NCBI GenBank assembly: GCA_963768265.1
Contig: CAVYHM010000044.1
Span: forward strand, 212,206 to 276,205
Direction of reading: 5' to 3'
DNA: 64,000 nucleotides
DNA from: an uncultured Acidobacteriaceae bacterium
GTDB lineage: Bacteria; Acidobacteriota; Terriglobia; Terriglobales; Acidobacteriaceae
Under the pieces are notes generated by a model that had not been told where the DNA came from, searched no databases, and worked only from the letters and a program-made list of their open reading frames with translations. Shown in pieces: positions 1 to 64,000 of the stretch. Made by a program: the position numbers and the translations under genes. Position 1 is the stretch's first letter; each line of letters begins with the position of its first letter.

Positions 1-250
1 TCACTTGCCTGACCTCGGAGACACGATTGGCCGGGAAGCCACCCTGCCGAGCATGTTCCCGGACCATCTCCTCGTTGGGGGCGATATAGACGCAGTAGAT
101 CTTGTCCTGCGTGACGTAGCTATGCAGCCACTGGATTTGCGGCCCTAATTTATTGAGTACGCTGCATGATTTCTGGGAAATCGCGATGACTTGCTCTGGC
201 GTGACATCGCCGATATTGGGGATGTCACGCTCGATCACGTATTTCGGCAT
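1..250 (-). CDS. DUF4242-like small protein (3' end runs off the window)
   Basis: ATG at 250-248 on the complement. My own translation reads MPKYVIERDIPNIGDVTPEQVIAISQKSCSVLNKLGPQIQWLHSYVTQDKIYCVYIAPNEEMVREHARQGGFPANRVSEVRQV with no stop before position 1. The family assignment is from memory of DUF4242 N-termini. Confidence 0.5.
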   Translation of the reverse strand, partial: MPKYVIERDIPNIGDVTPEQVIAISQKSCSVLNKLGPQIQWLHSYVTQDKIYCVYIAPNEEMVREHARQGGFPANRVSEVRQV

Positions 251-461
251 TGGTCCTCCTGTGAGCCACGTTTAAGGTGCAGGGCCCATGCGGCGAGGAA
301 AGATTCTAGGACAACGCGCGGAAAATAGCCATCATGGAAGGAGCGCGGTATATTGGGGCGGATGAAGAAATCGAAAGTCGTTCCGTTTCGAGCCGCACCT
401 TTGACGTCGCAGGCGGCGGCCCAGAATCATTCCCGCGGGGCCTCGCGTCGCCATCGCCATT

Positions 462-1953
462 ATGGCAGCTGGTAAGGGCACCAGGCTCAAGTCGCAGCTT
501 CCTAAAGTGTTACATGAAGTAGGCGGCAAGCCGCTGCTGGAACATGTCATTCGCGCCGCAGTGAGTATCGTGCCCGCGAAGGATGTTTACGCGATCATCG
601 GGCACGAAGCCGAGCGCGTACAGGCCGCAACACAGCACAGCGGGTGCGAACTTTGTCCTCCAACCCGAGCAGCGGGGCACCGGCCATGCGCTCATGGTGG
701 CACGCGAGGCGCTGGCGGGATACGACCACGTCATTGTGCTTTCGGGCGACGCCCCTCTCATTACTCCCGAGACTATTGGTCACCTACGGAACTTCCACCT
801 GGAGGAGCAGGCGGCGATGACACTGTTGAGCGCCGACCTGGAGAATCCGACCGGATACGGTCGCGTCGTGAGGAAAGGAGCACGTAGCAGCGAGGTGCAG
901 GCGATCATCGAGGAGAAGGCGGCGAATGGGGCGCAGAAGAAGATCCGGGAGATCAATTCTGGTTTTTACGTTTTTGCGGTCAAGGAACTCTTTGCACACA
1001 TTGGGAAACTTTCGACCGACAATGCGCACACCGAGTACTACTTGACCGATATGGCGGAAGTTCTCCGCAAGGCGCGGCAACGCGTTGTGACATGGAAGAC
1101 GGCGAACGCGGCCGAGGTTCTGGGAGGGAATACCCGAGCCGAACTGGCCGACATCGATCATTTTTTGCGGATGGCGAAGTGCCGGCAATTGATGGCGGAC
1201 GGGGTCACGGTGTTCTATCCCGCAACCTGCGTGATTGATGGCGACGTGGAGGTCGGGCCCGATACAGTGATCGAGCCGTACGTGCAACTTCTGGGGAAAA
1301 CGCGGATCGGCACGGCCAGCCGGGTGCGATCATTTTGTGTGATTCGCGACTCGGAAATCGGGGATGGGGTCATCGTGCGCCCTGGGTGTGTGATGGAAGG
1401 AGCGAGCGTGAGTGCCGGCGCCATCGTGGGACCCTATTCGCACTTGCGACCGGGAAGCGAAATCGGCGAAGGCGCACATGTGGGAAATTTCGTCGAGACG
1501 AAGAAGATCAAACTGGGCAAGGGATCCAAGGCGAATCATCTGACTTATCTGGGCGACGCCGAAATTGGCGCCGGCGTCAATATCGGCGCGGGGACGATCA
1601 CGTGCAACTACGATGGCGTCCACAAACACATGACCGTAATCGACGATGGAGTGTTCATCGGTAGCGACAGCACGCTGGTGGCGCCGGTCCGCGTGGGCAA
1701 AGGCGCGTATGTGGGTGCGGCATCTTGTATCACCGATGATGTTCCGGAGGATGCGTTGGCGGTCGGCCGCGCACGGCAGATCGTGAAAGAGGGATGGGCG
1801 CGGGAAAAGCGGGCGCTGCGCGCAAATCCAAGTAACCGGCACTGGGGCTCGTCGTTGCGAGGAGATCCTTCGAACTCCGCCTGCAAACCGGCTACGCTGA
1901 GGATGACCCCGGAGAAATGGCCACCGCGGACTTCGCGCCGCCTGAGTAGGTGA
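462..1953 (+). pseudogene. glmU: Bifunctional UDP-N-acetylglucosamine pyrophosphorylase / GlcN-1-P acetyltransferase (GlmU), interrupted by a frameshift or sequencing error
   Basis: The nucleotidyltransferase motif [10 protein letters not shown]...LPKVLH is in the frame of ORF 462..887. The rest ([23 protein letters not shown], hexapeptide-repeat C-terminal domain) is in the frame of ORF 583..1953. The switch lies near the GGG run at 642-644. Confidence 0.85.
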
Positions 1954-2025
1954 TCGATGTTGCTCTAAATGAAAAGGCGATTTCGGGCAGTAAGCCCGGC
2001 GCCGGGACGTCAATCTCAGGGACGT

Positions 2026-2958
2026 CTAGTGCGAGACTGCCGCGAATAAGTCCGAATGCATTAAGGACTGGAACTGCTGGTCGCTGGCCTTGAAATGCAA
2101 TTGCAGGTTGGAACTGTCGGAGTCGACCGTGGTGTTATCGACTGCGACCTTTTCGGCGGGCGTGGCGTTCATCTTCTTGTAAAGGATACCAGCCTTAACC
2201 AGTGACGACAGGGTTGCCGCGGTTACTGAGTCCGAGGTGAGGACCGACAGATCGAAGTTCACGCCGCTGGTGAAGCTCATGGTGTAACGCGATCCTAGCA
2301 ATCGCTTTTTGAGGGTCTCATAGTCAGCGATCCTGGAGGCATCGCCCAGAGCCGAGCGCATCATATTCTGCGTGCCTTGCTGGTCGAGGATGCTCCAGAC
2401 CGGAGCGGAGTCGACATTGGTCATCATGTCGGCCATATCGCCGTTGGTGTCGAGGCTCAAGATCTTTCCATCCCGCGTGTCGAGTGCGGCATGCAGCGCG
2501 GTGGTATCGCCGAACAGTAGCGTGCTGTCGTCGAGGAAGGTCATGATGAAGCCGCCATCCATGGGATAAACATTCGCCGTGCCGTATTTTTTCGGCGTGA
2601 ACTTCTCGAGCTTCATCTTCTTAAGAACGGCCTTCATGTTGAAGGGGCCGCTGGCGACGCCGATGCCCTTTACGCCCTGTTTCCCGCTGTGGAAGGAGGC
2701 AAAAGCGAGAGTGTCGACATCCTTGTCGGGGTCGATGCCGATGTTCTTCAGGGCCGCCTCGAACTGCTTGATGTTGTCGGGCATCAACTGCTGCTTCAGG
2801 GCCATCGCCGTCGGCGAGTCTTTGAGCGTGCGGTAATCGACCGAGATCAACTGCAGCAGATCGGCGGGAATGCAGGTGCGGGCGGAAGAATTCAGCGGCA
2901 TGGCGTAAGCCATGCTTACGAGCAAGGCCGAAGCCAGGCAAATTTTAAAAAGTCTCAT
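2026..2958 (-). CDS. Secreted hypothetical protein
   Basis: 310-aa ORF with an N-terminal signal-like segment MRLFKICLASALLVSMAYA. I recognise no family. Confidence 0.5.
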   Translation of the reverse strand: MRLFKICLASALLVSMAYAMPLNSSARTCIPADLLQLISVDYRTLKDSPTAMALKQQLMPDNIKQFEAALKNIGIDPDKDVDTLAFASFHSGKQGVKGIGVASGPFNMKAVLKKMKLEKFTPKKYGTANVYPMDGGFIMTFLDDSTLLFGDTTALHAALDTRDGKILSLDTNGDMADMMTNVDSAPVWSILDQQGTQNMMRSALGDASRIADYETLKKRLLGSRYTMSFTSGVNFDLSVLTSDSVTAATLSSLVKAGILYKKMNATPAEKVAVDNTTVDSDSSNLQLHFKASDQQFQSLMHSDLFAAVSH

Positions 2959-3152
2959 AACCCCTCGAAAGTCACAGAATCAAAGGATGGCGTGTACCCC
3001 AGTTGGATGCACGATCCGGCGCTGTCGGTGGAACGCTTTATTCTATTTTACTTGCAGCCCCGGAGTCCGGAACAAAAGTACAATCCCCATTGACCGGCCG
3101 GAGTCGGGCGGCAAGGTTCAAGACCACCGATTCCGCTGAAAACAGACCGTTT

Positions 3153-4565
3153 CTACTCGTCGTCGGGATCCGTCTTCGGACTTGTGTCGTTTAGAAAGTG
3201 GGCCGCGTTCAGGGGTGCATTGATGGTTTTGAACGACAACGGCGTCTGACTGAAATTGAAGCAGTCGGAGAGATCGTCGGCGTAGGCATCGGCATATCCG
3301 AGCGACTGCAAGCTGAAGGATTTCTCGATCAGGTTCAGAATGCTCCCGAAGTCGTGATTTGTGTGCGAGATATAGCCCGCCCGAGCGTACGGCGATACCA
3401 CAATTAAAGGGACACGAAACCCATAGACGTAACCCGAACCCCAATTGGTGCCGTTGTTGACAAGCCTCATCGGCGGAACGTGATCGTACCATCCTCCCCA
3501 GTCATCCCAGGAAATGACGATGGCGGTATTGGCCCAATAGGAACTGTTCCCGATGGCATTTACGACGGAAGCGACCCAGGAGGGGCCGCCCGTTGTAGCC
3601 GTCGAACCGGCGTGATCGGAATTTGCACCACGGGGGATGACCCAAGTTACCTGGGCTAGCTTTCCGCTAGTGATGTCGGTCAGAACCTGGGTGTCGTCGA
3701 GCACGACATTGTTGACCCAGTCCGGTCCGGTGCAAACGGTGGCATTGGGAGGCGGGTTATTCGGCCCACAGATGTGCTGAATGGCGTTGGGTCCGGTCCA
3801 GAGCGACCCAGCCGAAGGCGTGTAGTAGCGCCAACTGATGCTTTTTGCGTTGAGTTCGTCGGTGAGAGCGGGATGGTCGGCGCAAGGATACATCTTGGAC
3901 GATTCGTTGCCGCTGGGATCAATCAGGTAGACATATTCGGTCGGAGGAGAGGTGCAGCCTGTGTTTCCCCCGGCGTTTGCGACACCTCCGGCATTCTCGG
4001 CGATAAACAAATTACTAGTGGCCGTTGGTGCGGATGTCCCGGAAATGATGAACTGGTGCGCAGGAAAGCTGGGTCCCTGGTTGGTCTGAAACATCCGATC
4101 TCCAAAGGTGTATTGCTCGGCCAACTGGAAATATGGGCCTACGTCGGAAGCCTGCACGTACAAGAACTGCGCGTTTGTGGGCGGACAGTTGAGGGCTCCT
4201 TTGGCGCAAGAAATATGCACCTTGTCTGCACCGTCCATCATCCCGCCATCGTACATCGTCACGAACGCCGAGTGACTATGGTCGAGGTCATAGTCGACAC
4301 CCAGCGAGGTGGGCATGAGAGGAATCGTCTGGCCTGCAGAATTGAGTCCGCTGCTGGCGATGTCAGCTCCCTTGGCCATCAGCACGGGATCGTGGAACAG
4401 GTTATCGGGGGTACGGTTTTCCTGGAAAATGACGACGATATGCTGTAGTTTTGCCGGGCTAATGGTGCTCGGGGACTTGCTCGCGCCGCAGCCATTCAGG
4501 CTCATCAGTACGGCACCGGCGAAGAGCAGCAAGAGCGACAGGGACAGGAATGCGGCTCGACTCAT
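3153..4565 (-). CDS. Phosphoesterase family lipoprotein (phospholipase C / acid phosphatase AcpA type)
   Basis: The motif HIVVIFQENRTPDNLF is typical of the PF04185 phosphoesterase family. I chose the internal start MSRAAFLSLSLLLLFAGAVLMSLNGC (lipobox LNGC) at 4565 rather than the ORF start at 4658. Confidence 0.7.
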   Translation of the reverse strand: MSRAAFLSLSLLLLFAGAVLMSLNGCGASKSPSTISPAKLQHIVVIFQENRTPDNLFHDPVLMAKGADIASSGLNSAGQTIPLMPTSLGVDYDLDHSHSAFVTMYDGGMMDGADKVHISCAKGALNCPPTNAQFLYVQASDVGPYFQLAEQYTFGDRMFQTNQGPSFPAHQFIISGTSAPTATSNLFIAENAGGVANAGGNTGCTSPPTEYVYLIDPSGNESSKMYPCADHPALTDELNAKSISWRYYTPSAGSLWTGPNAIQHICGPNNPPPNATVCTGPDWVNNVVLDDTQVLTDITSGKLAQVTWVIPRGANSDHAGSTATTGGPSWVASVVNAIGNSSYWANTAIVISWDDWGGWYDHVPPMRLVNNGTNWGSGYVYGFRVPLIVVSPYARAGYISHTNHDFGSILNLIEKSFSLQSLGYADAYADDLSDCFNFSQTPLSFKTINAPLNAAHFLNDTSPKTDPDDE

Positions 4566-4709
4566 CAATGATCTCCCAAGCGACCGCGAAATTGAGTGGT
4601 TAGATGCCTTAACCCGGAGGCTTGGAATTCCACTCGCCCGAAAGAGTTTTGAGGTCAAGTCGTGCCTTCGGCACTCTAGGAACTGCTTAGACCGAGTATA
4701 ACCACGTTC

Positions 4710-6188
4710 CTATGACAAAACCGCCGTCCGCTGGTGCACGTGGGCGACGAAGGCCTGATCTTTCAACGAAGTCAGATTGATTTCGACGTTGGCCAGGGCG
4801 CCGGCGATGGCGGCGTGGGCCAGCGCGATCGCTGTAGTCAAGTCGGATTTCATGTTGGGATTGGTGATGGATTCGAGCGACTGTGCGATTTGCGCGATCG
4901 AGTGAGCTTTCTCGGCGACAGAGAGGGGGACGGAGGTCGCTTCTTTCAAGGCTACCTCGATTAGCGCCTCGGCGTGTCGTTCGTCGGCCGCGGCCTTGGC
5001 CTGCTTGTAGGCCTTCATCACGGCGTTGTAGGACTCGGCGTCGGAGTCGATTGCAGCCTTCAGTTCTTCTCGCAGCGGCGTCAGGCGGGCGATGGCGGCG
5101 CTGAGTTGCGGCTCGTATTGCAGGTAAGCCTTCTTGCCGCGCGACATGGAAGCGACCATGGCAGCGAGTCCGGCGGCCATTGCGGCGGCGGCAGCCGAGG
5201 CGCTGCCGCCTCCGGGTGTGGCTGTTGGTGCAGCTAGTTGTTCAACGAAGGGCTCGACTCCAGCGCGCAAACCGCCAACGGCCATCTTTCCGCTCATTAC
5301 TGCGGCGAGGCGGTTTTCCAGAATCAGCGACGAATCGAAGTTTTCTACCTGCAGGAACCATTCCGCGGCTTGTTCTAAGGCCTTCTTGGGGATCAGTCCG
5401 ACAATTTCGCTGGACACCGGCATCACACCGTAGCGTGCGGCCTCGCGTTTGACCAGTTCGAAGACGCGGTGGACCGGGGTTTGTTCGAAGTCGGTGAGGT
5501 TCATCGAAACCTGGGCCAGGCCGCGCACCAGAAATCCCGCGCCTTTTACAAAACGCATTCCGCCATTGGAGAAACGTACCGCCTTGGCGATCTTCTTGGC
5601 GATGTCGACGTCTGAGGTGTTGAGAAAAACGTTATAGGCGATGAGGAATTTGCGTGCGCCTACAACGGTGGCCCCCGCAGTCGGATGCACGCGCGGCTCG
5701 CCAAAATCCGGGCGGCGGGCGGGATTGGTCGCAATCTCCGCGCGGATGCCCTCGAACTGGCCGCGGCGAATGTTTTCCAGGCCCTGGCGTTCGGGAATTC
5801 TTGCGGCGGCCTCGTAGAGATACACAGGAATCTGATAACGCTTCCAAATTTCCTCGCCGACGTGGCCGGCCATGGCGACGCAGTCTTCGATGGTGACGCC
5901 ATCGATCGGAATGAACGGAACGACATCGGCCGCGCCCATGCGCGGATGCGCGCCAGAGTGGACGTTGAGATCAATCAACTCCGCAGCCTTGCCCACGCCT
6001 CGGATGGCCGCTTCCTGAATCGCCTCGCGCTCGCCGACCAGCGTGATGACCGAGCGGTTATGGTCGAAGTCGCTTTCGCGGTCGAGGAGATAGACGCCGG
6101 GCATCTTCATGGCGTCAATGATGGCGTCAACTTTAGTTTTGTCGCGGCCTTCAGAAAAATTTGGAACACATTCGACGAGCGTGGACAT
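4710..6188 (-). CDS. ftcD: Glutamate formimidoyltransferase fused to a cyclodeaminase domain
   Basis: Starts MSTLVECVPNFSEGRDKTKVDAIIDAM..., the formiminotransferase N-terminal signature. It has an alanine-rich helical C-terminal cyclodeaminase-like domain. I picked the start at 6188; the upstream part of the ORF is Arg/Pro-rich junk. Confidence 0.8.
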   Translation of the reverse strand: MSTLVECVPNFSEGRDKTKVDAIIDAMKMPGVYLLDRESDFDHNRSVITLVGEREAIQEAAIRGVGKAAELIDLNVHSGAHPRMGAADVVPFIPIDGVTIEDCVAMAGHVGEEIWKRYQIPVYLYEAAARIPERQGLENIRRGQFEGIRAEIATNPARRPDFGEPRVHPTAGATVVGARKFLIAYNVFLNTSDVDIAKKIAKAVRFSNGGMRFVKGAGFLVRGLAQVSMNLTDFEQTPVHRVFELVKREAARYGVMPVSSEIVGLIPKKALEQAAEWFLQVENFDSSLILENRLAAVMSGKMAVGGLRAGVEPFVEQLAAPTATPGGGSASAAAAAMAAGLAAMVASMSRGKKAYLQYEPQLSAAIARLTPLREELKAAIDSDAESYNAVMKAYKQAKAAADERHAEALIEVALKEATSVPLSVAEKAHSIAQIAQSLESITNPNMKSDLTTAIALAHAAIAGALANVEINLTSLKDQAFVAHVHQRTAVLS

Positions 6189-6253
6189 AACGGAAGAGCA
6201 TACCGGGGGGGCAGAGCGTGGCGCAAGGTTAGCAGAGCGAATGATTTCGCCAG

Positions 6254-6841
6254 TTAGCGCTTCGCGCGGTTGAAAAACTCTCCCACGCCCAGGCGCACCT
6301 GCACTGTGTTGATTCCGGGATTCGGCGTGGCCAGTCCTGCGTTCGATATGTGCATGTAGCGGAGTTCGAGGCTCACGTTGTGTTTCGCGCCGAGGATATG
6401 AACGCCCAACGCGGCCTGGTCTGTAAAGTTCACCGTGTTCGTGCCCGTGGGAACGTTGTGGTTGGTGAATAGGGTGCCACCACAGAGTTCGAGATACGGA
6501 GAGAGGCGCCCGTGTCGCTGGAAATTCCACTTCAGGCCGAGCGGGTCGAAACCAACGCCGAATGCAGTATTCGCGGGCTGGAAGACGAAGAAGAGGGGCA
6601 CGGCGTCAACCGCATATTCGAAGCGTCCGCGGAGAAAGCCCGGTAGATGCGGGCCGGTCAGGATCCAGCCGTAGCGAAGGCCGGCGTTGAAGGCGCTGGT
6701 GTTCTTGGTGCCGCCGGGGACGGAGTGGCCGCCGCCTGCCCAGATCTGGAATTCGTGGCCACCTTCTTCAGGGGCCGCCTGAGCGGGGCAAACGGCTGAA
6801 GCAATTAGGAGAATGCTAAGAATGAACAGGGAAGAGCGCAT
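6254..6841 (-). CDS. Acyloxyacyl hydrolase / lipid A 3-O-deacylase (PagL-like) outer-membrane protein
   Basis: Signal peptide MRSSLFILSILLIASAVCPAQA, beta-barrel-like alternating pattern, and HISNAG (the H-x-S catalytic motif of the PagL family). Confidence 0.65.
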   Translation of the reverse strand: MRSSLFILSILLIASAVCPAQAAPEEGGHEFQIWAGGGHSVPGGTKNTSAFNAGLRYGWILTGPHLPGFLRGRFEYAVDAVPLFFVFQPANTAFGVGFDPLGLKWNFQRHGRLSPYLELCGGTLFTNHNVPTGTNTVNFTDQAALGVHILGAKHNVSLELRYMHISNAGLATPNPGINTVQVRLGVGEFFNRAKR

Positions 6842-6945
6842 GGTCTGATTCGCTTCGAAGACGGCAGATCCTCGAGGCGGAAGAATCACAATACAGGATG
6901 CAGTTGAACGACGACAAACGGCGATGGCGAGGGTGCCGCCAGAAA

Positions 6946-6979
6946 GCAGATTCCCCCCTTCGCTCAGGGTCGGAATGAC
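6946..6979. repeat. Intergenic repeat family A (half-site gcagattcc...ttcgctcagggtcggaatgac)
   Basis: Near-identical to 24279-24318 and related to both arms of the 33814-33907 palindrome. Confidence 0.6.
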
Positions 6980-6991
6980 AAAATCTAGCGT

Positions 6992-8059
6992 TTATACTCT
7001 CGCGTGCGCGGGTTGGTGTGCGACGAGTTCCAGCAGGTCGCGGGCGACGCGGGCGGTGTTGTGGCGGGCTACGCCTGCTTCTTCCAGGTAATCGCCGAGG
7101 ACCGGGACCACGCCAAGGGCCTCTACTTCATCGAGGTCGTTGACGATCTGGCAGGCACCTTCGGTCGCATACTTGGCCTTCAGTTCGTCGGAGGCAGGAG
7201 TGCGGTTGATGAGCGCGTAGTCGAAGAGTTGTTTCTGCCCATGGCGGCCGAGGGCTCGGATATGGTCTGCCGCTGTTAGCCCCAAGCTCTCATTGGCCTG
7301 CGTCATCAGGTTGCAGATGTAGATCTTCGTGGCCGCTGAGGACACAATTGCCTCCGAAATCCCTCGCACTAGTAGGTTCGGGATCAGGCTGGTGAACAGC
7401 GATCCCGGCCCTATGGTAATGACATCAGCGCCGGCGATTGCTTCCAAAGTCTGCGGCATGGGACCGACGTCAGGTGGTACGAGAAAAAGTTCTCGGATGC
7501 GTCCCTTACTGGCAGTGATTTTCGTCTCGCCGCGAACGCGTGTGCCGTCCTCAAACAGCGCCTCGAGTTCGATGTTCGATGTGGTGGCCGGATAGATGTG
7601 GCCGCGGGTGAGTAGGATTTCCGACGAGAGTCGCACGGCTTCGGAAAAGTCCGAGGTAAGCGAAGTGAGCGCAGCGAGAAAAAGATTGCCGAAGCTGTGG
7701 CCTTCAAGCCCCGACCCTTTATCGAAGCGGTGGCGAAATAGTTTGGAGAGCAGGGCTTCGTCTTCGCTGAGGGCAACGATGCAGTTGCGGATGTCGCCGG
7801 GGGGGAGCATGTTGAGCTCCTTGCGCAGGCGCCCGCTCGATCCGCCGTCGTCACTCACGGTGACCACGGCGCAAAGCTCGCGGATGATCGGCAAGTCTGA
7901 CTGTGCCGCACGGATCTCCGCGGGCAAAAGGACGAAACGCTTCAGTCCTGTCAGCAGTGTGGAAAGACCAGTCCCGCCGCCAATGGCAACGACCCGCAGA
8001 CCGCGTTCGCGCGCGGTTTTTTCCTGGGGTAGAAGTTCGGCGGTCTTGGGCTCCATCAC
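6992..8059 (-). CDS. yvcK: Gluconeogenesis factor YvcK / CofD-like (UPF0052)
   Basis: VVAIGGGTGLSTLLTGLK P-loop-like N-terminus and the length are typical of the YvcK family. Confidence 0.8.
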   Translation of the reverse strand: MMEPKTAELLPQEKTARERGLRVVAIGGGTGLSTLLTGLKRFVLLPAEIRAAQSDLPIIRELCAVVTVSDDGGSSGRLRKELNMLPPGDIRNCIVALSEDEALLSKLFRHRFDKGSGLEGHSFGNLFLAALTSLTSDFSEAVRLSSEILLTRGHIYPATTSNIELEALFEDGTRVRGETKITASKGRIRELFLVPPDVGPMPQTLEAIAGADVITIGPGSLFTSLIPNLLVRGISEAIVSSAATKIYICNLMTQANESLGLTAADHIRALGRHGQKQLFDYALINRTPASDELKAKYATEGACQIVNDLDEVEALGVVPVLGDYLEEAGVARHNTARVARDLLELVAHQPAHARV

Positions 8060-8078
8060 GAGGTCCTCGGCAGGCGGC

Positions 8079-8654
8079 CTACACAGGCTCGGTTTCGTGG
8101 AGATCTTCGTCGGAGGAACCGAGGTCGGCGCCGGGATCTGGATACAGCAGTTCCGTGAAACGCGGATCTTCTGCCAGATTCTGGAAGTCGGAATCGTTGC
8201 GCGCCTGGAAGCGGAGCTGGGGATTCAAATGCAGGGCCTCATCGAGCCGCTTCAGGGAATCCTCAACGTGTCCGGTGAGGCAATCCAGAGCGGCGATCCC
8301 ATAGATCACGTAGTCCGCTTTGGGACTCTGCTTGTGCAACTTGTCCAGATGCTCGCGGGCAGTGACGTAGTCGCCCAGGTTCATCAAGGAAACCGCATAG
8401 TCGAAATGTTCTTCGACTGTCTTGAACTGCGCCGCTGTGGAGCGCTCCAGATGCTGGTTGCAGGTACTGAGATGAACGCTGGCACGGTCAGCCAATTCTT
8501 TGCTGGGCCCGCCTACGACCTTCTGAAAATGCGGCTTCGCCTTGTCGAACTTGTGCTCCTGCATCGCGCGCAGGCCAGCCTCATAACTTTGGAGCGCCTG
8601 AGTATAGCGCGGGTCCTCGGTCATGGACTTCTTCGCTGTCGGTTTCTGAGCCAT
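8079..8654 (-). CDS. TPR repeat protein
   Basis: Helical repeats with TPR-like spacing (YTQALQSYEAGLRAMQEHKFDKAKPHF..., AVSLMNLGDYVTAREHLDKL...). Start chosen at MAQKPTAKK (8654). Confidence 0.55.
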   Translation of the reverse strand: MAQKPTAKKSMTEDPRYTQALQSYEAGLRAMQEHKFDKAKPHFQKVVGGPSKELADRASVHLSTCNQHLERSTAAQFKTVEEHFDYAVSLMNLGDYVTAREHLDKLHKQSPKADYVIYGIAALDCLTGHVEDSLKRLDEALHLNPQLRFQARNDSDFQNLAEDPRFTELLYPDPGADLGSSDEDLHETEPV

Positions 8655-8812
8655 GTGCAAAATTCTTCCTGTGCTCTTGGTAATAAGGGACTCCTTGCGG
8701 TTTCGTCCAGTGTCCGAGCAGTAAAGTATCACTCAAAGGGAGGGTGGAGGGCAACGTCAGCACCCGGTATCCCAAAAACGCTTCTGTCGTGACTGGCAAC
8801 TGGTAACTGTTT

Positions 8813-9295
8813 CTAATTGATCTCCGCGGCCGACTGTAGATCGATTTGCTTCCACTCACCTTTGACGATACCAGCGCGAATGTGGGTTGCGGTCTTACCC
8901 TTCTTGTGCTGCTGATAAGAGTAGTAAAGCTCTTTCAAGCAGGTATCGCACTGCGCGCCGTGGGTGTTTTCGAAGCAGCTGTGCAGGCTGTTATGACCCA
9001 TGCGGTCGCAATAGCAGTAGCAAGGCTGCTGGTGCAGAACATTGGGGATCTTCGCCGCTAGTTCATAGGCATGGGTCTGATAGGGGTATTGTGCGTCGGC
9101 GCCCCACAGGTCGGCCTTAGTCAGGATCGCTGGCAGCTTGGATCCCTTCGGCGGTGGAGCGGAGTTAAATGCAGGGACGCCTTCTTCTTTTTGCGGCGCG
9201 GCCCACTGGGCCGACATGCTCAGCGTAACCAGGAAGAGGAAGGCCAGCGTAAGGCTACGGTACACAATTTTGTGCTGCTGCAGGCGGACAGTCAT
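8813..9295 (-). CDS. CYCXC / PCYCGC-motif family protein, membrane-anchored or secreted
   Basis: N-terminal hydrophobic segment followed by QPCYCYCDRMGHNSLHSCF...CDTC, the motif of the PCYCGC family. Confidence 0.6.
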   Translation of the reverse strand: MTVRLQQHKIVYRSLTLAFLFLVTLSMSAQWAAPQKEEGVPAFNSAPPPKGSKLPAILTKADLWGADAQYPYQTHAYELAAKIPNVLHQQPCYCYCDRMGHNSLHSCFENTHGAQCDTCLKELYYSYQQHKKGKTATHIRAGIVKGEWKQIDLQSAAEIN

Positions 9296-9423
9296 AGGTT
9301 TCCTCAGTCTGGTTATTGTACCCTGCCGCTATGGGGAGCCGGAAGTTTCGCCCGCGAGGCGCGGTGACCGTTGGACGTACAACCCTGCGCCACCCCGGCG
9401 AGTTCTGTATACAATAGGAAAAC

Positions 9424-10023
9424 ATGCCAGAGGGTAGTCCCGTTCAGAATCCGACATCCGTAAGCATGGCGCCCGCCGACGCTGTTCCGGAGCCAGGGGC
9501 CCGCACGCGACTCAGAACGGGCTTTGCAGTCTGGGTGCGTGACCTCCTGATCTCCCTGGGCATTTCTGCCTTCATCATTATCTTCCTTTACCAGCCCGTG
9601 AAAGTGGAGGGCACCAGCATGATGCCCTCGCTCGAAGATCAGGAACGGATCTTCGTGAATAAGTTCGTATATCGTCTGGAACCGATTGAGCGCGGGGACG
9701 TTGTAGTCTTCCGTTACCCGCGCGATCCCTCCAAGAGTTACATCAAGCGAGTGATCGGAATGGAGGGAGACCGCATTCGCATCGACGGCGGCCAAGTGTA
9801 TGTGAATGACGAAGCGCTCAACGAAGACTACGTGCCTCCTGCTTACACGGACGCCCGGTCTTATCCGGATACCGAGGTGCCACCACATTGTTACTTCGTG
9901 CTCGGCGACCATCGCTCGATGTCGAACGATAGCCGCGACTTCGGCCCGGTGAATCAAAGCTATATCTATGGCAAAGCCGTCTTCGGCTATTGGCCCATGG
10001 ATAAGCTGGGGCGCGTGCGCTAG
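9424..10023 (+). CDS. lepB: Signal peptidase I
   Basis: One TM segment, then GTSMMPSL (Ser box), YIKRVIGMEGD (Lys box) and VLGDHRSMSNDSRDFGPV. Confidence 0.9.
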   Translation: MPEGSPVQNPTSVSMAPADAVPEPGARTRLRTGFAVWVRDLLISLGISAFIIIFLYQPVKVEGTSMMPSLEDQERIFVNKFVYRLEPIERGDVVVFRYPRDPSKSYIKRVIGMEGDRIRIDGGQVYVNDEALNEDYVPPAYTDARSYPDTEVPPHCYFVLGDHRSMSNDSRDFGPVNQSYIYGKAVFGYWPMDKLGRVR

Positions 10024-10099
10024 ATCATCCGGACGGGTAGGAGTGCCCGCCACCATACGAGTAGCCCCGACCTTTTCTGAGTTCATCCGTCTGAACGAC

Positions 10100-11230
10100 A
10101 TGACAAGAACCTTGGCGTTTAGCTTGGGATTTCTTCTGACTGTTTGCGGATCACTGCCGGGACGAGCCCAGGCTGGCTCCGCGGCTCCAGACGACAGAAA
10201 GGATGGCTGGGTGACAGCTGCTCCAGAGTTTGCTGGCGTCACGACCAAGCCGTTGCGTGATATGGAGGCCGCGATTCACGCCGGGGACTTCAAAAAGATC
10301 GGCAGCGTGGTCGTGGCTCGGCACGGGAAGCTAGTCTACGAAGGATATTTTGAGGGAGATGCGGCGACCTTGCGCGATACCCGCTCGGCGACCAAGAGCA
10401 TCACTGATGTGCTGGTGGGAATTGCGATTCAGGAGAGGAAACTGAGTGGCGTGGACGCCCGCGTGCCGGCGTTGCTGCCCGAGCGCGCGCGGAAGATGCA
10501 GAACCCCGATGCGCGCAAAGACAAGATCACCGTGGAAGACTTTCTGACCATGTCGTCGCCGCTGGAGTGCGACGACTGGAACGATGCCTCTCGCGGCAAC
10601 GAAGAGCGCATGTACGTGATCGAGGACTGGGCGCAGTTCATTCTGGACTTGCCGGTGCGCGGACGTATGCATGTCGGCGACAAGGAGGAACCGCCGAAAT
10701 ATGGGCGGTATTTCAGCTATTGCACCGGTGGAGTGTTCGTTCTGAGCGAGGTATTGCAGAAGGCGACGGGACAGCGCACCGATCATTATGCGCAGGAAAA
10801 ACTATTCGGGCCGCTCGGAATTACCGACGCGCAGTGGTTCTTCTCGCCGCTCAACATTCCCCAGACCGGAGGCGGATTGCGCCTGACCACCCGTGATCTG
10901 CTGAAGATCGCGGAGTTGTATCGATCTGGTGGAATGTGGAATGGAAGACGCCTCGTCGAGGAAGCGTGGGTGAAAGCGTCGACTCAGCCCCACGCTCAGA
11001 TCGATGACCAGACCGAGTACGGCTACTTGTGGTGGCTAAAGACGTTCAAATCCGGAGAAAAGGGGTATCCCGCGTTTTACATGAACGGCAACGGCGGAAA
11101 CAAAGTCGCCGTATTCCCGGGACTTGATCTGGATGTCGTGATCACCAGCACGAACTACAACACGCGCGGGATGCACGAGCAGACAGAGAAACTGCTGACC
11201 GATTACATTTTGCCCGCGGTCGGGCCCTAG
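10100..11230 (+). CDS. Serine hydrolase (beta-lactamase / penicillin-binding family), secreted
   Basis: Signal peptide MTRTLAFSLGFLLTVCGSLPGRAQA and an SxxK motif (RSATKSITD). Start chosen at 10100 within ORF 9968..11230. Confidence 0.7.
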   Translation: MTRTLAFSLGFLLTVCGSLPGRAQAGSAAPDDRKDGWVTAAPEFAGVTTKPLRDMEAAIHAGDFKKIGSVVVARHGKLVYEGYFEGDAATLRDTRSATKSITDVLVGIAIQERKLSGVDARVPALLPERARKMQNPDARKDKITVEDFLTMSSPLECDDWNDASRGNEERMYVIEDWAQFILDLPVRGRMHVGDKEEPPKYGRYFSYCTGGVFVLSEVLQKATGQRTDHYAQEKLFGPLGITDAQWFFSPLNIPQTGGGLRLTTRDLLKIAELYRSGGMWNGRRLVEEAWVKASTQPHAQIDDQTEYGYLWWLKTFKSGEKGYPAFYMNGNGGNKVAVFPGLDLDVVITSTNYNTRGMHEQTEKLLTDYILPAVGP

Positions 11231-11351
11231 ACTCCGCGAGCAACGGTGCGAATTTTCTTCAGCAAAATTTTCTCTGCTGCGATGGCGTTCTTTTCTTGGC
11301 CGCTGCTTCATTCCCTGATAAAATTCTGAAAATCCACTCCCGGGAGCGAGA

Positions 11352-12482
11352 ATGCAAGCTATCCTTGCACTCGAAGACGGCCGCGTCTTCCGAGGCAAAG
11401 GCTACGGCGCCAAAGGCGAATGCTACGGCGAAGTCGTTTTCAATACTTCCATTACCGGCTACCAAGAAATCTTCACTGATCCTTCTTATTCCGGGCAGAT
11501 CGTCGTTCTGACCAATCCGGAAATCGGAAACTACGGCACCAACCAGGAAGACAACGAAGCCACGCGCCCGTGGATCGAGGGCTTGATCGTGCGCGAGTTC
11601 TCTCGCGTCAGTTCGAACTGGCGTTCACAGCAAGTGGCCGAAGAATATCTGGAGCAGTTCAAGGTGCCGGTGCTGTCGGATATCGACACGCGGGCGCTGG
11701 TGCGGCATCTGCGCGATCACGGCGTGATGCGCGGCGTGGTTTCGACGCTCGAGAGCGATGCCGACAAGCTGATCGCCAAGGCGCGGTCCATTCCGAAGAT
11801 GGATGGGACAGACCTGGCGAAAGAAGTCAGCACGAAGCGGCCGTACGTGTGGGAAGTCGGTGAGCGCTCGCATGAGCCGGTGGCTGTGGTGGGAGTGAAA
11901 GACGAACCGGCGCGCTTCCACGTCGTTGCCTACGATTTCGGAATCAAGCAGAACATTTTGCGCAAGCTGCGCGGCGAAGGCTGCAAGGTGACCGTCGTGC
12001 CCGCCCAGACGCCGCCCGAGGATGTGCTGGCGTTAAAGCCCGACGGAGTTTTCCTGTCGAACGGCCCTGGCGACCCGGAGCCGTGCACGTATGCGGTCGA
12101 CGCGATTCGGCGGTTGATGGGACGGCAGCCGATCTTCGGTATTTGTTTAGGGCATCAGCTCACCGGGATCGCTCTGGGCGGCAAAACCTTCAAGCTAAAG
12201 TTTGGACATCACGGCGGAAATCATCCGGTAAAGCAGTTGAAGACCGGGAAGATCGAAATCACGGCGCATAACCATAACTTCGCCGTCGATCCCGATTCGC
12301 TCCCCGACAGCGAAGTCGAGCTGACACACGTCGACCTGAACGACCAGACCCTCGAAGGTCTGCGCCACCGGAATCTGCCCCTGTTCAGCGTGCAATATCA
12401 CCCGGAAGCCGCGCCGGGGCCACACGATTCGCACTATCTGTTCAAAGAATTCACGAAGATGATGGAGGAGTGGAAGGGGTGA
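11352..12482 (+). CDS. carA: Carbamoyl-phosphate synthase small (glutaminase) subunit
   Basis: [20 protein letters not shown]... N-terminus, GICLGHQL catalytic Cys, and HNH...P triad region. Confidence 0.95.
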
Positions 12483-13255
12483 AAGTCCAGTACAACAAGT
12501 CGTGCATTGGGCGAACTCCCGCGGTGTGTGCTGCGATATTCATTGCGTTCGCGACCATTAAAATGTCAGCGGCATCGTGCGTCACCGAGCTAAACAAGAT
12601 TGCAGGGACTGACCAAGGTCGTGTGATGGGATCTCGTGGCGAGATAATCGCAGGCGCTCGGGTTACGGTTACTTCTTCCTCTGAAGACAAGATTTTTCAA
12701 ACCAAGTCTGGACGCGACGGCCTATTTCGGCTTGCGATAAATCCGGGGAAATACCGGGTCGAAGTAGAAGCTGAAGGATATCTTCGATTCATATACATTG
12801 TTGATCTTCGGTCCGCAGTTGCGGCTGGACCGCTCGATGTAGCCCTTCGAGGCATCAGTGATTGCCATGACATGAGTGTGACCTCGGAGCAAGGTGCTGA
12901 GGTTAACTGCAGCTCTGAAGTACCGCTTCCAAATCTCATTCTTCGAACGCCGACAACAATCAGCGGCAACGTGAAAGATGAGACAGGCGCCGCGTTCAAG
13001 GACTCAGAGATCGTTCTCAGGAAAACATCTGCTATTCCGCTTCAGCCCTCGTATTTGTTTGCGAAGACAAACGCCGATGGTACTTTTAGCTTCGATGAAG
13101 CCGAACAAGGGGAGTATCGACTATTAGTCTCGCCGAGCCGCGCATTCGCCCAGCCCGCAAAGCTTGACTGTTATGAGAGGCGAGACTGCAACCTTGAAAT
13201 CATTCTCAAAGCAAACGGCACTGATGGTCCTTACGCCAGTTGCCCTGTGCGATGA
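12479..13255 (+). CDS. Secreted protein with two CarboxypepD_reg-like domains, inserted between carA and carB
   Basis: GTG at 12479 overlaps the carA stop (GTGA). It has a signal-like N-terminus and two segments of the type GxV.D..G..I.GA.V.L....F.T.T...G.F....PGKY.L (IAGARVTVTSS...GKYRVEVEAEGY; ISGNVKDETGAAF...GEYRLLV). The start is uncertain (12470 or 12479). Confidence 0.55.
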   Translation: MKVQYNKSCIGRTPAVCAAIFIAFATIKMSAASCVTELNKIAGTDQGRVMGSRGEIIAGARVTVTSSSEDKIFQTKSGRDGLFRLAINPGKYRVEVEAEGYLRFIYIVDLRSAVAAGPLDVALRGISDCHDMSVTSEQGAEVNCSSEVPLPNLILRTPTTISGNVKDETGAAFKDSEIVLRKTSAIPLQPSYLFAKTNADGTFSFDEAEQGEYRLLVSPSRAFAQPAKLDCYERRDCNLEIILKANGTDGPYASCPVR

Positions 13256-13269
13256 GCAAATGACAAAAA

Positions 13270-16572
<3,303 letters not shown>

Positions 16573-16637
16573 ATGGCCACGGCTCGCTTTCATCCCTCAG
16601 GGGCCGTAGTATCCTAACCATTGGAGGCCATCCGCAT

Positions 16638-17705
16638 ATGCTCCTGCACGGCATTCTTCCTCCCATCACGACTCCGTTCTATCCCGACGGCAACATTTAC
16701 TTCAAAAAGCTCGAATCGAACGTGGAGCGCTATTCGCGCACGCCAGTTAGCGGGATCGTTGTGCTCGGTTCGACTGGCGAGGCGATCCTGCTCTCCGACC
16801 AGGAGCGGCGCGACGTGCTGAAGGCAGCAGGCGAGGCGACAGCACCCAATAAGGTTCTAATTGCCGGGACGGGCATCGAGTCTGCCATCGAGACGCTGCG
16901 GCTCACCGAGTATGCCGCCGAACTCGGGTACGACGTGGCTATGGTCCGGACGCCGCACTACTACAAGAAGCAGATGCAGGCGCCGAACCTTCTAGCGTTC
17001 TATCGCACGGTGGCCGACCGCTCGCCGCTGCCCGTCATCATTTACAACTTCCCGCAGGCCACCGGATACGACATGCCCGCCGAAGTCGTTATCGAACTGG
17101 CCGAGCACCCGAACCTGATTGGCATCAAGGAATCGAGCGGCGACGTGGAGAAGGTCCGCAAGATAGTAGAAGGCACGCGCCACATTAAGCGGAGCGCGAC
17201 GGTCACCGAGACTTTCGACGCAGTTACACCGCGCATGCTGGCGGCCGCGAGCTCGGCCAGTGAGGGCGGGGAATTAGTGCAGGTGGGCGCGCTGTCGTTG
17301 GCGTCGGCTCCCCAACCTTCTTCGTCGTCTGTCACGGTTGTAGGCAAGTTGAAAACGCGTCAGAAGGAAGTCGGGTTCCAGGTGCTGGTCGGCGCCGCGC
17401 ACAAGCTGCAGCCTTCACTCGATGCCGGAGCGGTCGGAGCGATCCTGGCTTTCGCCTGTCCGGCGCCCACTGCCTGCTATGAGATCTATGCTGCGTGGAA
17501 GGAGGGCGACGCAGAACTCGCCCGTCTCAAACAGGAACGAATTGCGAAGGCCGCGCAGCGCGTCGGCGATCTCGGTGTTCCCGGATTCAAGTACGGTATG
17601 GACTTCAACGGCTATTTCGGCGGCCCATCGCGGTTACCATTCCTTCCGCTGACCGCTGACCTGAAAGCAGAAATAGAGCACGCCCTGGCCGACATAAGGA
17701 ACTGA
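16638..17705 (+). CDS. Dihydrodipicolinate synthase / N-acetylneuraminate lyase family protein with a ~60-aa internal insertion
   Basis: TPF...G, VLGSTGE and IGIKESSGD (Schiff-base Lys) motifs. There is an extra low-complexity block (SATVTETF...SSSSVTVVGKLKTRQKE) before the GFQVLVG segment. Confidence 0.7.
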   Translation: MLLHGILPPITTPFYPDGNIYFKKLESNVERYSRTPVSGIVVLGSTGEAILLSDQERRDVLKAAGEATAPNKVLIAGTGIESAIETLRLTEYAAELGYDVAMVRTPHYYKKQMQAPNLLAFYRTVADRSPLPVIIYNFPQATGYDMPAEVVIELAEHPNLIGIKESSGDVEKVRKIVEGTRHIKRSATVTETFDAVTPRMLAAASSASEGGELVQVGALSLASAPQPSSSSVTVVGKLKTRQKEVGFQVLVGAAHKLQPSLDAGAVGAILAFACPAPTACYEIYAAWKEGDAELARLKQERIAKAAQRVGDLGVPGFKYGMDFNGYFGGPSRLPFLPLTADLKAEIEHALADIRN

Positions 17706-17717
17706 GGCTTCACCCCG

Positions 17718-18113
17718 TTGACGCACGAAAAGTCCTCGCGCCCGAATCTGCCTCCTGTGTCTGAGCAGATGAAAGCCTGGTCCGCGGCTTTAGCGAGCGA
17801 GATCAGCGGCTGGCCGCAGGTCGCGTCGAGAGCCTTCTTCGGACTCACAGCCCTTTATCGCAAAGACAAAATCTTCGCCGTGCTGCCCCGCAGCCGAGGT
17901 ATGGGAACGGCAAACTCATTCGGGTTCAAATTCGAGACTGCGCCCACGAGTCTGCTCGACCAATTGGACAAGGATTCCCGCATCGGCTCTACCCGGATGC
18001 AGAAGGCGTGCTGGTTCACGTTTGAACTCTCCTCCGACGCGGATCTCCACGAGGGTCTTGAGTGGCTCTCTAGGGCTTACCAAGCCGCGGGCAAGACTAA
18101 GAAATCACAGTAG
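17718..18113 (+). CDS. Hypothetical protein
   Basis: 131-aa ORF from TTG. An alternative ATG at 17769 gives MKAWSAALASEISGW.... No confident family assignment. Confidence 0.4.
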   Translation: MTHEKSSRPNLPPVSEQMKAWSAALASEISGWPQVASRAFFGLTALYRKDKIFAVLPRSRGMGTANSFGFKFETAPTSLLDQLDKDSRIGSTRMQKACWFTFELSSDADLHEGLEWLSRAYQAAGKTKKSQ

Positions 18114-18156
18114 TTGCCGGTGACTTGTGATCAGAATCACATCAGGCGTATACTGC

Positions 18157-18176
18157 ATTCGAACGAACGTTCGAAT
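18157..18176. promoter_or_regulatory. Perfect 9-2-9 palindrome, candidate TetR operator
   Basis: The sequence attcgaacg aa cgttcgaat sits 10 nt upstream of the tetR ATG at 18186. Confidence 0.45.
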
Positions 18177-18185
18177 TAATTGGTT

Positions 18186-18863
18186 ATGGCCACGCTTTCG
18201 ACTGCTGGACGAATTTCCGTGCGCCGTCACTCCGCGGCGCTTGCTCCAGCCACGCGCTACGATCGACGCCTCGCGGAGATCCTGATTCACGCCACCGAGG
18301 TCTTTTGCAAGAAGGGATACGAGGGCGCTTCGATGCGCGACCTTTCCCGCGCCAGTGGCATGTCGCTTGCCGGTCTGTACTATTACTTCGAATCCAAAGA
18401 ACGGCTGTTGTTCGTGATCCAGAAGCACACGTTTACGACGATTGTAGAGAGACTCAAGGCGCGACTGGAAGGCGTGAGTGATACGGAAGAACGCATCCGA
18501 ATTTTCATCCTCAACCACCTCGAATATTTCCTAGCCAACCAGGCGGCCATGAAGGTCCTCTCACACGAGGCGGAGGTACTGAAGAACGGATTCGCAGAGG
18601 AAGTGGCCGCTATCAAGCGCGAGTACTATCGCATTTGCGTAGGCCTGCTCGACGACCTGAAGGGCGAGCGGGACTTGCAGTTCTCGACCCGGATCGCTGT
18701 TCTCAGTCTGTTCGGCATGATGAACTGGATCTACACCTGGCACAACCCGCGCGTGGATGCCGACGCTGTCTCCATGGCCCGCGAGATGGCCGACATTTTT
18801 TTGCGCGGGGTCGTGACGCCGGCGAAGGCGCGCAAGGACAAGGACAAAGACAAAGAGCGGTGA
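18186..18863 (+). CDS. TetR/AcrR family transcriptional regulator
   Basis: HTH region ILIHATEVFCKKGYEGASMRDLSRASGMSLAGLYYYFESKERLL. ATG at 18186, just inside the TTG ORF start at 18180. Confidence 0.85.
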   Translation: MATLSTAGRISVRRHSAALAPATRYDRRLAEILIHATEVFCKKGYEGASMRDLSRASGMSLAGLYYYFESKERLLFVIQKHTFTTIVERLKARLEGVSDTEERIRIFILNHLEYFLANQAAMKVLSHEAEVLKNGFAEEVAAIKREYYRICVGLLDDLKGERDLQFSTRIAVLSLFGMMNWIYTWHNPRVDADAVSMAREMADIFLRGVVTPAKARKDKDKDKER

Positions 18864-18916
18864 GGCGAACCGGGCATCAATTCGATTTCTGACATTCCCA
18901 GCAAGGAGTCTTTGAC

Positions 18917-19738
18917 ATGGCGACCACAATGCAGCCCGCGACCGGCGAAACCACGAAACAACTGATCAACTACCGCACCGATGGCGGCATCGGCGTGATT
19001 GAGATGTGCGATCCGCCCGCCAACACGTACACCTATGTAATGAATCGGCAGCTCGATGACGCGATCCTCAAGGCGCGCATGGACAACGACGTCTACGTGA
19101 TCGTGCTGACAGGTGCGGGCGACAAGTTCTTCTCCGCCGGCGCCAACATCAATATGCTTGCCAGCGTCGATCCCACGTTCAAGTACTACTTCTGCCTGCA
19201 TGCCAACGAAATGCTGCTGCGTCTGGAACACACGCCCAAGTTGGTGATTGCCGCGATCAACGGCCACTGCGTGGGTGGTGGGCTGGAGATCGCGATGGCC
19301 GCGGACATTCGCATCGCGCGCAAAGATGCCGGCAAGATTGGCCTGCCGGAAGTGAACCTGGGCGTACTTCCCGGCACCGGCGGCACGCAGCGCCTCTCGC
19401 GGATGGTGGGGAAGAGTAAGGCCATCGAACTGATGGTGACCGGCAACACGTTCTCGTTCGAAGAGGCGCAGGAACTCGGCATCGTCAACGACATCTTCGA
19501 GCGCGACGGCTTCATGGAAAACATCATGGAGTACGCCAAACAGTTCTGTCCGCCTAACAAAGCTTCGAAGGCCGTCGGACGAATCAAGCGCGCCGTGCAG
19601 ACGGGCTGGGAGATTCCGATGGAATCGGCGCTGGCGGTCGAACGCGAGAACCAGCAGTTGCTATTCCAAAGCGAGGACGCGAAGGAGGGACTGGCTGCTT
19701 ACGTGGAGAAGCGGCCAGCGATCTTCAAGGCGAAGTAA
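18917..19738 (+). CDS. Enoyl-CoA hydratase/isomerase (crotonase) family protein
   Basis: Crotonase core FFSAGANI...INGHCVGGGLEIAMAADIRIA...GLPEVNLGVLPGTGGTQRL. Confidence 0.85.
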   Translation: MATTMQPATGETTKQLINYRTDGGIGVIEMCDPPANTYTYVMNRQLDDAILKARMDNDVYVIVLTGAGDKFFSAGANINMLASVDPTFKYYFCLHANEMLLRLEHTPKLVIAAINGHCVGGGLEIAMAADIRIARKDAGKIGLPEVNLGVLPGTGGTQRLSRMVGKSKAIELMVTGNTFSFEEAQELGIVNDIFERDGFMENIMEYAKQFCPPNKASKAVGRIKRAVQTGWEIPMESALAVERENQQLLFQSEDAKEGLAAYVEKRPAIFKAK

Positions 19739-19821
19739 GTCGGTGACGTGAGACTGGCAGCGTGTGGGGACGGCACTCCTGCCCGTCCGCCGAGCGAGGC
19801 TCGGCTCTGTGATGAGGATAA

Positions 19822-21291
19822 ATGATGCTTGCGGCGACCAAAGTTAGTCTGAAGCCCGGCAGGCTACTAATCGACGGCGCGTGGGTCGAGGGAGAGAAGA
19901 CCTTCGACACCATCAATCCCGCTACGGGCGAAGTGCTCACGCAAATCGCGGAAGGCACGCCCGCTGACGTGGACCGTGCCGTCAATGCTGCGCGCCGTGC
20001 CTTCGAAGACCGCGGCGGTCCCTGGCGCAAACTCTCGGCCAGCGAGCGCGGACGCCTGATCTGGAAGCTTGCCGATCTCGTGGAGAAAAACATCGAGGAG
20101 CTGACCGAACTGGAAACCCTCGACAACGGCAAGCCAATTTTTGAATCGCGCTATGTCGACCTGCCGATGGTGATCGACGTTCTGCGCTATTACGCAGGCC
20201 TGGCGACGAAAATTCACGGTGAGACTGTCAACACGCTTGAGACCGCGTTTACGTATACGCTCCGCGAGCCGGTCGGTGTAGTTGGTCTGATTGTTCCGTG
20301 GAATTTCCCGCTTTTGCTTGCATCGTGGAAGGTCGGACCGGCTCTGGCGTGTGGCAATACGATTCTTCTCAAGCCTGCCGAACAGACCCCGCTGACGACG
20401 CTGAGATTTGGAGAACTTGTCATCGAGGCCGGTTTTGCGCCAGGCGTGGTTAACATTCTGACCGGCGGGCCGGAGACGGGCAGGGCGATCGTCGCGCATC
20501 CCGGTATCGACAAGATCGCTTTCACCGGCTCAACCGCTGTTGGCAGAGAAATCATGCGCGGTGCGGCCGATACGCTGAAGCGCGTGACCTTGGAACTCGG
20601 AGGCAAGTCACCGAATATCGTATTCGCTGACTCCGATATCGATAGCGCGGTGAAGGGTGCGATTAACGGCATTTTCTACGGGAAGGGCGAAGTCTGCAAT
20701 GCGGGCTCGCGGCTATTCCTTGAGAGCAAGCTAAAAGACGAATTCAATGAAAAACTCATAGCCCGCGCTTCGAAGATGCGGCCGGCCGATCCGCTCGATC
20801 CGAAGACGCGGCTGGGGGCCATCGTCAGCCAGGAGCAGATGCAGACCGTGCTGGAATATATCGAAGCCGGCAAGCAGGACGGCGCCAGGCTAGTCGCAGG
20901 CGGTAACCGAGTCGCGGTCGACGGTAATAAAGGATTCTTCATCGAGCCAACAATTTTCGGCGACGTGCAAAACGACATGAAGATTGCCCGCGAAGAAATC
21001 TTCGGTCCTGTACTTTCCGTGCTCACCTTCGATGATCTGGACGAAGTCATCGAGCAGGCGAACAACAATCCGTACGGGCTAGCGGCGGCAGTCTGGACCC
21101 GCGACGTGAAAAAGGCGCACACCGTCTCGCGCCGGCTCAAGGCGGGAACCGTATGGATCAATACCTACGGCCTTATGGACGCGTCGCTCCCGTTTGGCGG
21201 ATACAAGAGCTCCGGCTTCGGCCGCGAATTGGGCGCGCACGCGATGGAACATTACACCGAGTTGAAAACAGTTTGGTTGAACATGGGATAG
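19822..21291 (+). CDS. NAD(P)-dependent aldehyde dehydrogenase (general ALDH family)
   Basis: VPWNFPLL, KPAEQTPL, FTGST, LELGGKSP (catalytic Glu), GEVCNAGSR (catalytic Cys), EEIFGPV. Confidence 0.9.
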   Translation: MMLAATKVSLKPGRLLIDGAWVEGEKTFDTINPATGEVLTQIAEGTPADVDRAVNAARRAFEDRGGPWRKLSASERGRLIWKLADLVEKNIEELTELETLDNGKPIFESRYVDLPMVIDVLRYYAGLATKIHGETVNTLETAFTYTLREPVGVVGLIVPWNFPLLLASWKVGPALACGNTILLKPAEQTPLTTLRFGELVIEAGFAPGVVNILTGGPETGRAIVAHPGIDKIAFTGSTAVGREIMRGAADTLKRVTLELGGKSPNIVFADSDIDSAVKGAINGIFYGKGEVCNAGSRLFLESKLKDEFNEKLIARASKMRPADPLDPKTRLGAIVSQEQMQTVLEYIEAGKQDGARLVAGGNRVAVDGNKGFFIEPTIFGDVQNDMKIAREEIFGPVLSVLTFDDLDEVIEQANNNPYGLAAAVWTRDVKKAHTVSRRLKAGTVWINTYGLMDASLPFGGYKSSGFGRELGAHAMEHYTELKTVWLNMG

Positions 21292-21339
21292 TTAACACTC
21301 CGGCTGAGTGCTAGTTGCCGGTAAGGGCAACCTGCGGGA

Positions 21340-22533
21340 GTGAATGAGGTCAAGATTATGCCGGGCAAAGTCGCAAAAATCGGAACGTTTAGTGAATGGA
21401 TGGGTCTGTTCAACGATTGGCGCAAGGAAATCGGGGTCAACACTGATGATATCGAAGCCTTCCACTTCGACACGCTTTACGGAGCGATCGAAACGGAAGA
21501 GATCGAGTTTGGCTCCTACAAAGGCCGGCGTAAGTGGGAGAACCTGCGCCAGATCCCCACGCAGCAGATGCGCGACGCGCTGATGAACATGATCGTCTAC
21601 CAGGGCGACACCGAATTTGCCAGTGTCGAACAGCAGCGCAACCTATTGCAGAATGCTCCGACCGACTGGGACCGCCGCGCCATCACCCGCGTCATGATCG
21701 AAGAGATGCGCCACGGCTGGCAGATGTGCGCCCTCTTGGTCGACCACTTCGGCTACTCCGGCAAGGTGGAAGCGCAGAAGATGCTGGAGCGGCGGGCCTT
21801 TGACAATCAGCGTCTACTCGGCGCGTTCAATGTGGACGTTGACAACTGGATGGATTTTTTCACCTACACCGACTTCGTCGACCGCGATGGTAAGTTCCAG
21901 TTGCAGATGCTGAAGTACTCGGCCTTTGCCCCGCTTGGCCGCTCCATGTCCTACATGTTGCGCGAAGAGGCCTTCCACATGGGCGCCGGCAACGATGGGC
22001 TCCGCCGCATCGTGGAGGCGGGCGTGATCCCGCCGTGGTTGATTCAGAAGTATCTCAACAAATGGATTTCGTGTTCCTACGATCTGTTCGGCACCGACCA
22101 TTCTTCTTCGGCGCACTGGGCCTACGTTTGGGGCGTGAAAGGTCGCTATGACGAACCCAAGAATGAGCAGGCCCCCGATCTCGACGATCTGAATGACTAC
22201 AACCGTAACCTTTATCGGGATGAAGTTTCCGGACTGATCGAGCGTTTCAACGGCTCGCTTGATCCGGCTGCGCCGAAGCTTTACGCGCCGCACATCAAGT
22301 TCAATCGCGCGATTGGCCGCTGGGCCGGGCAGAAATTCCACGCTCAGACTGGCGACCCGCTCGACGATCGCGACTACGAGCAGCATTTCAAAGAATCCAT
22401 GCCGTCCGCCGAGGACAAGAAATTGCTGCTCGACATCATCGACGCGGAGAAGAAGTGGATTGCCGAAAAGACCGGGGCTCGCGACCCGTTGTCCACGATT
22501 GGAGAAGTGCGGAAGTCTGCGATCAACCTGTAG
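21340..22533 (+). CDS. BoxB/PaaA-family diiron acyl-CoA oxygenase-like protein (short form)
   Basis: Two ExxH motifs (IEEMRH, REEAFH), each preceded at about 29 residues by an acidic ligand candidate (GDTE, VDRDG). The blocks QGDTEFASVEQQR and DRDGKFQLQML match my memory of benzoyl-CoA epoxidase BoxB. The start is GTG 21340 or ATG 21358. Confidence 0.6.
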   Translation: MNEVKIMPGKVAKIGTFSEWMGLFNDWRKEIGVNTDDIEAFHFDTLYGAIETEEIEFGSYKGRRKWENLRQIPTQQMRDALMNMIVYQGDTEFASVEQQRNLLQNAPTDWDRRAITRVMIEEMRHGWQMCALLVDHFGYSGKVEAQKMLERRAFDNQRLLGAFNVDVDNWMDFFTYTDFVDRDGKFQLQMLKYSAFAPLGRSMSYMLREEAFHMGAGNDGLRRIVEAGVIPPWLIQKYLNKWISCSYDLFGTDHSSSAHWAYVWGVKGRYDEPKNEQAPDLDDLNDYNRNLYRDEVSGLIERFNGSLDPAAPKLYAPHIKFNRAIGRWAGQKFHAQTGDPLDDRDYEQHFKESMPSAEDKKLLLDIIDAEKKWIAEKTGARDPLSTIGEVRKSAINL

Positions 22534-22596
22534 CAGGGTGCATGGAATGTTTGGGAAGAGCACGGCTTGAGGCTGTGTGCAAGGAACTCTAACGAT

Positions 22597-23379
22597 ATGC
22601 CGTTGATGCCCACCGCCGTATCCCGTCTTGCAGTCAACGTGGCTGCTCCCGTGGCTCGGGTCACCCTGCGCAATCCCCCGCTGAATGTAATCGACATTCC
22701 GATGATGGAGGAGTTGGCGCACTTTCTGGCGGAGCTTGACTCTCGGCCAGACGTTTCCGTAATCGTTCTGAGCGGCGACGGGAAAGCATTTTCAGCGGGC
22801 GTGGACGTGGCCGCGCATACTCCCGACAAAGTTGAGGAGATGCTGACGAAGTTCCACGTCGTGGTCCGGGCTCTGCTGGCAACGAAGAAAGTAACGGTTG
22901 CGACGGTTCATGGGCCCTGCTCGGGCGGGGGAGCAGAGTTGGCGATGGTTTGTGATATAGCGTTCACAACTGAGTCGGCCCAGTGGGGATTCCCGGAAAT
23001 CAAGCTCGGTTGCTATCCTCCGGTGGCGTGCACGGCTCTCGCGGTGCTCGTCGGCCAGAAACGGGCGGCAGAGCTGATTCTTACCGGACGCACAATCGGG
23101 GGCAAGGAGTGCGCGGACATCGGGTTGGCGACTCGTGCCGTGCCCGGGAACGAATTGACCGCCGCCGTCGAGGAGTGTGTGGGACATTTGCTCAGCCTGA
23201 GCCCAGCGGCCCTGGCAATCGCCAAGAAGGCCTCTTACGCCTGGGACTCCATGCACTTCGACAAGGGCCTCGCCCGGGCAGAAAAAATCTATTTCGAAGA
23301 GCTAATCAAGACGGCAGACTCGGGTGAAGGTGTCCGCGCGTTTATGGAGAAGCGCGCGCCCAGTTGGACCGGGAAATAA
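22597..23379 (+). CDS. Enoyl-CoA hydratase/isomerase (crotonase) family protein
   Basis: RVTLRNPPLNVID..., KAFSAGVDV, HGPCSGGGAELAMVCD, GFPEIKLGCYPPVA. Start chosen at ATG 22597 within TTG ORF 22567. Confidence 0.8.
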   Translation: MPLMPTAVSRLAVNVAAPVARVTLRNPPLNVIDIPMMEELAHFLAELDSRPDVSVIVLSGDGKAFSAGVDVAAHTPDKVEEMLTKFHVVVRALLATKKVTVATVHGPCSGGGAELAMVCDIAFTTESAQWGFPEIKLGCYPPVACTALAVLVGQKRAAELILTGRTIGGKECADIGLATRAVPGNELTAAVEECVGHLLSLSPAALAIAKKASYAWDSMHFDKGLARAEKIYFEELIKTADSGEGVRAFMEKRAPSWTGK

Positions 23380-23392
23380 CGCAGCACAACCT

Positions 23393-23716
23393 ATGGATTA
23401 CGAAATTACTCCCGAGGAAGTGAAGTCTAAGCTCGACGCGGGAGAGGAGTTTGTCCTGCTCGATGTTCGAGAACCCTGGGAATTCGAAACCGCCCGTATC
23501 GACGGTGCGAAGTTGATTCCTATGGGGGATGTGCCTTCGAGGGCGCATCAGGAACTCGATCCCGAGGGACCGATCGTGGTGCTCTGCCATCATGGCGTCC
23601 GTTCCATGAACGTTACGGTCTGGCTCCGCCAGCAGGGTTTCGAAAAAGCGCAGTCCATGCGGGGCGGCATCGATGCCTGGTCGCGTCGCGTAGACGGGAA
23701 AGTTCCGATGTATTAA
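23393..23716 (+). CDS. Single-domain rhodanese-like sulfurtransferase
   Basis: MDYEITPEEVKSKLDAGEEFVLLDVREPWEF... and active-site loop VVLCHHGVRS. Confidence 0.8.
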   Translation: MDYEITPEEVKSKLDAGEEFVLLDVREPWEFETARIDGAKLIPMGDVPSRAHQELDPEGPIVVLCHHGVRSMNVTVWLRQQGFEKAQSMRGGIDAWSRRVDGKVPMY

Positions 23717-23765
23717 GAGCGCCCCTACTTTGGCCGAGGAAAGCTAAGAGCTAAAGAGCCGCAAA

Positions 23766-24257
23766 GTGAAAAAAGAACTCGTCGACCTGAAAATCAACGG
23801 ACGGACCTATGAACTCGCCATCGAGTCGAGTGCACTGCTGCTCGATGTGTTGCGCCAGGAGTTACAACTGACAGGCTCGAAACGCGGCTGTGATGATTCG
23901 TCGTGCGGCGCTTGTACGGTGCTGGTCGATGGCATCGCCATGATGTCCTGCACTCTCCTGGCAGCAAGCTGCGAAGGGCGAGAGGTCACGACCGTCGAAG
24001 GAGTCAGTGAGAACGGCTGCCTGGCGGCGATTCAAAAAGCATACGGAGATTGGGGTGGCGCGCAGTGCGGATACTGCACGCCGGGTTTCATCATGACGGT
24101 AAAGTCGTTACTGGCGGAGAACCCGAACCCATCGGAAGAGGACGTTCGCGCCGCGCTCAGCAGTAATTTGTGCCGCTGCACCGGGTACAACCAGATGTAT
24201 GAAGCGATCCGCGCAGCGCTTGCAGCGGAGCGAAAGGAATTGGTCGGGGCTAAGTAA
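23766..24257 (+). CDS. (2Fe-2S)-binding small subunit of a xanthine-dehydrogenase-family molybdoenzyme (HcrC/CoxS-like)
   Basis: CDDSSCGACTV...C (plant-type cluster) and GAQCGYCTPGF...CRCTGY (second cluster). GTG start. Confidence 0.9.
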   Translation: MKKELVDLKINGRTYELAIESSALLLDVLRQELQLTGSKRGCDDSSCGACTVLVDGIAMMSCTLLAASCEGREVTTVEGVSENGCLAAIQKAYGDWGGAQCGYCTPGFIMTVKSLLAENPNPSEEDVRAALSSNLCRCTGYNQMYEAIRAALAAERKELVGAK

Positions 24258-24278
24258 TGTCGTGTAAGGAAAATGAAA

Positions 24279-24318
24279 GCAGATTCCTCTCCTTCGCTTC
24301 GCTCAGGGTCGGAATGGC
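24279..24318. repeat. Intergenic repeat family A copy
   Basis: gcagattcctctccttcgcttcgctcagggtcggaatggc lies between the small and large Mo-enzyme subunit genes. It matches 6946-6979. Confidence 0.6.
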
Positions 24319-24332
24319 ACACCTAAGATGAG

Positions 24333-26915
24333 ATGAAACACGACTTTTCCATCATCGGCAAGCCTACTGCCATGATCGATGCGGCGGAGAAGACCACCGG
24401 CGCTGGCAAGTACACCGATGATCTGCGCCTGCCCGGCATGCTGGTCGGTAAGATTCTGCACTCGCCTTATCCCCACGCCCGGCTGAGACGCATCGACGCG
24501 AGCCGCGCAGAGAAACTCGAAGGAGTAGTCGCCGTTGTCGTCGGCAAAGACGCGCCTAACCCCTACGGCATTCTTCCCGTCGGCCACGACGAGCATGCTC
24601 TTGCGCTCGACAAAGTTCGCTATGTTGGCGACAACGTTGCCTGCGTCGTTGCTGTTTCGGAGGCTGTTGCCGAATCAGCCCTGGAACTCATCGACGTCGA
24701 CTATGAGGTCCTTCCGGCCTACTTTGATCCAGAACAGGCGATGAAGGCCATAACAGTCCTCATCCACGACAACAAGCCCGGCAACATCGAGAAGGACTAT
24801 CACCACGTCTTCGGCGATCCCGATCGCGGTTTCGCGGATGCCGATCACGTGGCCGAAGCCCGCTTCATAGCCAATGAGGTCACGCACGCGGCCATGGAGC
24901 CGCATTCCACCCTGGCCTCGTTCGAAATCGATCCGCACAGTGGAAAGCCCGGACGCCTCACCGTCTGGTCGTCGACGCAAGTCCCTTACTACCTTCAGCA
25001 CAAACTTTCCCTCGTACTCGAAATGCCGATGGCGCAGATTCGCGTGATCAAGCCGCTGGTCGGCGGCGGCTTCGGCGGGAAGAGCGAGGTCATTCCGCTC
25101 GAAATCATCGCCGCCGTGGCTGCGCGGAAAGCCAAGGCTCCGGTCAGGATCACTTACACTCGCGAGGAAGTGTTCTGGGCACATCGAGGACGTCCGCGCA
25201 CCATCATCGATCTGAAAACCGGCGTGAAGAAAGATGGCCGCATCAGCGCCGTGAAGGCTCGAGTGGTGCAGGACGGCGGCGCCTACTGCTCCTACGGTGT
25301 GGTGACGATTCTCTATTCCGGCGCGCTGCTCGGCGCGCTCTACGATATTCCAAACATTCAGTACGACGGATACCGCGTGCTGACCAACAAACCCGCCTGT
25401 GGCGCGATGCGCGGCCACGGCACGGTGAACGTGCGCTTCGCGTTCGAATCGCAACTCGATGAACTCGCAGCCACGATTGGCATGGACCCCGCTGAAATTC
25501 GCCAGCGCAATCTATTGCAGCCGCCCTGTATCACGGTCAACGGCCTGCGCGTGCAGAGCTACGGTTTGCCCGAGTGCATTGAGAAAACGGTCGAGCGCTC
25601 GGGCTGGAAGGAGCGCCACGGCAAACTGCCCGCAGGACGCGGCCTTGGCATCGCGTGCAGTCATTACGTCAGCGGCGCCGCGAATTCTATTATTCGCTCC
25701 GATATGCCGCATTCCACGGTCAACATCAAGATCGACCGCGACGGTGGGGTTGTGGTGTACACCGGCGCCTCGGAAATCGGGCAGGGCTCAGACACGATGA
25801 CGGCTCAGATCGCGGCCGAAGCGCTGGGATGTTCGCTTTCTCGCGTGCGCGTCATCGCCGCCGATACTGATCTGACGCCCATCGACATTGGTTCGTACTC
25901 CAGCCGGGTTACGTTCATGGCGGGGAACGCTACGCTGCGTGCGGCTGGGGAAGTGAAGAAGCTGATTGCGGCTGCGGCGGCTAAGAAGATGGGATGCACT
26001 CTCGCGAACCTGACCTTTCGCAACGATCGAGTGTTCAGGAGAGATGTTGCTGCATCTTCGTGGTCAGAGTTGGCGGACATGAGTGTCCGCCCCACACAAC
26101 ACGAAACCTCGGTCAGTGGCCGCGTCGAAGGCCAGATTCTGCGCGGATCCCTGCAGCAGAAACGCAAGGACGAAGGGCCCAAAGATTGGATGACTTTCGA
26201 AGAGGCAGTCGTTGCGGCGATCGATTTTCACGGAGCCCTCACAGGAACCGGATCGTATGCTCCTCCGGCGGAAGCTCGCGGCGGCAAACACAAGGGCGGG
26301 GGCGTGGGGCCCTCGCCTGCTTACTCTTACTCGGCCCAGGTCGCCGAGGTCAGCGTCGATCAGGAAACCGGAGAAGTCACGGTACACAAGGTCTGGGCCG
26401 CGCACGACTGCGGCCGGGCTCTGAATCCGGTTTCCGTCGAAGGCCAGATCATTGGCTCCGTCTGGATGGGCATGGGGCAGGCCCTCACTGAAGAGATGGT
26501 CTGGAAAGACGGCATGCTCATGAACCCGGGGCTGCTCGAATATCGCAGTCCTTCGTCGGTGGAGTCTCCGACGGTCGAACCGATCATCGTCGAAAGCATC
26601 GATCCCGAGGGTCCTTTCGGCGCGAAGGAGTGCAGCGAGGGGTCGCTGGCCGCAACCATTCCTGCCATCGCAAATGCCATTTACGATGCAGTTGGAGTGC
26701 GCTTGCATGAGTCGCCGTTCACTCCGGAAAGGGTGCTGGCGGCCCTGCGCGCAAAAAAGAATGCCAAGGCGTTAGACCTGACCGAGGGGATTGACCCGAC
26801 TGCGCCCACCCGTTTTCGGGAACATGGGGGATCGCTCTGCTTCGACGGCAAAGGACCACATCGACACGCACTCGATCCTTCGCGGCGTGAAGCATCCATC
26901 GGAGGCGCGGATTGA
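24333..26915 (+). CDS. Molybdopterin-binding large subunit, xanthine dehydrogenase family (HcrA/CoxL-like), with an internal insertion and a C-terminal tail
   Basis: 860 aa. It has the aldehyde oxidase/XDH a/b hammerhead N-terminus (GKPTAMIDAAEKTTGAGKYTDD), GGGFGGK, and C-terminal ECSEGSL (active-site Glu region). Confidence 0.85.
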   Translation: MKHDFSIIGKPTAMIDAAEKTTGAGKYTDDLRLPGMLVGKILHSPYPHARLRRIDASRAEKLEGVVAVVVGKDAPNPYGILPVGHDEHALALDKVRYVGDNVACVVAVSEAVAESALELIDVDYEVLPAYFDPEQAMKAITVLIHDNKPGNIEKDYHHVFGDPDRGFADADHVAEARFIANEVTHAAMEPHSTLASFEIDPHSGKPGRLTVWSSTQVPYYLQHKLSLVLEMPMAQIRVIKPLVGGGFGGKSEVIPLEIIAAVAARKAKAPVRITYTREEVFWAHRGRPRTIIDLKTGVKKDGRISAVKARVVQDGGAYCSYGVVTILYSGALLGALYDIPNIQYDGYRVLTNKPACGAMRGHGTVNVRFAFESQLDELAATIGMDPAEIRQRNLLQPPCITVNGLRVQSYGLPECIEKTVERSGWKERHGKLPAGRGLGIACSHYVSGAANSIIRSDMPHSTVNIKIDRDGGVVVYTGASEIGQGSDTMTAQIAAEALGCSLSRVRVIAADTDLTPIDIGSYSSRVTFMAGNATLRAAGEVKKLIAAAAAKKMGCTLANLTFRNDRVFRRDVAASSWSELADMSVRPTQHETSVSGRVEGQILRGSLQQKRKDEGPKDWMTFEEAVVAAIDFHGALTGTGSYAPPAEARGGKHKGGGVGPSPAYSYSAQVAEVSVDQETGEVTVHKVWAAHDCGRALNPVSVEGQIIGSVWMGMGQALTEEMVWKDGMLMNPGLLEYRSPSSVESPTVEPIIVESIDPEGPFGAKECSEGSLAATIPAIANAIYDAVGVRLHESPFTPERVLAALRAKKNAKALDLTEGIDPTAPTRFREHGGSLCFDGKGPHRHALDPSRREASIGGAD

Positions 26916-27946
26916 GCTTGCCCACGTTCAAGCTATTGCGCCCGCGGTCGGTCGGCGAAGCCGTTGAAATTCTGGCGGGACGCACTGCTCGTGTGGCCGC
27001 GGGCGACTCGCCCGCGCAGGCGACCCGCATTATCGCCGGTGGCACGGACCTGATCCCCTCGATGCGGCAGAAGCTGTTTGAGCCAGGGTACGTTCTCGAT
27101 CTGTCCGGAATCACTACGTTACGCGGAATTTCTCCCCTCCCCGATGGTGGCGTCGAAATCGGGGCGTTGACCACGCTGCGGGCCATCGAACGCTCAGCCT
27201 TCCTGCGCCAGCACTATGCTGTTCTCGCAGAAGCCGCGGCCACTGTTGCCTCACCCGTGTTGCGCAACATGGGGACGATTGGCGGCAACATCTGTCTCGA
27301 CACGCGCTGTCTCTGGTACAACCAGTCGCTTACCTGGCGCAAGGGATGTGGCTTCTGCATCAAGAAAGATGGCGACCTCTGCCATGTTGCCCCGGGCGGC
27401 ACCAAGTGCTGGGCCGCATTTTCCGGCGACACGCCTGCTGCGCTGCTCTGCCTGAATGCCGAGATCGAAATCGCGAGCGCTTCTGGGCTGCGCCGCGTGC
27501 CGCTGCACGAGTTCTACACCGGGCTGGGCGACGACTATCGCAAGCTGAAGCCGAACGAGATTGTCACCCGCGTGCTTCTGCCCGCGTCCTCTGCCGACTA
27601 TCGCGGTGTGTACCGCAAGTTACGGGTTCGCGGATCGATCGACTACCCGCTGGCTGGAGTTGCAGTGGTCATGAAGCGCTCGAATGGCCATATAGCCGAT
27701 GCCCGCATCGGCATTACTGCAGTCAATCCCGCTCCTGTGCTGGTGAAGGGAGCAGGCGAGTTGCTCTCAGGCAAGGTCGTCGACGAAATCCTCGCCGAAG
27801 CCGCTGGAGACTTGGCGGCGAAGACCGCAAAGCCGCTCACTACTTCTGCCCTCACGCCCGAGTACCGCCGCGAGATGATTCGCGTATTTACGAAGAGGGC
27901 AGTGATGGCGTGCGCCCAAGTGGCCGGTCGGACTGATCGAAATTAG
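26912..27946 (+). CDS. FAD-binding medium subunit (HcrB/CoxM-like) with an extra Cys-rich [4Fe-4S]-type loop
   Basis: The TTG start overlaps the upstream stop (TTGA). It has the AGGTDL FAD motif and the insertion NICLDTRCLWYNQSLTWRKGCGFCIKKDGDLCHVAPGGTKCW. Confidence 0.8.
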   Translation: MSLPTFKLLRPRSVGEAVEILAGRTARVAAGDSPAQATRIIAGGTDLIPSMRQKLFEPGYVLDLSGITTLRGISPLPDGGVEIGALTTLRAIERSAFLRQHYAVLAEAAATVASPVLRNMGTIGGNICLDTRCLWYNQSLTWRKGCGFCIKKDGDLCHVAPGGTKCWAAFSGDTPAALLCLNAEIEIASASGLRRVPLHEFYTGLGDDYRKLKPNEIVTRVLLPASSADYRGVYRKLRVRGSIDYPLAGVAVVMKRSNGHIADARIGITAVNPAPVLVKGAGELLSGKVVDEILAEAAGDLAAKTAKPLTTSALTPEYRREMIRVFTKRAVMACAQVAGRTDRN

Positions 27947-27966
27947 TTTTCGTGAAGGAGAGAAAC

Positions 27967-28467
27967 ATGACTCGTTACCATATCGCTCAGGTTAACATTG
28001 GGCGAGTGAGAGCCCCGATCGGGGACCCGCTGATGGCCGGATTTGTTGCGCGCCTGGACGATCTCAACGCGCTCGCGGATCACAGTCCCGGATTTGTCTG
28101 GCGTCTGCAAACATCAGAAGGAAACGCGACGTACTTTCGGCCCTATGATGACGAGCGAATCCTGATGAACATGTCAGTCTGGGAGACGATTGACGCACTC
28201 CGACACTACGTCTACCAGACGGTCCATGCGGAGCTGCTCCGGCAGCGACACGACTGGTTCGAAAAGTTCACAGGCACGTATACCGCTTTGTGGTGGGTGC
28301 CCGCCGGTCATCGCCCGGGAATCGACGAGGCGAGGAAGCGTCTGGCCCACCTGGAAAAGCACGGGCCAACGGAATTCGCTTTCTCCTTCAAAACGACTTT
28401 TCAACCGGATGCGCGATTTCAGCAGGCCATCGACTGGGTGTCGTTTCAGCCTTGTCCAGCCGCATAG
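27967..28467 (+). CDS. DUF3291 domain protein
   Basis: MTRYHIAQVNIGRVRAPIGDPLMAGFVARLDDLNALADHSPGFVWRLQ, the typical DUF3291 N-terminus (from memory). An AAGGAG lies 7 nt upstream of ATG 27967. Confidence 0.65.
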   Translation: MTRYHIAQVNIGRVRAPIGDPLMAGFVARLDDLNALADHSPGFVWRLQTSEGNATYFRPYDDERILMNMSVWETIDALRHYVYQTVHAELLRQRHDWFEKFTGTYTALWWVPAGHRPGIDEARKRLAHLEKHGPTEFAFSFKTTFQPDARFQQAIDWVSFQPCPAA

Positions 28468-28545
28468 GCCGTGTGTCGCCAAAATGCGGTGAATCCTAGG
28501 GCAGCTGATAGAATTCCGGCCTGAGAGACCGGACCCCAACCACTT

Positions 28546-29388
28546 GTGATCACCGACTGCCACATCCATATCCAGCCGATAGAGATGTTCAAGGCCGACG
28601 CGCTTGAGCTCATGAAACGGAAGCGGCCGAACTTCGACCAGATCGTCGAGTTCTGCCGCTCACCCAAGGCCTTCCTCAAGTTTCTGGACGCGAGCGGCCT
28701 CGACCGAGCGATGCTGATCAACTACGTGGCGCCGGAAGTAATCGGCTTCACCAACGGGGTAAATCAGTTCGTCGCCGACTATGTAAAGGAAGATCCAACC
28801 AGACTGCTCTCGTGTGGCAGCCTGCATCCGCGGCACACCACCAACGTCTTGGCCGATGTGGAGCAGATTTTGCGGCTGGGACTGAAGATGATCAAGATTC
28901 ATCCGCCGCACCAATTGCTGTTTCCCAATGACTATCTCAGCGGCGTCAAAGAGCTCGAGATCATCTATCGCGCGGCGGAGGCCAACGGTGTGCCCGTAAT
29001 GTTCCACACCGGAACCTCGATTTTTCCGGGTGCCCGCAACAAGTATGGCGATCCGATCTATGTCGACGATGTCGCGGTCGATTTCCCCAAGCTGAAGATC
29101 TTGCTGGCCCACGGCGGCCGCCCGCTCTGGATGCAGACCGCGTTCTTTCTCGTGCGCCGGCACCCTAACGTCTATCTCGATATCAGTGGAATTCCGCCCA
29201 AGACCCTGCTCAAGTATTTTCCTCGTCTGGAAGAAATCGCTCACAAGACGCTGTTCGGCACAGACTGGCCGGGTCCCGGCGTGCCCGACATCAAGAAAAA
29301 TCTCGACGAATTCCGCGCTCTTGCTTTGCCTGAGAACGTCCAGCGACAGATTCTCAGCGAAACTGCGCTAGGGATCTGGCCAGCCTGA
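28546..29388 (+). CDS. Amidohydrolase_2 (PF04909-type) metal-dependent hydrolase/decarboxylase
   Basis: N-terminal DCHIHI metal motif, later HPPHQ, FHTG, LAHGG and GTDWP. GTG start. Confidence 0.7.
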   Translation: MITDCHIHIQPIEMFKADALELMKRKRPNFDQIVEFCRSPKAFLKFLDASGLDRAMLINYVAPEVIGFTNGVNQFVADYVKEDPTRLLSCGSLHPRHTTNVLADVEQILRLGLKMIKIHPPHQLLFPNDYLSGVKELEIIYRAAEANGVPVMFHTGTSIFPGARNKYGDPIYVDDVAVDFPKLKILLAHGGRPLWMQTAFFLVRRHPNVYLDISGIPPKTLLKYFPRLEEIAHKTLFGTDWPGPGVPDIKKNLDEFRALALPENVQRQILSETALGIWPA

Positions 29389-29556
29389 GTTCGGCTGCTT
29401 CGTTAGTTCTACTTCGGCTTCCAGCTGGTGTTGCGAATCCAGTAACCGTTGGGTCTTGGAGAGTCGTGCGGATTTCAGGTATAAAAGAGAATTACACCCG
29501 GACGCTGCGGGTCGGGCCGTCCGGCAACGAGAATCCAGCCCCTAGGCGAAAAACGA

Positions 29557-30702
29557 ATGTCGAGCGTCACCACAAATCTTGCTCCCAAGGGACTTGAGGG
29601 CGTCGTTGCCACCACATCCCGGATTTGCTACATCGACGGGGATCGCGGCGTCCTTGCATACCGTGGCATCGATATCCACGAACTCGCGCACCAGTCAAAT
29701 TTCGAAGAGACCTGCTATCTGCTCTGGTTCGGCAAGCTGCCCACGAGCCGCGAGTTGCGCGAGTTGCATGATCGCCTGGCGGAAGAGCGAAAGCTGGATG
29801 CCTCCATAATTTCTTTACTGCGTGCAGCCCCGCGTCACGCGCTCCCCATGGATGTGCTGCGCACCGCGGTTTCGGCGCTGTCTTTCTACGACCCGCAAGA
29901 GAGGAATAACGATCGCACGGCCAATATCGACAAGGCGATTCGCCTGACCTCGCAGATCGCAATGATTGTCGCGGCTTATGACCGCATCCGCAAAGGACAA
30001 CCGGTGGTCGAGCCCGACCGTACGTTGTCCCATGCTGCGAACTTTCTGCTCCTGCTTAACGGTAAGAATCCGAGTGCGACGGCCGAGAGAGCCCTCGACA
30101 TCGCGCTGATCCTCCATGCCGACCACGAGCTCAATGCCTCCACTTTTGCCGCCCGGGTGACGGCCGCCACTTTGTCCGACATGCACTCCGCCATCACTTC
30201 CGCAATCGGCGCGCTCAAGGGACCCTTGCACGGAGGCGCGAACGAAGCGGTCTTTCGCATTCTCGAAGCGATCGACTCCTCCGGCGCCGATCCCATCGAG
30301 TACGTCAAGGGTATGTTGGCGCAGAAGAAAAAAGTGCCCGGCTTTGGCCATCGGGTTTACCACACTGAAGACCCGCGCGCGACGCACCTGCGTGCCATGT
30401 CCCGCGAGTTGGGCAACTCCAGCGGACAAGCCAAGTGGTTTGAGATTTCCCACAAAATCGAAGAGTTCGTGAAGGCCGACAAGAAACTGAACGCCAACGT
30501 CGACTTCTACTCTGCTTCCACTTATCACACGCTCGGTATCGACGTGGATCTATTCACCCCCATCTTCGCCGTCTCCCGCATCAGCGGGTGGGCCGCTCAC
30601 GTTATCGAGCAACTCGACGATAACCGCCTGATCCGTCCTCGCGCCGATTACCTGGGTCCGGAATATCCGGCCGCCTACGTGCCGATCGATCAGCGCTCGT
30701 GA
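29557..30702 (+). CDS. Citrate synthase (or 2-methylcitrate synthase) type enzyme
   Basis: GPLHGGANE, PGFGHRVY and NVDFYS motifs. 381 aa. Confidence 0.9.
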   Translation: MSSVTTNLAPKGLEGVVATTSRICYIDGDRGVLAYRGIDIHELAHQSNFEETCYLLWFGKLPTSRELRELHDRLAEERKLDASIISLLRAAPRHALPMDVLRTAVSALSFYDPQERNNDRTANIDKAIRLTSQIAMIVAAYDRIRKGQPVVEPDRTLSHAANFLLLLNGKNPSATAERALDIALILHADHELNASTFAARVTAATLSDMHSAITSAIGALKGPLHGGANEAVFRILEAIDSSGADPIEYVKGMLAQKKKVPGFGHRVYHTEDPRATHLRAMSRELGNSSGQAKWFEISHKIEEFVKADKKLNANVDFYSASTYHTLGIDVDLFTPIFAVSRISGWAAHVIEQLDDNRLIRPRADYLGPEYPAAYVPIDQRS

Positions 30703-30800
30703 TCGTTGGGACATTGCTTTGCTGGCGGGCATGCCGAATGATGGTGAGAGAGTCGTTGCAAGCAACGTCTCTACGGCGGCGGTCCACAGCGTAAAATAAA

Positions 30801-31973
30801 TTGAATATGCACAGAGTGTACCTCGACAACAACGCCACCACGCCAATCCTGCCCGAGGTGTTTGAGGCCATGCGCCCTTATTTCGGGGAACGCTTCGGTA
30901 ACGCCTCATCGATCCACGGTCATGGGCAGGACGCCCGTGCAGCGGTCGAAAATGCGCGCGAGTCAGTGGCGACGCTGCTCGGCTGTCACGCATCGGAGAT
31001 TGTTTTCACCAGTGGCGGCACCGAAGCCGACAACCTGGCGATTTTCGGTGTGGTGGCGCCAGGTGATCACCTCATTACATCGAGCATCGAGCACGACGCT
31101 GTGCTCCATGCCAGCAAGCACGCCGAAGAGCTGGGCTGCGAAGTGTCCGCGCTGCCGGTGGATGCTCACGGCCTCGTCGATCCCGACGATGTGCGCCGCG
31201 CTCTGCGGCCCAACACGAAACTGATCTCGATCATGATGGCGAACAACGAGACCGGGGTTCTGCAACCAGTCGAGGAGATTGGCAAGATCGCCGCGGAGTC
31301 CGGTGTCTGTTTCCATTCCGATGCAGTGCAGGCCGCGGGTAAATTCGCCATTGACGTGCGGCAAATTGGGTGCCACCTGCTCTCGATCTCTGGCCACAAG
31401 ATCCACGCGCCTCAGGGAGTGGGAGCGCTCTACGTGCGGAAAAGCACCGCAATTCAGCCGCTATTTTATGGGGGGCGCCATGAGCGCTCACGGCGGGCTG
31501 GCACCGAGAATGTTCCAGGAATCGTCGCTCTTGGCAAAGCAACACAAGTGGCGAAGGAAGAACTGGACCGCGGCGATGATCTGAAAATCGCCGCACTGCG
31601 AGACCGTTTGCAAACGGGCATCCTAACTCGGATTGAGGAAGCGGGAGTGAACGGAGAACTTGCGCCACGTGTGCCAAACACGACCAACATTTATTTCGAC
31701 CACATCGAAGGCGAAGCGCTCGTGATCTCGCTGGACCTAAAGGGCCTCGCAGTTTCCGCCGGATCGGCCTGTTCGTCGGGCGCGGTTGAGCCTTCCCACG
31801 TCCTGGTGAGCATGGGGTTGCGACCGGATCGGGCTCACGCGAGCATCCGTTTTAGCCTCGGCAAACAGACGACCGCAGCGGACATCGATTTCGCGCTCGC
31901 CCTGGTGCCTGAGACCGTTGCCCGGCTGCGGCAGTTGTCGCCGTCGTATAAAAGACAGGAACTGCGCGCCTGA
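30801..31973 (+). CDS. Cysteine desulfurase (NifS/IscS class)
   Basis: YLDNNATTP, SGHKIHAPQGVGALYVR (PLP Lys), SAGSACSSG (catalytic Cys). The real start is probably ATG 30807. Confidence 0.9.
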   Translation: MNMHRVYLDNNATTPILPEVFEAMRPYFGERFGNASSIHGHGQDARAAVENARESVATLLGCHASEIVFTSGGTEADNLAIFGVVAPGDHLITSSIEHDAVLHASKHAEELGCEVSALPVDAHGLVDPDDVRRALRPNTKLISIMMANNETGVLQPVEEIGKIAAESGVCFHSDAVQAAGKFAIDVRQIGCHLLSISGHKIHAPQGVGALYVRKSTAIQPLFYGGRHERSRRAGTENVPGIVALGKATQVAKEELDRGDDLKIAALRDRLQTGILTRIEEAGVNGELAPRVPNTTNIYFDHIEGEALVISLDLKGLAVSAGSACSSGAVEPSHVLVSMGLRPDRAHASIRFSLGKQTTAADIDFALALVPETVARLRQLSPSYKRQELRA

Positions 31974-32012
31974 GAATTTTGGGTGGACCAGATTTGTTAG
32001 AATCCTTTCGCA

Positions 32013-32426
32013 ATGACAATGACAGATACAGTGCTGGTTCCAGCGAATACCGTGGCCACGGCCAAAGGCGATGGTCTCACCGTTGATGTCGACAACGCCG
32101 CCAATCGCGCGTTTCTTGTGACCCTCACCATCACGAAAATCATCGAGCAGGAATCGCTCGATGTCAGCATCTACGGCTCGGCCGATGGTGCGGCATGGGA
32201 GCCAAAATCGATCGCGGCGTTTCCGCAAAAGTTTTACTGCGGCGAGACCCCGCTGGTGCTCGATCTGACCGCGCATCCGCAGGTGAAATTCGTGCGCGCC
32301 CATTGGGAGGTCGCACGCTGGGGCCGCGGTACGGAGACGCCCATGTTTGAATTCGGCGTCAGCATGAAATGGATCCCGGCCAACATTCTGAACGAAGCCC
32401 GCGCCGAGGCGAAGGCATTGGCCTAG
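32013..32426 (+). CDS. Hypothetical protein (beta-rich, no signal peptide)
   Basis: 137-aa ORF packed tightly between the desulfurase and aroA. No family recognised. Confidence 0.4.
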   Translation: MTMTDTVLVPANTVATAKGDGLTVDVDNAANRAFLVTLTITKIIEQESLDVSIYGSADGAAWEPKSIAAFPQKFYCGETPLVLDLTAHPQVKFVRAHWEVARWGRGTETPMFEFGVSMKWIPANILNEARAEAKALA

Positions 32427-32464
32427 GAATTGTTGCCCCTACCGTCCGCTATATTGATCTCAGG

Positions 32465-33778
32465 ATGAAATCCAAGTCCCAAGTCATCGTGCGCCCGGCG
32501 CGCAACGTCCGCGGCAGCGTTCAACTGCCTGGCGATAAATCCATTTCGCACCGTTACGCGATGCTGGCGGGAATCGCGGAAGGTCCTTCGCGCCTCGACA
32601 ATTACTCGACTGGTGCGGACTGCGCCAGCACTCTCGGCTGTATGCGTTCGCTAGGGGTCAGGTGGGAGCGCAACACCGGCTCCGACAATGTCATCGAGGT
32701 GCAGGGACGCGGCCCGTCCCTAGCTGCTCCTGATGGGGCGCTGGACTGCGGTAACTCCGGTTCAACGATGCGGATGCTCAGCGGCATCGTCGCCGGCCAG
32801 AAGTTTACCAGCGAAATGATCGGCGACGACTCACTCTCGCGGCGCCCTATGGAACGAGTGATCAAGCCGCTCTCCGCCATGGGCGCGCGAATCGAGTCAC
32901 GGGAAGGGAAGCCTCCTTTGCGCATTTCTGGGGCGTCCCTGAAAGCGATCGACTATGAAATGCCGGTTGCCAGCGCGCAGGTGAAGTCCTGCCTGCTGTT
33001 CGCAGGTTTGTTTGCGGACGGCGAGACCCGCATCGTAGAACCCCTGCGCACCCGCGACCACGGAGAGGTGGCGCTGCGTGCTTTTGGCGCACAGCTCGGC
33101 CGCAAAGGCAGCGGCGCGAACGGAAACGAAGTCCGGATCCGCGGTGGTCAACGCTTGCGCGGCATCGAAGCCCGGATCCCAGGCGATCTTTCCAGCGCTG
33201 CATTTTTTCTGTGTGCCGCAGCGCTCTTTCCCGGTTCGCAATTGACGATCCCGAATCTTCTCATGAACCCCACGCGCGCGCGCCTGCTCGACATCCTGGC
33301 ACAGATTGGACTCCGCATCTCCGTCACGCAACTCGAAGAGATTCATGGCGAACTGGTCGGATCGCTCCAGATTGAAGGCGGAAAATTGAAAGGCCTCACC
33401 CTCGCGGGCGGGGACTCGGCAGCGCTCATCGATGAGATCCCTGTGCTAGCGGCCATCTCACCTTACACCGAGCAGGGCATCGAAGTGCGCGACGCCAAAG
33501 AACTGCGCGTGAAGGAATCCGACCGCATTGCGGCCGTAGCGGCGAACCTCCGCTTGATGGGCGCGCAGGTTGAAGAGCGCGAGGACGGTCTGAAGATTCC
33601 TGGGAACCAAACTCTCAGCGGCGCGGAACTCGATTCAGTTGGCGATCATCGCATTGCCATGGCCTTCGCAGTGGCAGCTCTACGCGCCCGGGGTGAAACG
33701 CTCATTCGTGGTGCTGAATCGGCTGCAATCTCCTACCCAGCATTCTTTCAAACGCTGGACGAAGTCGTCGAACGGTAG
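32465..33778 (+). CDS. aroA: 3-phosphoshikimate 1-carboxyvinyltransferase (EPSP synthase)
   Basis: LPGDKSISHRYAMLAGIAEG, GNSGSTMR, DHRIAMAFAVAAL. Start chosen at ATG 32465. Confidence 0.95.
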   Translation: MKSKSQVIVRPARNVRGSVQLPGDKSISHRYAMLAGIAEGPSRLDNYSTGADCASTLGCMRSLGVRWERNTGSDNVIEVQGRGPSLAAPDGALDCGNSGSTMRMLSGIVAGQKFTSEMIGDDSLSRRPMERVIKPLSAMGARIESREGKPPLRISGASLKAIDYEMPVASAQVKSCLLFAGLFADGETRIVEPLRTRDHGEVALRAFGAQLGRKGSGANGNEVRIRGGQRLRGIEARIPGDLSSAAFFLCAAALFPGSQLTIPNLLMNPTRARLLDILAQIGLRISVTQLEEIHGELVGSLQIEGGKLKGLTLAGGDSAALIDEIPVLAAISPYTEQGIEVRDAKELRVKESDRIAAVAANLRLMGAQVEEREDGLKIPGNQTLSGAELDSVGDHRIAMAFAVAALRARGETLIRGAESAAISYPAFFQTLDEVVER

Positions 33779-33813
33779 CCCATTTTCATACATAGCGTGG
33801 ACTAGACTACTGT

Positions 33814-33907
33814 GTCATCCCCGAGCAAAGCGAGGGATCTAGGTCCGTGCCGGGACACAACTGATGCCGCTGCCAGCAAACACCTAGATCTCTCGCGGCG
33901 GGATGAC
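33814..33907. repeat. Imperfect palindromic element built from two inverted family-A-like arms
   Basis: The left arm is gtcatccccgagcaaagcgagggatctagg. The right arm cctagatctctcgcggcgggatgac is its imperfect reverse complement. The spacer is about 40 nt. Confidence 0.6.
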
Positions 33908-33944
33908 AAATCGCTCTGGGATAGAGCAAGTGGAGAAGGACAAA

Positions 33945-34067
33945 ATGCACTTGCGCGTCGAAGATCTCGATGACAAGGAGCGGGAATACATCGTCGTCTC
34001 GATGACTCCGTGTTCCGACAGTAGCACCGCCGATGCCGCGCCATCGCGGCTTAATCACCTGCAGTAA
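33945..34067 (+). CDS. Possible 40-aa small ORF (MHLRVEDLDDKEREYIVVSMTPCSDSSTADAAPSRLNHLQ)
   Basis: GGAGAAGGA lies 4 nt upstream of the ATG, and an intrinsic-terminator-like hairpin lies 28 nt downstream. There is no homology evidence. Confidence 0.2.
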   Translation: MHLRVEDLDDKEREYIVVSMTPCSDSSTADAAPSRLNHLQ

Positions 34068-34094
34068 ACCATGTAGGAGACAACACAAAACAAC

Positions 34095-34133
34095 CGGCGC
34101 GGGTTCAGTAACCGCGCCGTTCTTAATTGTTTG
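34095..34133 (+). terminator. Rho-independent terminator-like hairpin
   Basis: 8-bp GC stem cggcgcgg / ccgcgccg (34095-34102 and 34112-34119) with a 9-nt loop, followed by ttcttaattgttt. Confidence 0.5.
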
Positions 34134-34240
34134 CTGAGACTTACTACAGCAATTTCTGCAGCCCCCGCTTGAGCGTGATGTCCTCCAACCTCATCATACG
34201 GTCAAGCATCGAAAGCGAGTGAACGTCACTCTGCCCTCCG

Positions 34241-34278
<38 letters not shown>

Positions 34279-34295
34279 AAGCAAGGGAGGCGTGA

Positions 34296-34916
34296 ATGCA
34301 AAACCAAACCATCAACGGAGTCACAAACATGAAGCGTTCCTTATTACTCATCGCAGCTTCGCTATTCTTCGCGGCAGCACCTGTACTGACAGCGCAGCAG
34401 GACAGCGATCACGCTGAAGTCGGTGCGTTCTTCGATTATTTTCGCTTTAGCAACGCCTCGCCCGTCAGGAACTTCGTCGGCGTCGGCGGCCGGGCAGCAT
34501 TTAACGTTCGATCCAGCGTTCAGATTGAAGCCGAGATGGCCTACGACTTCAAGCGGAACTTCACTAATACCTTCAGTAACGGCGTGACGACCGAGGTGGT
34601 CAACACATCATTCCGCACGCTGCATGGATTTTTTGGACCAAAATTCCAAACGGGTTCCGGCCCTTTTCGCGTGTTCGTCACCGGCAAGGTCGGATTCGAT
34701 AACTTCAGCATTGACAACCAGGGTGCAACCACGGGTTTCGTGAACACAGTCGGCCTTACCACCGGCAAGACCGCCTTCGCCGTCTATCCCGGCGGGGGAT
34801 TTGAAGCCTTTGCCGGCCCGATCGGGATTCGTGCCGAAGTAGGTGACGACATTTACTTCATCGGCGGAGCCCATAACAACCTGCGCGTGACCTTCGGACC
34901 ACAGTTCCGTTTTTAG
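34296..34916 (+). CDS. Outer-membrane beta-barrel protein (OmpA-like/OmpW-like small barrel)
   Basis: Signal peptide MKRSLLLIAASLFFAAAPVLTAQQ, alternating beta-strand pattern, and C-terminal ...GPQFRF (terminal Phe). A strong SD precedes 34296; an alternative start is 34329. Confidence 0.7.
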   Translation: MQNQTINGVTNMKRSLLLIAASLFFAAAPVLTAQQDSDHAEVGAFFDYFRFSNASPVRNFVGVGGRAAFNVRSSVQIEAEMAYDFKRNFTNTFSNGVTTEVVNTSFRTLHGFFGPKFQTGSGPFRVFVTGKVGFDNFSIDNQGATTGFVNTVGLTTGKTAFAVYPGGGFEAFAGPIGIRAEVGDDIYFIGGAHNNLRVTFGPQFRF

Positions 34917-34938
34917 TCTCGCGAAAACCTGATACTCA

Positions 34939-34970
34939 CTGGCGGCCCGTTACAGGCCGCCAGTTTTTTT
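34939..34970 (+). terminator. Rho-independent terminator
   Basis: ctggcggcc cgttaca ggccgccag followed by seven T residues. Confidence 0.85.
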
Positions 34971-35230
34971 CAGCACGCCTTCTTTCTCGCCGCCTCCTGC
35001 CCGTGCCAACCACACCGTCACGTTCTCGTGTGACCTGTCACGGCGGGAATACTCCGGAGCCTTGGCCGGATGTTCCAGAGGACAATGCTCAGGTAGAGAA
35101 GGCGATTTCGTTCCGCACTGTTAAACCCCTGTCACCGCGTGCAAAGCCTTGCCTGTGATAGAGTATTGGCCACCAAGAGGCTGGCCGTGGCCGCGTCCGC
35201 CCAGATTTTCCACCGCTAAAGGAGCGATCC

Positions 35231-35641
35231 ATGACCACCCTCCGCGACCTCGTGAAAGACCGCAGAGTCTATTCCGTCGAATCCACTCGCAGCGTGCTCG
35301 AGGCTGCCCGCTTCATGATGGAGCACAATATCGGCGCCTTACCGGTCCTTCGCAACGGAGAACTGGCAGGCATTCTGTCAGAGCGCGACATCATGAACCG
35401 CGTCGTGGCGGTCGGTCGCACGCCCGGAACTACCGCCGTGTCTGAAGTCATGACCGCGAACCCGCGCGCGGTCGCGGCTGACGAAAGCATCGAAGAGTGC
35501 CTCTTCATCATGCGGGAGTTTGGATTTCGCCACCTCCCCATCGTCGACGGAAAAGAATTGACGGGACTGGTCTCGCTGCGGGATATTCTGATGCGTCAGG
35601 CGGCCGAAATCGAGCGCCAGACACGACGCGCCGCCTCGTAG
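35231..35641 (+). CDS. CBS domain pair protein
   Basis: Two CBS repeats (..MMEHNIGALPVLRNGELAGILSERDI.. and ..MREFGFRHLPIVDGKELTGLVSLRDI..). AAAGGAG precedes the ATG. Confidence 0.85.
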   Translation: MTTLRDLVKDRRVYSVESTRSVLEAARFMMEHNIGALPVLRNGELAGILSERDIMNRVVAVGRTPGTTAVSEVMTANPRAVAADESIEECLFIMREFGFRHLPIVDGKELTGLVSLRDILMRQAAEIERQTRRAAS

Positions 35642-35725
35642 CGGTGTGCGAAAAACTCCGACCTGCGCTTCGTGTGTTGAGGAGGGTGGGCTTCTTCCAG
35701 CCTGCTGGAAAATTGTGCACGCTCG

Positions 35726-36499
35726 TCACTCCCGTTTCCGCAGCAGGACTTCCCCTGGCTTGGGAGGCAATTTGAAAGGGAATTCGAAAAGTTTCCCTTC
35801 TACCGGAAGCCGCAGGATGAATTCCTCCTGCTTCTTCCATCCACCGATCCACTTGTTCTGGGTGCTGAATAGAACCCACCCGCTGGTCTCCGGATGCCCC
35901 GGTCCGAGCCGCGTGGGCCGCAGACTGTTCTTGCTGACAAACTCCAGCAACTCCGCCGAATCCTTCTGAAAGGCCCGTACGTAGGCCTCTTTCTCTTCTT
36001 TTCGCTCCGGATGTTTTTGGCCTTCGCGCGCGGCCTCATGATCCACCGCGTCGGCATCGTCCTGTACTCTTTGCGCAAAGCCTTCGGGATCCAGCGGCGT
36101 TTGCACAACTTGGAAATGCTTTACAAACTCGAGCGAGATCGCATCCGTGCCCAGTTCCAGCGTCCCCTGGCCGCGATAGCGCACGTCCAGCAATACCGCG
36201 AAGAAGGGCTCGTGCCGGCGGTGAACTTTTTCCAGTTCCTGGGAATCGACCGACAGCGTCACGCCCACATCGTCCGACCACAGTCCGTAGCGATATCTGC
36301 CGTCGTCGCCTAGTGAAAATGTACAGCCAGGATGCTCCTCATCCCAGCGTACGGCGGGAATCTTAGGCTTATCTTTCCCGGGTTCGGCTCGCGATGGCGC
36401 AGGGAAGAACAGGGAGGCGCCTCCCAGCGCGAGTGCAGCGAGCATGGCCGCAGAGGTAAACATCCGCCCATGCCGCGCACGACCCTTGGGCAGGCACAT
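35726..36499 (-). CDS. Secreted hypothetical protein
   Basis: This is the C-terminal third of the 531-aa ORF. The start is at MCLPKGRARHGR or MFTSAAMLAALALGGASLFFPAPSRA (36463), with a signal peptide. The upstream part of the ORF overlaps the next gene in another frame. Confidence 0.5.
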   Translation of the reverse strand: MCLPKGRARHGRMFTSAAMLAALALGGASLFFPAPSRAEPGKDKPKIPAVRWDEEHPGCTFSLGDDGRYRYGLWSDDVGVTLSVDSQELEKVHRRHEPFFAVLLDVRYRGQGTLELGTDAISLEFVKHFQVVQTPLDPEGFAQRVQDDADAVDHEAAREGQKHPERKEEKEAYVRAFQKDSAELLEFVSKNSLRPTRLGPGHPETSGWVLFSTQNKWIGGWKKQEEFILRLPVEGKLFEFPFKLPPKPGEVLLRKRE

Positions 36500-36513
36500 G
36501 ATTATCTTCCAGC

Positions 36514-37560
36514 TTAGTCCACTGTCAGGGTGACGGTAGGAACGGAGTTCGTCGTGCCCGTGCCGGTATTGCTCGAGACATTTCCAGCGGCGTCGACTCC
36601 GGATATGGTGAAAGTGTACGTGTTCTTCGGCGTCACGCTGGTCGTAGGAGACGGCGAGACGGGGGTGCTGCTTCCGCAACCCGGCAACAGGAGTAGCGTC
36701 CCTCCCAGCACGAACAAAACGAGCACGCCCCAGGCTTTTCGTGATCGCTTTCCGCCCGCCGCCGCACCCACCCCAGCCAGCGCCAGCAAAGGCAGGGGCA
36801 ACCACAGAGCATAGAAGTCCCTGGTTCGGACCACGGACGCCGTAGGTAGCGGATAAGTGCTGATGTTTATCGTCGCTGTGGCGGGGACGCCGTTTACCGG
36901 TACGCCCTTTGCGTTTGTCGCATAAGTGAACGAGCAAATTGGAGGAATCGTCACCAGGGGAGAGATGGAACTGCACGAGAGCGTCACCAGTCCGCTGTAC
37001 CCGTTGATGGGATTCACGCTGATCACGCCCTCGGCTCCGTTGCCGGCATGCACACTGCTCGGCGCTACCGCAGTTTGTACGGTGATCGTAAATCCCGGCG
37101 CCACAGACTGCACCGTCAGGTATGCTTGCGCCGTAACCGTGCTGGGGGTGGCTCCAGAGGATGTGCCGGTGACGGTGATTAAGTACAGCCCGGGAGTAGC
37201 CGTTCCCGTGTTGGTGACTGTATTCACGATGACGGTCGCGCTCGCCGGCGGTGCCACGGAGGCCGGACTCACCACGCACGTCGGAAAAACGGTTATAGTC
37301 TCGTTCGAGGTGGCTTGGCACGAGAGATCGACCGTTCCGCTGAACCCATTGAGCGTTCCCACCGTCAGGCTCGACGTCGCCTCGCCGCCCGGGTCGACCG
37401 TGCCTTTACCGGAAAACGTACTCATCTGCAATGTGAAACCCGCCTGACCAGACGCGGATGGAACGATCCCCAGGAAAAAGACCAAAAGCAGTAAAACCGG
37501 GACTCCGGAGTGTGGTTTATGTAATCTCAAGATGGATGACAACGACTCGAATCTCAACAT
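36514..37560 (-). CDS. Cell-surface protein with repeated Ig-like domains, an internal double hydrophobic segment and a lipobox
   Basis: Signal peptide, then two ~100-aa repeats each containing NG(F/Y)SG.V.LSC. These are followed by ALWLPLPLLALAGVGAAAGGKRSRK, AWGVLVLFVLGGTLLLLPGCGSS and a further Thr/Ser-rich domain. Confidence 0.6.
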   Translation of the reverse strand: MLRFESLSSILRLHKPHSGVPVLLLLVFFLGIVPSASGQAGFTLQMSTFSGKGTVDPGGEATSSLTVGTLNGFSGTVDLSCQATSNETITVFPTCVVSPASVAPPASATVIVNTVTNTGTATPGLYLITVTGTSSGATPSTVTAQAYLTVQSVAPGFTITVQTAVAPSSVHAGNGAEGVISVNPINGYSGLVTLSCSSISPLVTIPPICSFTYATNAKGVPVNGVPATATINISTYPLPTASVVRTRDFYALWLPLPLLALAGVGAAAGGKRSRKAWGVLVLFVLGGTLLLLPGCGSSTPVSPSPTTSVTPKNTYTFTISGVDAAGNVSSNTGTGTTNSVPTVTLTVD

Positions 37561-37817
37561 GAGCAGGTTTTCGGTTCAAGTAGCTTCGATTCAGGAGCCG
37601 ACATAAAGGCTGCCCGCCTCGTCCTTGCGCAGAATCAGGCATCGACCGAAATTTCGGCCTCGGATTTTCAGCCCTTTGTCGTTCAGATTGAACCCGATCG
37701 ACCTCAGGGCAGGTCTCTTCCATACCCATCGCAAGGAATCGTCCATATTATCATCCCCGAAGATCAATCCCCCAGCTTCGGGCTAGATCGACCGCAGTGC
37801 AGTTTGAGAAGGAAGAC

Positions 37818-37964
37818 TCGTATCAGGGCACCGCTTTAGCTGCCAAAGGGCATGAGACTCTGACGGCCTTAGCCGCTTGAGTTCCGCCACAGAGGCAGCG
37901 GCTAAAGCCGGGCGAAGTGTATGCTTCACGGGGCGGCATGCCTCTAAAGTATGCCCTGATACGA
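37818..37964. repeat. Nested palindromic element (repeat family B)
   Basis: The outer arms are tcgtatcagggca (37818-37830) and tgccctgatacga (37952-37964). The inner arms are ggccttagccgct (37865-37877) and agcggctaaagcc (37898-37910). It is related to 62740-62880. Confidence 0.7.
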
Positions 37965-38066
37965 ATCCCTCCCAAACCGCGCCACACCTCGATCTCTGCG
38001 AGTTCTTGGCGTCGTTATCGCAGGACAATTTGTGGGTTCGGCTCTTCGCCGGTCGGCGCAACATGC

Positions 38067-38660
38067 CTAGGGCACGGTGACAATCACCCCCACACACGGC
38101 TTGGCACCGCGCCGGATGTAGCTGTGCAGAACTCCCGCGTCGAAGTAGATCGCGTCGTCAGCCTCCAGCACAAATTCGTCGCTGGCAATCTTCAGCGTCA
38201 GCGATCCCTTGAGAAGGTAAAGGAACTCCACTCCGGCGTGCTGATGCGGTTTCTGCTTGGCGGCGGGCACTTCTTGAAAGTCGGCCAGATAGGCGCTGAG
38301 CTTACGTTCGGTAGCCCGATAATCCAGGCACTCGAAGTAATAAGGCACGTCCGGCGTCCCCGGACGCTCCGGGAAGCGTACTCGTTCGTGCCGTCGCACC
38401 ACTCCTACCACACGCCGCTGGCGATCGTCGGCGAAAAAGTAATCCAGACCCACCCCGAATACCATGGCAATGCGCAGCAGAGTGGGAAGGGTCGGAAATA
38501 GCTTTCCGCGCTCTAACTTCGAAAGCAAGGGCGCCGAGAGTCCCGTAAGCTTGCCCAGTTCGACCAACCCCATACTCTTGCGCAACCGGAGTGTGCGCAG
38601 CTTTTCCCCGATCGAATACCGCCCCAAGCCTTCCGAAATCGTGTCAGTGAGACCTACCAT
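38067..38660 (-). CDS. XRE-family HTH regulator with a C-terminal cupin domain
   Basis: IGEKLRTLRLRKSMGLVELGKLTGLSAPLLSKLERG HTH_3 region. The C-terminal part has cupin-like GVEFLYLLKG...DAIYFDAGVLHSY. Confidence 0.8.
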   Translation of the reverse strand: MVGLTDTISEGLGRYSIGEKLRTLRLRKSMGLVELGKLTGLSAPLLSKLERGKLFPTLPTLLRIAMVFGVGLDYFFADDRQRRVVGVVRRHERVRFPERPGTPDVPYYFECLDYRATERKLSAYLADFQEVPAAKQKPHQHAGVEFLYLLKGSLTLKIASDEFVLEADDAIYFDAGVLHSYIRRGAKPCVGVIVTVP

Positions 38661-38849
38661 GATTTCTCAATAATAAAACCCAATTTCGCGATAGTAAATT
38701 AATGGATTCCCAGTGCCTGGCGCGGATCGGAAAATTTCGCCTCGCCTAGCGGCTGCGGCCGTAAGGAGCATCCAAGGAGCATCTTAAGACGCACCCACGA
38801 CACCACTTTTCTTCGCGTCCGATAACGCGCATACTCAAGTTCTCTGCTT

Positions 38850-39896
38850 ATGGCTTCTGAGGCCAATGCGCGCGTGCTCTCGGGCTTTCTCGACTACCTT
38901 CGAATCGAGAAGGGGCTGGCGGCGCTTTCGATCGGTGCCTATGCGACCGATATCTGCCAGTTCGCCGAGTTTCTGGAAAAACGGAGGCGGCTGCTGCTGA
39001 CTGGGCGGCGAAGCGACGTCCGCGAGTTTCTGCAGGAATTGTTTTCACATCAGGTGGACGGGCGCAGCGTGGGGCGGAAGCTTTCGGCGATGCGACATCT
39101 TTATCGATATTTGCTGCTGGACAAGAGGATCGAACACGATCCGACGCTGAATATTGAGTCGCCACGGCAATGGAAGGTTTTGCCCAAGGCGTTGGCGCGA
39201 GAGGAGATGGAAACTACGCTGGCGGCTCCTCTTGCGCGAGGCGCCGGCGTGCGTCGACAGACCCCACACTCTGCGGCGCTCGCTGTTCGGGATCGGGCGA
39301 TGCTGGAGGTGTTTTATGCCGGGGCGCTGCGCGTGTCGGAGGTGATCAACGCCAAGCTTGAGGATTTGAAGCTTGAGTCGGGGTACATGCTGGTTCGAGG
39401 AAAGGGTGACAAGGAGCGAGTGGTGCCGTTGGGAAAGTCGGCCCAGGATGCATTGTTGCAATATCTGGCCGAGGCGCGGCCGATTCTGGCTGGGATGAGG
39501 GCGACGAAAAATCCGCAGGTTTCGACTAGCTCTATTGAAAATCACGACGTTTCGACAGCCTCAGGGCGGGCTTTCTCGCGCAAAGAACGAGTGAGAAATG
39601 GGGCACCCGGGAATTCACCTCTGCTGTTTATTGCGCGCGGGGCGCGAAGACTGACGCGACAGAGGGTTTGGCAGATGGTCGGGGCGGCGTCGGTGGCCTC
39701 GGGACGACACGCTTCTCCGCACATGTTGCGGCACTCTTGCGCGACGCACATGGTGGAGAATGGCGCGGATTTGCGGACGGTGCAGACTATCCTCGGCCAT
39801 GCCGACATCTCGACGACGCAGGTGTATACCCATTTGGCGCTGGACCGGTTGCGGACTGTTTATCAGAAGCATCATCCGAGGGCGAAGGCGAGGTAG
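38850..39896 (+). CDS. xerD: Tyrosine recombinase, XerD-like, with a ~40-aa insertion
   Basis: N-terminal SAM-like domain (FLDYLRIEKGLAALSIGAYATDI), RVSEV (Arg), HMLRHSCATH, LGHADISTTQVYTHL (Tyr). The extra block MRATKNPQVSTSS...GAPGN precedes SPLLF. Confidence 0.7.
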   Translation: MASEANARVLSGFLDYLRIEKGLAALSIGAYATDICQFAEFLEKRRRLLLTGRRSDVREFLQELFSHQVDGRSVGRKLSAMRHLYRYLLLDKRIEHDPTLNIESPRQWKVLPKALAREEMETTLAAPLARGAGVRRQTPHSAALAVRDRAMLEVFYAGALRVSEVINAKLEDLKLESGYMLVRGKGDKERVVPLGKSAQDALLQYLAEARPILAGMRATKNPQVSTSSIENHDVSTASGRAFSRKERVRNGAPGNSPLLFIARGARRLTRQRVWQMVGAASVASGRHASPHMLRHSCATHMVENGADLRTVQTILGHADISTTQVYTHLALDRLRTVYQKHHPRAKAR

Positions 39897-39976
39897 GCGA
39901 TTTCGGATTGCAGATTGAAGTCGGCGAATCTCAAATCTGCCATCTCCGATCTTGAATCTGAAATCTGGAATACTTC

Positions 39977-40882
39977 ATGGCAACAGCACGCACGATCATC
40001 GAGAAGGCCGTGGCGGATTTTCTTCGCCATCTGCGCGAGCGGAATGCTTCGCCGCACACGATCAAGGCTTATAGCGGGGATCTCGATGAATTTTCCGCTT
40101 ACGCCGGATCGCGAGGATGGGGCGACATCGATCACATTGCGATCCGTGGATTTCTCTCGCACCTTTATGAGAAAGGCCTCGGTAAGACTTCGGTGGCGCG
40201 GGCGCTGGCGGCGGTGCGATCGCTTTATCGCTGGCTGGCGCAGGAAGGCGTGGTGGAGCAGAATCCGGCGAAGCTGGTGGCCACCCCCAAGCTGCCAAAG
40301 AAGCTGCCGCGGGTGCCGACCATCGAAGAAATGAACTCGGTTCTCGATGGGCAAATGCCGGAGGTGGCCGCATTCCCGGAGCGAGACCTGCTGATGCTGG
40401 AGCTGCTTTATGGCTGCGGTATCCGCAACTCCGAATTGACCGGAATCAACCTCGACGATATCCGGCTGAGCGCGGAGGCAATCCTGATTCGCGGAAAAGG
40501 GAAGAAGGAACGCTACGTTCCGTTTGGCGGTTCGGCGAAAGGCGCGCTGGTCGCGTATGTTCCTGCGCGACAGGCCGCTCTCGCGGAGCTGCACAAGAAC
40601 TCGTCTGCCTTGCTGATCAACCGGCGCGGAGGTCGGCTGACCACCCGGAGTGTGGGTCGGATCATCAAGAGGATCGCGGTGGCAAAAGGGTTGTCCCCGG
40701 ATGTGCATCCACACACGCTGCGGCATGCCTTCGGCACCCATATGCTGGAGGAAGGTGCGGACCTGCGTGCGATCCAGGAGTTGCTGGGCCACGAACGTCT
40801 GGCGACGACGCAGCGCTACACACAGCTTTCCATGAAGCACGTCCTTCAGGTTTACGATCAGACCCATCCGCGAGCGAAATGA
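39977..40882 (+). CDS. xerC: Tyrosine recombinase XerC-like
   Basis: FLRHLRERNASPHTIKAYSGDL, GIRNSEL, HTLRHAFGTH, LGHERLATTQRYTQL. Confidence 0.75.
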   Translation: MATARTIIEKAVADFLRHLRERNASPHTIKAYSGDLDEFSAYAGSRGWGDIDHIAIRGFLSHLYEKGLGKTSVARALAAVRSLYRWLAQEGVVEQNPAKLVATPKLPKKLPRVPTIEEMNSVLDGQMPEVAAFPERDLLMLELLYGCGIRNSELTGINLDDIRLSAEAILIRGKGKKERYVPFGGSAKGALVAYVPARQAALAELHKNSSALLINRRGGRLTTRSVGRIIKRIAVAKGLSPDVHPHTLRHAFGTHMLEEGADLRAIQELLGHERLATTQRYTQLSMKHVLQVYDQTHPRAK

Positions 40883-40974
40883 GCTTGTGCCCGCTGCGAG
40901 TTGCGCAGCGGGAGCTCACCATAACCGATCTCAAATCATAGAAGACGCGAAATGCACGCCTCAAAAAACTGTTC

Positions 40975-41967
40975 CTACGCCATGAACATTTCCGGGTTCG
41001 CTGTCGGTCCGTCCAGATGCCCGACCAGTCGCTTTTCCAGTCCCTCTCGGGAGGGCTTGAGTTGCTGCCTCAGGCGCTCTCTCTCCTGATCGCTAAGCGG
41101 CGAAAAACTCCGCGCCATCTCGACATTGTGGGCCAGCATTTCGGGCTGGGGCATTCCTACGACTGCAGTTGTGACCGGCAGACTCATGGAATACCGGAGC
41201 AGTGAGCTCATCTCTGCCTTTCCCGGACCTTCGCCCACGAGAAATTCTTGACCGGTCACCTTCATGGCGATCACGCCAAGGTTCTTGGCGTTGGCAGCGG
41301 GTAGGGCGAGTTCCTCAAAGCGGCCATTACGGGAAGCGTTGAGAGCCATCTGCACGCAATCAAGGTCGTGTCGCTCGATAGCCCTGGCCATCACCTCTCC
41401 CTTGGTGTGGCTCGTCATGCCGACAAAGCGCGCCATTTTCTGGTCACGCGCTTCCATCAAACCCTTTAGAGCCCCGTCCGGAGCCTCGATTTTTGCCAAA
41501 TCATCGGCTTGGCCCAGGCTGTGGATGTGCACCAGATCCACATGGTCTGTCTTGAGGCGTTTCAGGCTTGCCTCGAGGCGGCGGAGGAATTCGTCGCGGG
41601 ACCGATCGGGAATCTTCGTTGCCAGCCAAACGTCTTTGCGGCGCGAAGCCATCACCTTGCCGACGCGAGTTTCGCTTTCTCCGTCTCCGTACGCGTAAGC
41701 CGTGTCCAGATAAGTGATGCCCAGATCAATCGCGTGATTGAGGATCGCCGTGGCACTGTCTTCATCCTTGTACATGAGGAAGCGGCTGCCGCAGCCGAAA
41801 GCAAGAATCGACACCTTGGCGCCGGTTCGTCCCAGAGTCCGCGAGGGAATAAGATCGGTGCCCGGGCTTGCGCTGGCAACATTCTTCAGTAGCAAGAGGC
41901 TTGTACCGGCCGCAGTTCCCAATCCGATATTCTCAAAAAACTGTCTGCGAGAAATTTCGTTGCTCAT
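40975..41967 (-). CDS. Aldo/keto reductase with a twin-arginine signal peptide
   Basis: MSNEISRRQFFENIGLGTAAGTSLLLL (Tat motif), GITYLDTAYAYG, DLVHIH. GGAGG precedes ATG 41967. Confidence 0.8.
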   Translation of the reverse strand: MSNEISRRQFFENIGLGTAAGTSLLLLKNVASASPGTDLIPSRTLGRTGAKVSILAFGCGSRFLMYKDEDSATAILNHAIDLGITYLDTAYAYGDGESETRVGKVMASRRKDVWLATKIPDRSRDEFLRRLEASLKRLKTDHVDLVHIHSLGQADDLAKIEAPDGALKGLMEARDQKMARFVGMTSHTKGEVMARAIERHDLDCVQMALNASRNGRFEELALPAANAKNLGVIAMKVTGQEFLVGEGPGKAEMSSLLRYSMSLPVTTAVVGMPQPEMLAHNVEMARSFSPLSDQERERLRQQLKPSREGLEKRLVGHLDGPTANPEMFMA

Positions 41968-42235
41968 GCTCCCTCCGGGATGGTCAAGGTGCATCTTATC
42001 GCTTCGTCGAGACTTTTGTTAACTCGACGAGAACGGGCTGAGTGGGCCTGCATCGCAAGTGATTTGCAAGTTGCCATTCCGCGCAACATTCATTTCAACA
42101 ATCTACTTCCGACGTGGGCTCTCTCAGGCCACGCTGCATTCTGAACGGGATGACGTGAATGGAGAACTTCGGAGAATCTGGCAAGAACTTCATCGAAATA
42201 GGCAAGCGCCCCAAGGTCCCGGAAACTATGCTTAG

Positions 42236-43282
<1,047 letters not shown>

Positions 43283-43293
43283 AAGGTAAATAC

Positions 43294-44352
43294 ATGTACA
43301 AAGCGAAAGCATACTCCGCTGCCAGTGCGACCTCGTCGCTCGCCTCCACAACGATCACGCGGCGCGATCCGACCGAACACGATGTCCAGATCGACATTCT
43401 GTATTGCGGCATCTGTCACTCCGATCTTCACCAAGTCCGCAACGAGTGGAGCGGGGTGATGCCCACGGTCTACCCCTGCATTCCCGGCCACGAAATCGTT
43501 GGCCGCGTGGCCAAGGTCGGCTCGGCGGTTTCGAAGTTCAAGCCCGGCGATCTCGCCGCGGTTGGCTGCATGGTCGACTCGGACGGCACCTGCGCCGAGT
43601 GCCGGGCGGGCTTCGAGCAGTTCTGCCCGAATTTCACATTAACTTATAACTTCCCCGACAAGCATCTGGGAGGCGTCACCTATGGCGGATACTCCGACAG
43701 TATCGTCGTCGACCAGAGGTTTGTGCTGCGCGTCCCGTCAAACCTGAACCTTGCCGGCGCGGCTCCTTTACTTTGCGCGGGAATCACGACTTACTCGCCC
43801 ATGCGCCACTGGGGGATCACCAAGGGCAAGAAAGTTGGTGTGGTTGGGCTCGGCGGACTGGGACATATGGGCGTGAAGATTGCGCATGCGCTCGGAGCCC
43901 ACGTGGTTGTCTTCACGACGTCTCCGAACAAGAGAGAAGACGCGCGGCGCCTCGGCGCCGACGAGGTTGTCATTTCGAGGAATACGATCGAGATGCAAAA
44001 GCACGAGGGTAGCTTCGACTTCATTCTCGACGCTGTCTCCGCTGATCACGACATTAGCGCTTTCATCAACCTGCTGCGCCGCGACGGCAACATCACCCTT
44101 GTCGGCGCGCCGGAGAAGCCTCTAGCCGTTTCCGCGTTCGGGCTGATCATGCGTCGCCGCAGCCTTTCCGGGTCGGCAATCGGCGGCATCGCCGAAACCC
44201 AGGAGATGCTCGACTTTTGCGGTCAGCACAACCTCACCGCTGATGTCGAAGTGATCCCAATCCAGAAGGTCAACGAAGCCTACGAGAGACTGCTCAAGTC
44301 CGATGTGAAGTATCGCTTCTCGATCGATATGGCTTCTCTCAAATCGGAGTAG
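43294..44352 (+). CDS. Zinc-dependent NAD(P) alcohol dehydrogenase (cinnamyl-alcohol dehydrogenase/YahK-like)
   Basis: YCGICHSDLH, GHEIVG, C..C..C...FC structural zinc site, GVVGLGGLGHMG Rossmann motif. Confidence 0.9.
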   Translation: MYKAKAYSAASATSSLASTTITRRDPTEHDVQIDILYCGICHSDLHQVRNEWSGVMPTVYPCIPGHEIVGRVAKVGSAVSKFKPGDLAAVGCMVDSDGTCAECRAGFEQFCPNFTLTYNFPDKHLGGVTYGGYSDSIVVDQRFVLRVPSNLNLAGAAPLLCAGITTYSPMRHWGITKGKKVGVVGLGGLGHMGVKIAHALGAHVVVFTTSPNKREDARRLGADEVVISRNTIEMQKHEGSFDFILDAVSADHDISAFINLLRRDGNITLVGAPEKPLAVSAFGLIMRRRSLSGSAIGGIAETQEMLDFCGQHNLTADVEVIPIQKVNEAYERLLKSDVKYRFSIDMASLKSE

Positions 44353-44410
44353 CCTCCGAGGATACCCGGGAACTGACCACGAAGCGGACGCGAGTGACGA
44401 GGAGACGGAC

Positions 44411-44890
44411 ATGAAAAAACTGCTTTCGCGCGCCGTGATGTCTTTGCTTATGGCTATGACTGCAACAACGCTATCCGGTTCCCAGAATCGCGGTGGAGAT
44501 GAGGGCATCCGAGACCGGTTTGTGGGAGCGTGGCGGCTGGCCTGGCTCGAAGAGGAAGGCGCAGACGGAAAAATTCACCGGGCTGACTGCGCCGGCCTAC
44601 TGGTCTACACCCGCGACGGCAACATGTCAGTCCAGGTGATGTATCGGAACCCGCCAGCAGGGACCAACGCCGCGCCGGTGCAATACGCGCAGGGCGGCTA
44701 CGAGGCCTCGTTTGGGACCTATGAGATCGACGAGCGCGCTCACCCCTTTACCTATCACGTTGAGGGCGCACTGGTCTGTACCCTTATCGGCAAAGACCTG
44801 CCGCGCGTGTTCGAGTTCTCGGATAAACAGCTCATCGTAAAGTTGACCCGCCCCGATGAACACTGGAGAGTTGCCTGGGAGCACTACTAG
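44411..44890 (+). CDS. Lipocalin-like domain protein, secreted
   Basis: Signal peptide, FVGAWRLAWLEEEG...GLLVYTRDGNMSVQVMY...GGYEASFGTYEID, typical of the lipocalin-like PF13924 type (from memory). Confidence 0.6.
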   Translation: MKKLLSRAVMSLLMAMTATTLSGSQNRGGDEGIRDRFVGAWRLAWLEEEGADGKIHRADCAGLLVYTRDGNMSVQVMYRNPPAGTNAAPVQYAQGGYEASFGTYEIDERAHPFTYHVEGALVCTLIGKDLPRVFEFSDKQLIVKLTRPDEHWRVAWEHY

Positions 44891-44981
44891 TCTTGTGTCG
44901 CGGTCGAAAGAAAAGGAATGCAAAGCCAAACTCACCGGAAGGAGCAAGGCATGAGCGAAGAGTCTTCCACCAGCCCAGGAG

Positions 44982-45272
44982 ATGATCGGCGACTTCGCGC
45001 CCAAGCTCGTCGATCTAACCGATCGTGTCCTTTTCGGCGACGTTTGGGAGCGTCCTGACCTATCCAAGCGTGACCGAAGTCTCGCAACGGTGGCCGCACT
45101 GGTTGCGATGAACCGTCCCGATCAGTTGCGGTTTCAGCTGAGTTATGCCATGCAGAACGGAGTGAAGAAGGAAGAATTGATTGAGGTCATCACCCATCTG
45201 GCCTTTTATTCAGGCTGGCCCAATGCGATGAGTGCGATCATCATCGCGAAAGATGTGTTCTCGAAGGCTTGA
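44982..45272 (+). CDS. Carboxymuconolactone decarboxylase (CMD/AhpD-like) family protein; the N-terminus is probably displaced by a frameshift
   Basis: VLFGDVWERPDLSKRDRSLATVAAL...HLAFYSGWPNA. A good RBS and ATG at 44951 are in a different frame. Confidence 0.7.
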   Translation: MIGDFAPKLVDLTDRVLFGDVWERPDLSKRDRSLATVAALVAMNRPDQLRFQLSYAMQNGVKKEELIEVITHLAFYSGWPNAMSAIIIAKDVFSKA

Positions 45273-45316
45273 AAGCCGGGAGCTATCGAGCTAAACATTA
45301 GGTAACAGGAGTCCAC

Positions 45317-45679
45317 ATGGCAAAGCGGAACGATGATCTAAAAGACCGCCTTTCCCGCTATCGCGAACTAACCATCAGTGTGACGGGCAGAAAGTCCGGA
45401 CGAAGTATTTCAAACCCTGTCTGGTTCGTTTTGGATGACGACAAGCTGTACCTGCTGCCGGTACGGGGTTCGGATACGCAGTGGTACAAAAACGTACTCA
45501 AGAACCCCACCATGCGGGTCGATGCGCGGGGCGAAGAGGCCGAGGTCAAGGTCATTCCTGTCACTGAGGCCAAACAGGTGTCGTCCGTGGTAGAGAAATT
45601 CCGCGACAAGTACGGGGCTGGCGACGTGAAGAAGTACTATTCAAAGTTCGATGTTGCCGTTGTCGCCTCTATACGCTGA
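45317..45679 (+). CDS. DUF385 / deazaflavin-dependent nitroreductase-like small protein
   Basis: GRKSGRSISNPVWFVLDDDKLYLLPVRGSDTQWYKNVLKNPTMRV resembles the F420H2-dependent quinone reductase family pattern. Confidence 0.55.
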   Translation: MAKRNDDLKDRLSRYRELTISVTGRKSGRSISNPVWFVLDDDKLYLLPVRGSDTQWYKNVLKNPTMRVDARGEEAEVKVIPVTEAKQVSSVVEKFRDKYGAGDVKKYYSKFDVAVVASIR

Positions 45680-45714
45680 TTGTGGGGTTTTGAGAATGAA
45701 TCGCCGCCGTCGCT

Positions 45715-45728
45715 TGCAATCGATTGCA
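45715..45728. promoter_or_regulatory. 14-bp perfect palindrome tgcaatcgattgca upstream of the iorAB-like operon
   Basis: Seen directly in the sequence. It lies 132 nt upstream of ATG 45860. No regulator is assigned. Confidence 0.25.
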
Positions 45729-45859
45729 GAGCGAGCGTATAGGCAAGTTAAGGTTTTCCGCCAAGCCCAAAATAGACTCTTGCGCTGGCGGACTGGGGAT
45801 CGAGGGTTTCCACAAGAGAGTCGTCCGCATCGAAAAAGTGCCTTTGAAGGGAGTTGCCT

Positions 45860-46381
45860 ATGATCACGCTTACTGTGAATGGCGTCCGGCGCGAGGTCCA
45901 GGCGCCTGACGACACGCCACTACTCTACGTGTTGCGCAACGATCTCCAACTGATCGGTCCCCAGTTCGGCTGCGGACTCGCACAGTGCGGAGCTTGTTCG
46001 GTTCTGATCGAAGGCAAGGAAGTGCGGTCCTGCGTTACGCCGGTCGCCAGCGTCGCTAAACAGGAAATCACTACGCTCGAAGGTCTGCCCGCCAGATGGG
46101 CAAGGCAAAAAGGCCTCTCGGTGGAGGAAGCGAAAAAAACGCTTCATCCCGTCCAACAAGCCTGGATCGAAGAGCAAACTCCGCAGTGCGGATTTTGCCA
46201 GAACGGGATGATGATCAAGGCCACCGAATTGCTCGAAAGCAATCCACATCCGACGCTGTCCCAGATCAAGGAGGCCTTCACCACATCGGGACCGTCGCCC
46301 AATCTGTGCCGATGTGGAACTTACGTGGCCATCATTGAAGCCGTACAACATGCCGCAGTAATCATGGCGAAGGGGAGGTAA
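45860..46381 (+). CDS. (2Fe-2S)-binding subunit of a two-subunit molybdoenzyme (isoquinoline 1-oxidoreductase alpha / aldehyde oxidoreductase small subunit type)
   Basis: FGCGLAQCGACSV, QCGFCQNGM, CRCGTY. GAAGGGAG precedes ATG 45860. Confidence 0.85.
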   Translation: MITLTVNGVRREVQAPDDTPLLYVLRNDLQLIGPQFGCGLAQCGACSVLIEGKEVRSCVTPVASVAKQEITTLEGLPARWARQKGLSVEEAKKTLHPVQQAWIEEQTPQCGFCQNGMMIKATELLESNPHPTLSQIKEAFTTSGPSPNLCRCGTYVAIIEAVQHAAVIMAKGR

Positions 46382-46384
46382 GCG

Positions 46385-48739
46385 ATGGCAACCATGAGCG
46401 AAAAACCAGCAAATGTTTTCGGACCGACGCTATCGCGCCGTCATTTCATAAAAGCGGGTGGCGTCCTGGTCGTGAGTTTCAGTTTCGTAGGCCCGGAGCT
46501 TTTAAAGGGCGATACCGCGAAAACTGCGACGATGAAGAACTCGCTCGATCCCACTCTCCTCAGTTCCTGGGTTGAAATTCACCCGGACAACACCGTCCTG
46601 ATTCGTACTGGGAAGAGTGACTTCGGCCAAGGCTCGACCTTCACCGCATACCGGCAAATTGTTGCCGAAGAGTTGAGCGTGCCCTTCGAAGCGATCACCA
46701 CCGTCGTGGCGGGAGATACCGATCGCACGCCGGACGGCAGCGGCGCCTTCGATTTCCTCGGCCATGGAACGCCGAACATCCGCAAGGCGGCCGCCTATAC
46801 CTACCAGGCTCTGCTCGATCTCGCGTCAGAAAAACTCGGCGTCCCGAAGGGCAAGCTTTCCGCGAAGGACGGCATCGTTTCAGGAGGTGGCAAGAGCGTT
46901 TCGTACGGCGATCTCGTAAAGAACCAGCAACTGAAGCTCACCATACCCGTGAAAGGCGACCTCACCAGCATCTTTGGGTTAACCATCGAGGGCAATCCGC
47001 CGATGAAGCCCGTCAGCGAGTACACGGTCATCGGCAAGTCCTTCAAGAATTCCATCATCAGTTCGAAAGTGGCGGCGAAGGAGACTTGGGCGACCGATGT
47101 GCGCCTGCCGGGCATGTTGCACGCGCGGGTGGTGCATCCGAAGACGCTGGGCTCGACTCTCGTCTCTGCTGGTTCACTGGATAAAACCAAGTATCCGAAT
47201 TCGCAAGTCATCGTGAAAGGCAACCTCGTCGGAGTGGTTGCCCCCACGGAGTGGGAAGCGATCCAGGCCGCCGACCAGGTAGCTGGCAGCGCGAAGTGGA
47301 CTGAGTGGAAGGGCCTGCCCGGCAATGCAAAACTTTACCAGCACCTTCGGGAGGAGGCGGATTGGACCTCCGCACCTGTCGAGAAGAGTAAGACCGCCAA
47401 GGGCGATGTCGACCCCGCGCTCGCGTCGGCACACAAGAAGCTTTCTGCCACCTATCAGTTGTCCTACATGAAACACGCGCCGATTGGCCCGACCATGGCC
47501 GTTGCCGATGTCAAGCCTGACGGCACGGTGCACATCTACACGCACAACCAGAATCCACAGGCGCTGCGGGGCGAAATTGCCATGATGCTCGGCACCACGC
47601 TTGATCGTGTCATCGTGCATTCGTATCCCGGACCAGGCCATTACGGCAGGTCGAACGGAGGAAACGCAGGTGCTGAGGACGAGGCGGTTCTCCTGTCACA
47701 AGCCGTCGGCAAGCCGGTGCGCGTGCAGTGGATGCGCGCCGACGACATGCAGTGGTCGACACAAGCGGCAGCTGCTTTTTCCGACGTTCAGATTGCCATC
47801 GACGAAAAAGGCAAGATGGCCGCATATCAAATCGATCACTACATGCCTGCCATGCAGGACGATCGGCCGATCGGTGCTATCCTCGCGGGGCTGCCCACCA
47901 TGGCTGCCCCTCAGGAGCATTCTGATGGCGTAACTTCCACCGTCAACGGCCTTGAAGATCCGTGGGTTTATGCGCCAGTAACGAATGTGATGGAGCGCGG
48001 CCATGGCACATTCCAGGTGGGACAGAAAGCCTCGCCTCTCGCGGTCGGTCTTCGCGACCACAGCATGCGGACGCCAGGGCAGTTCCAGCAGAACTATCCG
48101 CGCGAACTGGCGATGAGCGAGGCAGCTGCGCTCGCGGGCGCAGATGCCCTCCAGTTTCGCATCGACCATGCGAGCGAAGCGCGGGCTATCGGCGTGTTGA
48201 AGGCGGTCCGTGACGCTTCCGGATGGGACACGCGCCCCTCCCCCCGCTCTGATGCCGTATCCACCGGGTCAACGCCGGTGCGAGGTCGTGGAGTCTCTCT
48301 GATGTTGCGCAGTGGAACCTACTGGGCCTGCGTTTGCCAGATCGCCGTAAATCCGAGTACAGGTGCGATCGTGGTTGAGAAGTACACGATCGCGGTCGAT
48401 CCCGGCATTGTCGTGAACCCGATGCAATTAAAACGGAATGTCGAGGGCGGCGCAGTCATGGGAATCAGTCATGCGCTGTTCGAAGAGGTCGCGTTCGACG
48501 AGAGTGGAATCACCACGGATGACTGGATTGCTTATCCCATCCCGACCATGGCGGACATCCCTGAGATCAAAGTTGTGCTGCTCCATAATCCAAAAGTCGG
48601 CGCTTACGGTGGAGGTTCGGAAGCGGCGAATGCGCTCGCTGCGCCGGCCATCGCAGCGGCCTTACACGACGCAACAGGAAAGATGATTCGGCGGCTTCCG
48701 ATGAAATCCGCTTACGTGCAGGCGCTTTTGAAGACGTAA
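46385..48739 (+). CDS. Molybdopterin-dependent oxidoreductase large subunit (IorB-like), Tat-exported
   Basis: Tat-type N-terminus LSRRHFIKAGGVLVVSF. 784 aa with aldehyde-oxidase/XDH-family C-terminal domains. Its RBS is embedded in the end of the upstream gene. Confidence 0.75.
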   Translation: MATMSEKPANVFGPTLSRRHFIKAGGVLVVSFSFVGPELLKGDTAKTATMKNSLDPTLLSSWVEIHPDNTVLIRTGKSDFGQGSTFTAYRQIVAEELSVPFEAITTVVAGDTDRTPDGSGAFDFLGHGTPNIRKAAAYTYQALLDLASEKLGVPKGKLSAKDGIVSGGGKSVSYGDLVKNQQLKLTIPVKGDLTSIFGLTIEGNPPMKPVSEYTVIGKSFKNSIISSKVAAKETWATDVRLPGMLHARVVHPKTLGSTLVSAGSLDKTKYPNSQVIVKGNLVGVVAPTEWEAIQAADQVAGSAKWTEWKGLPGNAKLYQHLREEADWTSAPVEKSKTAKGDVDPALASAHKKLSATYQLSYMKHAPIGPTMAVADVKPDGTVHIYTHNQNPQALRGEIAMMLGTTLDRVIVHSYPGPGHYGRSNGGNAGAEDEAVLLSQAVGKPVRVQWMRADDMQWSTQAAAAFSDVQIAIDEKGKMAAYQIDHYMPAMQDDRPIGAILAGLPTMAAPQEHSDGVTSTVNGLEDPWVYAPVTNVMERGHGTFQVGQKASPLAVGLRDHSMRTPGQFQQNYPRELAMSEAAALAGADALQFRIDHASEARAIGVLKAVRDASGWDTRPSPRSDAVSTGSTPVRGRGVSLMLRSGTYWACVCQIAVNPSTGAIVVEKYTIAVDPGIVVNPMQLKRNVEGGAVMGISHALFEEVAFDESGITTDDWIAYPIPTMADIPEIKVVLLHNPKVGAYGGGSEAANALAAPAIAAALHDATGKMIRRLPMKSAYVQALLKT

Positions 48740-48769
48740 GCGTTTGAGGTCTACCCCGGAACCAAGCGT

Positions 48770-49759
48770 ATGATTACAAAACCAAGTATTCTCGAAGGCG
48801 TGAAAACCAACGGAAAAATCGCGTCTTTCCCCAAGCCCGCCAAAGGTGACGGGCCGAGCCAACCATGCTCAGCCAAGTTGGCCAGTTTACTCGCCGCCTA
48901 TGCTCCTCACGACGGCAGTTTTGAACTGCGCATCCCTGGATTGCACGCCAGCCGCTATTCCCGAGTCAACAGCGAGTGTGTGCATGCCCTCGGCTTGCCC
49001 TCGTTGTGCATCGCCGCACAAGGAGCGAAGACCGTTATCGTTGGGCAGGATGTGTACGAGTACGACGGCACGCGCATGATCGTCTTTTCCGTGGCTGTGC
49101 CAGTCGCGGCCCAGATCACGCAGGCCAGCCATTCCGAACCGTACCTCGCGCTCAAGTTGGACCTCGACCCGCACAAGATTGCCGGGCTGGTCTTGCGGGT
49201 CTTTCCTCACGGCTTGCCTCCTGCTCAGGAGAGAAGCGGGGTCTATGTCACTCCGGTCGATGACAGCATTGTCAACGCCGCTACGAGATTGATGGAATGC
49301 CTGGCAGGGCCCGGCGATGCGGAACTCCTCGCTCCGGTGGTGATGGATGAGATTCTGATCCGGCTCCTGCGCAGCCCCATCGGTGTCCGCGTGGCTCAAA
49401 TGGGCTTTGCCGAGTCCAGCGTGCAGCGAATTGCGAAGGCGATTTCCTGGCTGCGTGAGAACTACTGTCAACCCATGAAGGTGGAAAAACTGGCCGGGCT
49501 GGTGCACATGAGCGTGTCCTCTTTCCACGAGCACTTCAAGTCCGTCACTTCGATGAGCCCACTGCACTATCAGAAGGTGCTGCGCCTGCAGGAGGCGAGG
49601 CGTCTGATGTTGTCGACCATGATGGATGCGGGCGCTGCGAGTCAGCACGTGGGCTATCTAAGCTCTTCGCAGTTCAGCCGTGAATACAGCCGCTTTTTCG
49701 GAAGTCCGCCAACCAGAGACATCGCCAGATTGCGTCAAGAGACTCGACTGTGGGCGTGA
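48770..49759 (+). CDS. AraC family transcriptional regulator
   Basis: C-terminal double HTH: VEKLAGLVHMSVSSFHEHFKSVTSMSPLHYQKVLRLQEARRLM...GYLSSSQFSREYSRFFGSPP. Confidence 0.85.
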   Translation: MITKPSILEGVKTNGKIASFPKPAKGDGPSQPCSAKLASLLAAYAPHDGSFELRIPGLHASRYSRVNSECVHALGLPSLCIAAQGAKTVIVGQDVYEYDGTRMIVFSVAVPVAAQITQASHSEPYLALKLDLDPHKIAGLVLRVFPHGLPPAQERSGVYVTPVDDSIVNAATRLMECLAGPGDAELLAPVVMDEILIRLLRSPIGVRVAQMGFAESSVQRIAKAISWLRENYCQPMKVEKLAGLVHMSVSSFHEHFKSVTSMSPLHYQKVLRLQEARRLMLSTMMDAGAASQHVGYLSSSQFSREYSRFFGSPPTRDIARLRQETRLWA

Positions 49760-49819
49760 CCCAATTCGTCGATTGCGGTATCTTTACCCGCGAGGCACTC
49801 GATCTGAATTGGTGATGAA

Positions 49820-50362
49820 ATGACCGAACTCGCGCGCTGGGCGAACTTCTTCGTGATCGTGGGATCTTCGGCCGGAGCCCTGATCGGCTTGCAGTTCGTG
49901 GTCATCACTCTGGTCGCCACCATGCCCCACACACCAGGCCAGGAGCAAGCCGGCGGCGCATATGCGACGCCCACCATCGTTCATTTCGGATCCGTGCTGC
50001 TACTCTCGGCCGTCCTGAGCGCTCCCTGGCACGCCATTGTCGGAGCTTCGGTGATTTGTTTCCTGCTAGGCCTCGGTGGACTTGCGTATGCCATCATCGT
50101 GGCTCGGCGTCTGCGAGTGCAAACCGCATATCAGCCCGTATTCGAAGACTGGTTGTTTCATGCTCTGCTGCCCTTCGTGGCGTACGCCCTGCTTGCTGTA
50201 TCGGCATACGCGGCTCGCGCCCATTTGTACGTGCCTATGTTTGGCATCGCAGCGGCTGCGCTGTTGTTGCTCTTCACAGGCATTCACAACGCCTGGGACG
50301 CCGTTACCTACTACGTCTTTGTCAAGAAGCCGCAACATGAGGAGGCTAAGCAGGCTCGCTGA
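49820..50362 (+). CDS. Hypothetical integral membrane protein (4-5 TM)
   Basis: Hydrophobic segments FFVIVGSSAGALIGLQFVVITLV, FGSVLLLSAVL, VICFLLGLGGLAYAII, LLPFVAYALLAV, FGIAAAALLLLFTGI. Confidence 0.5.
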   Translation: MTELARWANFFVIVGSSAGALIGLQFVVITLVATMPHTPGQEQAGGAYATPTIVHFGSVLLLSAVLSAPWHAIVGASVICFLLGLGGLAYAIIVARRLRVQTAYQPVFEDWLFHALLPFVAYALLAVSAYAARAHLYVPMFGIAAAALLLLFTGIHNAWDAVTYYVFVKKPQHEEAKQAR

Positions 50363-50524
50363 CTGAGTCATTGATATCGGAAGCAGTTGCCAGTAGTGCA
50401 CGAGAGTAATTTGCCACCACAGGCCGGTTCATAGAACCCTAAAATGGCAACCGGACGGCTAAGGGATTACACTTGTCGGTAATGAGTCAGTGCCATCCGC
50501 GCCGACTATTAGGAGGGTGAGACT

Positions 50525-51292
50525 ATGTCGCCCTTGGTTTACCGCCCGATTTTCAATAAACTCCTCATCGTCGTTTCCTGCAGTCTCGCCGTTTGTGCCT
50601 CCACTAGGTCGGCTTTGGCACAGCACCCAGCCGGTCGCACTGGAGGAGTACTTCATATGCCGGCCCCACCGGTTCCCCACGTTCCGACTTCTTCAGCGCC
50701 CATGATCCACGCACCGATTATCTACGCACCGATTTCCACTCCTCGAATCTCGATAACCCCGTCTGGGGGCGGACCCGGCACAGCTGTTTTTCTCCCTCCT
50801 CGGCGTCCGATTCGCCGATTTCCGCCAGTGTTGGTCGTTTACGAATCCCCCTTTCTTTTCGGCGGACCATTCTGGGGAATGAACTCCTGTGGGGCGGCAA
50901 CCTGTGACCTCTTCTGGTTCTGGACGCTCGGTTCGACCACGGTTTCCTCACCTGGTCCAACAAACTATATTTCGCAGGTGAACGAGACTCCGGTGTACGT
51001 CTACGGTGAAGAGAGACCCGACCTGCCGCAGCTCTTCTTGAAAGATGGGACGATTCTCAGCGTGACCGATTACTGGGTTGTCGATAACCAGCTTCATTTC
51101 ACGATGATTGAAGAGAATGGTGCGAAACCATCGGAACACGTGATTCCTTTCGACACGCTGGATCTGCAAACCACCGTTGACGCAAACACGCGGAGAGGTT
51201 TCCGCTTTATGCTACGTAACGAACCATTCCAGCAATATTTGCGCGACCATCCCGAAGGCCCGCCTCCCACCGTAACGCCCCCTCGTGGGTAG
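50525..51292 (+). CDS. Hypothetical secreted protein with a Pro-rich N-terminal half
   Basis: GGAGGG RBS, signal-like LLIVVSCSLAVCASTRSALA, and a Pro-rich linker. No family recognised. Confidence 0.45.
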   Translation: MSPLVYRPIFNKLLIVVSCSLAVCASTRSALAQHPAGRTGGVLHMPAPPVPHVPTSSAPMIHAPIIYAPISTPRISITPSGGGPGTAVFLPPRRPIRRFPPVLVVYESPFLFGGPFWGMNSCGAATCDLFWFWTLGSTTVSSPGPTNYISQVNETPVYVYGEERPDLPQLFLKDGTILSVTDYWVVDNQLHFTMIEENGAKPSEHVIPFDTLDLQTTVDANTRRGFRFMLRNEPFQQYLRDHPEGPPPTVTPPRG

Positions 51293-51481
51293 ATCGAATT
51301 TGTCGTCAGTAGCCTCTGCTGAGGACTCGGAAGGGGATGTCCCTTCGGCGTGATACGAATTCCCGTGGCGCCCCACTATTAGATCGGGAAAGTGGACGGG
51401 GCGGGCGAATTCGCTCGATGAACTCCCTCACGGCAACGCGCCGCGTGCCAAAGCCCTGTCTCCCACAGGAGAGCAAAAACG

Positions 51482-52441
51482 ATGTTCTGTATCTCAGCCT
51501 ACTCCCGACTTCTCAAGTCGATCGCCCTCACCATGATTGTTGCTGGCCTGAACGCGGCCCAAGCTCAAAGCCCAGCTGGACCAAACCGCCCGGCGACAGT
51601 TCCGGCAGGTTATGTCATCACGCCATTCGGTTACTTCCATCCCAGCTGCGTCGCGCACTTGGCTAAAGGTGATGAAGTGCGGCAAGATGAAAAGGCCATC
51701 CGGCACGCGAATGGTACCTCCGAGAACATCCATGTGTGCGCCTATCCCCATTTCAAAGCTGACGGAGAAAAGGTCATCGGGGATGAGCGGGCGGTTAAGG
51801 AGCCCACGATCGGCCATGCCTGGGTCGAATATGCGGGCACAACCACCACTTCCTCCTATGGCGAACTGTCTGCCTACTGGAACGTTCCCCCGGCGCCGAG
51901 CACCAACCACGGCCAGACCGTATACCTTTTTCCTGGGCTGGAGGATTACAAGGATGTTGTGACGATCATTCAGCCTGTCTTGGGGTGGAACTCCGATTAC
52001 GCCTCAGCGTGGGGCATCGCCAGTTGGAATTGCTGCGCGAGCGGCACTGTCTTTGAGGCCCCGCCGACGAGAGTCAATTCCGGAGATGTGATTTTCGGCT
52101 ATATGTTCGACACCTGTGCTGCGGGAACACTGTCCTGCCCCACATGGGACATTGTTACCTGGGATCTAACCTCGGGAAACTTCTCTGAGCTGCTCAATAC
52201 CTCGAGTCAGGGGCAGACCTTCAATTGGGCCTTTGCCGGCGCTCTGGAGGTCTATAACATCGTCCAGTGCGGCGATTACCCCTCCAATGGCTCAATCGCT
52301 TTTTATAACCTGGGGCTCTTCAACGACAGCTTTGTCAAGATCGCCAACCCGGCCTGGTCCGTAACCAACCTGTCTTCTGGATTGACTCCACAATGCAGCT
52401 ACGGCGGATCATTGCCGAAGCAGGTAACTCTCAAGTATTGA
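51482..52441 (+). CDS. Secreted protein, possibly a peptidase G1 (eqolisin)-like / concanavalin-like fold
   Basis: Signal peptide. The order of blocks WNVPPAPS, LFPGLED...IIQPVLGW, ASWNC, SGDVIFGY, WDLTSG and AGALEVYNI parallels my memory of the glutamic peptidase layout (F.VP, WVGIDG..ILQTG, AWYEW, GD.I, N.T.G, AEWIVE). This is weak evidence. Confidence 0.3.
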   Translation: MFCISAYSRLLKSIALTMIVAGLNAAQAQSPAGPNRPATVPAGYVITPFGYFHPSCVAHLAKGDEVRQDEKAIRHANGTSENIHVCAYPHFKADGEKVIGDERAVKEPTIGHAWVEYAGTTTTSSYGELSAYWNVPPAPSTNHGQTVYLFPGLEDYKDVVTIIQPVLGWNSDYASAWGIASWNCCASGTVFEAPPTRVNSGDVIFGYMFDTCAAGTLSCPTWDIVTWDLTSGNFSELLNTSSQGQTFNWAFAGALEVYNIVQCGDYPSNGSIAFYNLGLFNDSFVKIANPAWSVTNLSSGLTPQCSYGGSLPKQVTLKY

Positions 52442-52939
52442 TCCACCTCTTCATTTAGGTGTGGGGTATCCGGGAATCCAGCTCCAACTCCGCCGGGTGC
52501 CCCACTCTCCATGCAGCGCAGGAGTGGTGCGACACAGATTGGTTCAAAACGCACGCGTTCCCGATCAAACTCAAAAACGGCCTCCTCACTTCATCCAGAC
52601 TGTAAACAGACCTGCGCCGTCCATGCTCCATGATCCTACACCGCCCAAGTCGACCATTTTCATAGCCCCAGGCGCACGTGTAACCCAAACCCACTTGCCA
52701 AGAGCGTCACCGTTGGAAGTGATACCAGTCACTGCATCCCCTACGGAGTCTCCTCCATACTTGCATCATGGAACCGACGGTGGATGGAGCGGAGTTTGTG
52801 TACGCCGTCTTGTACCGAATGCGAGACCAGGTGTCCACAAAGCTGTGATCAGCCATCAGAGCATGCAGAAACGGTACGGACAACGCATGAAAATCGGAGT
52901 CAATAGGAACTTTGTCAGTCTAATGTTCGTAGCTTAGTT

Positions 52940-54184
52940 ATGAGGCGATTTCTCAGCAGCTTCGACGAGGTTTTGCGTGCCATGTGGACGCACAAACTTC
53001 GCTCCTTCCTCACCATGTTTGGTATTGCCTGGGGAGTGGGGTCGCTGCTGCTTCTGGTTGGATTAGGAGAGGGTTTTCGCGCGGGAACCGCCAAGAGTAT
53101 GGCGAGCTTCGGCGAAGACTTCATGCAGATTTACAACGGTCGAGTGCCGGCGGTTGGTGGCAGCCAGCTTTCGTCTCGCCAGTACTACCTGAACTACCAG
53201 GACTATTTGGATATTCGCAACTCGCAGTTTGTTCGTAATGCTTCGCCTATAATCTACCGCGGCGACCTTCGCCTGGTGAGCGAGTATGGCAGTAGCAACG
53301 GCTATGTGGACGGTGCCGAGCCGCAGTTCTCTGACATTCGCTACCAACCGATCGACCAGGGGCGCGCTTTAAATTGGAACGACGAACGCGAGCGCCACAA
53401 TGTCTGCGTGATCGGAAGCGAATTTGTGCGCATACTGTTCCCCGGTCGGCCAGCGGTAGGCAGCACACTGCTGATAAATGGCGTGCCGTTCGAGGTGGCG
53501 GGCACGATGCAGAAGGTGGGTCATGGCAACAACAATGGCCAGAACATGCGGCTGATCATGCCTTATGCCACCATGGCTACCTATTTCCCGATGCAGGGAG
53601 CCGGCAACGCAAAGGCGGTCAAGTACGTGGTCTACCAGCCGATCACACGGGAGCAGCACACGCAAGCCAAGAAGGCCGTGCGGAGTATCGTGGCAAGAAA
53701 CCATGGCTTTGATCCCGAGACACCCGACGCCTTTGACGATTGGGACTCGATCGCCAGCGCCGAAATGGTCGGTAAAATCTCCGATGCCATGGATACGTTT
53801 CTGGGAGCCGTCGGTCTGGTGACACTCGGTCTGGGCGCAATCGGAGTTATCAACATTATGCTGGTGTCGGTAACGGAGCGCACCCGGGAGATCGGCCTGC
53901 GCAAGGCTTTGGGCGCGACCAAACGCAACATCTTGTTCCAGTTCTTTTTGGAAGGGCTGATGCTTACTGGAATCAGCGGCGCCATTGGCGTGGGCGCAGC
54001 CTACGTGGCCACCAAGCTATTCGGACTTGTGCCGCCGATCGATGGATTCGAATTGCCTCACATTTACCCAGCGGCAGCTGTGCTCGCCATGGGCAGCCTT
54101 GCCTTGGCTGGCATTATCGCCGGACTTTATCCCGCGCGGCGGGCGGCCGTACTCCAGCCCGTGGAAGCCCTTCGTCAGGAGTAA
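52940..54184 (+). CDS. MacB-type ABC transporter permease (MacB_PCD + FtsX domains), no ATPase domain
   Basis: N-terminal TM LRSFLTMFGIAWGVGSLLLLV, a large periplasmic domain, and a C-terminal FtsX block VSVTERTREIGLRKALGA...PARRAAVLQPVEALRQE. Confidence 0.8.
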   Translation: MRRFLSSFDEVLRAMWTHKLRSFLTMFGIAWGVGSLLLLVGLGEGFRAGTAKSMASFGEDFMQIYNGRVPAVGGSQLSSRQYYLNYQDYLDIRNSQFVRNASPIIYRGDLRLVSEYGSSNGYVDGAEPQFSDIRYQPIDQGRALNWNDERERHNVCVIGSEFVRILFPGRPAVGSTLLINGVPFEVAGTMQKVGHGNNNGQNMRLIMPYATMATYFPMQGAGNAKAVKYVVYQPITREQHTQAKKAVRSIVARNHGFDPETPDAFDDWDSIASAEMVGKISDAMDTFLGAVGLVTLGLGAIGVINIMLVSVTERTREIGLRKALGATKRNILFQFFLEGLMLTGISGAIGVGAAYVATKLFGLVPPIDGFELPHIYPAAAVLAMGSLALAGIIAGLYPARRAAVLQPVEALRQE

Positions 54185-54187
54185 CGA

Positions 54188-55441
54188 ATGATCCGGGGGA
54201 AAGATCTGTTCTCGGAAGCGTATACATCGCTCAGGCAGAACCGTCGCCGAAGTGCGTTAACCATGCTGGGTATGGCCTGGGGGATCGCCACCGTGGTGCT
54301 GTTGCTGGCCTATGGCACGGGTTTCTCAACGGCCATCGTCAACATATTCCGGAGCTATGCCAGCATGGCGGCGATGGGCATCGCGGGCGGGCGCACCTCG
54401 ATGCAGGCCGGAGGAAACAAGGCCGGTACCAGTGTCCGGTTGACCAGGGATGACATTGATCGGGTCGTGGTCAACGTGCCGGAAGTGACCCGCATAACTC
54501 CCGAATCGCTTTACGATGCGCCCGTCAGCTACGAGGGGCGTTCGTACATTTGGAGCGTTCATGGAGGCGATCCAGCGCTCCAGGAAATTCAGAACCTGCA
54601 ACTGGATCTCGGTCGTTTCTACGGTGCCGAAGATTTGCAATTGCGCGCGCGCGTCTGTGTGCTGGGCTCGGAATCCAGGGAAAAGCTATTTTCCGGCCGT
54701 TTCCCCTTGGACGAGAAGATTCGTATCAGCGGCATTCCTTACGAAGTAATCGGTGTGCTTAGGCCCAGACCCCAGGAAGGCACCGAGAACAGTATCAACC
54801 GCGTCGTCTACGTCCCGTTCACCGCCATGAGCGACTTCCGCAATACGCGCTACATCGACATGATCTGGCTAGATTTTCTTGGCTACAACTATGGAGGGGT
54901 CGAGAAGTCGGTTCGCAATACGCTGGCAGCACAACACAATTTTCGGGCCGACGATAAGCGGGCTCTGTTCGTTTTCACCATGATGGAGCAGCTTTCGCAA
55001 TTTCGCATCATTACTATGGCGCTGCAGGTGCTGCTTGCCTTTATTGGGACTCTGACGCTTGGTATCGGCGGCGTGGGACTCATGAACATCATGCTGGTGA
55101 GCGTAACCCAAAGAACGCGTGAGATCGGGGTGGAGAAGGCGTTGGGTGCTCGCCGCTTCGATATCCTGTTGCAGTTCTTGTGCGAGGCGCTCGCGATTAC
55201 TTTTTTGGGTGGCCTTCTAGGTATTGTGCTCGCCTACATCATTTCCCTCTCTGTGGGGAATCTCACCTTTTACAGTGCGCTTGCCCAGCACGGAGAGGCG
55301 GGCGACATTCGACTCATCATTTCACCAGCCAGCGTATTGGTTTCCACCGCAATCCTGGCGCTGGTGGGATTGGTCAGCGGCATGATTCCAGCAATACGCG
55401 CCGCACGTCTCGATCCTATTGAGGCATTGCGTTACGAATAG
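54188..55441 (+). CDS. MacB-type ABC transporter permease (second copy)
   Basis: Same architecture as the previous gene: VSVTQRTREIGVEKALGARR...AIRAARLDPIEALRYE. It starts 3 nt after the upstream stop. Confidence 0.8.
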   Translation: MIRGKDLFSEAYTSLRQNRRRSALTMLGMAWGIATVVLLLAYGTGFSTAIVNIFRSYASMAAMGIAGGRTSMQAGGNKAGTSVRLTRDDIDRVVVNVPEVTRITPESLYDAPVSYEGRSYIWSVHGGDPALQEIQNLQLDLGRFYGAEDLQLRARVCVLGSESREKLFSGRFPLDEKIRISGIPYEVIGVLRPRPQEGTENSINRVVYVPFTAMSDFRNTRYIDMIWLDFLGYNYGGVEKSVRNTLAAQHNFRADDKRALFVFTMMEQLSQFRIITMALQVLLAFIGTLTLGIGGVGLMNIMLVSVTQRTREIGVEKALGARRFDILLQFLCEALAITFLGGLLGIVLAYIISLSVGNLTFYSALAQHGEAGDIRLIISPASVLVSTAILALVGLVSGMIPAIRAARLDPIEALRYE

Positions 55442-55525
55442 GGCGTTTCCTCTAAAGCAAAGGATTGTACCCGCCCATCAAGTTGCCAACTCTGTTTGGC
55501 TTCTCTTCGATGATTGCCGGCTCAG

Positions 55526-56950
55526 CTAAAGAACATCGACTATGATAAGCGTAATGTCATCCTGCTGGTTCATTGCAGCAGGCCGCCACCTCTGGAGTTC
55601 ACAGAGCACTTGACGCGACACCTCGGACGCGGGCTGCATTCGATAATTGCGTACGACCCGTTCCAGTTCCCGGTCGCCAAACGCCTCCCCCGCGGCGTTC
55701 TCAGTTTCAGTCACGCCGTCGGTGTAGAGCAGGAACCGATCGGATGGTTCAAACGGTACACTGCACACCGGGTACTGAGAGTCAGGTGCGACTCCGAATA
55801 ACAGCCCGTTACTTTCGATGCGCTGCATCTCGCCCCTCGTATTCCGCCAGCACAGCAGCGGCGGATGTCCAGCAGCCGAGTAGAGCGCGCTGCGGTTCTC
55901 TGTGTCGATCCAAACATAAGCCGCCGAGGCAAACTGGCCGTGCGCTTCACTCGACAGGATGCGATTTAAGCCGCCAAGAACCTGCGCTGGATCATTGGCA
56001 TGGACGGCGACGGATTGGATTGCCACTTTGATCATCGAAGAGATGAGCGCGGCCGGCATTCCATGTCCAGAGACGTCTGCCAGAAGGATGCCGAGATGGT
56101 TGTTGTCTGGCTGGACGAACTGGTAGAAATCGCCCGCAACGGCGGTCATCGGATGATAAGAAGCAGCAATTCGAAGGTTCTCAAGTTCGGGAACACTCGC
56201 TGGAAGAATTGAAAACTGTATCTGCCGGGCCATCTCCAGTTCTGTCTCGATTAAAAGCAGACGGCGCTCGTTCGTGAACAATATTTCCAAGGCCACGTAC
56301 CCCAGCGAAAACAGGAGGGCAGCAAAGCCCAAGGAGTCAACCAAAGGCAGCGTGCGATAGTGCAACACAGACGACAAGTTGGTGTATAGGACTTCCAAGG
56401 CAAAAATGAGCGTAGCGGCTGCCAAGACGCGGTGATTCGGTACAACGAGGAATTTGGAAAACTTTGGAACTAACACGACGGCTAATAAGACAAGCATGGC
56501 AAGGACTGCGAGCAGGTTGTTGTAGAACATCCATTTGTCGGCTGGGCCACCGAGGACGAACGTGGCAATACCTATCAAAGCGATCGTCAGTCCCGCGAGA
56601 ATTTCCAGGTGCATGAGGAGCCTGAGCTTGCCGAGGCTCAGTTCTCGCCAGGCGCACAAGGCAGAGACCAAGAGCAGGTACATGACCGCCGTACTCACGT
56701 AGGGAGTGGCAGACTTGAGGGCGTGCGGCAGAACCTCCACCACCAGGGGCGTCTGGACCAGTTTTTGGAGGCCGTATATCCCGCTCCATATTCCTAACCA
56801 GACGAGGATGGGACCGCCCTTACGCCAGCGGATCGCCGCGATCGCGCAGGCGGTCGCTCCAATGGTCAAGAAAAGGGTTCCCACGACGACATCGATCACC
56901 TCGCCGCGGAGCGTTTGCAGAGCCGCATCTGCCGTGTTCATGCCAATCAT
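55526..56950 (-). CDS. Membrane-bound PP2C-type (SpoIIE/RsbU family) protein phosphatase
   Basis: About 230 aa with multiple TM segments, then ARQIQFSILP...AGDFYQF...ILLADVSGHGMPAAL...LLYTDGVTE. Confidence 0.8.
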   Translation of the reverse strand: MIGMNTADAALQTLRGEVIDVVVGTLFLTIGATACAIAAIRWRKGGPILVWLGIWSGIYGLQKLVQTPLVVEVLPHALKSATPYVSTAVMYLLLVSALCAWRELSLGKLRLLMHLEILAGLTIALIGIATFVLGGPADKWMFYNNLLAVLAMLVLLAVVLVPKFSKFLVVPNHRVLAAATLIFALEVLYTNLSSVLHYRTLPLVDSLGFAALLFSLGYVALEILFTNERRLLLIETELEMARQIQFSILPASVPELENLRIAASYHPMTAVAGDFYQFVQPDNNHLGILLADVSGHGMPAALISSMIKVAIQSVAVHANDPAQVLGGLNRILSSEAHGQFASAAYVWIDTENRSALYSAAGHPPLLCWRNTRGEMQRIESNGLLFGVAPDSQYPVCSVPFEPSDRFLLYTDGVTETENAAGEAFGDRELERVVRNYRMQPASEVSRQVLCELQRWRPAAMNQQDDITLIIVDVL

Positions 56951-57206
56951 CTAACATGATCTTATTCTTTGAGCCGTCCTCCGGCGCAGGATTGTAAGTG
57001 GCGCGAACCGGCGACGTAGCTCATCGATTCTCGTTGCCCGGTATGGGACAGGAGCCGAACACGCATACGAAACCCTGCCCAGGGTGAACGAACTCCGGCC
57101 GGAACCGCTCTGCAGTTCTAGGGTGGGGTGTAGGAACATTCCCGGCTCGAAGGTGTCCCTACCAAAAGGATTTGCTTCTTCAACAAATTCACCAGCACCT
57201 ATCCAG

Positions 57207-58241
57207 TCAGGGCACCTGAGCGCCCTGGGTCTCGACGTAGACTGCGTACAGAGATTGGCTCGCCGCCATGAATAACCGGTTTTTCCTGGCGCCGCCGAAG
57301 CAGAGGTTGGCGCAGGTCTCCGGAAGATGGATCTTGCCGATCAGGGTGCCGTCGGGCGCGAAAACATGTACTCCGTTGTAGCCTTCCCCGGCCCACCCGG
57401 CGGCGGACCAGACGTTGCCGTCCACGTCGCACCGGATTCCATCGGACGAGCCCGGCGCCATATTCACAAAAAGCCGGCCATTCTTCAGTCGCTCACCATC
57501 CACGACGTCATAGACGCGAATCGGACGCGGGTCGCCGGGATGCTTTGGAATTCCCGTATCCACGATGTAGAGCTTTTTCTCGTCAGGAGAGAAACACAAG
57601 CCGTTGGGTTTATCCATGTCGTCGGCCACGACGGTCGCCTGGCCCGTTTTCGGATCGAGCCGGTAAACGTTGGCGGGCAGCTCGAAGGTGGCCTTGTGTC
57701 CTTCGTAATTCGTCATGATGCCATAGCCCGGATCGCTGAACCAGATGGCCCCGTCAGAGTGCACCACCAGATCATTCGGCGCGTTGAGCAACTTCCCTTG
57801 AAAATGATCCATGAGCACGGTGATGGTGCCGTCCGATTCGGTTCGCGTAACCCGGCGCGTGTCGTGCTCGCACGTGAGCAGCCGGCCCTGGCGGTCGCGG
57901 AAGTTGCCGTTGCTGTAGTTCGAAGGGCTGCGGAAAACGCTGACCTCTCCGGTGTCCTCAAGCCAGCGCAGCATTCGGTTGTTGGGGATGTCACTGAAAA
58001 GCAAATACCGGCCATCGGCAACCCATACCGGCCCTTCCGCCCATCGCGTGCCGGTATACAAGCGCTCGACCGCGGCGTTGATAACTTTGTATTTTGCGAA
58101 GCGCGGATCGACCACTTCAACCGCAGGATCGGGATAGACCACCGGATTTTTCTGCGCCTGCTCCTCAGCCCGCGCCCAAGGTTTCACGGCCAGCGCGGTC
58201 GCGGCGCCGGCCGTCATGTTCAGGAATGTTCGTCTATGCAT
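57207..58241 (-). CDS. SMP-30/gluconolactonase/LRE family protein, Tat-exported
   Basis: MHRRTFLNMTAGAATALAVKPWARA, then the propeller blocks EGPVW, NDLVVHSDGAIWFSDP, PNGLCFSPDEKKLYI and DG.RCDVDGNVW. Start chosen at 58241. Confidence 0.8.
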   Translation of the reverse strand: MHRRTFLNMTAGAATALAVKPWARAEEQAQKNPVVYPDPAVEVVDPRFAKYKVINAAVERLYTGTRWAEGPVWVADGRYLLFSDIPNNRMLRWLEDTGEVSVFRSPSNYSNGNFRDRQGRLLTCEHDTRRVTRTESDGTITVLMDHFQGKLLNAPNDLVVHSDGAIWFSDPGYGIMTNYEGHKATFELPANVYRLDPKTGQATVVADDMDKPNGLCFSPDEKKLYIVDTGIPKHPGDPRPIRVYDVVDGERLKNGRLFVNMAPGSSDGIRCDVDGNVWSAAGWAGEGYNGVHVFAPDGTLIGKIHLPETCANLCFGGARKNRLFMAASQSLYAVYVETQGAQVP

Positions 58242-58368
58242 CGGTTTCCCTCTCTGGCAAGGAAATCTGTTCCGTGGCACATTAACACGGCCTTTTCTGC
58301 GGCGGAATAGCGATTCCCGGGGTCTCCAGGCGGTGTAGCCGGCAAGACGATACAATTGCTGGATTCCG

Positions 58369-61041
58369 ATGCCGCTGGCACCCGCAACCCGGTTGGGGCC
58401 GTATGAGATCCTCGCGCTCCTTGGCGCTGGTGGGATGGGCGAAGTCTACAAGGCTCGCGATACACGGCTGGATCGGATTGTCGCGGTCAAGGTTTCGAAC
58501 GAACAGTTCTCCGAGCGCTTTGAGCGCGAAGCGCACGCCGTGGCCTCGCTGAATCACTCCCACGTTTGCACGCTACATGATATCGGGCCGAACTACCTGG
58601 TCATGGAATACGTCGAGGGCTCCGTCCTCCGAGGTCCGTTGCCGGTCGCTCAAGCTCTTCACTACGCGGTGCAGATCTGCGACGCACTCGACGCCGCCCA
58701 CAAGAAGGGCATTGTCCATCGCGACCTTAAGCCCGCGAATATTCTCATCACCAAGAGCGGCGTCAAACTGCTGGACTTCGGCCTGGCCAAGATCGTCCTG
58801 GCAAAGTCCAGTGCGACAAAGGGCGGACAATCCGCCGATCGCCCTGTCGACGCCACCCTCACAATGGCGCTCACCGGCAAGAACGAAATTGTGGGCACGC
58901 TCTATTACATGTCACCGGAGCAGTTGCAGGCACAGGGCACGGGGCAGGAGGTTGACGCTCGCAGCGATATCTTTTCTTTTGGCTTGGTGCTCTACGAAAT
59001 GCTGACGGGAAAGCGCGCTTTTGATGGCGCTTCTCCTGCCACCGTGATCGCCGCGATCATGGAACGTCCGGCGCCGTCCATTGGCGACGTGGCGCCGCCA
59101 GCGTTGGACCGGGTCCTCAAGCGGTGTTTGGAGAAGGATCCCGAGAACCGCTGGCAAAGCGCTCGCGACCTCAAAGCCGAGCTCGAGTGGATTGCACAAG
59201 TACCAAGCGGCGGAGACACTGCAGATGCTCCACCAGCACGTTCCACATGGCTGCCCTGGGTTGCGGCCGGAGTGCTCGCCCTCGTCGCGGCGGCCACTTC
59301 ATGGATCGCCTACCACTCCACGCGCCCGGAGGAATTGAAACCGCTGGCGCGGCTGGAAGTAGATCTGGGTCGGGAGGTTTATTTGAACGCGCTGGGCGGA
59401 TCCGACATCATTCTTTCGTCCGACGGCACGCGTATTGCCTACCTTTCCCGGAACCGCCTTTTCACGCGCAAGCTCGACCAAACGAGCCCCACCGAGCTAC
59501 CGATTACGGCAGGCGCGACCAGCCCATTCTTTTCCCCTGATGGTCAGTGGATTGGTTTTGTCGCCAGTGGAAAACTGAGAAAAATTTCGGTGGATGGGGG
59601 CGCCGAGGTCGCCCTCTGTGACGCCTCCTCTTCTTACACTGGCGCCGATTGGGGCGAAGATGGCAACATTATCGCCAGTCTGCGTATCTCCGGCGGACTG
59701 TCACGGGTTCCCTCCGCAGGCGGCACCCCAACCCCGGTCACGGAGCTTGTGGGAGAGGAACGCACGCATCGGTGGCCGCAGATCCTGCCCGGCGGCAAAG
59801 CGATCCTCTTCACCGTCGAAAATTCTACAGTCGGCTTTGATGACGCCAGAATTGAAGTCTTGACCCTGACGGACCACCGCAGGAAGATTTTGCAGCGGGG
59901 AGGAACTTTTGGTCGTTATCTGGTTGCGTCAGGTGGCAAGGGCTACCTCGTTTATGTGAACCGGGGAACGCTGTTCGCGGTTCCTTTCGATCAGGAAAAG
60001 CTGGAGACTTCTGGCACGCCCAAGCCCGTATTGCAGCAAGTTTCTTATTCCTCTATGTTCGGTTCAGCCAAGCTGGGCTTTTCTAGCACGGGGACGCTGG
60101 TGTACAGGAGCCGCGATATCGACACCTCGCGTGTAGTCATCCAATGGTTGACTGCCGATGGCAAGTCTCAGCCGCTGCTCGACAAGCCGGGCCTCTTCGT
60201 AAATCCCCACTTCTCTCCCGACGGCGCGCGCCTGGCGGTGGCAAACGACGACGTGCATTCCGGGATTTGGATCTACGACATTCGGCGCGACACCTTGTCG
60301 CCGTTGACCGGCGAACGGAATGGAACTCATCCGGTGTGGACACCCGACGGCCAATACATTGTTTATCAGGCTGGTGGGATCTCTTTCGCGCGCGCCGACG
60401 GCGGAAACAGTCCCGAGCCTCTGACTGAGAGCAAAGAATTTCAATATCCCTCTGCGTTCGCGCCCGATGGCAAACACCTGGCCTTTTATCAGAGCGGGCC
60501 GCAAGGGTTCGAACTCTGGACGGTACCGGTGGAACGCGAAGGAGAGCGCTTGAAGGCGGGGAAAGCGGAGTTATTCCAGCGCACGAATTTTGGGAACCGG
60601 GGTGCGAGCTTCTCTCCCGACGGACGCTGGCTGGCATACAGCTCCAATGAGTCGGGGATTTCCCAGGTTTATGTGCGCGCGTTTCCCGACAAAGGCGGTC
60701 ACTGGCAAATCTCGAGCGACGGCGGAACATCGCCCATCTTCTCTCGAAACGGCAAGGAGCTGTTTTTCTTTGATGTCCCCGCCGATCGGATTATGGTCGC
60801 CAACTACTCGACAAAAGGAGACTCGTTTGTGGGAGAAAAGCCGCGCGAGTGGTCGGGGCAGAGTGTAGCTCTGACGATGAGTGGTGCGGTCGGAGCTCAG
60901 TACGACCTTTCCCCCGACGGAAAGCGCATCGCTGTAGCCACCTACGCTGGTGGCTCGTCTCAACAGGGCGCGGGCCACGTGATCTTTCTCGAAAACTTCA
61001 TCGACGAACTGCAGCGGAAGGTGCCACTCGGGTTCAAGTAG
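58369..61041 (+). CDS. Ser/Thr protein kinase with a TM segment and a C-terminal TolB-like (PD40/WD40-like) beta-propeller
   Basis: LGAGGMGEVYKA...VAVK, HRDLKPANIL, DFGLAK, SPEQ. It has the TM segment WLPWVAAGVLALVAAATSWIAY and repeated ..FSPDG..(I/L)A(F/Y).. blades. Confidence 0.9.
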   Translation: MPLAPATRLGPYEILALLGAGGMGEVYKARDTRLDRIVAVKVSNEQFSERFEREAHAVASLNHSHVCTLHDIGPNYLVMEYVEGSVLRGPLPVAQALHYAVQICDALDAAHKKGIVHRDLKPANILITKSGVKLLDFGLAKIVLAKSSATKGGQSADRPVDATLTMALTGKNEIVGTLYYMSPEQLQAQGTGQEVDARSDIFSFGLVLYEMLTGKRAFDGASPATVIAAIMERPAPSIGDVAPPALDRVLKRCLEKDPENRWQSARDLKAELEWIAQVPSGGDTADAPPARSTWLPWVAAGVLALVAAATSWIAYHSTRPEELKPLARLEVDLGREVYLNALGGSDIILSSDGTRIAYLSRNRLFTRKLDQTSPTELPITAGATSPFFSPDGQWIGFVASGKLRKISVDGGAEVALCDASSSYTGADWGEDGNIIASLRISGGLSRVPSAGGTPTPVTELVGEERTHRWPQILPGGKAILFTVENSTVGFDDARIEVLTLTDHRRKILQRGGTFGRYLVASGGKGYLVYVNRGTLFAVPFDQEKLETSGTPKPVLQQVSYSSMFGSAKLGFSSTGTLVYRSRDIDTSRVVIQWLTADGKSQPLLDKPGLFVNPHFSPDGARLAVANDDVHSGIWIYDIRRDTLSPLTGERNGTHPVWTPDGQYIVYQAGGISFARADGGNSPEPLTESKEFQYPSAFAPDGKHLAFYQSGPQGFELWTVPVEREGERLKAGKAELFQRTNFGNRGASFSPDGRWLAYSSNESGISQVYVRAFPDKGGHWQISSDGGTSPIFSRNGKELFFFDVPADRIMVANYSTKGDSFVGEKPREWSGQSVALTMSGAVGAQYDLSPDGKRIAVATYAGGSSQQGAGHVIFLENFIDELQRKVPLGFK

Positions 61042-61089
61042 TCATCTAACCTGACGACACGCGGCCGCTCCGCGTTCCATAATGTTCCC

Positions 61090-61452
61090 ATGACCGTTCG
61101 GCGTTTGAAGACCTACACCGGTGGCCAGGGATACGTCTACCAGTATTACTTCGTCGGGAAACGCTCGGCACTGGGCGACGATCCTCTGGCACCGGCAACG
61201 GAATTTGTCTTCGATGTGAGTTCCGACCGCAAGCTGACGTACTCAGTGAGTGTGTTTCTTCCCGAAGGCCCGCTCGCTGCCTGGAGTAAAGAGCACGGCC
61301 GCTCGCTGAACGAGGCCGAACAGTATGCCGCCGTCAAGCTCCGCCTGTTCCGCGCTTTCGATGAACTCGAAGACATGAAGAGCGACGGGCGCCGCTTGAC
61401 CATCGACGCTGCACTGCTTGAAGAGGCGCTGGCGAGTCTCGGCGTCGAGTAA
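61090..61452 (+). CDS. Hypothetical protein
   Basis: 120-aa ORF 48 nt after the kinase gene, followed by GC-rich hairpins. No family recognised. Confidence 0.4.
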   Translation: MTVRRLKTYTGGQGYVYQYYFVGKRSALGDDPLAPATEFVFDVSSDRKLTYSVSVFLPEGPLAAWSKEHGRSLNEAEQYAAVKLRLFRAFDELEDMKSDGRRLTIDAALLEEALASLGVE

Positions 61453-61577
61453 GAGCCATCTCTAAGAATCTAGTTGACGAGGGCAACGGCGCAGCCGAGC
61501 TGCGCTCGGCCTGTCCGGGTCTGAGACCCGGACCCACACGTAAGAGAAAGCGTATAAATGCAGGCGGAGGATTGACC

Positions 61578-62714
61578 GTGAAAAATCTCAGGTGCTGTCG
61601 TTGGACGGTAGTATTGAGCATTCTCACGCTTTTTCAGAGCGCCGCGTGGGCTCAAACCTCGCGGTGGACTGAGCAGAAAGCCAGCGACTGGTACGTACAG
61701 CAACCCTGGCTAGTGGGCAGCAACTACATCCCAAAATCTGCCATTAACGAATTGGAGATGTGGCAGGAGGAGTCCTTTGATCCGGCCCAGATCGACACGG
61801 AACTGGGATGGGCCGAGGCGCTCGGGATGAATACGATGCGCGTGTTTCTCCATGACTTGCTTTGGCAGCAGGATGCGGCGGGCTTCCGCAAACGCATCGA
61901 CCAGTTCCTGACCATCGCGGCCAAGCACCATATCCGGCCAATCCTGGTCATCTTCGACTCGTGCTGGGATCCGGCCCCCCAGTTGGGTGTTCAGCATGCC
62001 CCGGTTCCGGGCGTGCACAATTCGGGATGGGTCCAAAGTCCCGGCGCGAAGGGGTTGGCCGATTCCACCCAGTATCCGCGCCTGAAGGCGTACGTGCAGG
62101 GAGTCGTGGGAGCATTTGCGAACGACGACCGCGTTCTGGCCTGGGACGTTTGGAACGAGCCCGGCTCTGACAATACGGGAAACTATCCGAAGACCGAGCT
62201 GAACAAGAAAGACAAGCATGCCCGGGTTGTGGAGCTCTTGCCGCAGACGTTTGAGTGGGCCCGGGAAGCCAAGCCCACGCAGCCTCTCACCAGCGGCGTG
62301 TGGGAGGTCGACACGAGGAAAGATGAGTCTGCCCTGGACGAACTGCAGCGCATTCAGTTGCGCGAGTCGGACATCATCACATTTCACAATTACAGTTGGC
62401 CGGAAAACTTTCGGCGCGAAATCGAGTGGCTGAGGAAGTACAACCGGCCGCTGATCTGCACTGAATTCATGGCGCGCTCAGTCGGCAGCACGTTCGATGC
62501 GATCCTGCCCATCGCGAAGCAAGAGCACGTGGGGGCGATCAACTGGGGATTCGTGGTGGGTAAAACTCAGACTAACATGCCTTGGGAGTCATGGCGGCAT
62601 CCGTATGTGAAGGAACCGCCGCCGGTTTGGTTTCACGAGGTGCTTCATCCCGACGGAACTCCCTACCGCCAAGCGGAAGCGGATCTGATCCATGACCTTA
62701 CGGGGAAGCATTAG
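61578..62714 (+). CDS. Secreted glycoside hydrolase, clan GH-A (GH5-like) TIM barrel
   Basis: Signal peptide ...LSILTLFQSAAWA, MNTMRVFLH, WDVWNEPG (acid/base Glu), ICTEFMA (nucleophile Glu). GTG 61578 is preceded by GGCGGAGGA; the ORF opens at TTG 61572. Confidence 0.65.
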   Translation: MKNLRCCRWTVVLSILTLFQSAAWAQTSRWTEQKASDWYVQQPWLVGSNYIPKSAINELEMWQEESFDPAQIDTELGWAEALGMNTMRVFLHDLLWQQDAAGFRKRIDQFLTIAAKHHIRPILVIFDSCWDPAPQLGVQHAPVPGVHNSGWVQSPGAKGLADSTQYPRLKAYVQGVVGAFANDDRVLAWDVWNEPGSDNTGNYPKTELNKKDKHARVVELLPQTFEWAREAKPTQPLTSGVWEVDTRKDESALDELQRIQLRESDIITFHNYSWPENFRREIEWLRKYNRPLICTEFMARSVGSTFDAILPIAKQEHVGAINWGFVVGKTQTNMPWESWRHPYVKEPPPVWFHEVLHPDGTPYRQAEADLIHDLTGKH

Positions 62715-62739
62715 AGCAGTTTTGCTCTACAGGTGACTG

Positions 62740-62880
62740 TTTGAAAGGGCGCGGCTTTTCAGCCGCGCCGCAAAAGGAAGCTGACAATAGCGGCTTTAGC
62801 CGCTGAGGGAATGCGTCCCCCAGGGCCTAAAGGCCGCTCTTTGGCCTTGTCGGCGCGGCTGAAGCCGCGCCCTCTCAAAT
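62740..62880. repeat. Nested palindromic element (repeat family B) between convergent genes
   Basis: The arms are tttgaaagggcgcggcttttcagccgcgccg (62740-62770) and cggcgcggctgaagccgcgccctctcaaa (62851-62879). An internal hairpin agcggctttagccgct is also present. Confidence 0.7.
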
Positions 62881-62929
62881 CAAAACGCTGTTAGAGTCGG
62901 CTATAGACACTGGGTTTGAAAGAAGCTGG

Positions 62930-64000
62930 CTATTCGTAGCGCAGCGCTTCAATCGGGTCCAGGTTCGCGGCGCGCATGGCCGGGACCATGCCGCTGATCA
63001 CGCCGACCACGGCAAGAATGGATGTGGCCACAACCAGAATCATAGGCGAGACAATAAGGCGAATGTCTCCCGCCTCGGCGTGCTTGGCCATCGCGCTATA
63101 TAAGGTCAGGCGCCCCACAGAAACCGACACCAGATAAGAAAGCAGAATCCCCAGCACGCCACCGAATGCCGTAATGACCATGGCTTCGGACAGAAATTGG
63201 ACGAGAATGTCACGCCGCCGGGCGCCGAGAGCTTTTTCCACGCCGATCTCGCGAGTGCGCTGGGTCACCGAAACCAGCATGATGTTCATCAAGCCTACGC
63301 CGCCGATCCCCAACGTGATCGTGCCGATGAACGCCAGTAAGACCTTCAGCGCCATGCTGATAATCCCAAACTGCGAGAGTTGCTTCTGGGCATCAAAAAC
63401 CATCAGCGCGCGGCGATCGTCGGGCTTGAAGTTGTGGGCCGTGGCGAGAGTTTCGCGGATCGTCTTTTCCAGCTTTTCATGGTCGAGCCCGGCTGAGTCG
63501 AGCCAGATTCCGTCCAGGTAGTGATTGTCCTTGACCACATCCATCGAGTTGTAGGGAACATAGACCACGCGATTGTTGTCATTGTCGCCCTCCTGCATAC
63601 GCGGTTTTCCAACGCCGATGATTTCAAAGGTGACGCCGTCGATGCGGATGGTCTGGCCAATGGCCGGCATGCCGGAGAAGAGTTTGTCGCGCGCTTCTGA
63701 CGCCAGGACGGCAACGAGCCCGTGTTGCATGTTGTCGGCGTCGTCGAGGAATCGGCCCTCGTCGAGTTCGAGATTCCAGATGTCAAGCATGGCCGGATCG
63801 AGGCCCATCACAGGAAAAGTGAAGGACCGATTCTCGTTCTGTACGGTCGAGTCTTTTTGCAGCATCCGGGCGATGTGGCGGCAGAGTGGGACGTTGTTCC
63901 GCATCAGTTCGACATCGTCGTTGGTGAAGCGTACCAGCACTCCAGCCTTGTTGCCTCCGGCTTGCTGCGAAGTGCGGCCGGGAAAGATGCCAACCGCCGT
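62930..64000 (-). CDS. MacB-type ABC transporter permease (third paralog; the 5' end is outside the window)
   Basis: The C-terminal half is nearly collinear with 54188..55441 at the protein level (GGVGLMNIMLVSVTQRTREIGVEKALGARR, AMRAANLDPIEALRYE). The reading frame stays open to position 64000. Confidence 0.8.
   Translation of the reverse strand, partial: TAVGIFPGRTSQQAGGNKAGVLVRFTNDDVELMRNNVPLCRHIARMLQKDSTVQNENRSFTFPVMGLDPAMLDIWNLELDEGRFLDDADNMQHGLVAVLASEARDKLFSGMPAIGQTIRIDGVTFEIIGVGKPRMQEGDNDNNRVVYVPYNSMDVVKDNHYLDGIWLDSAGLDHEKLEKTIRETLATAHNFKPDDRRALMVFDAQKQLSQFGIISMALKVLLAFIGTITLGIGGVGLMNIMLVSVTQRTREIGVEKALGARRRDILVQFLSEAMVITAFGGVLGILLSYLVSVSVGRLTLYSAMAKHAEAGDIRLIVSPMILVVATSILAVVGVISGMVPAMRAANLDPIEALRYE

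Follow-up and report, generated by a model that had tools for sequence, protein, structure and literature searches.

Why should a diiron oxygenase of the BoxB family, which would consume O2, be encoded beside a molybdopterin reductase of a kind normally regarded as 'anaerobic'? The question is raised by the gene block at positions 18157-29388 of the window, that is, the whole 64-kb stretch of acidobacterial DNA analyzed here. The sequence belongs to Terriglobia and stands nearest to Candidatus Sulfotelmatobacter. The original prediction was a hybrid route, the hypothesis being that a substrate is dehydroxylated, then epoxidized, hydrolyzed and finally oxidized. The linkage underlying that route has held, as has the block's aromatic, acyl-CoA-related character, which is suggested by an HcrA of equivalog rank, an operator that fits the PaaR consensus and a replacement by PobA at one related locus. 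As a whole the route is plausible and has gained partial support. The diiron protein is not BoxB, neither crotonase resembles a ring-opening enzyme, and the aldehyde dehydrogenase (ALDH) is of neither the BoxD nor the PaaZ type.

Layout and control of the locus

The block is, as first described, a co-linear series of eleven plus-strand genes in the predicted order, all of which were recovered (Table 1). They are separated by gaps of 5-83 nt, and hcrA and hcrB overlap by 4 nt. Terminator-like sites are not enriched (14 found vs 12.2 ± 3.1 in shuffled sequences), and one promoter-like site and one operator serve the block. Housekeeping genes lie on both sides, with carAB and DHDPS upstream and citrate synthase, a class-V aminotransferase and MurA downstream. 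Some starts differ from the open reading frames as called: the TetR frame (18180-18863) opens at TTG 18180, the diiron protein (called at 21340-22533) starts at 21358 because its homologues are 391 aa long, and the true start of the rhodanese leaves no overlap with ECH2.

Table 1. Features of the block and its control region, in window coordinates
Feature	Coordinates	Strand	Basis and remarks
Promoter-like site, TTGTGA-18 nt-TATACT	18125..18154	+	Directly before the operator palindrome
CRP-type palindrome, TGTGA-N6-TCACA	18126-18141		Perfect; overlaps the promoter-like site
Operator palindrome, ATTCGAACGAACGTTCGAAT	18157..18176	.	Unique in window; 0.02 expected by chance
TetR-family repressor	18186..18863	+	Pfam TetR_N + TetR_C_24; likely start ATG 18186
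Crotonase ECH1, canonical enoyl-CoA hydratase type	18917..19738	+	Pfam, NCBIfam; the block's most conserved gene
Aldehyde dehydrogenase, class 1/2 free-aldehyde type	19822..21291	+	Aldedh, 606 bits
Short BoxB-family diiron protein, 391 aa, putative acyl-CoA oxygenase	21358..22533	+	Pfam PaaA_PaaC
Crotonase ECH2, hydratase type	22567..23379	+	Likely start ATG 22597
Single-domain rhodanese, 107 aa	23393..23716	+	Active-site Cys, CHHGVRS
HcrC, 2x[2Fe-2S] gamma subunit	23766..24257	+	Fer2 + Fer2_2; TIGR03193, 181.5 bits vs 257.8 cut-off
HcrA, molybdopterin alpha subunit	24333..26915	+	TIGR03194, 1033 bits, above 994.55 cut-off
HcrB, FAD beta subunit with Cys-rich [4Fe-4S] loop	26912..27946	+	TIGR03195, 309.9 bits vs 404.55 cut-off
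DUF3291 protein, rare accessory gene	27952..28467	+	Pfam
Amidohydrolase_2 metal hydrolase	28546..29388	+	HxH...D motif kept

In Pfam scans that covered nearly every window ORF of 150 aa or more, no BoxA/PaaE-type reductase, ferredoxin, BoxC or PaaZ analogue, AMP-forming CoA ligase, thiolase or benzoyl-CoA reductase came to light, in agreement with the predicted lack of BoxA, BoxC, CoA ligase and benzoyl-CoA reductase.

The pairing of operator and TetR gene was also recognized correctly. The palindrome is kept 5' of TetR in 76/77 related loci amid variable flanks, with a single copy at each locus and none elsewhere within ±10 kb. Its core, CGAACGAACGTTCG, fits the consensus CNAACGNNCGTTNG of PaaR, the repressor of Thermus paa operons (PMC6651687). 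In other phyla, BoxB-like genes have this motif 42-46 nt upstream. The best NCBIfam matches of the repressor, SACE_7040 and Bacillus FadR, both fall below cut-off. Second among its PDB matches ranks 3VPR, an entry deposited as a TetR-family regulator, which we take to be Thermus PfmR. PaaR responds to phenylacetyl-CoA, and the present TetR is probably an acyl-CoA-sensing repressor of a PaaR/FadR-like type with a putative ligand response. The CRP-type motif occurs only once in the 64 kb (0.05 expected) and is perfect and in the same position in 48/115 operator-bearing related loci.

Enzymes encoded in the block

[quoted passage not shown] HcrA matches the Thauera subunit 1RM6_A at 820 bits (next structure, 279 bits), relative to which it carries an insertion of ~60 residues (~557-618) and a C-terminal extension of ~50 residues. 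HcrB matches 1RM6_B at 219 bits and aligns all four loop cysteines (query C133, C149, C157 and C166), whereas FAD subunits of the CO-dehydrogenase type skip residues 129-171, where this loop lies. The earlier label 'Hcr-like' thus named the right family and understated HcrA, which passes the 4-HBCR equivalog cut-off.

'BoxB-like' was likewise accurate as to family, for a distant relative that is not BoxB. The diiron protein scores 226 bits against TIGR03225, less than half of the cut-off (499), and 175 bits against the BoxB structure 3PER; it belongs to a separate, widespread and uncharacterized clade of short proteins. Its predicted fold (AF2) is nearest to BoxB, with a TM score of 0.67 to 3PM5. 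In the 3PER alignment all six iron ligands of BoxB are retained. Five of the seven benzoyl-pocket residues (listed in PMC5489048) are also kept, namely Q116, T119, S123, F193 and F203, and the retained Gln is the one that binds the benzoyl thioester in BoxB. The remaining two are changed (F206 to Y and T210 to V), invariantly across the clade; together with the sub-threshold score, these changes suggest that the substrate may not be benzoyl-CoA. In Binatia and other phyla, the orthologous genes have housekeeping genes and a NuoE/NuoF-like pair as neighbors, and aromatic genes are absent.

The crotonases, proposed to be split enzymes that open the ring, are instead two complete canonical enzymes of ~270 aa each. 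Both keep the two catalytic Glu of hydratases (GGGLEIA and GLPEVNLG in ECH1), neither looks like a ring-opening enzyme, and hydroxycinnamoyl-CoA hydratase-lyase is matched weakly (125 bits vs 276 cut-off). Across 81 loci ECH1 keeps 88-97% identity and invariably adjoins or lies near the BoxB-like gene; ECH2 is 60-90% identical and in a deeper clade has as its neighbors a Gct-like CoA-transferase pair with an ENG catalytic motif. The ALDH assigned to the oxidation of an aldehyde to an acid proved to be a generic and optional member, present in 34/81 loci. Its best NCBIfam matches, BADH and StyD, are below cut-off, it scores 550 bits against ALDH2, and neither BoxD nor PaaZ appears among its top 25 NCBIfam matches.

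The rhodanese is not tied to Hcr, since it is kept in Hcr-less loci and missing from some that contain Hcr. DUF3291 accompanies 7/81 genome loci and a minority of metagenome loci. Amidohydrolase_2, whose sole PDB match is the uncharacterized protein 3IRS, follows Hcr or, in Hcr-less loci, stands immediately behind the rhodanese, 4-149 nt away.

Conservation of the two modules and their separability

The linkage of the BoxB-like and Hcr modules reaches well beyond the window. Among metagenomic relatives of HcrA with enough upstream sequence, the BoxB-like gene precedes hcr in 43/43, so that this hcr lineage was never found apart from the module; ECH2 is present in 59/60 such relatives. Conservation of the gene order, which had been put forward as a check, is asymmetric. 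Of 78 informative BoxB-like loci in Terriglobia genomes, 60 carry hcrCAB at the same place and 18 (23%), scattered over the tree, lack it, with the BoxB-like gene intact and equally conserved. One Hcr-less locus carries a deletion scar. Hcr has been lost repeatedly and is dispensable to the BoxB-like module. At one locus (L010), a 4HBT-fold thioesterase and PobA, a 4-hydroxybenzoate 3-monooxygenase (605 bits vs 351 cut-off), take the precise place of hcrCAB, which points independently to 4-hydroxybenzoyl-CoA or 4-hydroxybenzoate at this node. The BoxB-like and ECH1 genes are as conserved as carB, and because synteny is just as strong in the housekeeping flanks, the conserved adjacency is in part a matter of simple vertical inheritance.

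Competing readings and relation to known pathways

The best explanation, held tentatively and at a little under an even chance, is that the block forms a single TetR-controlled operon, transcribed as a unit, for breaking down p-hydroxylated aromatic acids in the form of their CoA thioesters in a facultatively anaerobic peat or soil acidobacterium. Promoter, operator, TetR, ECH1, the short diiron oxygenase and ECH2 would constitute an ancient core that is always present. A pathway acyl-CoA would release TetR from the operator, and the diiron enzyme, using O2 and external electrons from donors encoded elsewhere, would attack an aryl-CoA, for which benzoyl-CoA or a close analogue is the likeliest candidate. 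ECH1 and ECH2 would process the resulting non-aromatic enoyl-CoA intermediates, and ring opening may fall to Amidohydrolase_2 or to an enzyme encoded elsewhere. HcrCAB would act before this core as an accessory funnel, reductively removing the 4-hydroxyl of 4-hydroxybenzoyl-CoA and thereby opening the operon to phenolics of the 4-hydroxybenzoate type while spending only one O2 on each ring. Besides the identity of Hcr, the retained diiron ligands and pocket residues, the single control point, the linkage and the cassette swap in L010, the Gct-like pair of the deeper clade, a candidate activation step, is counted in favor of this reading. The host lineage is described as facultatively anaerobic and as possessing oxidases (PMC6018796), and the box strategy, with one O2 per ring, is regarded as adaptive where O2 is low or fluctuates (PMC9290046).

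Several observations count against such an operon: the low BoxB score and changed pocket of the oxygenase, the non-aromatic context of the orthologues in Binatia and other phyla, the lack of hcr in 23% of loci, the synteny shared by the housekeeping flanks, and a window devoid of a reductase, CoA ligase, BoxC/PaaZ analogue, thiolase and ferredoxin. A further one concerns the reductase itself: 4-HBCR, which is oxygen-sensitive and depends on a low-potential donor, makes an awkward match for a partner that requires O2. A rival reading makes the two enzymes parallel branches from 4-hydroxybenzoyl-CoA or a close p-hydroxyaryl-CoA, attacked directly by the BoxB-like protein when O2 is present and converted by Hcr, when it is not, to benzoyl-CoA destined for a reductive pathway whose genes lie elsewhere, with the thioesterase and PobA of L010 as a third exit. 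In its favor, the clade-invariant Tyr in place of Phe206 could form a bond with a ring hydroxyl, one node is found with three alternative cassettes or states, the host is a facultative anaerobe, and the inventory of an acidobacterial tundra bin lists hcrAB, bcrABCD, dch, had, oah and boxB together (PMC4842900). The bcr and related calls are, however, automated inventory entries only, the window holds no benzoyl-CoA reductase, and BoxB-like orthologues in other phyla lack 4-hydroxybenzoate genes; we consider these branches unlikely. Equally low is the probability we give to mere neighborhood, in which the TetR/ECH1/BoxB-like/ECH2 core handles another, possibly non-aromatic acyl-CoA common in soil bacteria and hcrCAB landed in, and is passed on with, a permissive site in Terriglobia. 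Retention of the operator and BoxB-like pair across phyla in non-aromatic contexts, hcr loss without decay of the BoxB-like gene, synteny into the housekeeping flanks and carB-like conservation, as expected of a core function, all fit. Yet hcr of this lineage always accompanies the module, the genes are tightly packed on one strand behind a single operator, the PobA swap retains the aromatic theme in situ, and the benzoyl pocket is mostly preserved.

A phenylpropanoid route, in which the core makes 4-hydroxybenzoyl-CoA or 4-hydroxybenzoate from, for example, p-coumarate by CoA transfer, hydration or cleavage by a crotonase, and aldehyde oxidation, with Hcr or PobA downstream, is quite improbable. 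It would employ the free-aldehyde ALDH, which is close to phenylacetaldehyde/benzaldehyde-class enzymes, and the Gct-like CoA-transferase, and the thioesterase beside PobA implies a CoA-bound precursor; but it leaves the diiron protein with nothing to do, 58% of loci have no ALDH, the two hydratase Glu are kept in both crotonases and the match to the hydratase-lyase is weak, and 3-hydroxyacyl-CoA dehydrogenase and thiolase are lacking. Very unlikely indeed is the alternative first offered for the linkage, that the Fe-S subunit HcrC and the FAD subunit HcrB form an electron chain to the diiron protein. It would supply what BoxA or PaaE, both missing from the window, might provide, and the NuoF/NuoE-like pair found with BoxB-like genes in other phyla carries flavin, [4Fe-4S] and [2Fe-2S] cofactors analogous to those of HcrB and HcrC. 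HcrB and HcrC are unrelated to that pair, however, and the idea is disfavored because hcr is dispensable to the BoxB-like module (18/78 loci) and because the catalytic HcrA, needless for a mere shuttle, is fully conserved (83-94% identity across loci).

If the operon for p-hydroxylated aromatic acids is the right reading, Hcr would act first and the BoxB-like enzyme second. The Hcr/BoxB-like gene arrangement is conserved in relatives and previously undescribed. In other phyla the NuoE/NuoF-like reductase pair comes after the BoxB-like gene, whereas here crotonases and Hcr are found instead.

Layout and control of the gene block

The original prediction described a co-linear block of genes on one strand, and ORF listing with Pfam/NCBIfam scans confirmed all eleven of them, on the + strand from 18.18 to 29.39 kb. 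They encode a TetR regulator, a first crotonase (ECH1), an aldehyde dehydrogenase (ALDH), a short BoxB-like diiron protein, a second crotonase (ECH2), a rhodanese, the subunits HcrC, HcrA and HcrB of a xanthine-oxidase-family Mo enzyme of the 4-HBCR (4-hydroxybenzoyl-CoA reductase) type, a DUF3291 protein and an amidohydrolase_2. The absence of BoxA, BoxC, a CoA ligase and benzoyl-CoA reductase, also claimed, was borne out across 64 kb: no BoxA/PaaE-like protein, BoxC, AMP-forming CoA ligase, thiolase or benzoyl-CoA reductase was found in the window. With the genes confirmed and these absences upheld, the underlying observation is correct. Homologues set the starts of the BoxB-like and rhodanese genes, the latter without overlap with ECH2. 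Intergenic gaps measure 5-83 nt, hcrA and hcrB overlap by 4 nt, and a terminator scan placed internal terminator-like sites in the block at no more than chance frequency. Housekeeping genes flank the block: carA/carB and DHDPS on the upstream side, and citrate synthase, a class-V aminotransferase and MurA on the downstream side. In base composition the Hcr cassette (GC 0.60-0.61, vs 0.58 nearby) shows no sign of horizontal acquisition.

Several neighbouring features were also recorded. An ORF of 131 aa without a family match occupies the interval between DHDPS and the operon promoter and is kept at 47-87% identity in about one third of related loci. Further downstream, a tyrosine recombinase/integrase gene lies amid several ORFs without family match (34.3-40.9 kb), which may be a small stretch of mobile or variable DNA. 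The window also encodes another Mo enzyme, unrelated to the first: an IorAB-like two-subunit type made up of a [2Fe-2S] subunit and a 784-aa MoCoBD subunit, with an AraC-family regulator gene after it.

Locations of features in the window and in related loci from other genomes or metagenomes (L numbers, with positions within the locus)
Feature	Location	Remark
ORF of 131 aa	window 17718-18113	
Promoter-like TTGTGA-18-TATACT	window 18125-18154	immediately before the palindrome
CRP-type site TGTGA-TCAGAA-TCACA	window 18126-18141	perfect; overlaps the -35 hexamer; sole such site in 64 kb
Operator palindrome ATTCGAACGAACGTTCGAAT	window 18157-18176	closely behind the -10; single copy in the window (0.02 expected)
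TetR start	window 18186	ATG; probable
BoxB-like start	window 21358	391 aa
Rhodanese start	window 23393	107 aa
hcrA	window 24333-26915	
Tyrosine recombinase/integrase	window 38850-39896	
Second Mo enzyme	window 45854-49759	
BoxB-like/NuoE-like/NuoF-like triad	L090:10001-12893	
BoxB-like/NuoE-like/NuoF-like triad	L092:10001-12705	operator at L092:9957-9972
BoxB-like/NuoE-like/NuoF-like triad	L093:10001-12734	
BoxB-like/NuoE-like/NuoF-like triad	L087:10001-12817	
Operator 5' of TetR	L082, ~9223	Bacteroidota-like contig
CoA-transferase-like pair around ECH2	L001:11304-13796	
Thioesterase and PobA in the hcrCAB slot	L010:9616-11276	Candidatus Sulfotelmatobacter MAG
BoxB-like gene beside Rieske oxygenase fragment	L088:2-607	
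Hcr locus without ECH2 or rhodanese directly upstream	L101:1-2214	

The core palindrome 5' of TetR is invariant in 76 of 77 related loci while the neighbouring bases vary, and its core, CGAACGAACGTTCG, fits exactly the consensus CNAACGNNCGTTNG of PaaR, the TetR-family repressor of the phenylacetate genes of Thermus thermophilus (PMC6651687). Further regulon members were sought through second operator copies, of which none occurs within 10 kb to either side in any locus. The regulator combines TetR_N (44.9 bits) with TetR_C_24 (65.4 bits), an acyl-CoA-type C-terminal domain. Regulators of the acyl-CoA type, Bacillus FadR among them, match it most closely, and 3VPR, which we take to be Thermus PfmR, was also matched. 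The best NCBIfam models, SACE_7040 and Bacillus FadR, score weakly and below cut-off, in a model set that includes no PaaR-specific entry. The CRP-type site stands alone in the window, and 48 of 115 related loci have a perfect copy at the corresponding position, which suggests that a CRP/FNR-family regulator provides a second input.

A short diiron protein beside a 4-HBCR-type enzyme

The product of the BoxB-like gene scores 226.3 bits against the BoxB equivalog TIGR03225 (cut-off 499.1), in three separate stretches. With less than half the cut-off score and three BoxB segments missing from the alignment, its identity as BoxB was rejected. The six diiron ligands are nonetheless identical (BoxB Glu120, Glu150, His153, Asp211, Glu240 and His243 correspond to E86, E116, H119, D175, E204 and H207), and five of seven benzoyl-pocket residues are kept, namely Gln116, Thr119, Ser123, Phe193 and Phe203, with Phe206 replaced by Tyr and Thr210 by Val; both residue lists follow PMC5489048. 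The retained Gln forms the hydrogen bond to the benzoyl thioester in BoxB. All top PDB matches of the AF2 model (pLDDT 71.5, pTM 0.78) are BoxB structures (TM 0.66-0.70), with SSO1313 and PaaA ranking behind them.

An exhaustive search placed the short BoxB-like proteins in a distinct clade with two subtypes. The 391-aa subtype is very abundant in Terriglobia (the best 120 of >7,000 database matches are 84-91% identical, mostly ~85%), and members of the 366-368-aa subtype were found in Binatia, Acidoferrales, Udaeobacter, Eisenbacteria and others. Tyr and Val at the two substituted positions are invariant or nearly so across the clade. The subtypes are only ~55% identical to each other, and the near-invariance of the whole pocket between them argues for one shared substrate. 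A short BoxB-like relative is encoded in at least 585 species-level genomes; the genome-collection scan kept the best 80 of at least 585 matches, and the spread beyond close relatives is read from a handful of individual contigs.

The genes that might supply electrons to this protein differ between lineages. Genes for boxA and boxC are absent from the 64-kb window and from all 161 related loci, and neither the window nor any acidobacterial locus has a NuoE/NuoF-like, BoxA or PaaE gene; evidently the oxygenase depends on a separate reductase, which the acidobacterial block does not encode. At four loci from other lineages, a 366-368-aa BoxB-like gene is followed by genes for a NuoE-like protein (thioredoxin-like, [2Fe-2S], 107 aa) and a NuoF-like one (FMN/[4Fe-4S], 410-420 aa), a pair that is a candidate new reductase system for the diiron oxygenase. 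These four loci contain no crotonase, Hcr or adjacent TetR gene, and their neighbours are housekeeping genes. In three of the triads (L090, L092 and L093) the operator TCGAACG-NN-CGTT(C/T)GA is found 42-46 nt ahead of the BoxB-like start, and on a Bacteroidota-like contig it stands 5' of a TetR gene that adjoins a 51%-identical BoxB-like gene. Since the same operator precedes BoxB-like genes in other phyla, its link to them is older than the acidobacterial operon. More distant BoxB-like members (39-48% identity) are stand-alone genes. Next to one short member, 39% identical, lies a gene fragment for a Rieske oxygenase of the VanA type (vanillate O-demethylase-like), a weak sign that the setting in another lineage may be aromatic.

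The Mo enzyme is more readily placed. HcrA passes the equivalog TIGR03194 (1033.3 bits, cut-off 994.55) and matches Thauera aromatica HcrA (1RM6_A) at 820 bits and ~60% identity, the next-best solved Mo enzyme scoring 279 bits. What we take to be the active-site residues of the Thauera subunit, Gln214, Tyr326 and Glu726, align in 1RM6_A with identical residues in the window protein. HcrB falls short of TIGR03195 (309.9 bits, cut-off 404.55), yet this is its best family by far, and HcrC falls short of TIGR03193 (181.5 bits, cut-off 257.8), tied with a glyceraldehyde dehydrogenase gamma subunit. The Cys-rich insertion of HcrB can be aligned with 1RM6_B, and all four Cys are kept; CO-dehydrogenase-type FAD subunits skip HcrB residues 129-171, and 5G5G_B aligns across them. 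Because E. coli PaoB has a similar Cys loop and [4Fe-4S] cluster and 5G5G_B spans the insertion, the loop is supportive of 4-HBCR without being unique to it. Taken together, the window protein is best classed as a real 4-HBCR-type enzyme. In the ‘inverted electron flow’ enzyme, the Cys-rich insertion is reported to hold the additional [4Fe-4S] cluster (Unciuleac et al., 2004). Relative to the Thauera subunit, HcrA also has a ~60-residue insertion (~557-618) and a ~50-residue C-terminal extension (~811-860), both kept in relatives (100% coverage, 83-94% identity).

The remaining enzymes are less specific. ECH1 (273 aa) and ECH2 (270 aa) each retain the hydratase Glu pair and match generic enoyl-CoA hydratase families best, in every case below cut-off. 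BoxC has ~550 aa, and size, Glu pair and weak family scores rule out both crotonases as analogues of BoxC, PaaZ or hydroxycinnamoyl-CoA lyase. The predicted assignment of the two as canonical hydratases speaks against the proposal that split crotonases open the ring. The top matches of the ALDH are betaine-aldehyde, phenylacetaldehyde and ALDH2-type enzymes, with no BoxD or PaaZ model among the top 25; it is predicted to be a generic free-aldehyde enzyme and is often absent from the block. The rhodanese was considered as an Hcr maturation factor, a simple reading that was rejected as it persists in Hcr-less loci and is missing from some Hcr loci. For the amidohydrolase_2, the sole match in a PDB sequence search was an uncharacterised protein, a homologue search returned only unnamed acidobacterial proteins (>=80% identity), and the poor AF2 model (pLDDT 59.7) gave no Foldseek match at E <= 0.001.

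Conservation among relatives and competing readings

The original prediction made conservation of gene order in relatives a check, and the order proved largely shared. TetR-ECH1-BoxB-like-ECH2 is essentially universal in 81 genome loci, the closest relative being a Candidatus Sulfotelmatobacter MAG at 96% identity. ALDH occurs in 34 of these loci and DUF3291 in 7, and amidohydrolase_2 in most loci of the window's own clade. In a deeper Terriglobales clade (83-87% identity) a CoA-transferase pair is interleaved with ECH2; it is glutaconate CoA-transferase-like, with 164 bits to GctA and the ENG catalytic motif in the B subunit. Such a pair (B ~265 aa, A ~311 aa) brackets ECH2 in L001 and ~22 other loci (e.g. 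L065 and L073) and is absent from the window's own clade.

Genes hcrCAB are present in 60 of 78 informative loci and missing from 18, which are scattered over the BoxB-like tree. In the latter the rhodanese gene adjoins the amidohydrolase gene with a gap of 4-149 nt, and one locus (L030) keeps an hcrB fragment; scatter, abutment and fragment together indicate loss of hcrCAB by repeated deletion. Conservation of the BoxB-like protein in Hcr-less loci equals that elsewhere. A reverse search gave 80 metagenomic HcrA loci, in which BoxB-like was judged where at least 4.2 kb lay upstream (n=43) and ECH2 where at least 2.2 kb did (n=60). BoxB-like lies upstream of HcrA in 43/43 and ECH2 in 59/60, so the Hcr of the window's lineage is an accessory found only within the BoxB-like operon. 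Part of this adjacency reflects vertical inheritance, since the housekeeping flanks are equally syntenic. The sole Hcr locus without ECH2 or rhodanese directly upstream (L101) is also the most divergent (83% identity), with ~1.2 kb of apparently non-coding sequence 5' of hcrC and a small extra ORF separating hcrC from hcrA.

At one locus, L010, the hcrCAB slot between rhodanese and amidohydrolase_2 holds a 4HBT-fold thioesterase (156 aa) and the 4-hydroxybenzoate 3-monooxygenase PobA (397 aa), whose genes share 4 nt; the end of PobA is 5 nt away from the amidohydrolase gene, and PobA scores 605 bits against NF006091 (cut-off 351) and 537.5 against TIGR02360 (cut-off 538.7). This swap is an independent pointer, from a single case, to 4-hydroxybenzoyl-CoA/4-hydroxybenzoate as the metabolite handled at this position, and it gives indirect support to the reaction predicted for Hcr, a reductive dehydroxylation of 4-hydroxybenzoyl-CoA with reduced ferredoxin. 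On the alternative of aromatic or non-aromatic substrates, which the original prediction had treated as decisive, this one locus speaks for aromatic.

The reading we prefer, tentatively and with slightly less than even confidence, is that of a single acyl-CoA-responsive operon for p-hydroxy-aromatic acids with Hcr as an add-on funnel. The BoxB-like oxygenase and the two hydratases would form the core, and Hcr would turn 4-hydroxybenzoyl-CoA into benzoyl-CoA to feed it. This operon reading suits the host, whose lineage is facultatively anaerobic (PMC6018796), as low or fluctuating O2 is the setting of the box strategy (PMC9290046). Two alternatives are each unlikely: that one hydroxyaryl-CoA meets parallel O2-dependent and O2-independent fates, and that the two modules are functionally independent, a reading favoured by the 18 loci that lack Hcr and opposed by the constant company of Hcr with the BoxB-like gene. 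That the core module shortens side chains is more doubtful still. Least probable is the suggestion, made in the original prediction, that HcrB and HcrC supply electrons to the diiron centre: the block encodes no reductase for the oxygenase, but the oxygenase stays intact in loci without Hcr and HcrA is conserved at equivalog level, both of which disfavour it.

Beyond the preferred operon reading, a broader one would make the short BoxB-like proteins a phylum-spanning class of aryl/acyl-CoA diiron oxygenases, and it is improbable that all its parts hold jointly. An ancient PaaR-type operator may govern the class, with interchangeable electron-input modules such as the NuoE/NuoF-like pair of Binatia and others. 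Terriglobia may have built the oxygenase and 4-hydroxybenzoyl-CoA reductase into one operon, and this may provide a route, independent of BoxA and BoxC, by which 4-hydroxybenzoate-type peat phenolics reach ring cleavage with one O2 per ring at low oxygen. In addition, Hcr might salvage phenolic dead-end products of the epoxidase.

Significance and relation to known systems

Both enzyme families are already known, as is the strategy, accepted for facultative anaerobes, of pairing anaerobic-type CoA routes with a box-type oxygenase. What appears to be new is their physical union in one operator-controlled block, a non-canonical oxygenase clade without BoxA or BoxC, and the way Hcr behaves as an accessory cassette, the PobA swap included. 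No description of the cluster or the short BoxB clade was found in the searchable literature, apart from an automated inventory of acidobacterial tundra bins that lists hcrAB and boxB (PMC4842900). Metagenome pipelines, JGI included, annotate the short protein as ‘benzoyl-CoA 2,3-epoxidase subunit B’; the BoxB label is unproven for this clade, and soil-metagenome ‘boxB’ probably counts mostly the short, different clade. For enzymologists the clade is a new, testable family of diiron oxygenases that has a conserved operator and, in other phyla, a second candidate type of reductase. In acidic peat and soil, these Terriglobia rank among the most abundant bacteria. Peat carbon storage is thought to be due in part to phenolics that persist where O2 is scarce, the ‘enzyme latch’ (PMC9599518). 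If the route is real, reductive removal of the phenolic hydroxyl followed by the use of one O2 per ring would be an oxygen-sparing use of peat phenolics.

Like the BoxABCD system of Azoarcus/Aromatoleum evansii, the block shows the diiron fold, Fe ligands, thioester-binding Gln and most pocket residues, a CoA-thioester logic, and a crotonase-superfamily enzyme and ALDH nearby. In contrast, it lacks the BoxA reductase and the BoxC dihydrodiol lyase, its oxygenase is ~80 residues shorter than BoxB, its ALDH is not BoxD-like, and it would be under TetR control, whereas box genes are controlled by BoxR. With HcrCAB/HbaBCD of Thauera aromatica and Rhodopseudomonas palustris it shares three subunits, the close alpha-subunit identity and the Cys loop of the FAD subunit. 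The host, however, is a facultatively aerobic acidobacterium, the genes come after one for an oxygenase of the O2-dependent type, the alpha subunit carries its insertion and tail, beta and gamma remain below equivalog cut-offs, and no ferredoxin or CoA ligase is nearby. The urolithin dehydroxylase of gut Enterocloster, a xanthine-oxidase-family enzyme for free phenols, is a same-family Mo enzyme that removes an aromatic hydroxyl (PMC12771579), but its substrate is not a CoA ester, and Thauera 4-HBCR is by far the closer relation of the enzyme in the window.

The hybrid strategy itself has precedents, among them the aerobic phthaloyl-CoA route of denitrifiers. In facultative anaerobes such as Georgfuchsia toluolica, an oxygen-independent route yields benzoyl-CoA, which is dearomatised with one O2 at low oxygen (PMC9290046). 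The concept is alike, although their modules lie in separate clusters with canonical BoxABC, whereas the window has one operator-controlled block and a non-canonical oxygenase. The regulator resembles Thermus thermophilus PaaR in its TetR family, operator consensus, probable autoregulation and position directly upstream of a PaaA/BoxB-superfamily oxygenase gene, but the genes under it are not paaABCDE. Finally, the triads of Binatia, Verrucomicrobiota and others share the diiron clade with its invariant pocket and the operator, and differ in having their own putative NADH/FMN/Fe-S reductase pair in place of crotonases, Hcr and an adjacent TetR.

Follow-up and report, generated by a model that had tools for sequence, protein, structure and literature searches.

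The window analysed here (the whole stretch of 64,000 nucleotides, from an uncultured Acidobacteriaceae bacterium) contains a co-directional string of genes in the order TetR-ECH1-ALDH-BoxBL-ECH2-rhodanese-HcrCAB-like-DUF3291-Amidohydro_2, in which BoxBL is the gene of a compact BoxB-like diiron protein. The genes, and the candidate operator in front of them, are as follows.

18158-18175, no strand: perfect palindrome TTCGAACGAACGTTCGAA, a candidate TetR (PaaR-type) operator by reading of the sequence
18180-18863, plus strand: TetR-family repressor (Pfam TetR_N and TetR_C_24; in-frame ATG at 18186), with which the string opens
18917-19738, plus strand: ECH1, single-domain crotonase (Pfam ECH_1) with both catalytic Glu and the GGGLE and PEV motifs
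19822-21291, plus strand: ALDH2-type aldehyde dehydrogenase (Pfam Aldedh, 606 bits)
21358-22533, plus strand: compact BoxB-like diiron protein gene, 391 aa (maximal open reading frame from the GTG at 21340)
22598-23379, plus strand: ECH2, single-domain crotonase (Pfam) with both catalytic Glu and the GGGAE and PEI motifs in the PDB alignment (start at the ATG at 22598; maximal open reading frame from the TTG at 22567)
23393-23716, plus strand: single-domain rhodanese (Pfam) with the active-site loop CHHGVR and an NCBIfam likeness to the MoeZ C-terminal domain
23766-24257, plus strand: HcrC-like [2Fe-2S] small subunit (Pfam Fer2_2/Fer2; TIGR03193, 181.5 bits against a cut-off of 257.8)
24333-26915, plus strand: HcrA-like molybdopterin large subunit (TIGR03194, 1033.3 bits against a cut-off of 994.55)
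26912-27946, plus strand: HcrB-like FAD subunit (Pfam FAD_binding_5; TIGR03195, 309.9 bits against a cut-off of 404.55)
27952-28467, plus strand: DUF3291 protein (Pfam), an occasional member present in 8 of 110 close loci
28546-29388, plus strand: Amidohydro_2 (PF04909) metal hydrolase (Pfam), last recurrent gene of the string

An earlier reading of the same DNA, made from the sequence alone, had proposed a short BoxB/PaaA-type diiron protein at 21340-22533. The open reading frame, on the plus strand, is real, and its likely start is the ATG at 21358, which has a GAGG 8 nt upstream in our reading of the sequence; the resulting 391-aa product, beginning MPGKVAK, agrees in length and N-terminus with its close homologues. 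The protein is indeed shorter than BoxB (391 aa against about 475 aa), because five BoxB segments are missing from it, namely 1-14, 47-70, 258-276, 329-351 and 445-451 in the canonical 475-aa numbering. Related compact proteins range from 365 to 391 aa and occur in MAGs labelled Acidobacteriota, Binatia, Verrucomicrobia and Planctomycetes. The 391-aa protein is 36-39% identical to canonical BoxB, whereas the compact lineages are 47-59% identical among themselves. Judged by its sequence, the gene is thus an intact, unusually compact relative of BoxB and a member of a widespread, uncharacterised compact group, and not an orphan. In the literature searched there were no activity data for any member of the compact group.

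The assignment to the ferritin-like diiron class of BoxB and PaaA was borne out by profile and fold searches, which agree and place the protein far nearer to BoxB. The family profile PF05138 (PaaA_PaaC) matched residues 68-250 with 41.5 bits, above its gathering score of 28.5. The BoxB equivalog model TIGR03225 (471 positions) matched in three fragments with 226.5 bits (E = 6e-67) against a cut-off of 499.1, which argues that the protein is not a canonical BoxB, and the PaaA equivalog model TIGR02156 gave 38.9 bits against a cut-off of 280. Among PDB sequences, BoxB was matched with E = 2.8e-50 and 175 bits, PaaA with 29 bits. An AF2 model of the protein (pLDDT 89.3) was compared with the BoxB structures 3Q1G/3PM5 and with PaaA; over the whole chain the BoxB fold was recovered with a query-normalised TM of 0.86 and an rmsd of 2.4 Å, against a TM of 0.50 for PaaA. 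By both the sequence E-values and the fold, the resemblance to BoxB is beyond chance.

The motifs GDTE, IEEMRH, VDRDG and REEAFH were all found, with a spacing of 88 residues between the two ExxH pairs, and the six-ligand diiron layout read from them holds residue for residue: E86 (GDTE), E116 and H119 (IEEMRH), D175 (VDRDG), and E204 and H207 (REEAFH) align with BoxB E120, E150, H153, D211, E240 and H243. The list of BoxB ligands, as well as that of the second-shell residues around the benzoyl group, was taken from PMC5489048. None of the ligands except H119 varies in 174 family sequences, and H119 is replaced by Gln in a single one. In the second shell, five of the seven benzoyl-pocket residues (Q116, T119, S123, F193 and F203 in BoxB numbering) are identical. 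The other two differ systematically in the compact group, BoxB F206 being Tyr in 168 of the 174 sequences and T210 being Val or Ile in 167 (Tyr170 and Val174 in the 391-aa protein itself); thus, the substrate or the regiochemistry may differ from that of BoxB.

The neighbourhood was compared among 176 loci, 110 close and 66 distant, within about 10 kb on each side of the gene. The crotonases, the aldehyde dehydrogenase and the TetR gene, which had been regarded as ordinary flanks, proved to be recurrent members of a cluster. ECH1 accompanies the oxygenase most constantly (103/110 close and 25/66 distant loci), is 90-98% identical across 80 genome loci, being conserved about as CarB, and is kept in the hybrid loci L112, L131 and L137; its best PDB match is 2PPY (234 bits). 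ECH2, present in 106 of the 110 close loci, evolves faster than ECH1 (58-79% identity among close loci). The ALDH is facultative, always lying inside the cluster where it occurs (39 close and 8 distant loci) and being absent from about 65% of the close loci; in NCBIfam it comes closest to the models of betaine-aldehyde and phenylacetaldehyde dehydrogenases, without exceeding the cut-off of any. All three enzymes are generic by sequence, and none reaches a curated cut-off. TetR is present in 94/110 close and 22/66 distant loci. The Amidohydro_2 gene was found in 85/110 close loci and in L094, and types B and C carry it with 48-57% identity; the PDB entry closest to its product, 3IRS, is an uncharacterised protein, and a lactonase, hydrolase or decarboxylase function is suggested. 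The rhodanese gene occurs in 93/110 close and 13/66 distant loci, including loci without the molybdenum enzyme described below. A role as a helper in Moco sulfuration was therefore not adopted for it.

Lineages of about 55% identity retain the order TetR-ECH1-[ALDH]-ECH-BoxBL, and sister lineages add a 3-hydroxyacyl-CoA dehydrogenase (20 loci), a thiolase and a two-subunit CoA-transferase. The best model for the thiolase of the sister lineages (type C) is 3-oxoadipyl-CoA thiolase, with 529 bits against a cut-off of 605. Taken together with its predicted repressor, the string appears to be a conserved, repressor-controlled acyl-CoA breakdown operon of peat and soil Acidobacteria. The sequence-only reading had called the module minimal or re-wired. 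Given the recurrent neighbours, the genes added in sister lineages, the Hcr-type trio and the NuoE/NuoF-like pair (see below), the second term fits and the first, together with the supposed lack of partners, does not. That reading had also overlooked the operator before the TetR gene and, downstream of the BoxB-like gene, the Hcr-type trio and the genes for the rhodanese and the Amidohydro_2 protein.

The gene stands alone in about 19 of the 66 distant loci; in part of these the surrounding genes are unrelated, in others the contig is too short for a judgement, and such loci are a poor fit to a dedicated catabolic operon everywhere. No consistent partner was found in the stand-alone neighbourhoods L083-L093, L108, L111 and L116. 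MgtE and HSP20 neighbours, seen in three loci, were considered as functional partners and judged to be probable synteny.

The three genes of a molybdenum enzyme of the 4-hydroxybenzoyl-CoA reductase type start 1.2 kb downstream of the BoxB-like gene. The trio recurs in at least three lineages, and the enzyme is present in 65 of the 110 close loci. It resembles HcrCAB of Thauera aromatica (1RM6) in its three subunits in gamma-alpha-beta order and in its alpha subunit, which lies above the TIGR03194 cut-off and matches 1RM6_A with 820 bits (279 for the next best family). The beta subunit likewise has the Cys-rich insert, of about 50 aa (CLDTRC...GCGFC...LCHV...KCW), which presumably binds a [4Fe-4S] cluster as in Thauera HcrB. 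However, the alpha subunit is about 90 aa longer than in Thauera, the beta and gamma subunits lie below their equivalog cut-offs, and the genes are found beside an O2-dependent oxygenase and not in an anaerobic benzoyl-CoA reductase context. The enzyme may be an optional feeder that converts 4-hydroxybenzoyl-CoA to benzoyl-CoA.

The canonical partners of BoxB and PaaA, which had been reported as missing from the 64-kb window, were indeed not detected there: Pfam and NCBIfam profiles, applied to open reading frames above about 200 aa, revealed neither a reductase of the BoxA or PaaE type nor a two-domain BoxC, and no PaaB, PaaC, PaaD or AMP-type CoA ligase. We also ran tblastn with BoxA and BoxC from a canonical cluster contig, on which boxC, boxB and boxA are adjacent. 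At E <= 1e-3, BoxA matched neither the window nor the 176 related loci, which were covered to about 10 kb from the gene; BoxC gave no match to its C-terminal domain in either set, and its 64-aa crotonase-level matches all lay within ECH1. A boxA/boxC set just outside the block in relatives was thus not found.

As for the electron source, no reductase gene lies near the oxygenase gene here; in one lineage (type D), a NuoE/NuoF-like pair was found directly 3' of the oxygenase gene, 25-31 bp after its stop codon in 14 loci. One of the 14, the hybrid locus L112 with the order ECH1-BoxBL-NuoE-NuoF, has both this pair and ECH1. We know of no NuoE/NuoF-like NADH module that serves as an oxygenase reductase; from its position, the pair is a candidate dedicated reductase in that lineage. 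The Hcr-type trio was considered as the obligatory reductase and dropped as the main reading, because about 40% of the close loci, identical in other respects, lack it. In the present organism the cluster encodes no reductase for the diiron site, and electrons probably come from an unlinked ferredoxin or flavoprotein. An operon without a nearby reductase has a precedent in a diiron aryl-CoA epoxidase operon, paaR-paaABCD-ALDH of T. thermophilus, for which no reductase gene is listed (Table 5, PMC6651687). Canonical BoxB is monomeric, and catalytic amounts of BoxA suffice for it (review PMC4498308).

The nearest solved structures to the product of the first gene are TetRs, including 3WHB, named fatty acid metabolism regulator protein, and 3VPR, 5K7F and 5GPA, which we take to be the acyl-CoA sensors PfmR, AibR and FadR. 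The 18-bp palindrome is preceded by a -10-like TATACT (18149-18154) and followed by the start codon of the TetR gene, and it is the sole match in the window at up to two mismatches, 0.06 being expected by chance. A general scan for promoters and terminators gave counts no higher than in shuffles. In the form TTCGAACGNNCGTTCGAA, the palindrome precedes the TetR gene in cluster types A, B and C and in L081; in type D loci, which have no adjacent TetR gene, it lies directly upstream of the BoxB-like gene. It contains CGAACGAACGTTCG and fits the consensus of T. thermophilus PaaR promoters, CNAACGNNCGTTNG (PMC6651687), PaaR being the regulator of phenylacetyl-CoA genes in Thermus (PMC6651687). The TetR protein appears to be a PaaR-type repressor of the cluster, acting through a palindrome that overlaps its own promoter.

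With moderate confidence, we favour the explanation that the 391-aa protein, which has the fold of BoxB, is a diiron oxygenase of the monomer type, competent for catalysis, and serves a re-wired, box-like pathway as a ring epoxidase of the benzoyl-CoA type. The cluster as a whole points to a variant of the oxygen-dependent "CoA-epoxide" route for the degradation of aromatic acids. The substrate would most likely be benzoyl-CoA or a close ring-substituted analogue. Mechanistically, we propose that the Fe(II)Fe(II) site, reduced by two electrons, would bind O2 and epoxidise the ring of the aromatic CoA thioester, held, as in BoxB, by the contact of the Gln with the thioester and by the Phe/Thr/Ser pocket. 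BoxB needs a crotonase-family partner against product inhibition (review PMC4498308). Here a single-domain crotonase, for which ECH1 is the favoured candidate, would take the role of the two-domain BoxC in removing and opening the epoxide, and the ALDH2-type enzyme, where present, may stand in for BoxD by oxidising the ring-opened semialdehyde. Hydratase, dehydrogenase and thiolase steps would then lead towards 3-oxoadipyl-CoA, the dehydrogenase and the thiolase being supposed to be encoded elsewhere in this organism. An aryl-CoA presumably releases the TetR repressor from the palindrome.

The likeness to BoxB of Azoarcus evansii (3PER/3PM5/3Q1G) thus extends from the fold, the ligands, the thioester Gln and most of the pocket to the single subunit and the association with a crotonase-family enzyme and an ALDH. 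In contrast to the Azoarcus system, the compact protein lacks the five segments and has Tyr for F206 and Val for T210, the compact-gene loci have neither BoxA nor a two-domain BoxC, the aldehyde dehydrogenase is of the ALDH2 and not the BoxD type, the operator is of the PaaR type, and one compact lineage has the NuoE/NuoF-like neighbours instead of BoxA.

An alternative possibility is an enzyme of the same type with another aromatic substrate, such as phenylacetyl-CoA, a hydroxy- or amino-benzoyl-CoA or a heteroaryl-CoA, in a paa-like or new peripheral pathway. PaaA of the PaaABCDE system belongs to the same Pfam family, and the system shares the logic of ring epoxidation on a CoA thioester; like T. 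thermophilus paaR-paaABCD, the present operon begins with a TetR gene, and its operator fits the consensus of a controller of phenylacetyl-CoA genes. Crotonases, an ALDH, a hydroxyacyl-CoA dehydrogenase and a thiolase would suit the box pathway and the lower part of the paa pathway equally, and the substitutions at F206 and T210 are fixed in the compact group, where the Tyr hydroxyl could hydrogen-bond a ring substituent. However, sequence, fold and pocket are those of a BoxB relative and not of PaaA, down to the thioester-binding Gln, none of the other Paa subunits was found in the window, BoxB does not accept phenylacetyl-CoA (review PMC4498308), and the product of the neighbouring Mo enzyme type is benzoyl-CoA. 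We regard another aromatic substrate as unlikely, though of some weight.

The conserved aromatic-binding second shell also bears on the proposal that the protein is a diiron hydroxylase or desaturase of a non-aromatic acyl-CoA in a beta-oxidation-like operon, its likeness to BoxB reflecting shared ancestry only. Such an operon would agree with the two canonical hydratase Glu retained in both crotonases, with the fatty acid metabolism regulator among the nearest TetR structures, and with the many distant members that stand alone among housekeeping or stress genes. It is made improbable by that second shell, by the recurrence of the 4-hydroxybenzoyl-CoA-reductase-type enzyme in the cluster and by the type C thiolase, which is closest to the enzyme at the end point of ring-cleavage pathways.

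There is little probability, too, in an ordinary shortened BoxB orthologue whose BoxA, BoxC, BoxD and ligase are encoded elsewhere in the genome for a canonical box pathway. Automated pipelines do name such proteins 'benzoyl-CoA 2,3-epoxidase subunit B', and the inspection spanned about 10 kb per side, with more distant genes outside the view. However, the score is less than half of the BoxB equivalog cut-off, the compact lineages are closer to one another than to canonical BoxB, BoxA (at E <= 1e-3) and the C-terminal domain of BoxC gave no match in the window and the 176 loci, boxC, boxB and boxA are adjacent on a canonical contig, and the compact group has conserved partners of its own, including the NuoEF-like reductase genes of one lineage.

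PaaC, in the same Pfam family, is a structural homologue without the ligands. A non-catalytic ferritin-like role on this precedent (a PaaC-like structural subunit, iron storage or a sensor), to which one family member without five of the six ligands (P0192) could also be referred, is hardly probable at all, since the ligands are conserved in the 174 sequences save for one exchange of H119, the second shell is conserved too, BoxB-type enzymes need no structural subunit (review PMC4498308), and reductase-type genes are operonic with the oxygenase gene in one lineage.

If the benzoyl-CoA-type ring epoxidase reading is extended to the whole group, the compact proteins may represent a third, hitherto unrecognised architecture for the aerobic epoxidation of aromatic rings as CoA esters, widespread among uncultured phyla of soil and peat; we put this forward tentatively, as possible but short of probable. 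In this architecture the diiron component would be one compact subunit, single-domain crotonases would replace BoxC, a PaaR-type operator would be held in common, and the electron input would differ between lineages, the NuoE/NuoF-like NADH module being one form of it. In Acidobacteria one operon would couple the epoxidase to an 'anaerobic-type' 4-hydroxybenzoyl-CoA reductase, so that 4-hydroxybenzoate derived from lignin and Sphagnum could be dehydroxylated and epoxidised under micro-oxic conditions. In an extreme version of the idea, the FAD and Fe-S subunits of the Hcr-type enzyme, or its ferredoxin, would also supply the diiron site with electrons. If the ring epoxidase reading holds, the abundant Sulfotelmatobacter-like Acidobacteria of peat, and uncultured phyla besides, would own a streamlined CoA-epoxide pathway for aromatic acids, with regulator and operator in common and new solutions for the reductase, which would bear on how carbon from phenolics of lignin and Sphagnum is turned over where oxygen is low or fluctuates.

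The name 'benzoyl-CoA 2,3-epoxidase subunit B' is attached to thousands of such proteins in metagenome pipelines. In the loci examined, the compact proteins so labelled fail the curated BoxB model and are without BoxA and BoxC; therefore, inferences of aerobic benzoate degradation in soil and peat made from these labels rest on a putative enzyme. The literature searched held nothing relevant on characterised short BoxB homologues, on BoxB in Acidobacteria or on Hcr in Acidobacteria, and a 2026 survey of the PAA pathway made no mention of BoxB or Acidobacteria. The 18-bp operator offers a handle on the rest of the regulon (ligase or transferase, reductase) in complete genomes, and the compact enzyme, its ECH1 partner and the NuoEF-like module are open to direct in vitro work.

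In a fast NJ tree with 200 bootstraps, the core compact group had 45% support and all compact forms together 0%, so that a single compact clade and an origin of canonical BoxB from within the compact forms were not separated. The same tree grouped canonical BoxB with P0237 at 98.5% and supported types A and B at 100%. The second-best PDB match of the 391-aa protein, with 69.6 bits, is SSO1313 of Sulfolobus solfataricus (4MUD), described as a 'ring oxidation complex/phenylacetic acid degradation-related protein'. SSO1313, whose function is uncharacterised, differs in having 235 aa and only the four-helix core (query-normalised TM of 0.48), without the C-terminal half; it is likewise a short stand-alone protein of the BoxB/PaaA superfamily, and the QGDTE-type and DRDG-type helices are shared between the two.

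The open reading frame that the sequence-only reading claimed at 21340-22533 (+) exists as a maximal ORF. Its probable start is the ATG at 21358, with GAGG in front, and the product is thus a 391-aa protein with the N-terminus MPGKVAK, as in close homologues. All of the motifs quoted in that reading were found in the translation, and its assignment to the BoxB/PaaA-type diiron oxygenases was confirmed by ligand alignment, TIGR03225 and PDB matches, and superposition of an AlphaFold model. PaaA_PaaC (Pfam) matches residues 68-250 with 41.5 bits (gathering score 28.5). The top NCBIfam model was TIGR03225, the equivalog for BoxB (benzoyl-CoA 2,3-epoxidase), with 226.5 bits (cut-off 499.1), and the PaaA model gave 38.9 bits (cut-off 280). 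By sequence, Azoarcus BoxB ranked first in the PDB (E = 2.8e-50), followed by Sulfolobus SSO1313 (short) and PaaA. In the PDB sequence alignment, E86, E116, H119, D175, E204, and H207 correspond to E120, E150, H153, D211, E240, and H243, the diiron ligands of BoxB (listed in PMC5489048). The AlphaFold model (input alignment of 17 sequences; pLDDT 89.3) superposed on BoxB structures with a TM of 0.86 and an rmsd of 2.4 A, and on SSO1313 and PaaA with a TM of 0.48-0.50. Across the compact group (174 sequences), the only ligand that varies is H119, which is Q in one sequence; the other five are invariant. A 367-aa family member from the representative search (P0192) carries substitutions at five of the six ligand positions (H, N, S, N, and H for E, E, H, D, and E) and may be a non-catalytic derivative.

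The oxygenase is not a canonical BoxB, because it scores below the TIGR03225 cut-off, a defining criterion. Aligned with the canonical 475-aa BoxB, it lacks residues 1-14, 47-70, 258-276, 329-351, and 445-451 (BoxB numbering); the catalytic core is retained, as is the C-terminal half. The second-shell residues Q116, T119, S123, F193, F203, F206, and T210 of BoxB are described as orienting the benzoyl group (PMC5489048); the first five are the same in the oxygenase, whereas F206 is replaced with Tyr and T210 with Val. Where canonical BoxB has Phe and Thr, the compact group has Tyr (168 of the 174 sequences) and Val or Ile (167). BoxB is monomeric, minor amounts of the reductase BoxA suffice, and product inhibition is overcome through the crotonase-family BoxC (PMC4498308). 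The catalytic requirements of BoxB are retained in the compact protein, and its function is most likely BoxB-like.

Proteins matching the query at E <= 1e-5 numbered 4221, and those matching a 48%-identical family member at E <= 1e-20 numbered 4665. Their database names are generic only ("benzoyl-CoA 2,3-epoxidase subunit B" or "Phenylacetic acid catabolic protein"); soil and peat metagenomes are rich in the compact family, which is routinely annotated as BoxB, and we found no characterised member in the literature searched. The closest genome locus is in a 'Candidatus Sulfotelmatobacter' MAG (96% identity for the oxygenase, 98% for CarB), and nearly all of the best 80 genome loci are from Acidobacteriota MAGs. 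Members of 365-390 aa occur in MAGs labelled Verrucomicrobia/Udaeobacter, Planctomycetes, Binatia, Eisenbacteria, and others. Identity is 47-59% among compact lineages, compared with 36-39% between compact proteins and canonical BoxB. A quick NJ analysis supported the canonical BoxB clade (98.5%) and individual compact lineages, and did not resolve the compact forms as one clade versus an ancestral state.

The organisation of the locus is richer than the sequence-only reading could reveal. The cluster genes are all co-directional, with spacing of 5-85 bp:

from 18180 (+), TetR regulator, first gene of the string
from 18917 (+), ECH1, single-domain crotonase
from 19822 (+), ALDH2-type aldehyde dehydrogenase (ALDH)
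from 21358 (+), BoxB-like oxygenase
from 22598 (+), ECH2, single-domain crotonase
23393-23716 (+), single-domain rhodanese with a CHHGVR loop, closest to the MoeZ C-terminal domain
from 23766 (+), [2Fe-2S] subunit of a Mo enzyme
from 24333 (+), Mo subunit
from 26912 (+), FAD subunit
from 27952 (+), DUF3291 protein
from 28546 (+), Amidohydro_2 protein

A Pfam/NCBIfam survey of ORFs longer than about 200 aa in the window detected no BoxA- or PaaE-type reductase, PaaB/C/D, AMP-forming ligase, or two-domain crotonase. As a control, we used a canonical contig with adjacent boxC (551 aa), boxB (475 aa), and boxA (436 aa). When searched against the window and 176 related loci, its BoxA gave zero matches at E <= 1e-3 and its BoxC gave only 64-residue crotonase-level matches inside ECH1, with no match to the BoxC C-terminal domain. 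The earlier claim that BoxA, BoxC, PaaB/C/D/E, and a CoA ligase are absent from the window is thus upheld.

In the 110 close loci (oxygenase at least 74% identical to the query), the partners found were ECH1 (103), ECH2 (106), TetR (94), rhodanese (93), Amidohydro_2 (85), the Mo subunit (65), and ALDH (39). ECH1 (90-98% identity) and the oxygenase (88-96%) both match the conservation of CarB; ECH2 ranges from 58 to 79%. The 66 more distant loci can be sorted into recognisable types:

type B, TetR-ECH1-[ALDH]-UDG-like-ECH-oxygenase-[CoA-transferase]-rhodanese-[Hcr-like trio-Amidohydro_2]-3-hydroxyacyl-CoA dehydrogenase
type C, TetR-ECH1-ALDH-thiolase-ECH-oxygenase-GDPD-dehydrogenase-Amidohydro_2
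type D (14 loci), oxygenase, then after 25-31 bp a NuoE-like [2Fe-2S] protein and a NuoF-like flavoprotein

The nearest model of the type C thiolase is 3-oxoadipyl-CoA thiolase (529 bits, cut-off 605), and the type D flavoprotein scores 430 bits with nuoF_fam. One hybrid (L112, ECH1-oxygenase-NuoE-NuoF) bridges the types, and in two others (L137 and L110) the oxygenase is linked with the Hcr-like trio in different gene orders. In about 19 distant loci, the oxygenase gene is alone or on a very short contig.

Several other neighbours recur. In 106 of the 176 loci, including loci without the Mo enzyme, the rhodanese gene is kept directly 3' of ECH2 or the oxygenase. A 169-aa uracil-DNA-glycosylase-superfamily gene (PF03167; L128:8599-9108 and 16 further type B loci), unexpected in a catabolic operon, sits between ECH1/ALDH and the second crotonase. 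In 10 type D loci (L095-L107), a gene for a GAF-domain phosphoenolpyruvate-protein phosphotransferase (PtsP/EI-Ntr-like; e.g., L096:5180-7576), preceded by a divergent glyoxalase-fold gene, lies directly upstream of the operator and oxygenase. Three divergent stand-alone lineages (L081, L084, and L093) have an MgtE magnesium transporter gene near the oxygenase, and two of them HSP20 genes, probably reflecting synteny. A 355-aa DHDPS-family protein (16638-17705), whose first ~180 residues only are covered by the family profile, is a syntenic upstream neighbour of the cluster solely in type A loci.

A perfect palindrome, TTCGAACGAACGTTCGAA, lies at 18158-18175, after a -10-like TATACT and before the TetR start, and occurs once in the window at up to two mismatches (chance expectation 0.06). 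It is found, exactly or with one to two mismatches, upstream of TetR in types A, B, and C and the low-GC lineage L081; in type D, where no TetR adjoins, it precedes the oxygenase gene itself by 25-45 bp. Solved structures nearest the cluster TetR include 3WHB, a fatty acid metabolism regulator protein, and the neighbouring matches 3VPR, 5K7F, and 5GPA, which are acyl-CoA-binding regulators too. The palindrome core CGAACG-NN-CGTTCG is consistent with the pseudopalindrome CNAACGNNCGTTNG common to the two promoters under the control of Thermus thermophilus PaaR, a TetR whose gene opens the paaR-paaABCD-ALDH operon (PMC6651687). This operon is listed without PaaE (PMC6651687), and thus gives a precedent for an epoxidase operon lacking a reductase gene.

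The large subunit of the Mo enzyme exceeds the cut-off of the 4-hydroxybenzoyl-CoA reductase alpha equivalog (1033.3 bits, cut-off 994.55) and matches Thauera 1RM6 with 820 bits, compared with 279 for the next family; both other subunits (beta and gamma) are under their respective cut-offs. A Cys-rich stretch of about 50 residues is inserted in the FAD subunit, and in HcrB the insert binds a [4Fe-4S] cluster. Since this Hcr-like trio (23766-27946) adjoins the oxygenase again in lineages only ~55% identical and yet is missing from ~40% of the close loci, we infer that it is an optional feeder making benzoyl-CoA.

Across phyla, the companions of the compact oxygenase are single-domain crotonases, ALDH, beta-oxidation enzymes with a 3-oxoadipyl-CoA-type thiolase as the end point, a CoA-transferase, the putative benzoyl-CoA-producing reductase, and a predicted aryl-CoA-type repressor. 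On the most economical interpretation, the oxygenase is a benzoyl-CoA-type ring epoxidase of a re-wired box-like pathway. The main rival is a different aryl-CoA as substrate, because the operator is of the PaaR type and the pocket changes to Tyr and Val are fixed. For the benzoyl-CoA-type epoxidase, we infer the substrate and the division of labour between ECH1 and ECH2: ECH1 would be the likely consumer of the epoxide and partner of the oxygenase. In this organism, the gene for the electron donor would lie elsewhere in the genome; in type D, the donor would be the NuoEF-like module. Concrete, testable handles are the conserved operator and the linkage to NuoEF-like genes.

Elsewhere in the window, two tandem tyrosine recombinase genes (38850-39896 and 39977-40882; Phage_integrase and SAM-like N-terminal domains) are preceded by several ORFs lacking a Pfam match and by an HTH-cupin regulator (34296-38660); this may be an integrated element, and no tRNA gene was found in the window. 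A second, unrelated molybdopterin enzyme region (45854-46381, 46385-48739, and 48770-49759) comprises a [2Fe-2S] subunit and a 784-aa Mo subunit, lacks an adjoining FAD subunit, and is followed by an AraC-type regulator. CofD (2-phospho-L-lactate transferase of F420 biosynthesis; 6992-8059, minus strand) and a small F420H2-dependent quinone-reductase-like/DUF2255 protein (45317-45679, plus strand) suggest the use of cofactor F420 in this acidobacterium.
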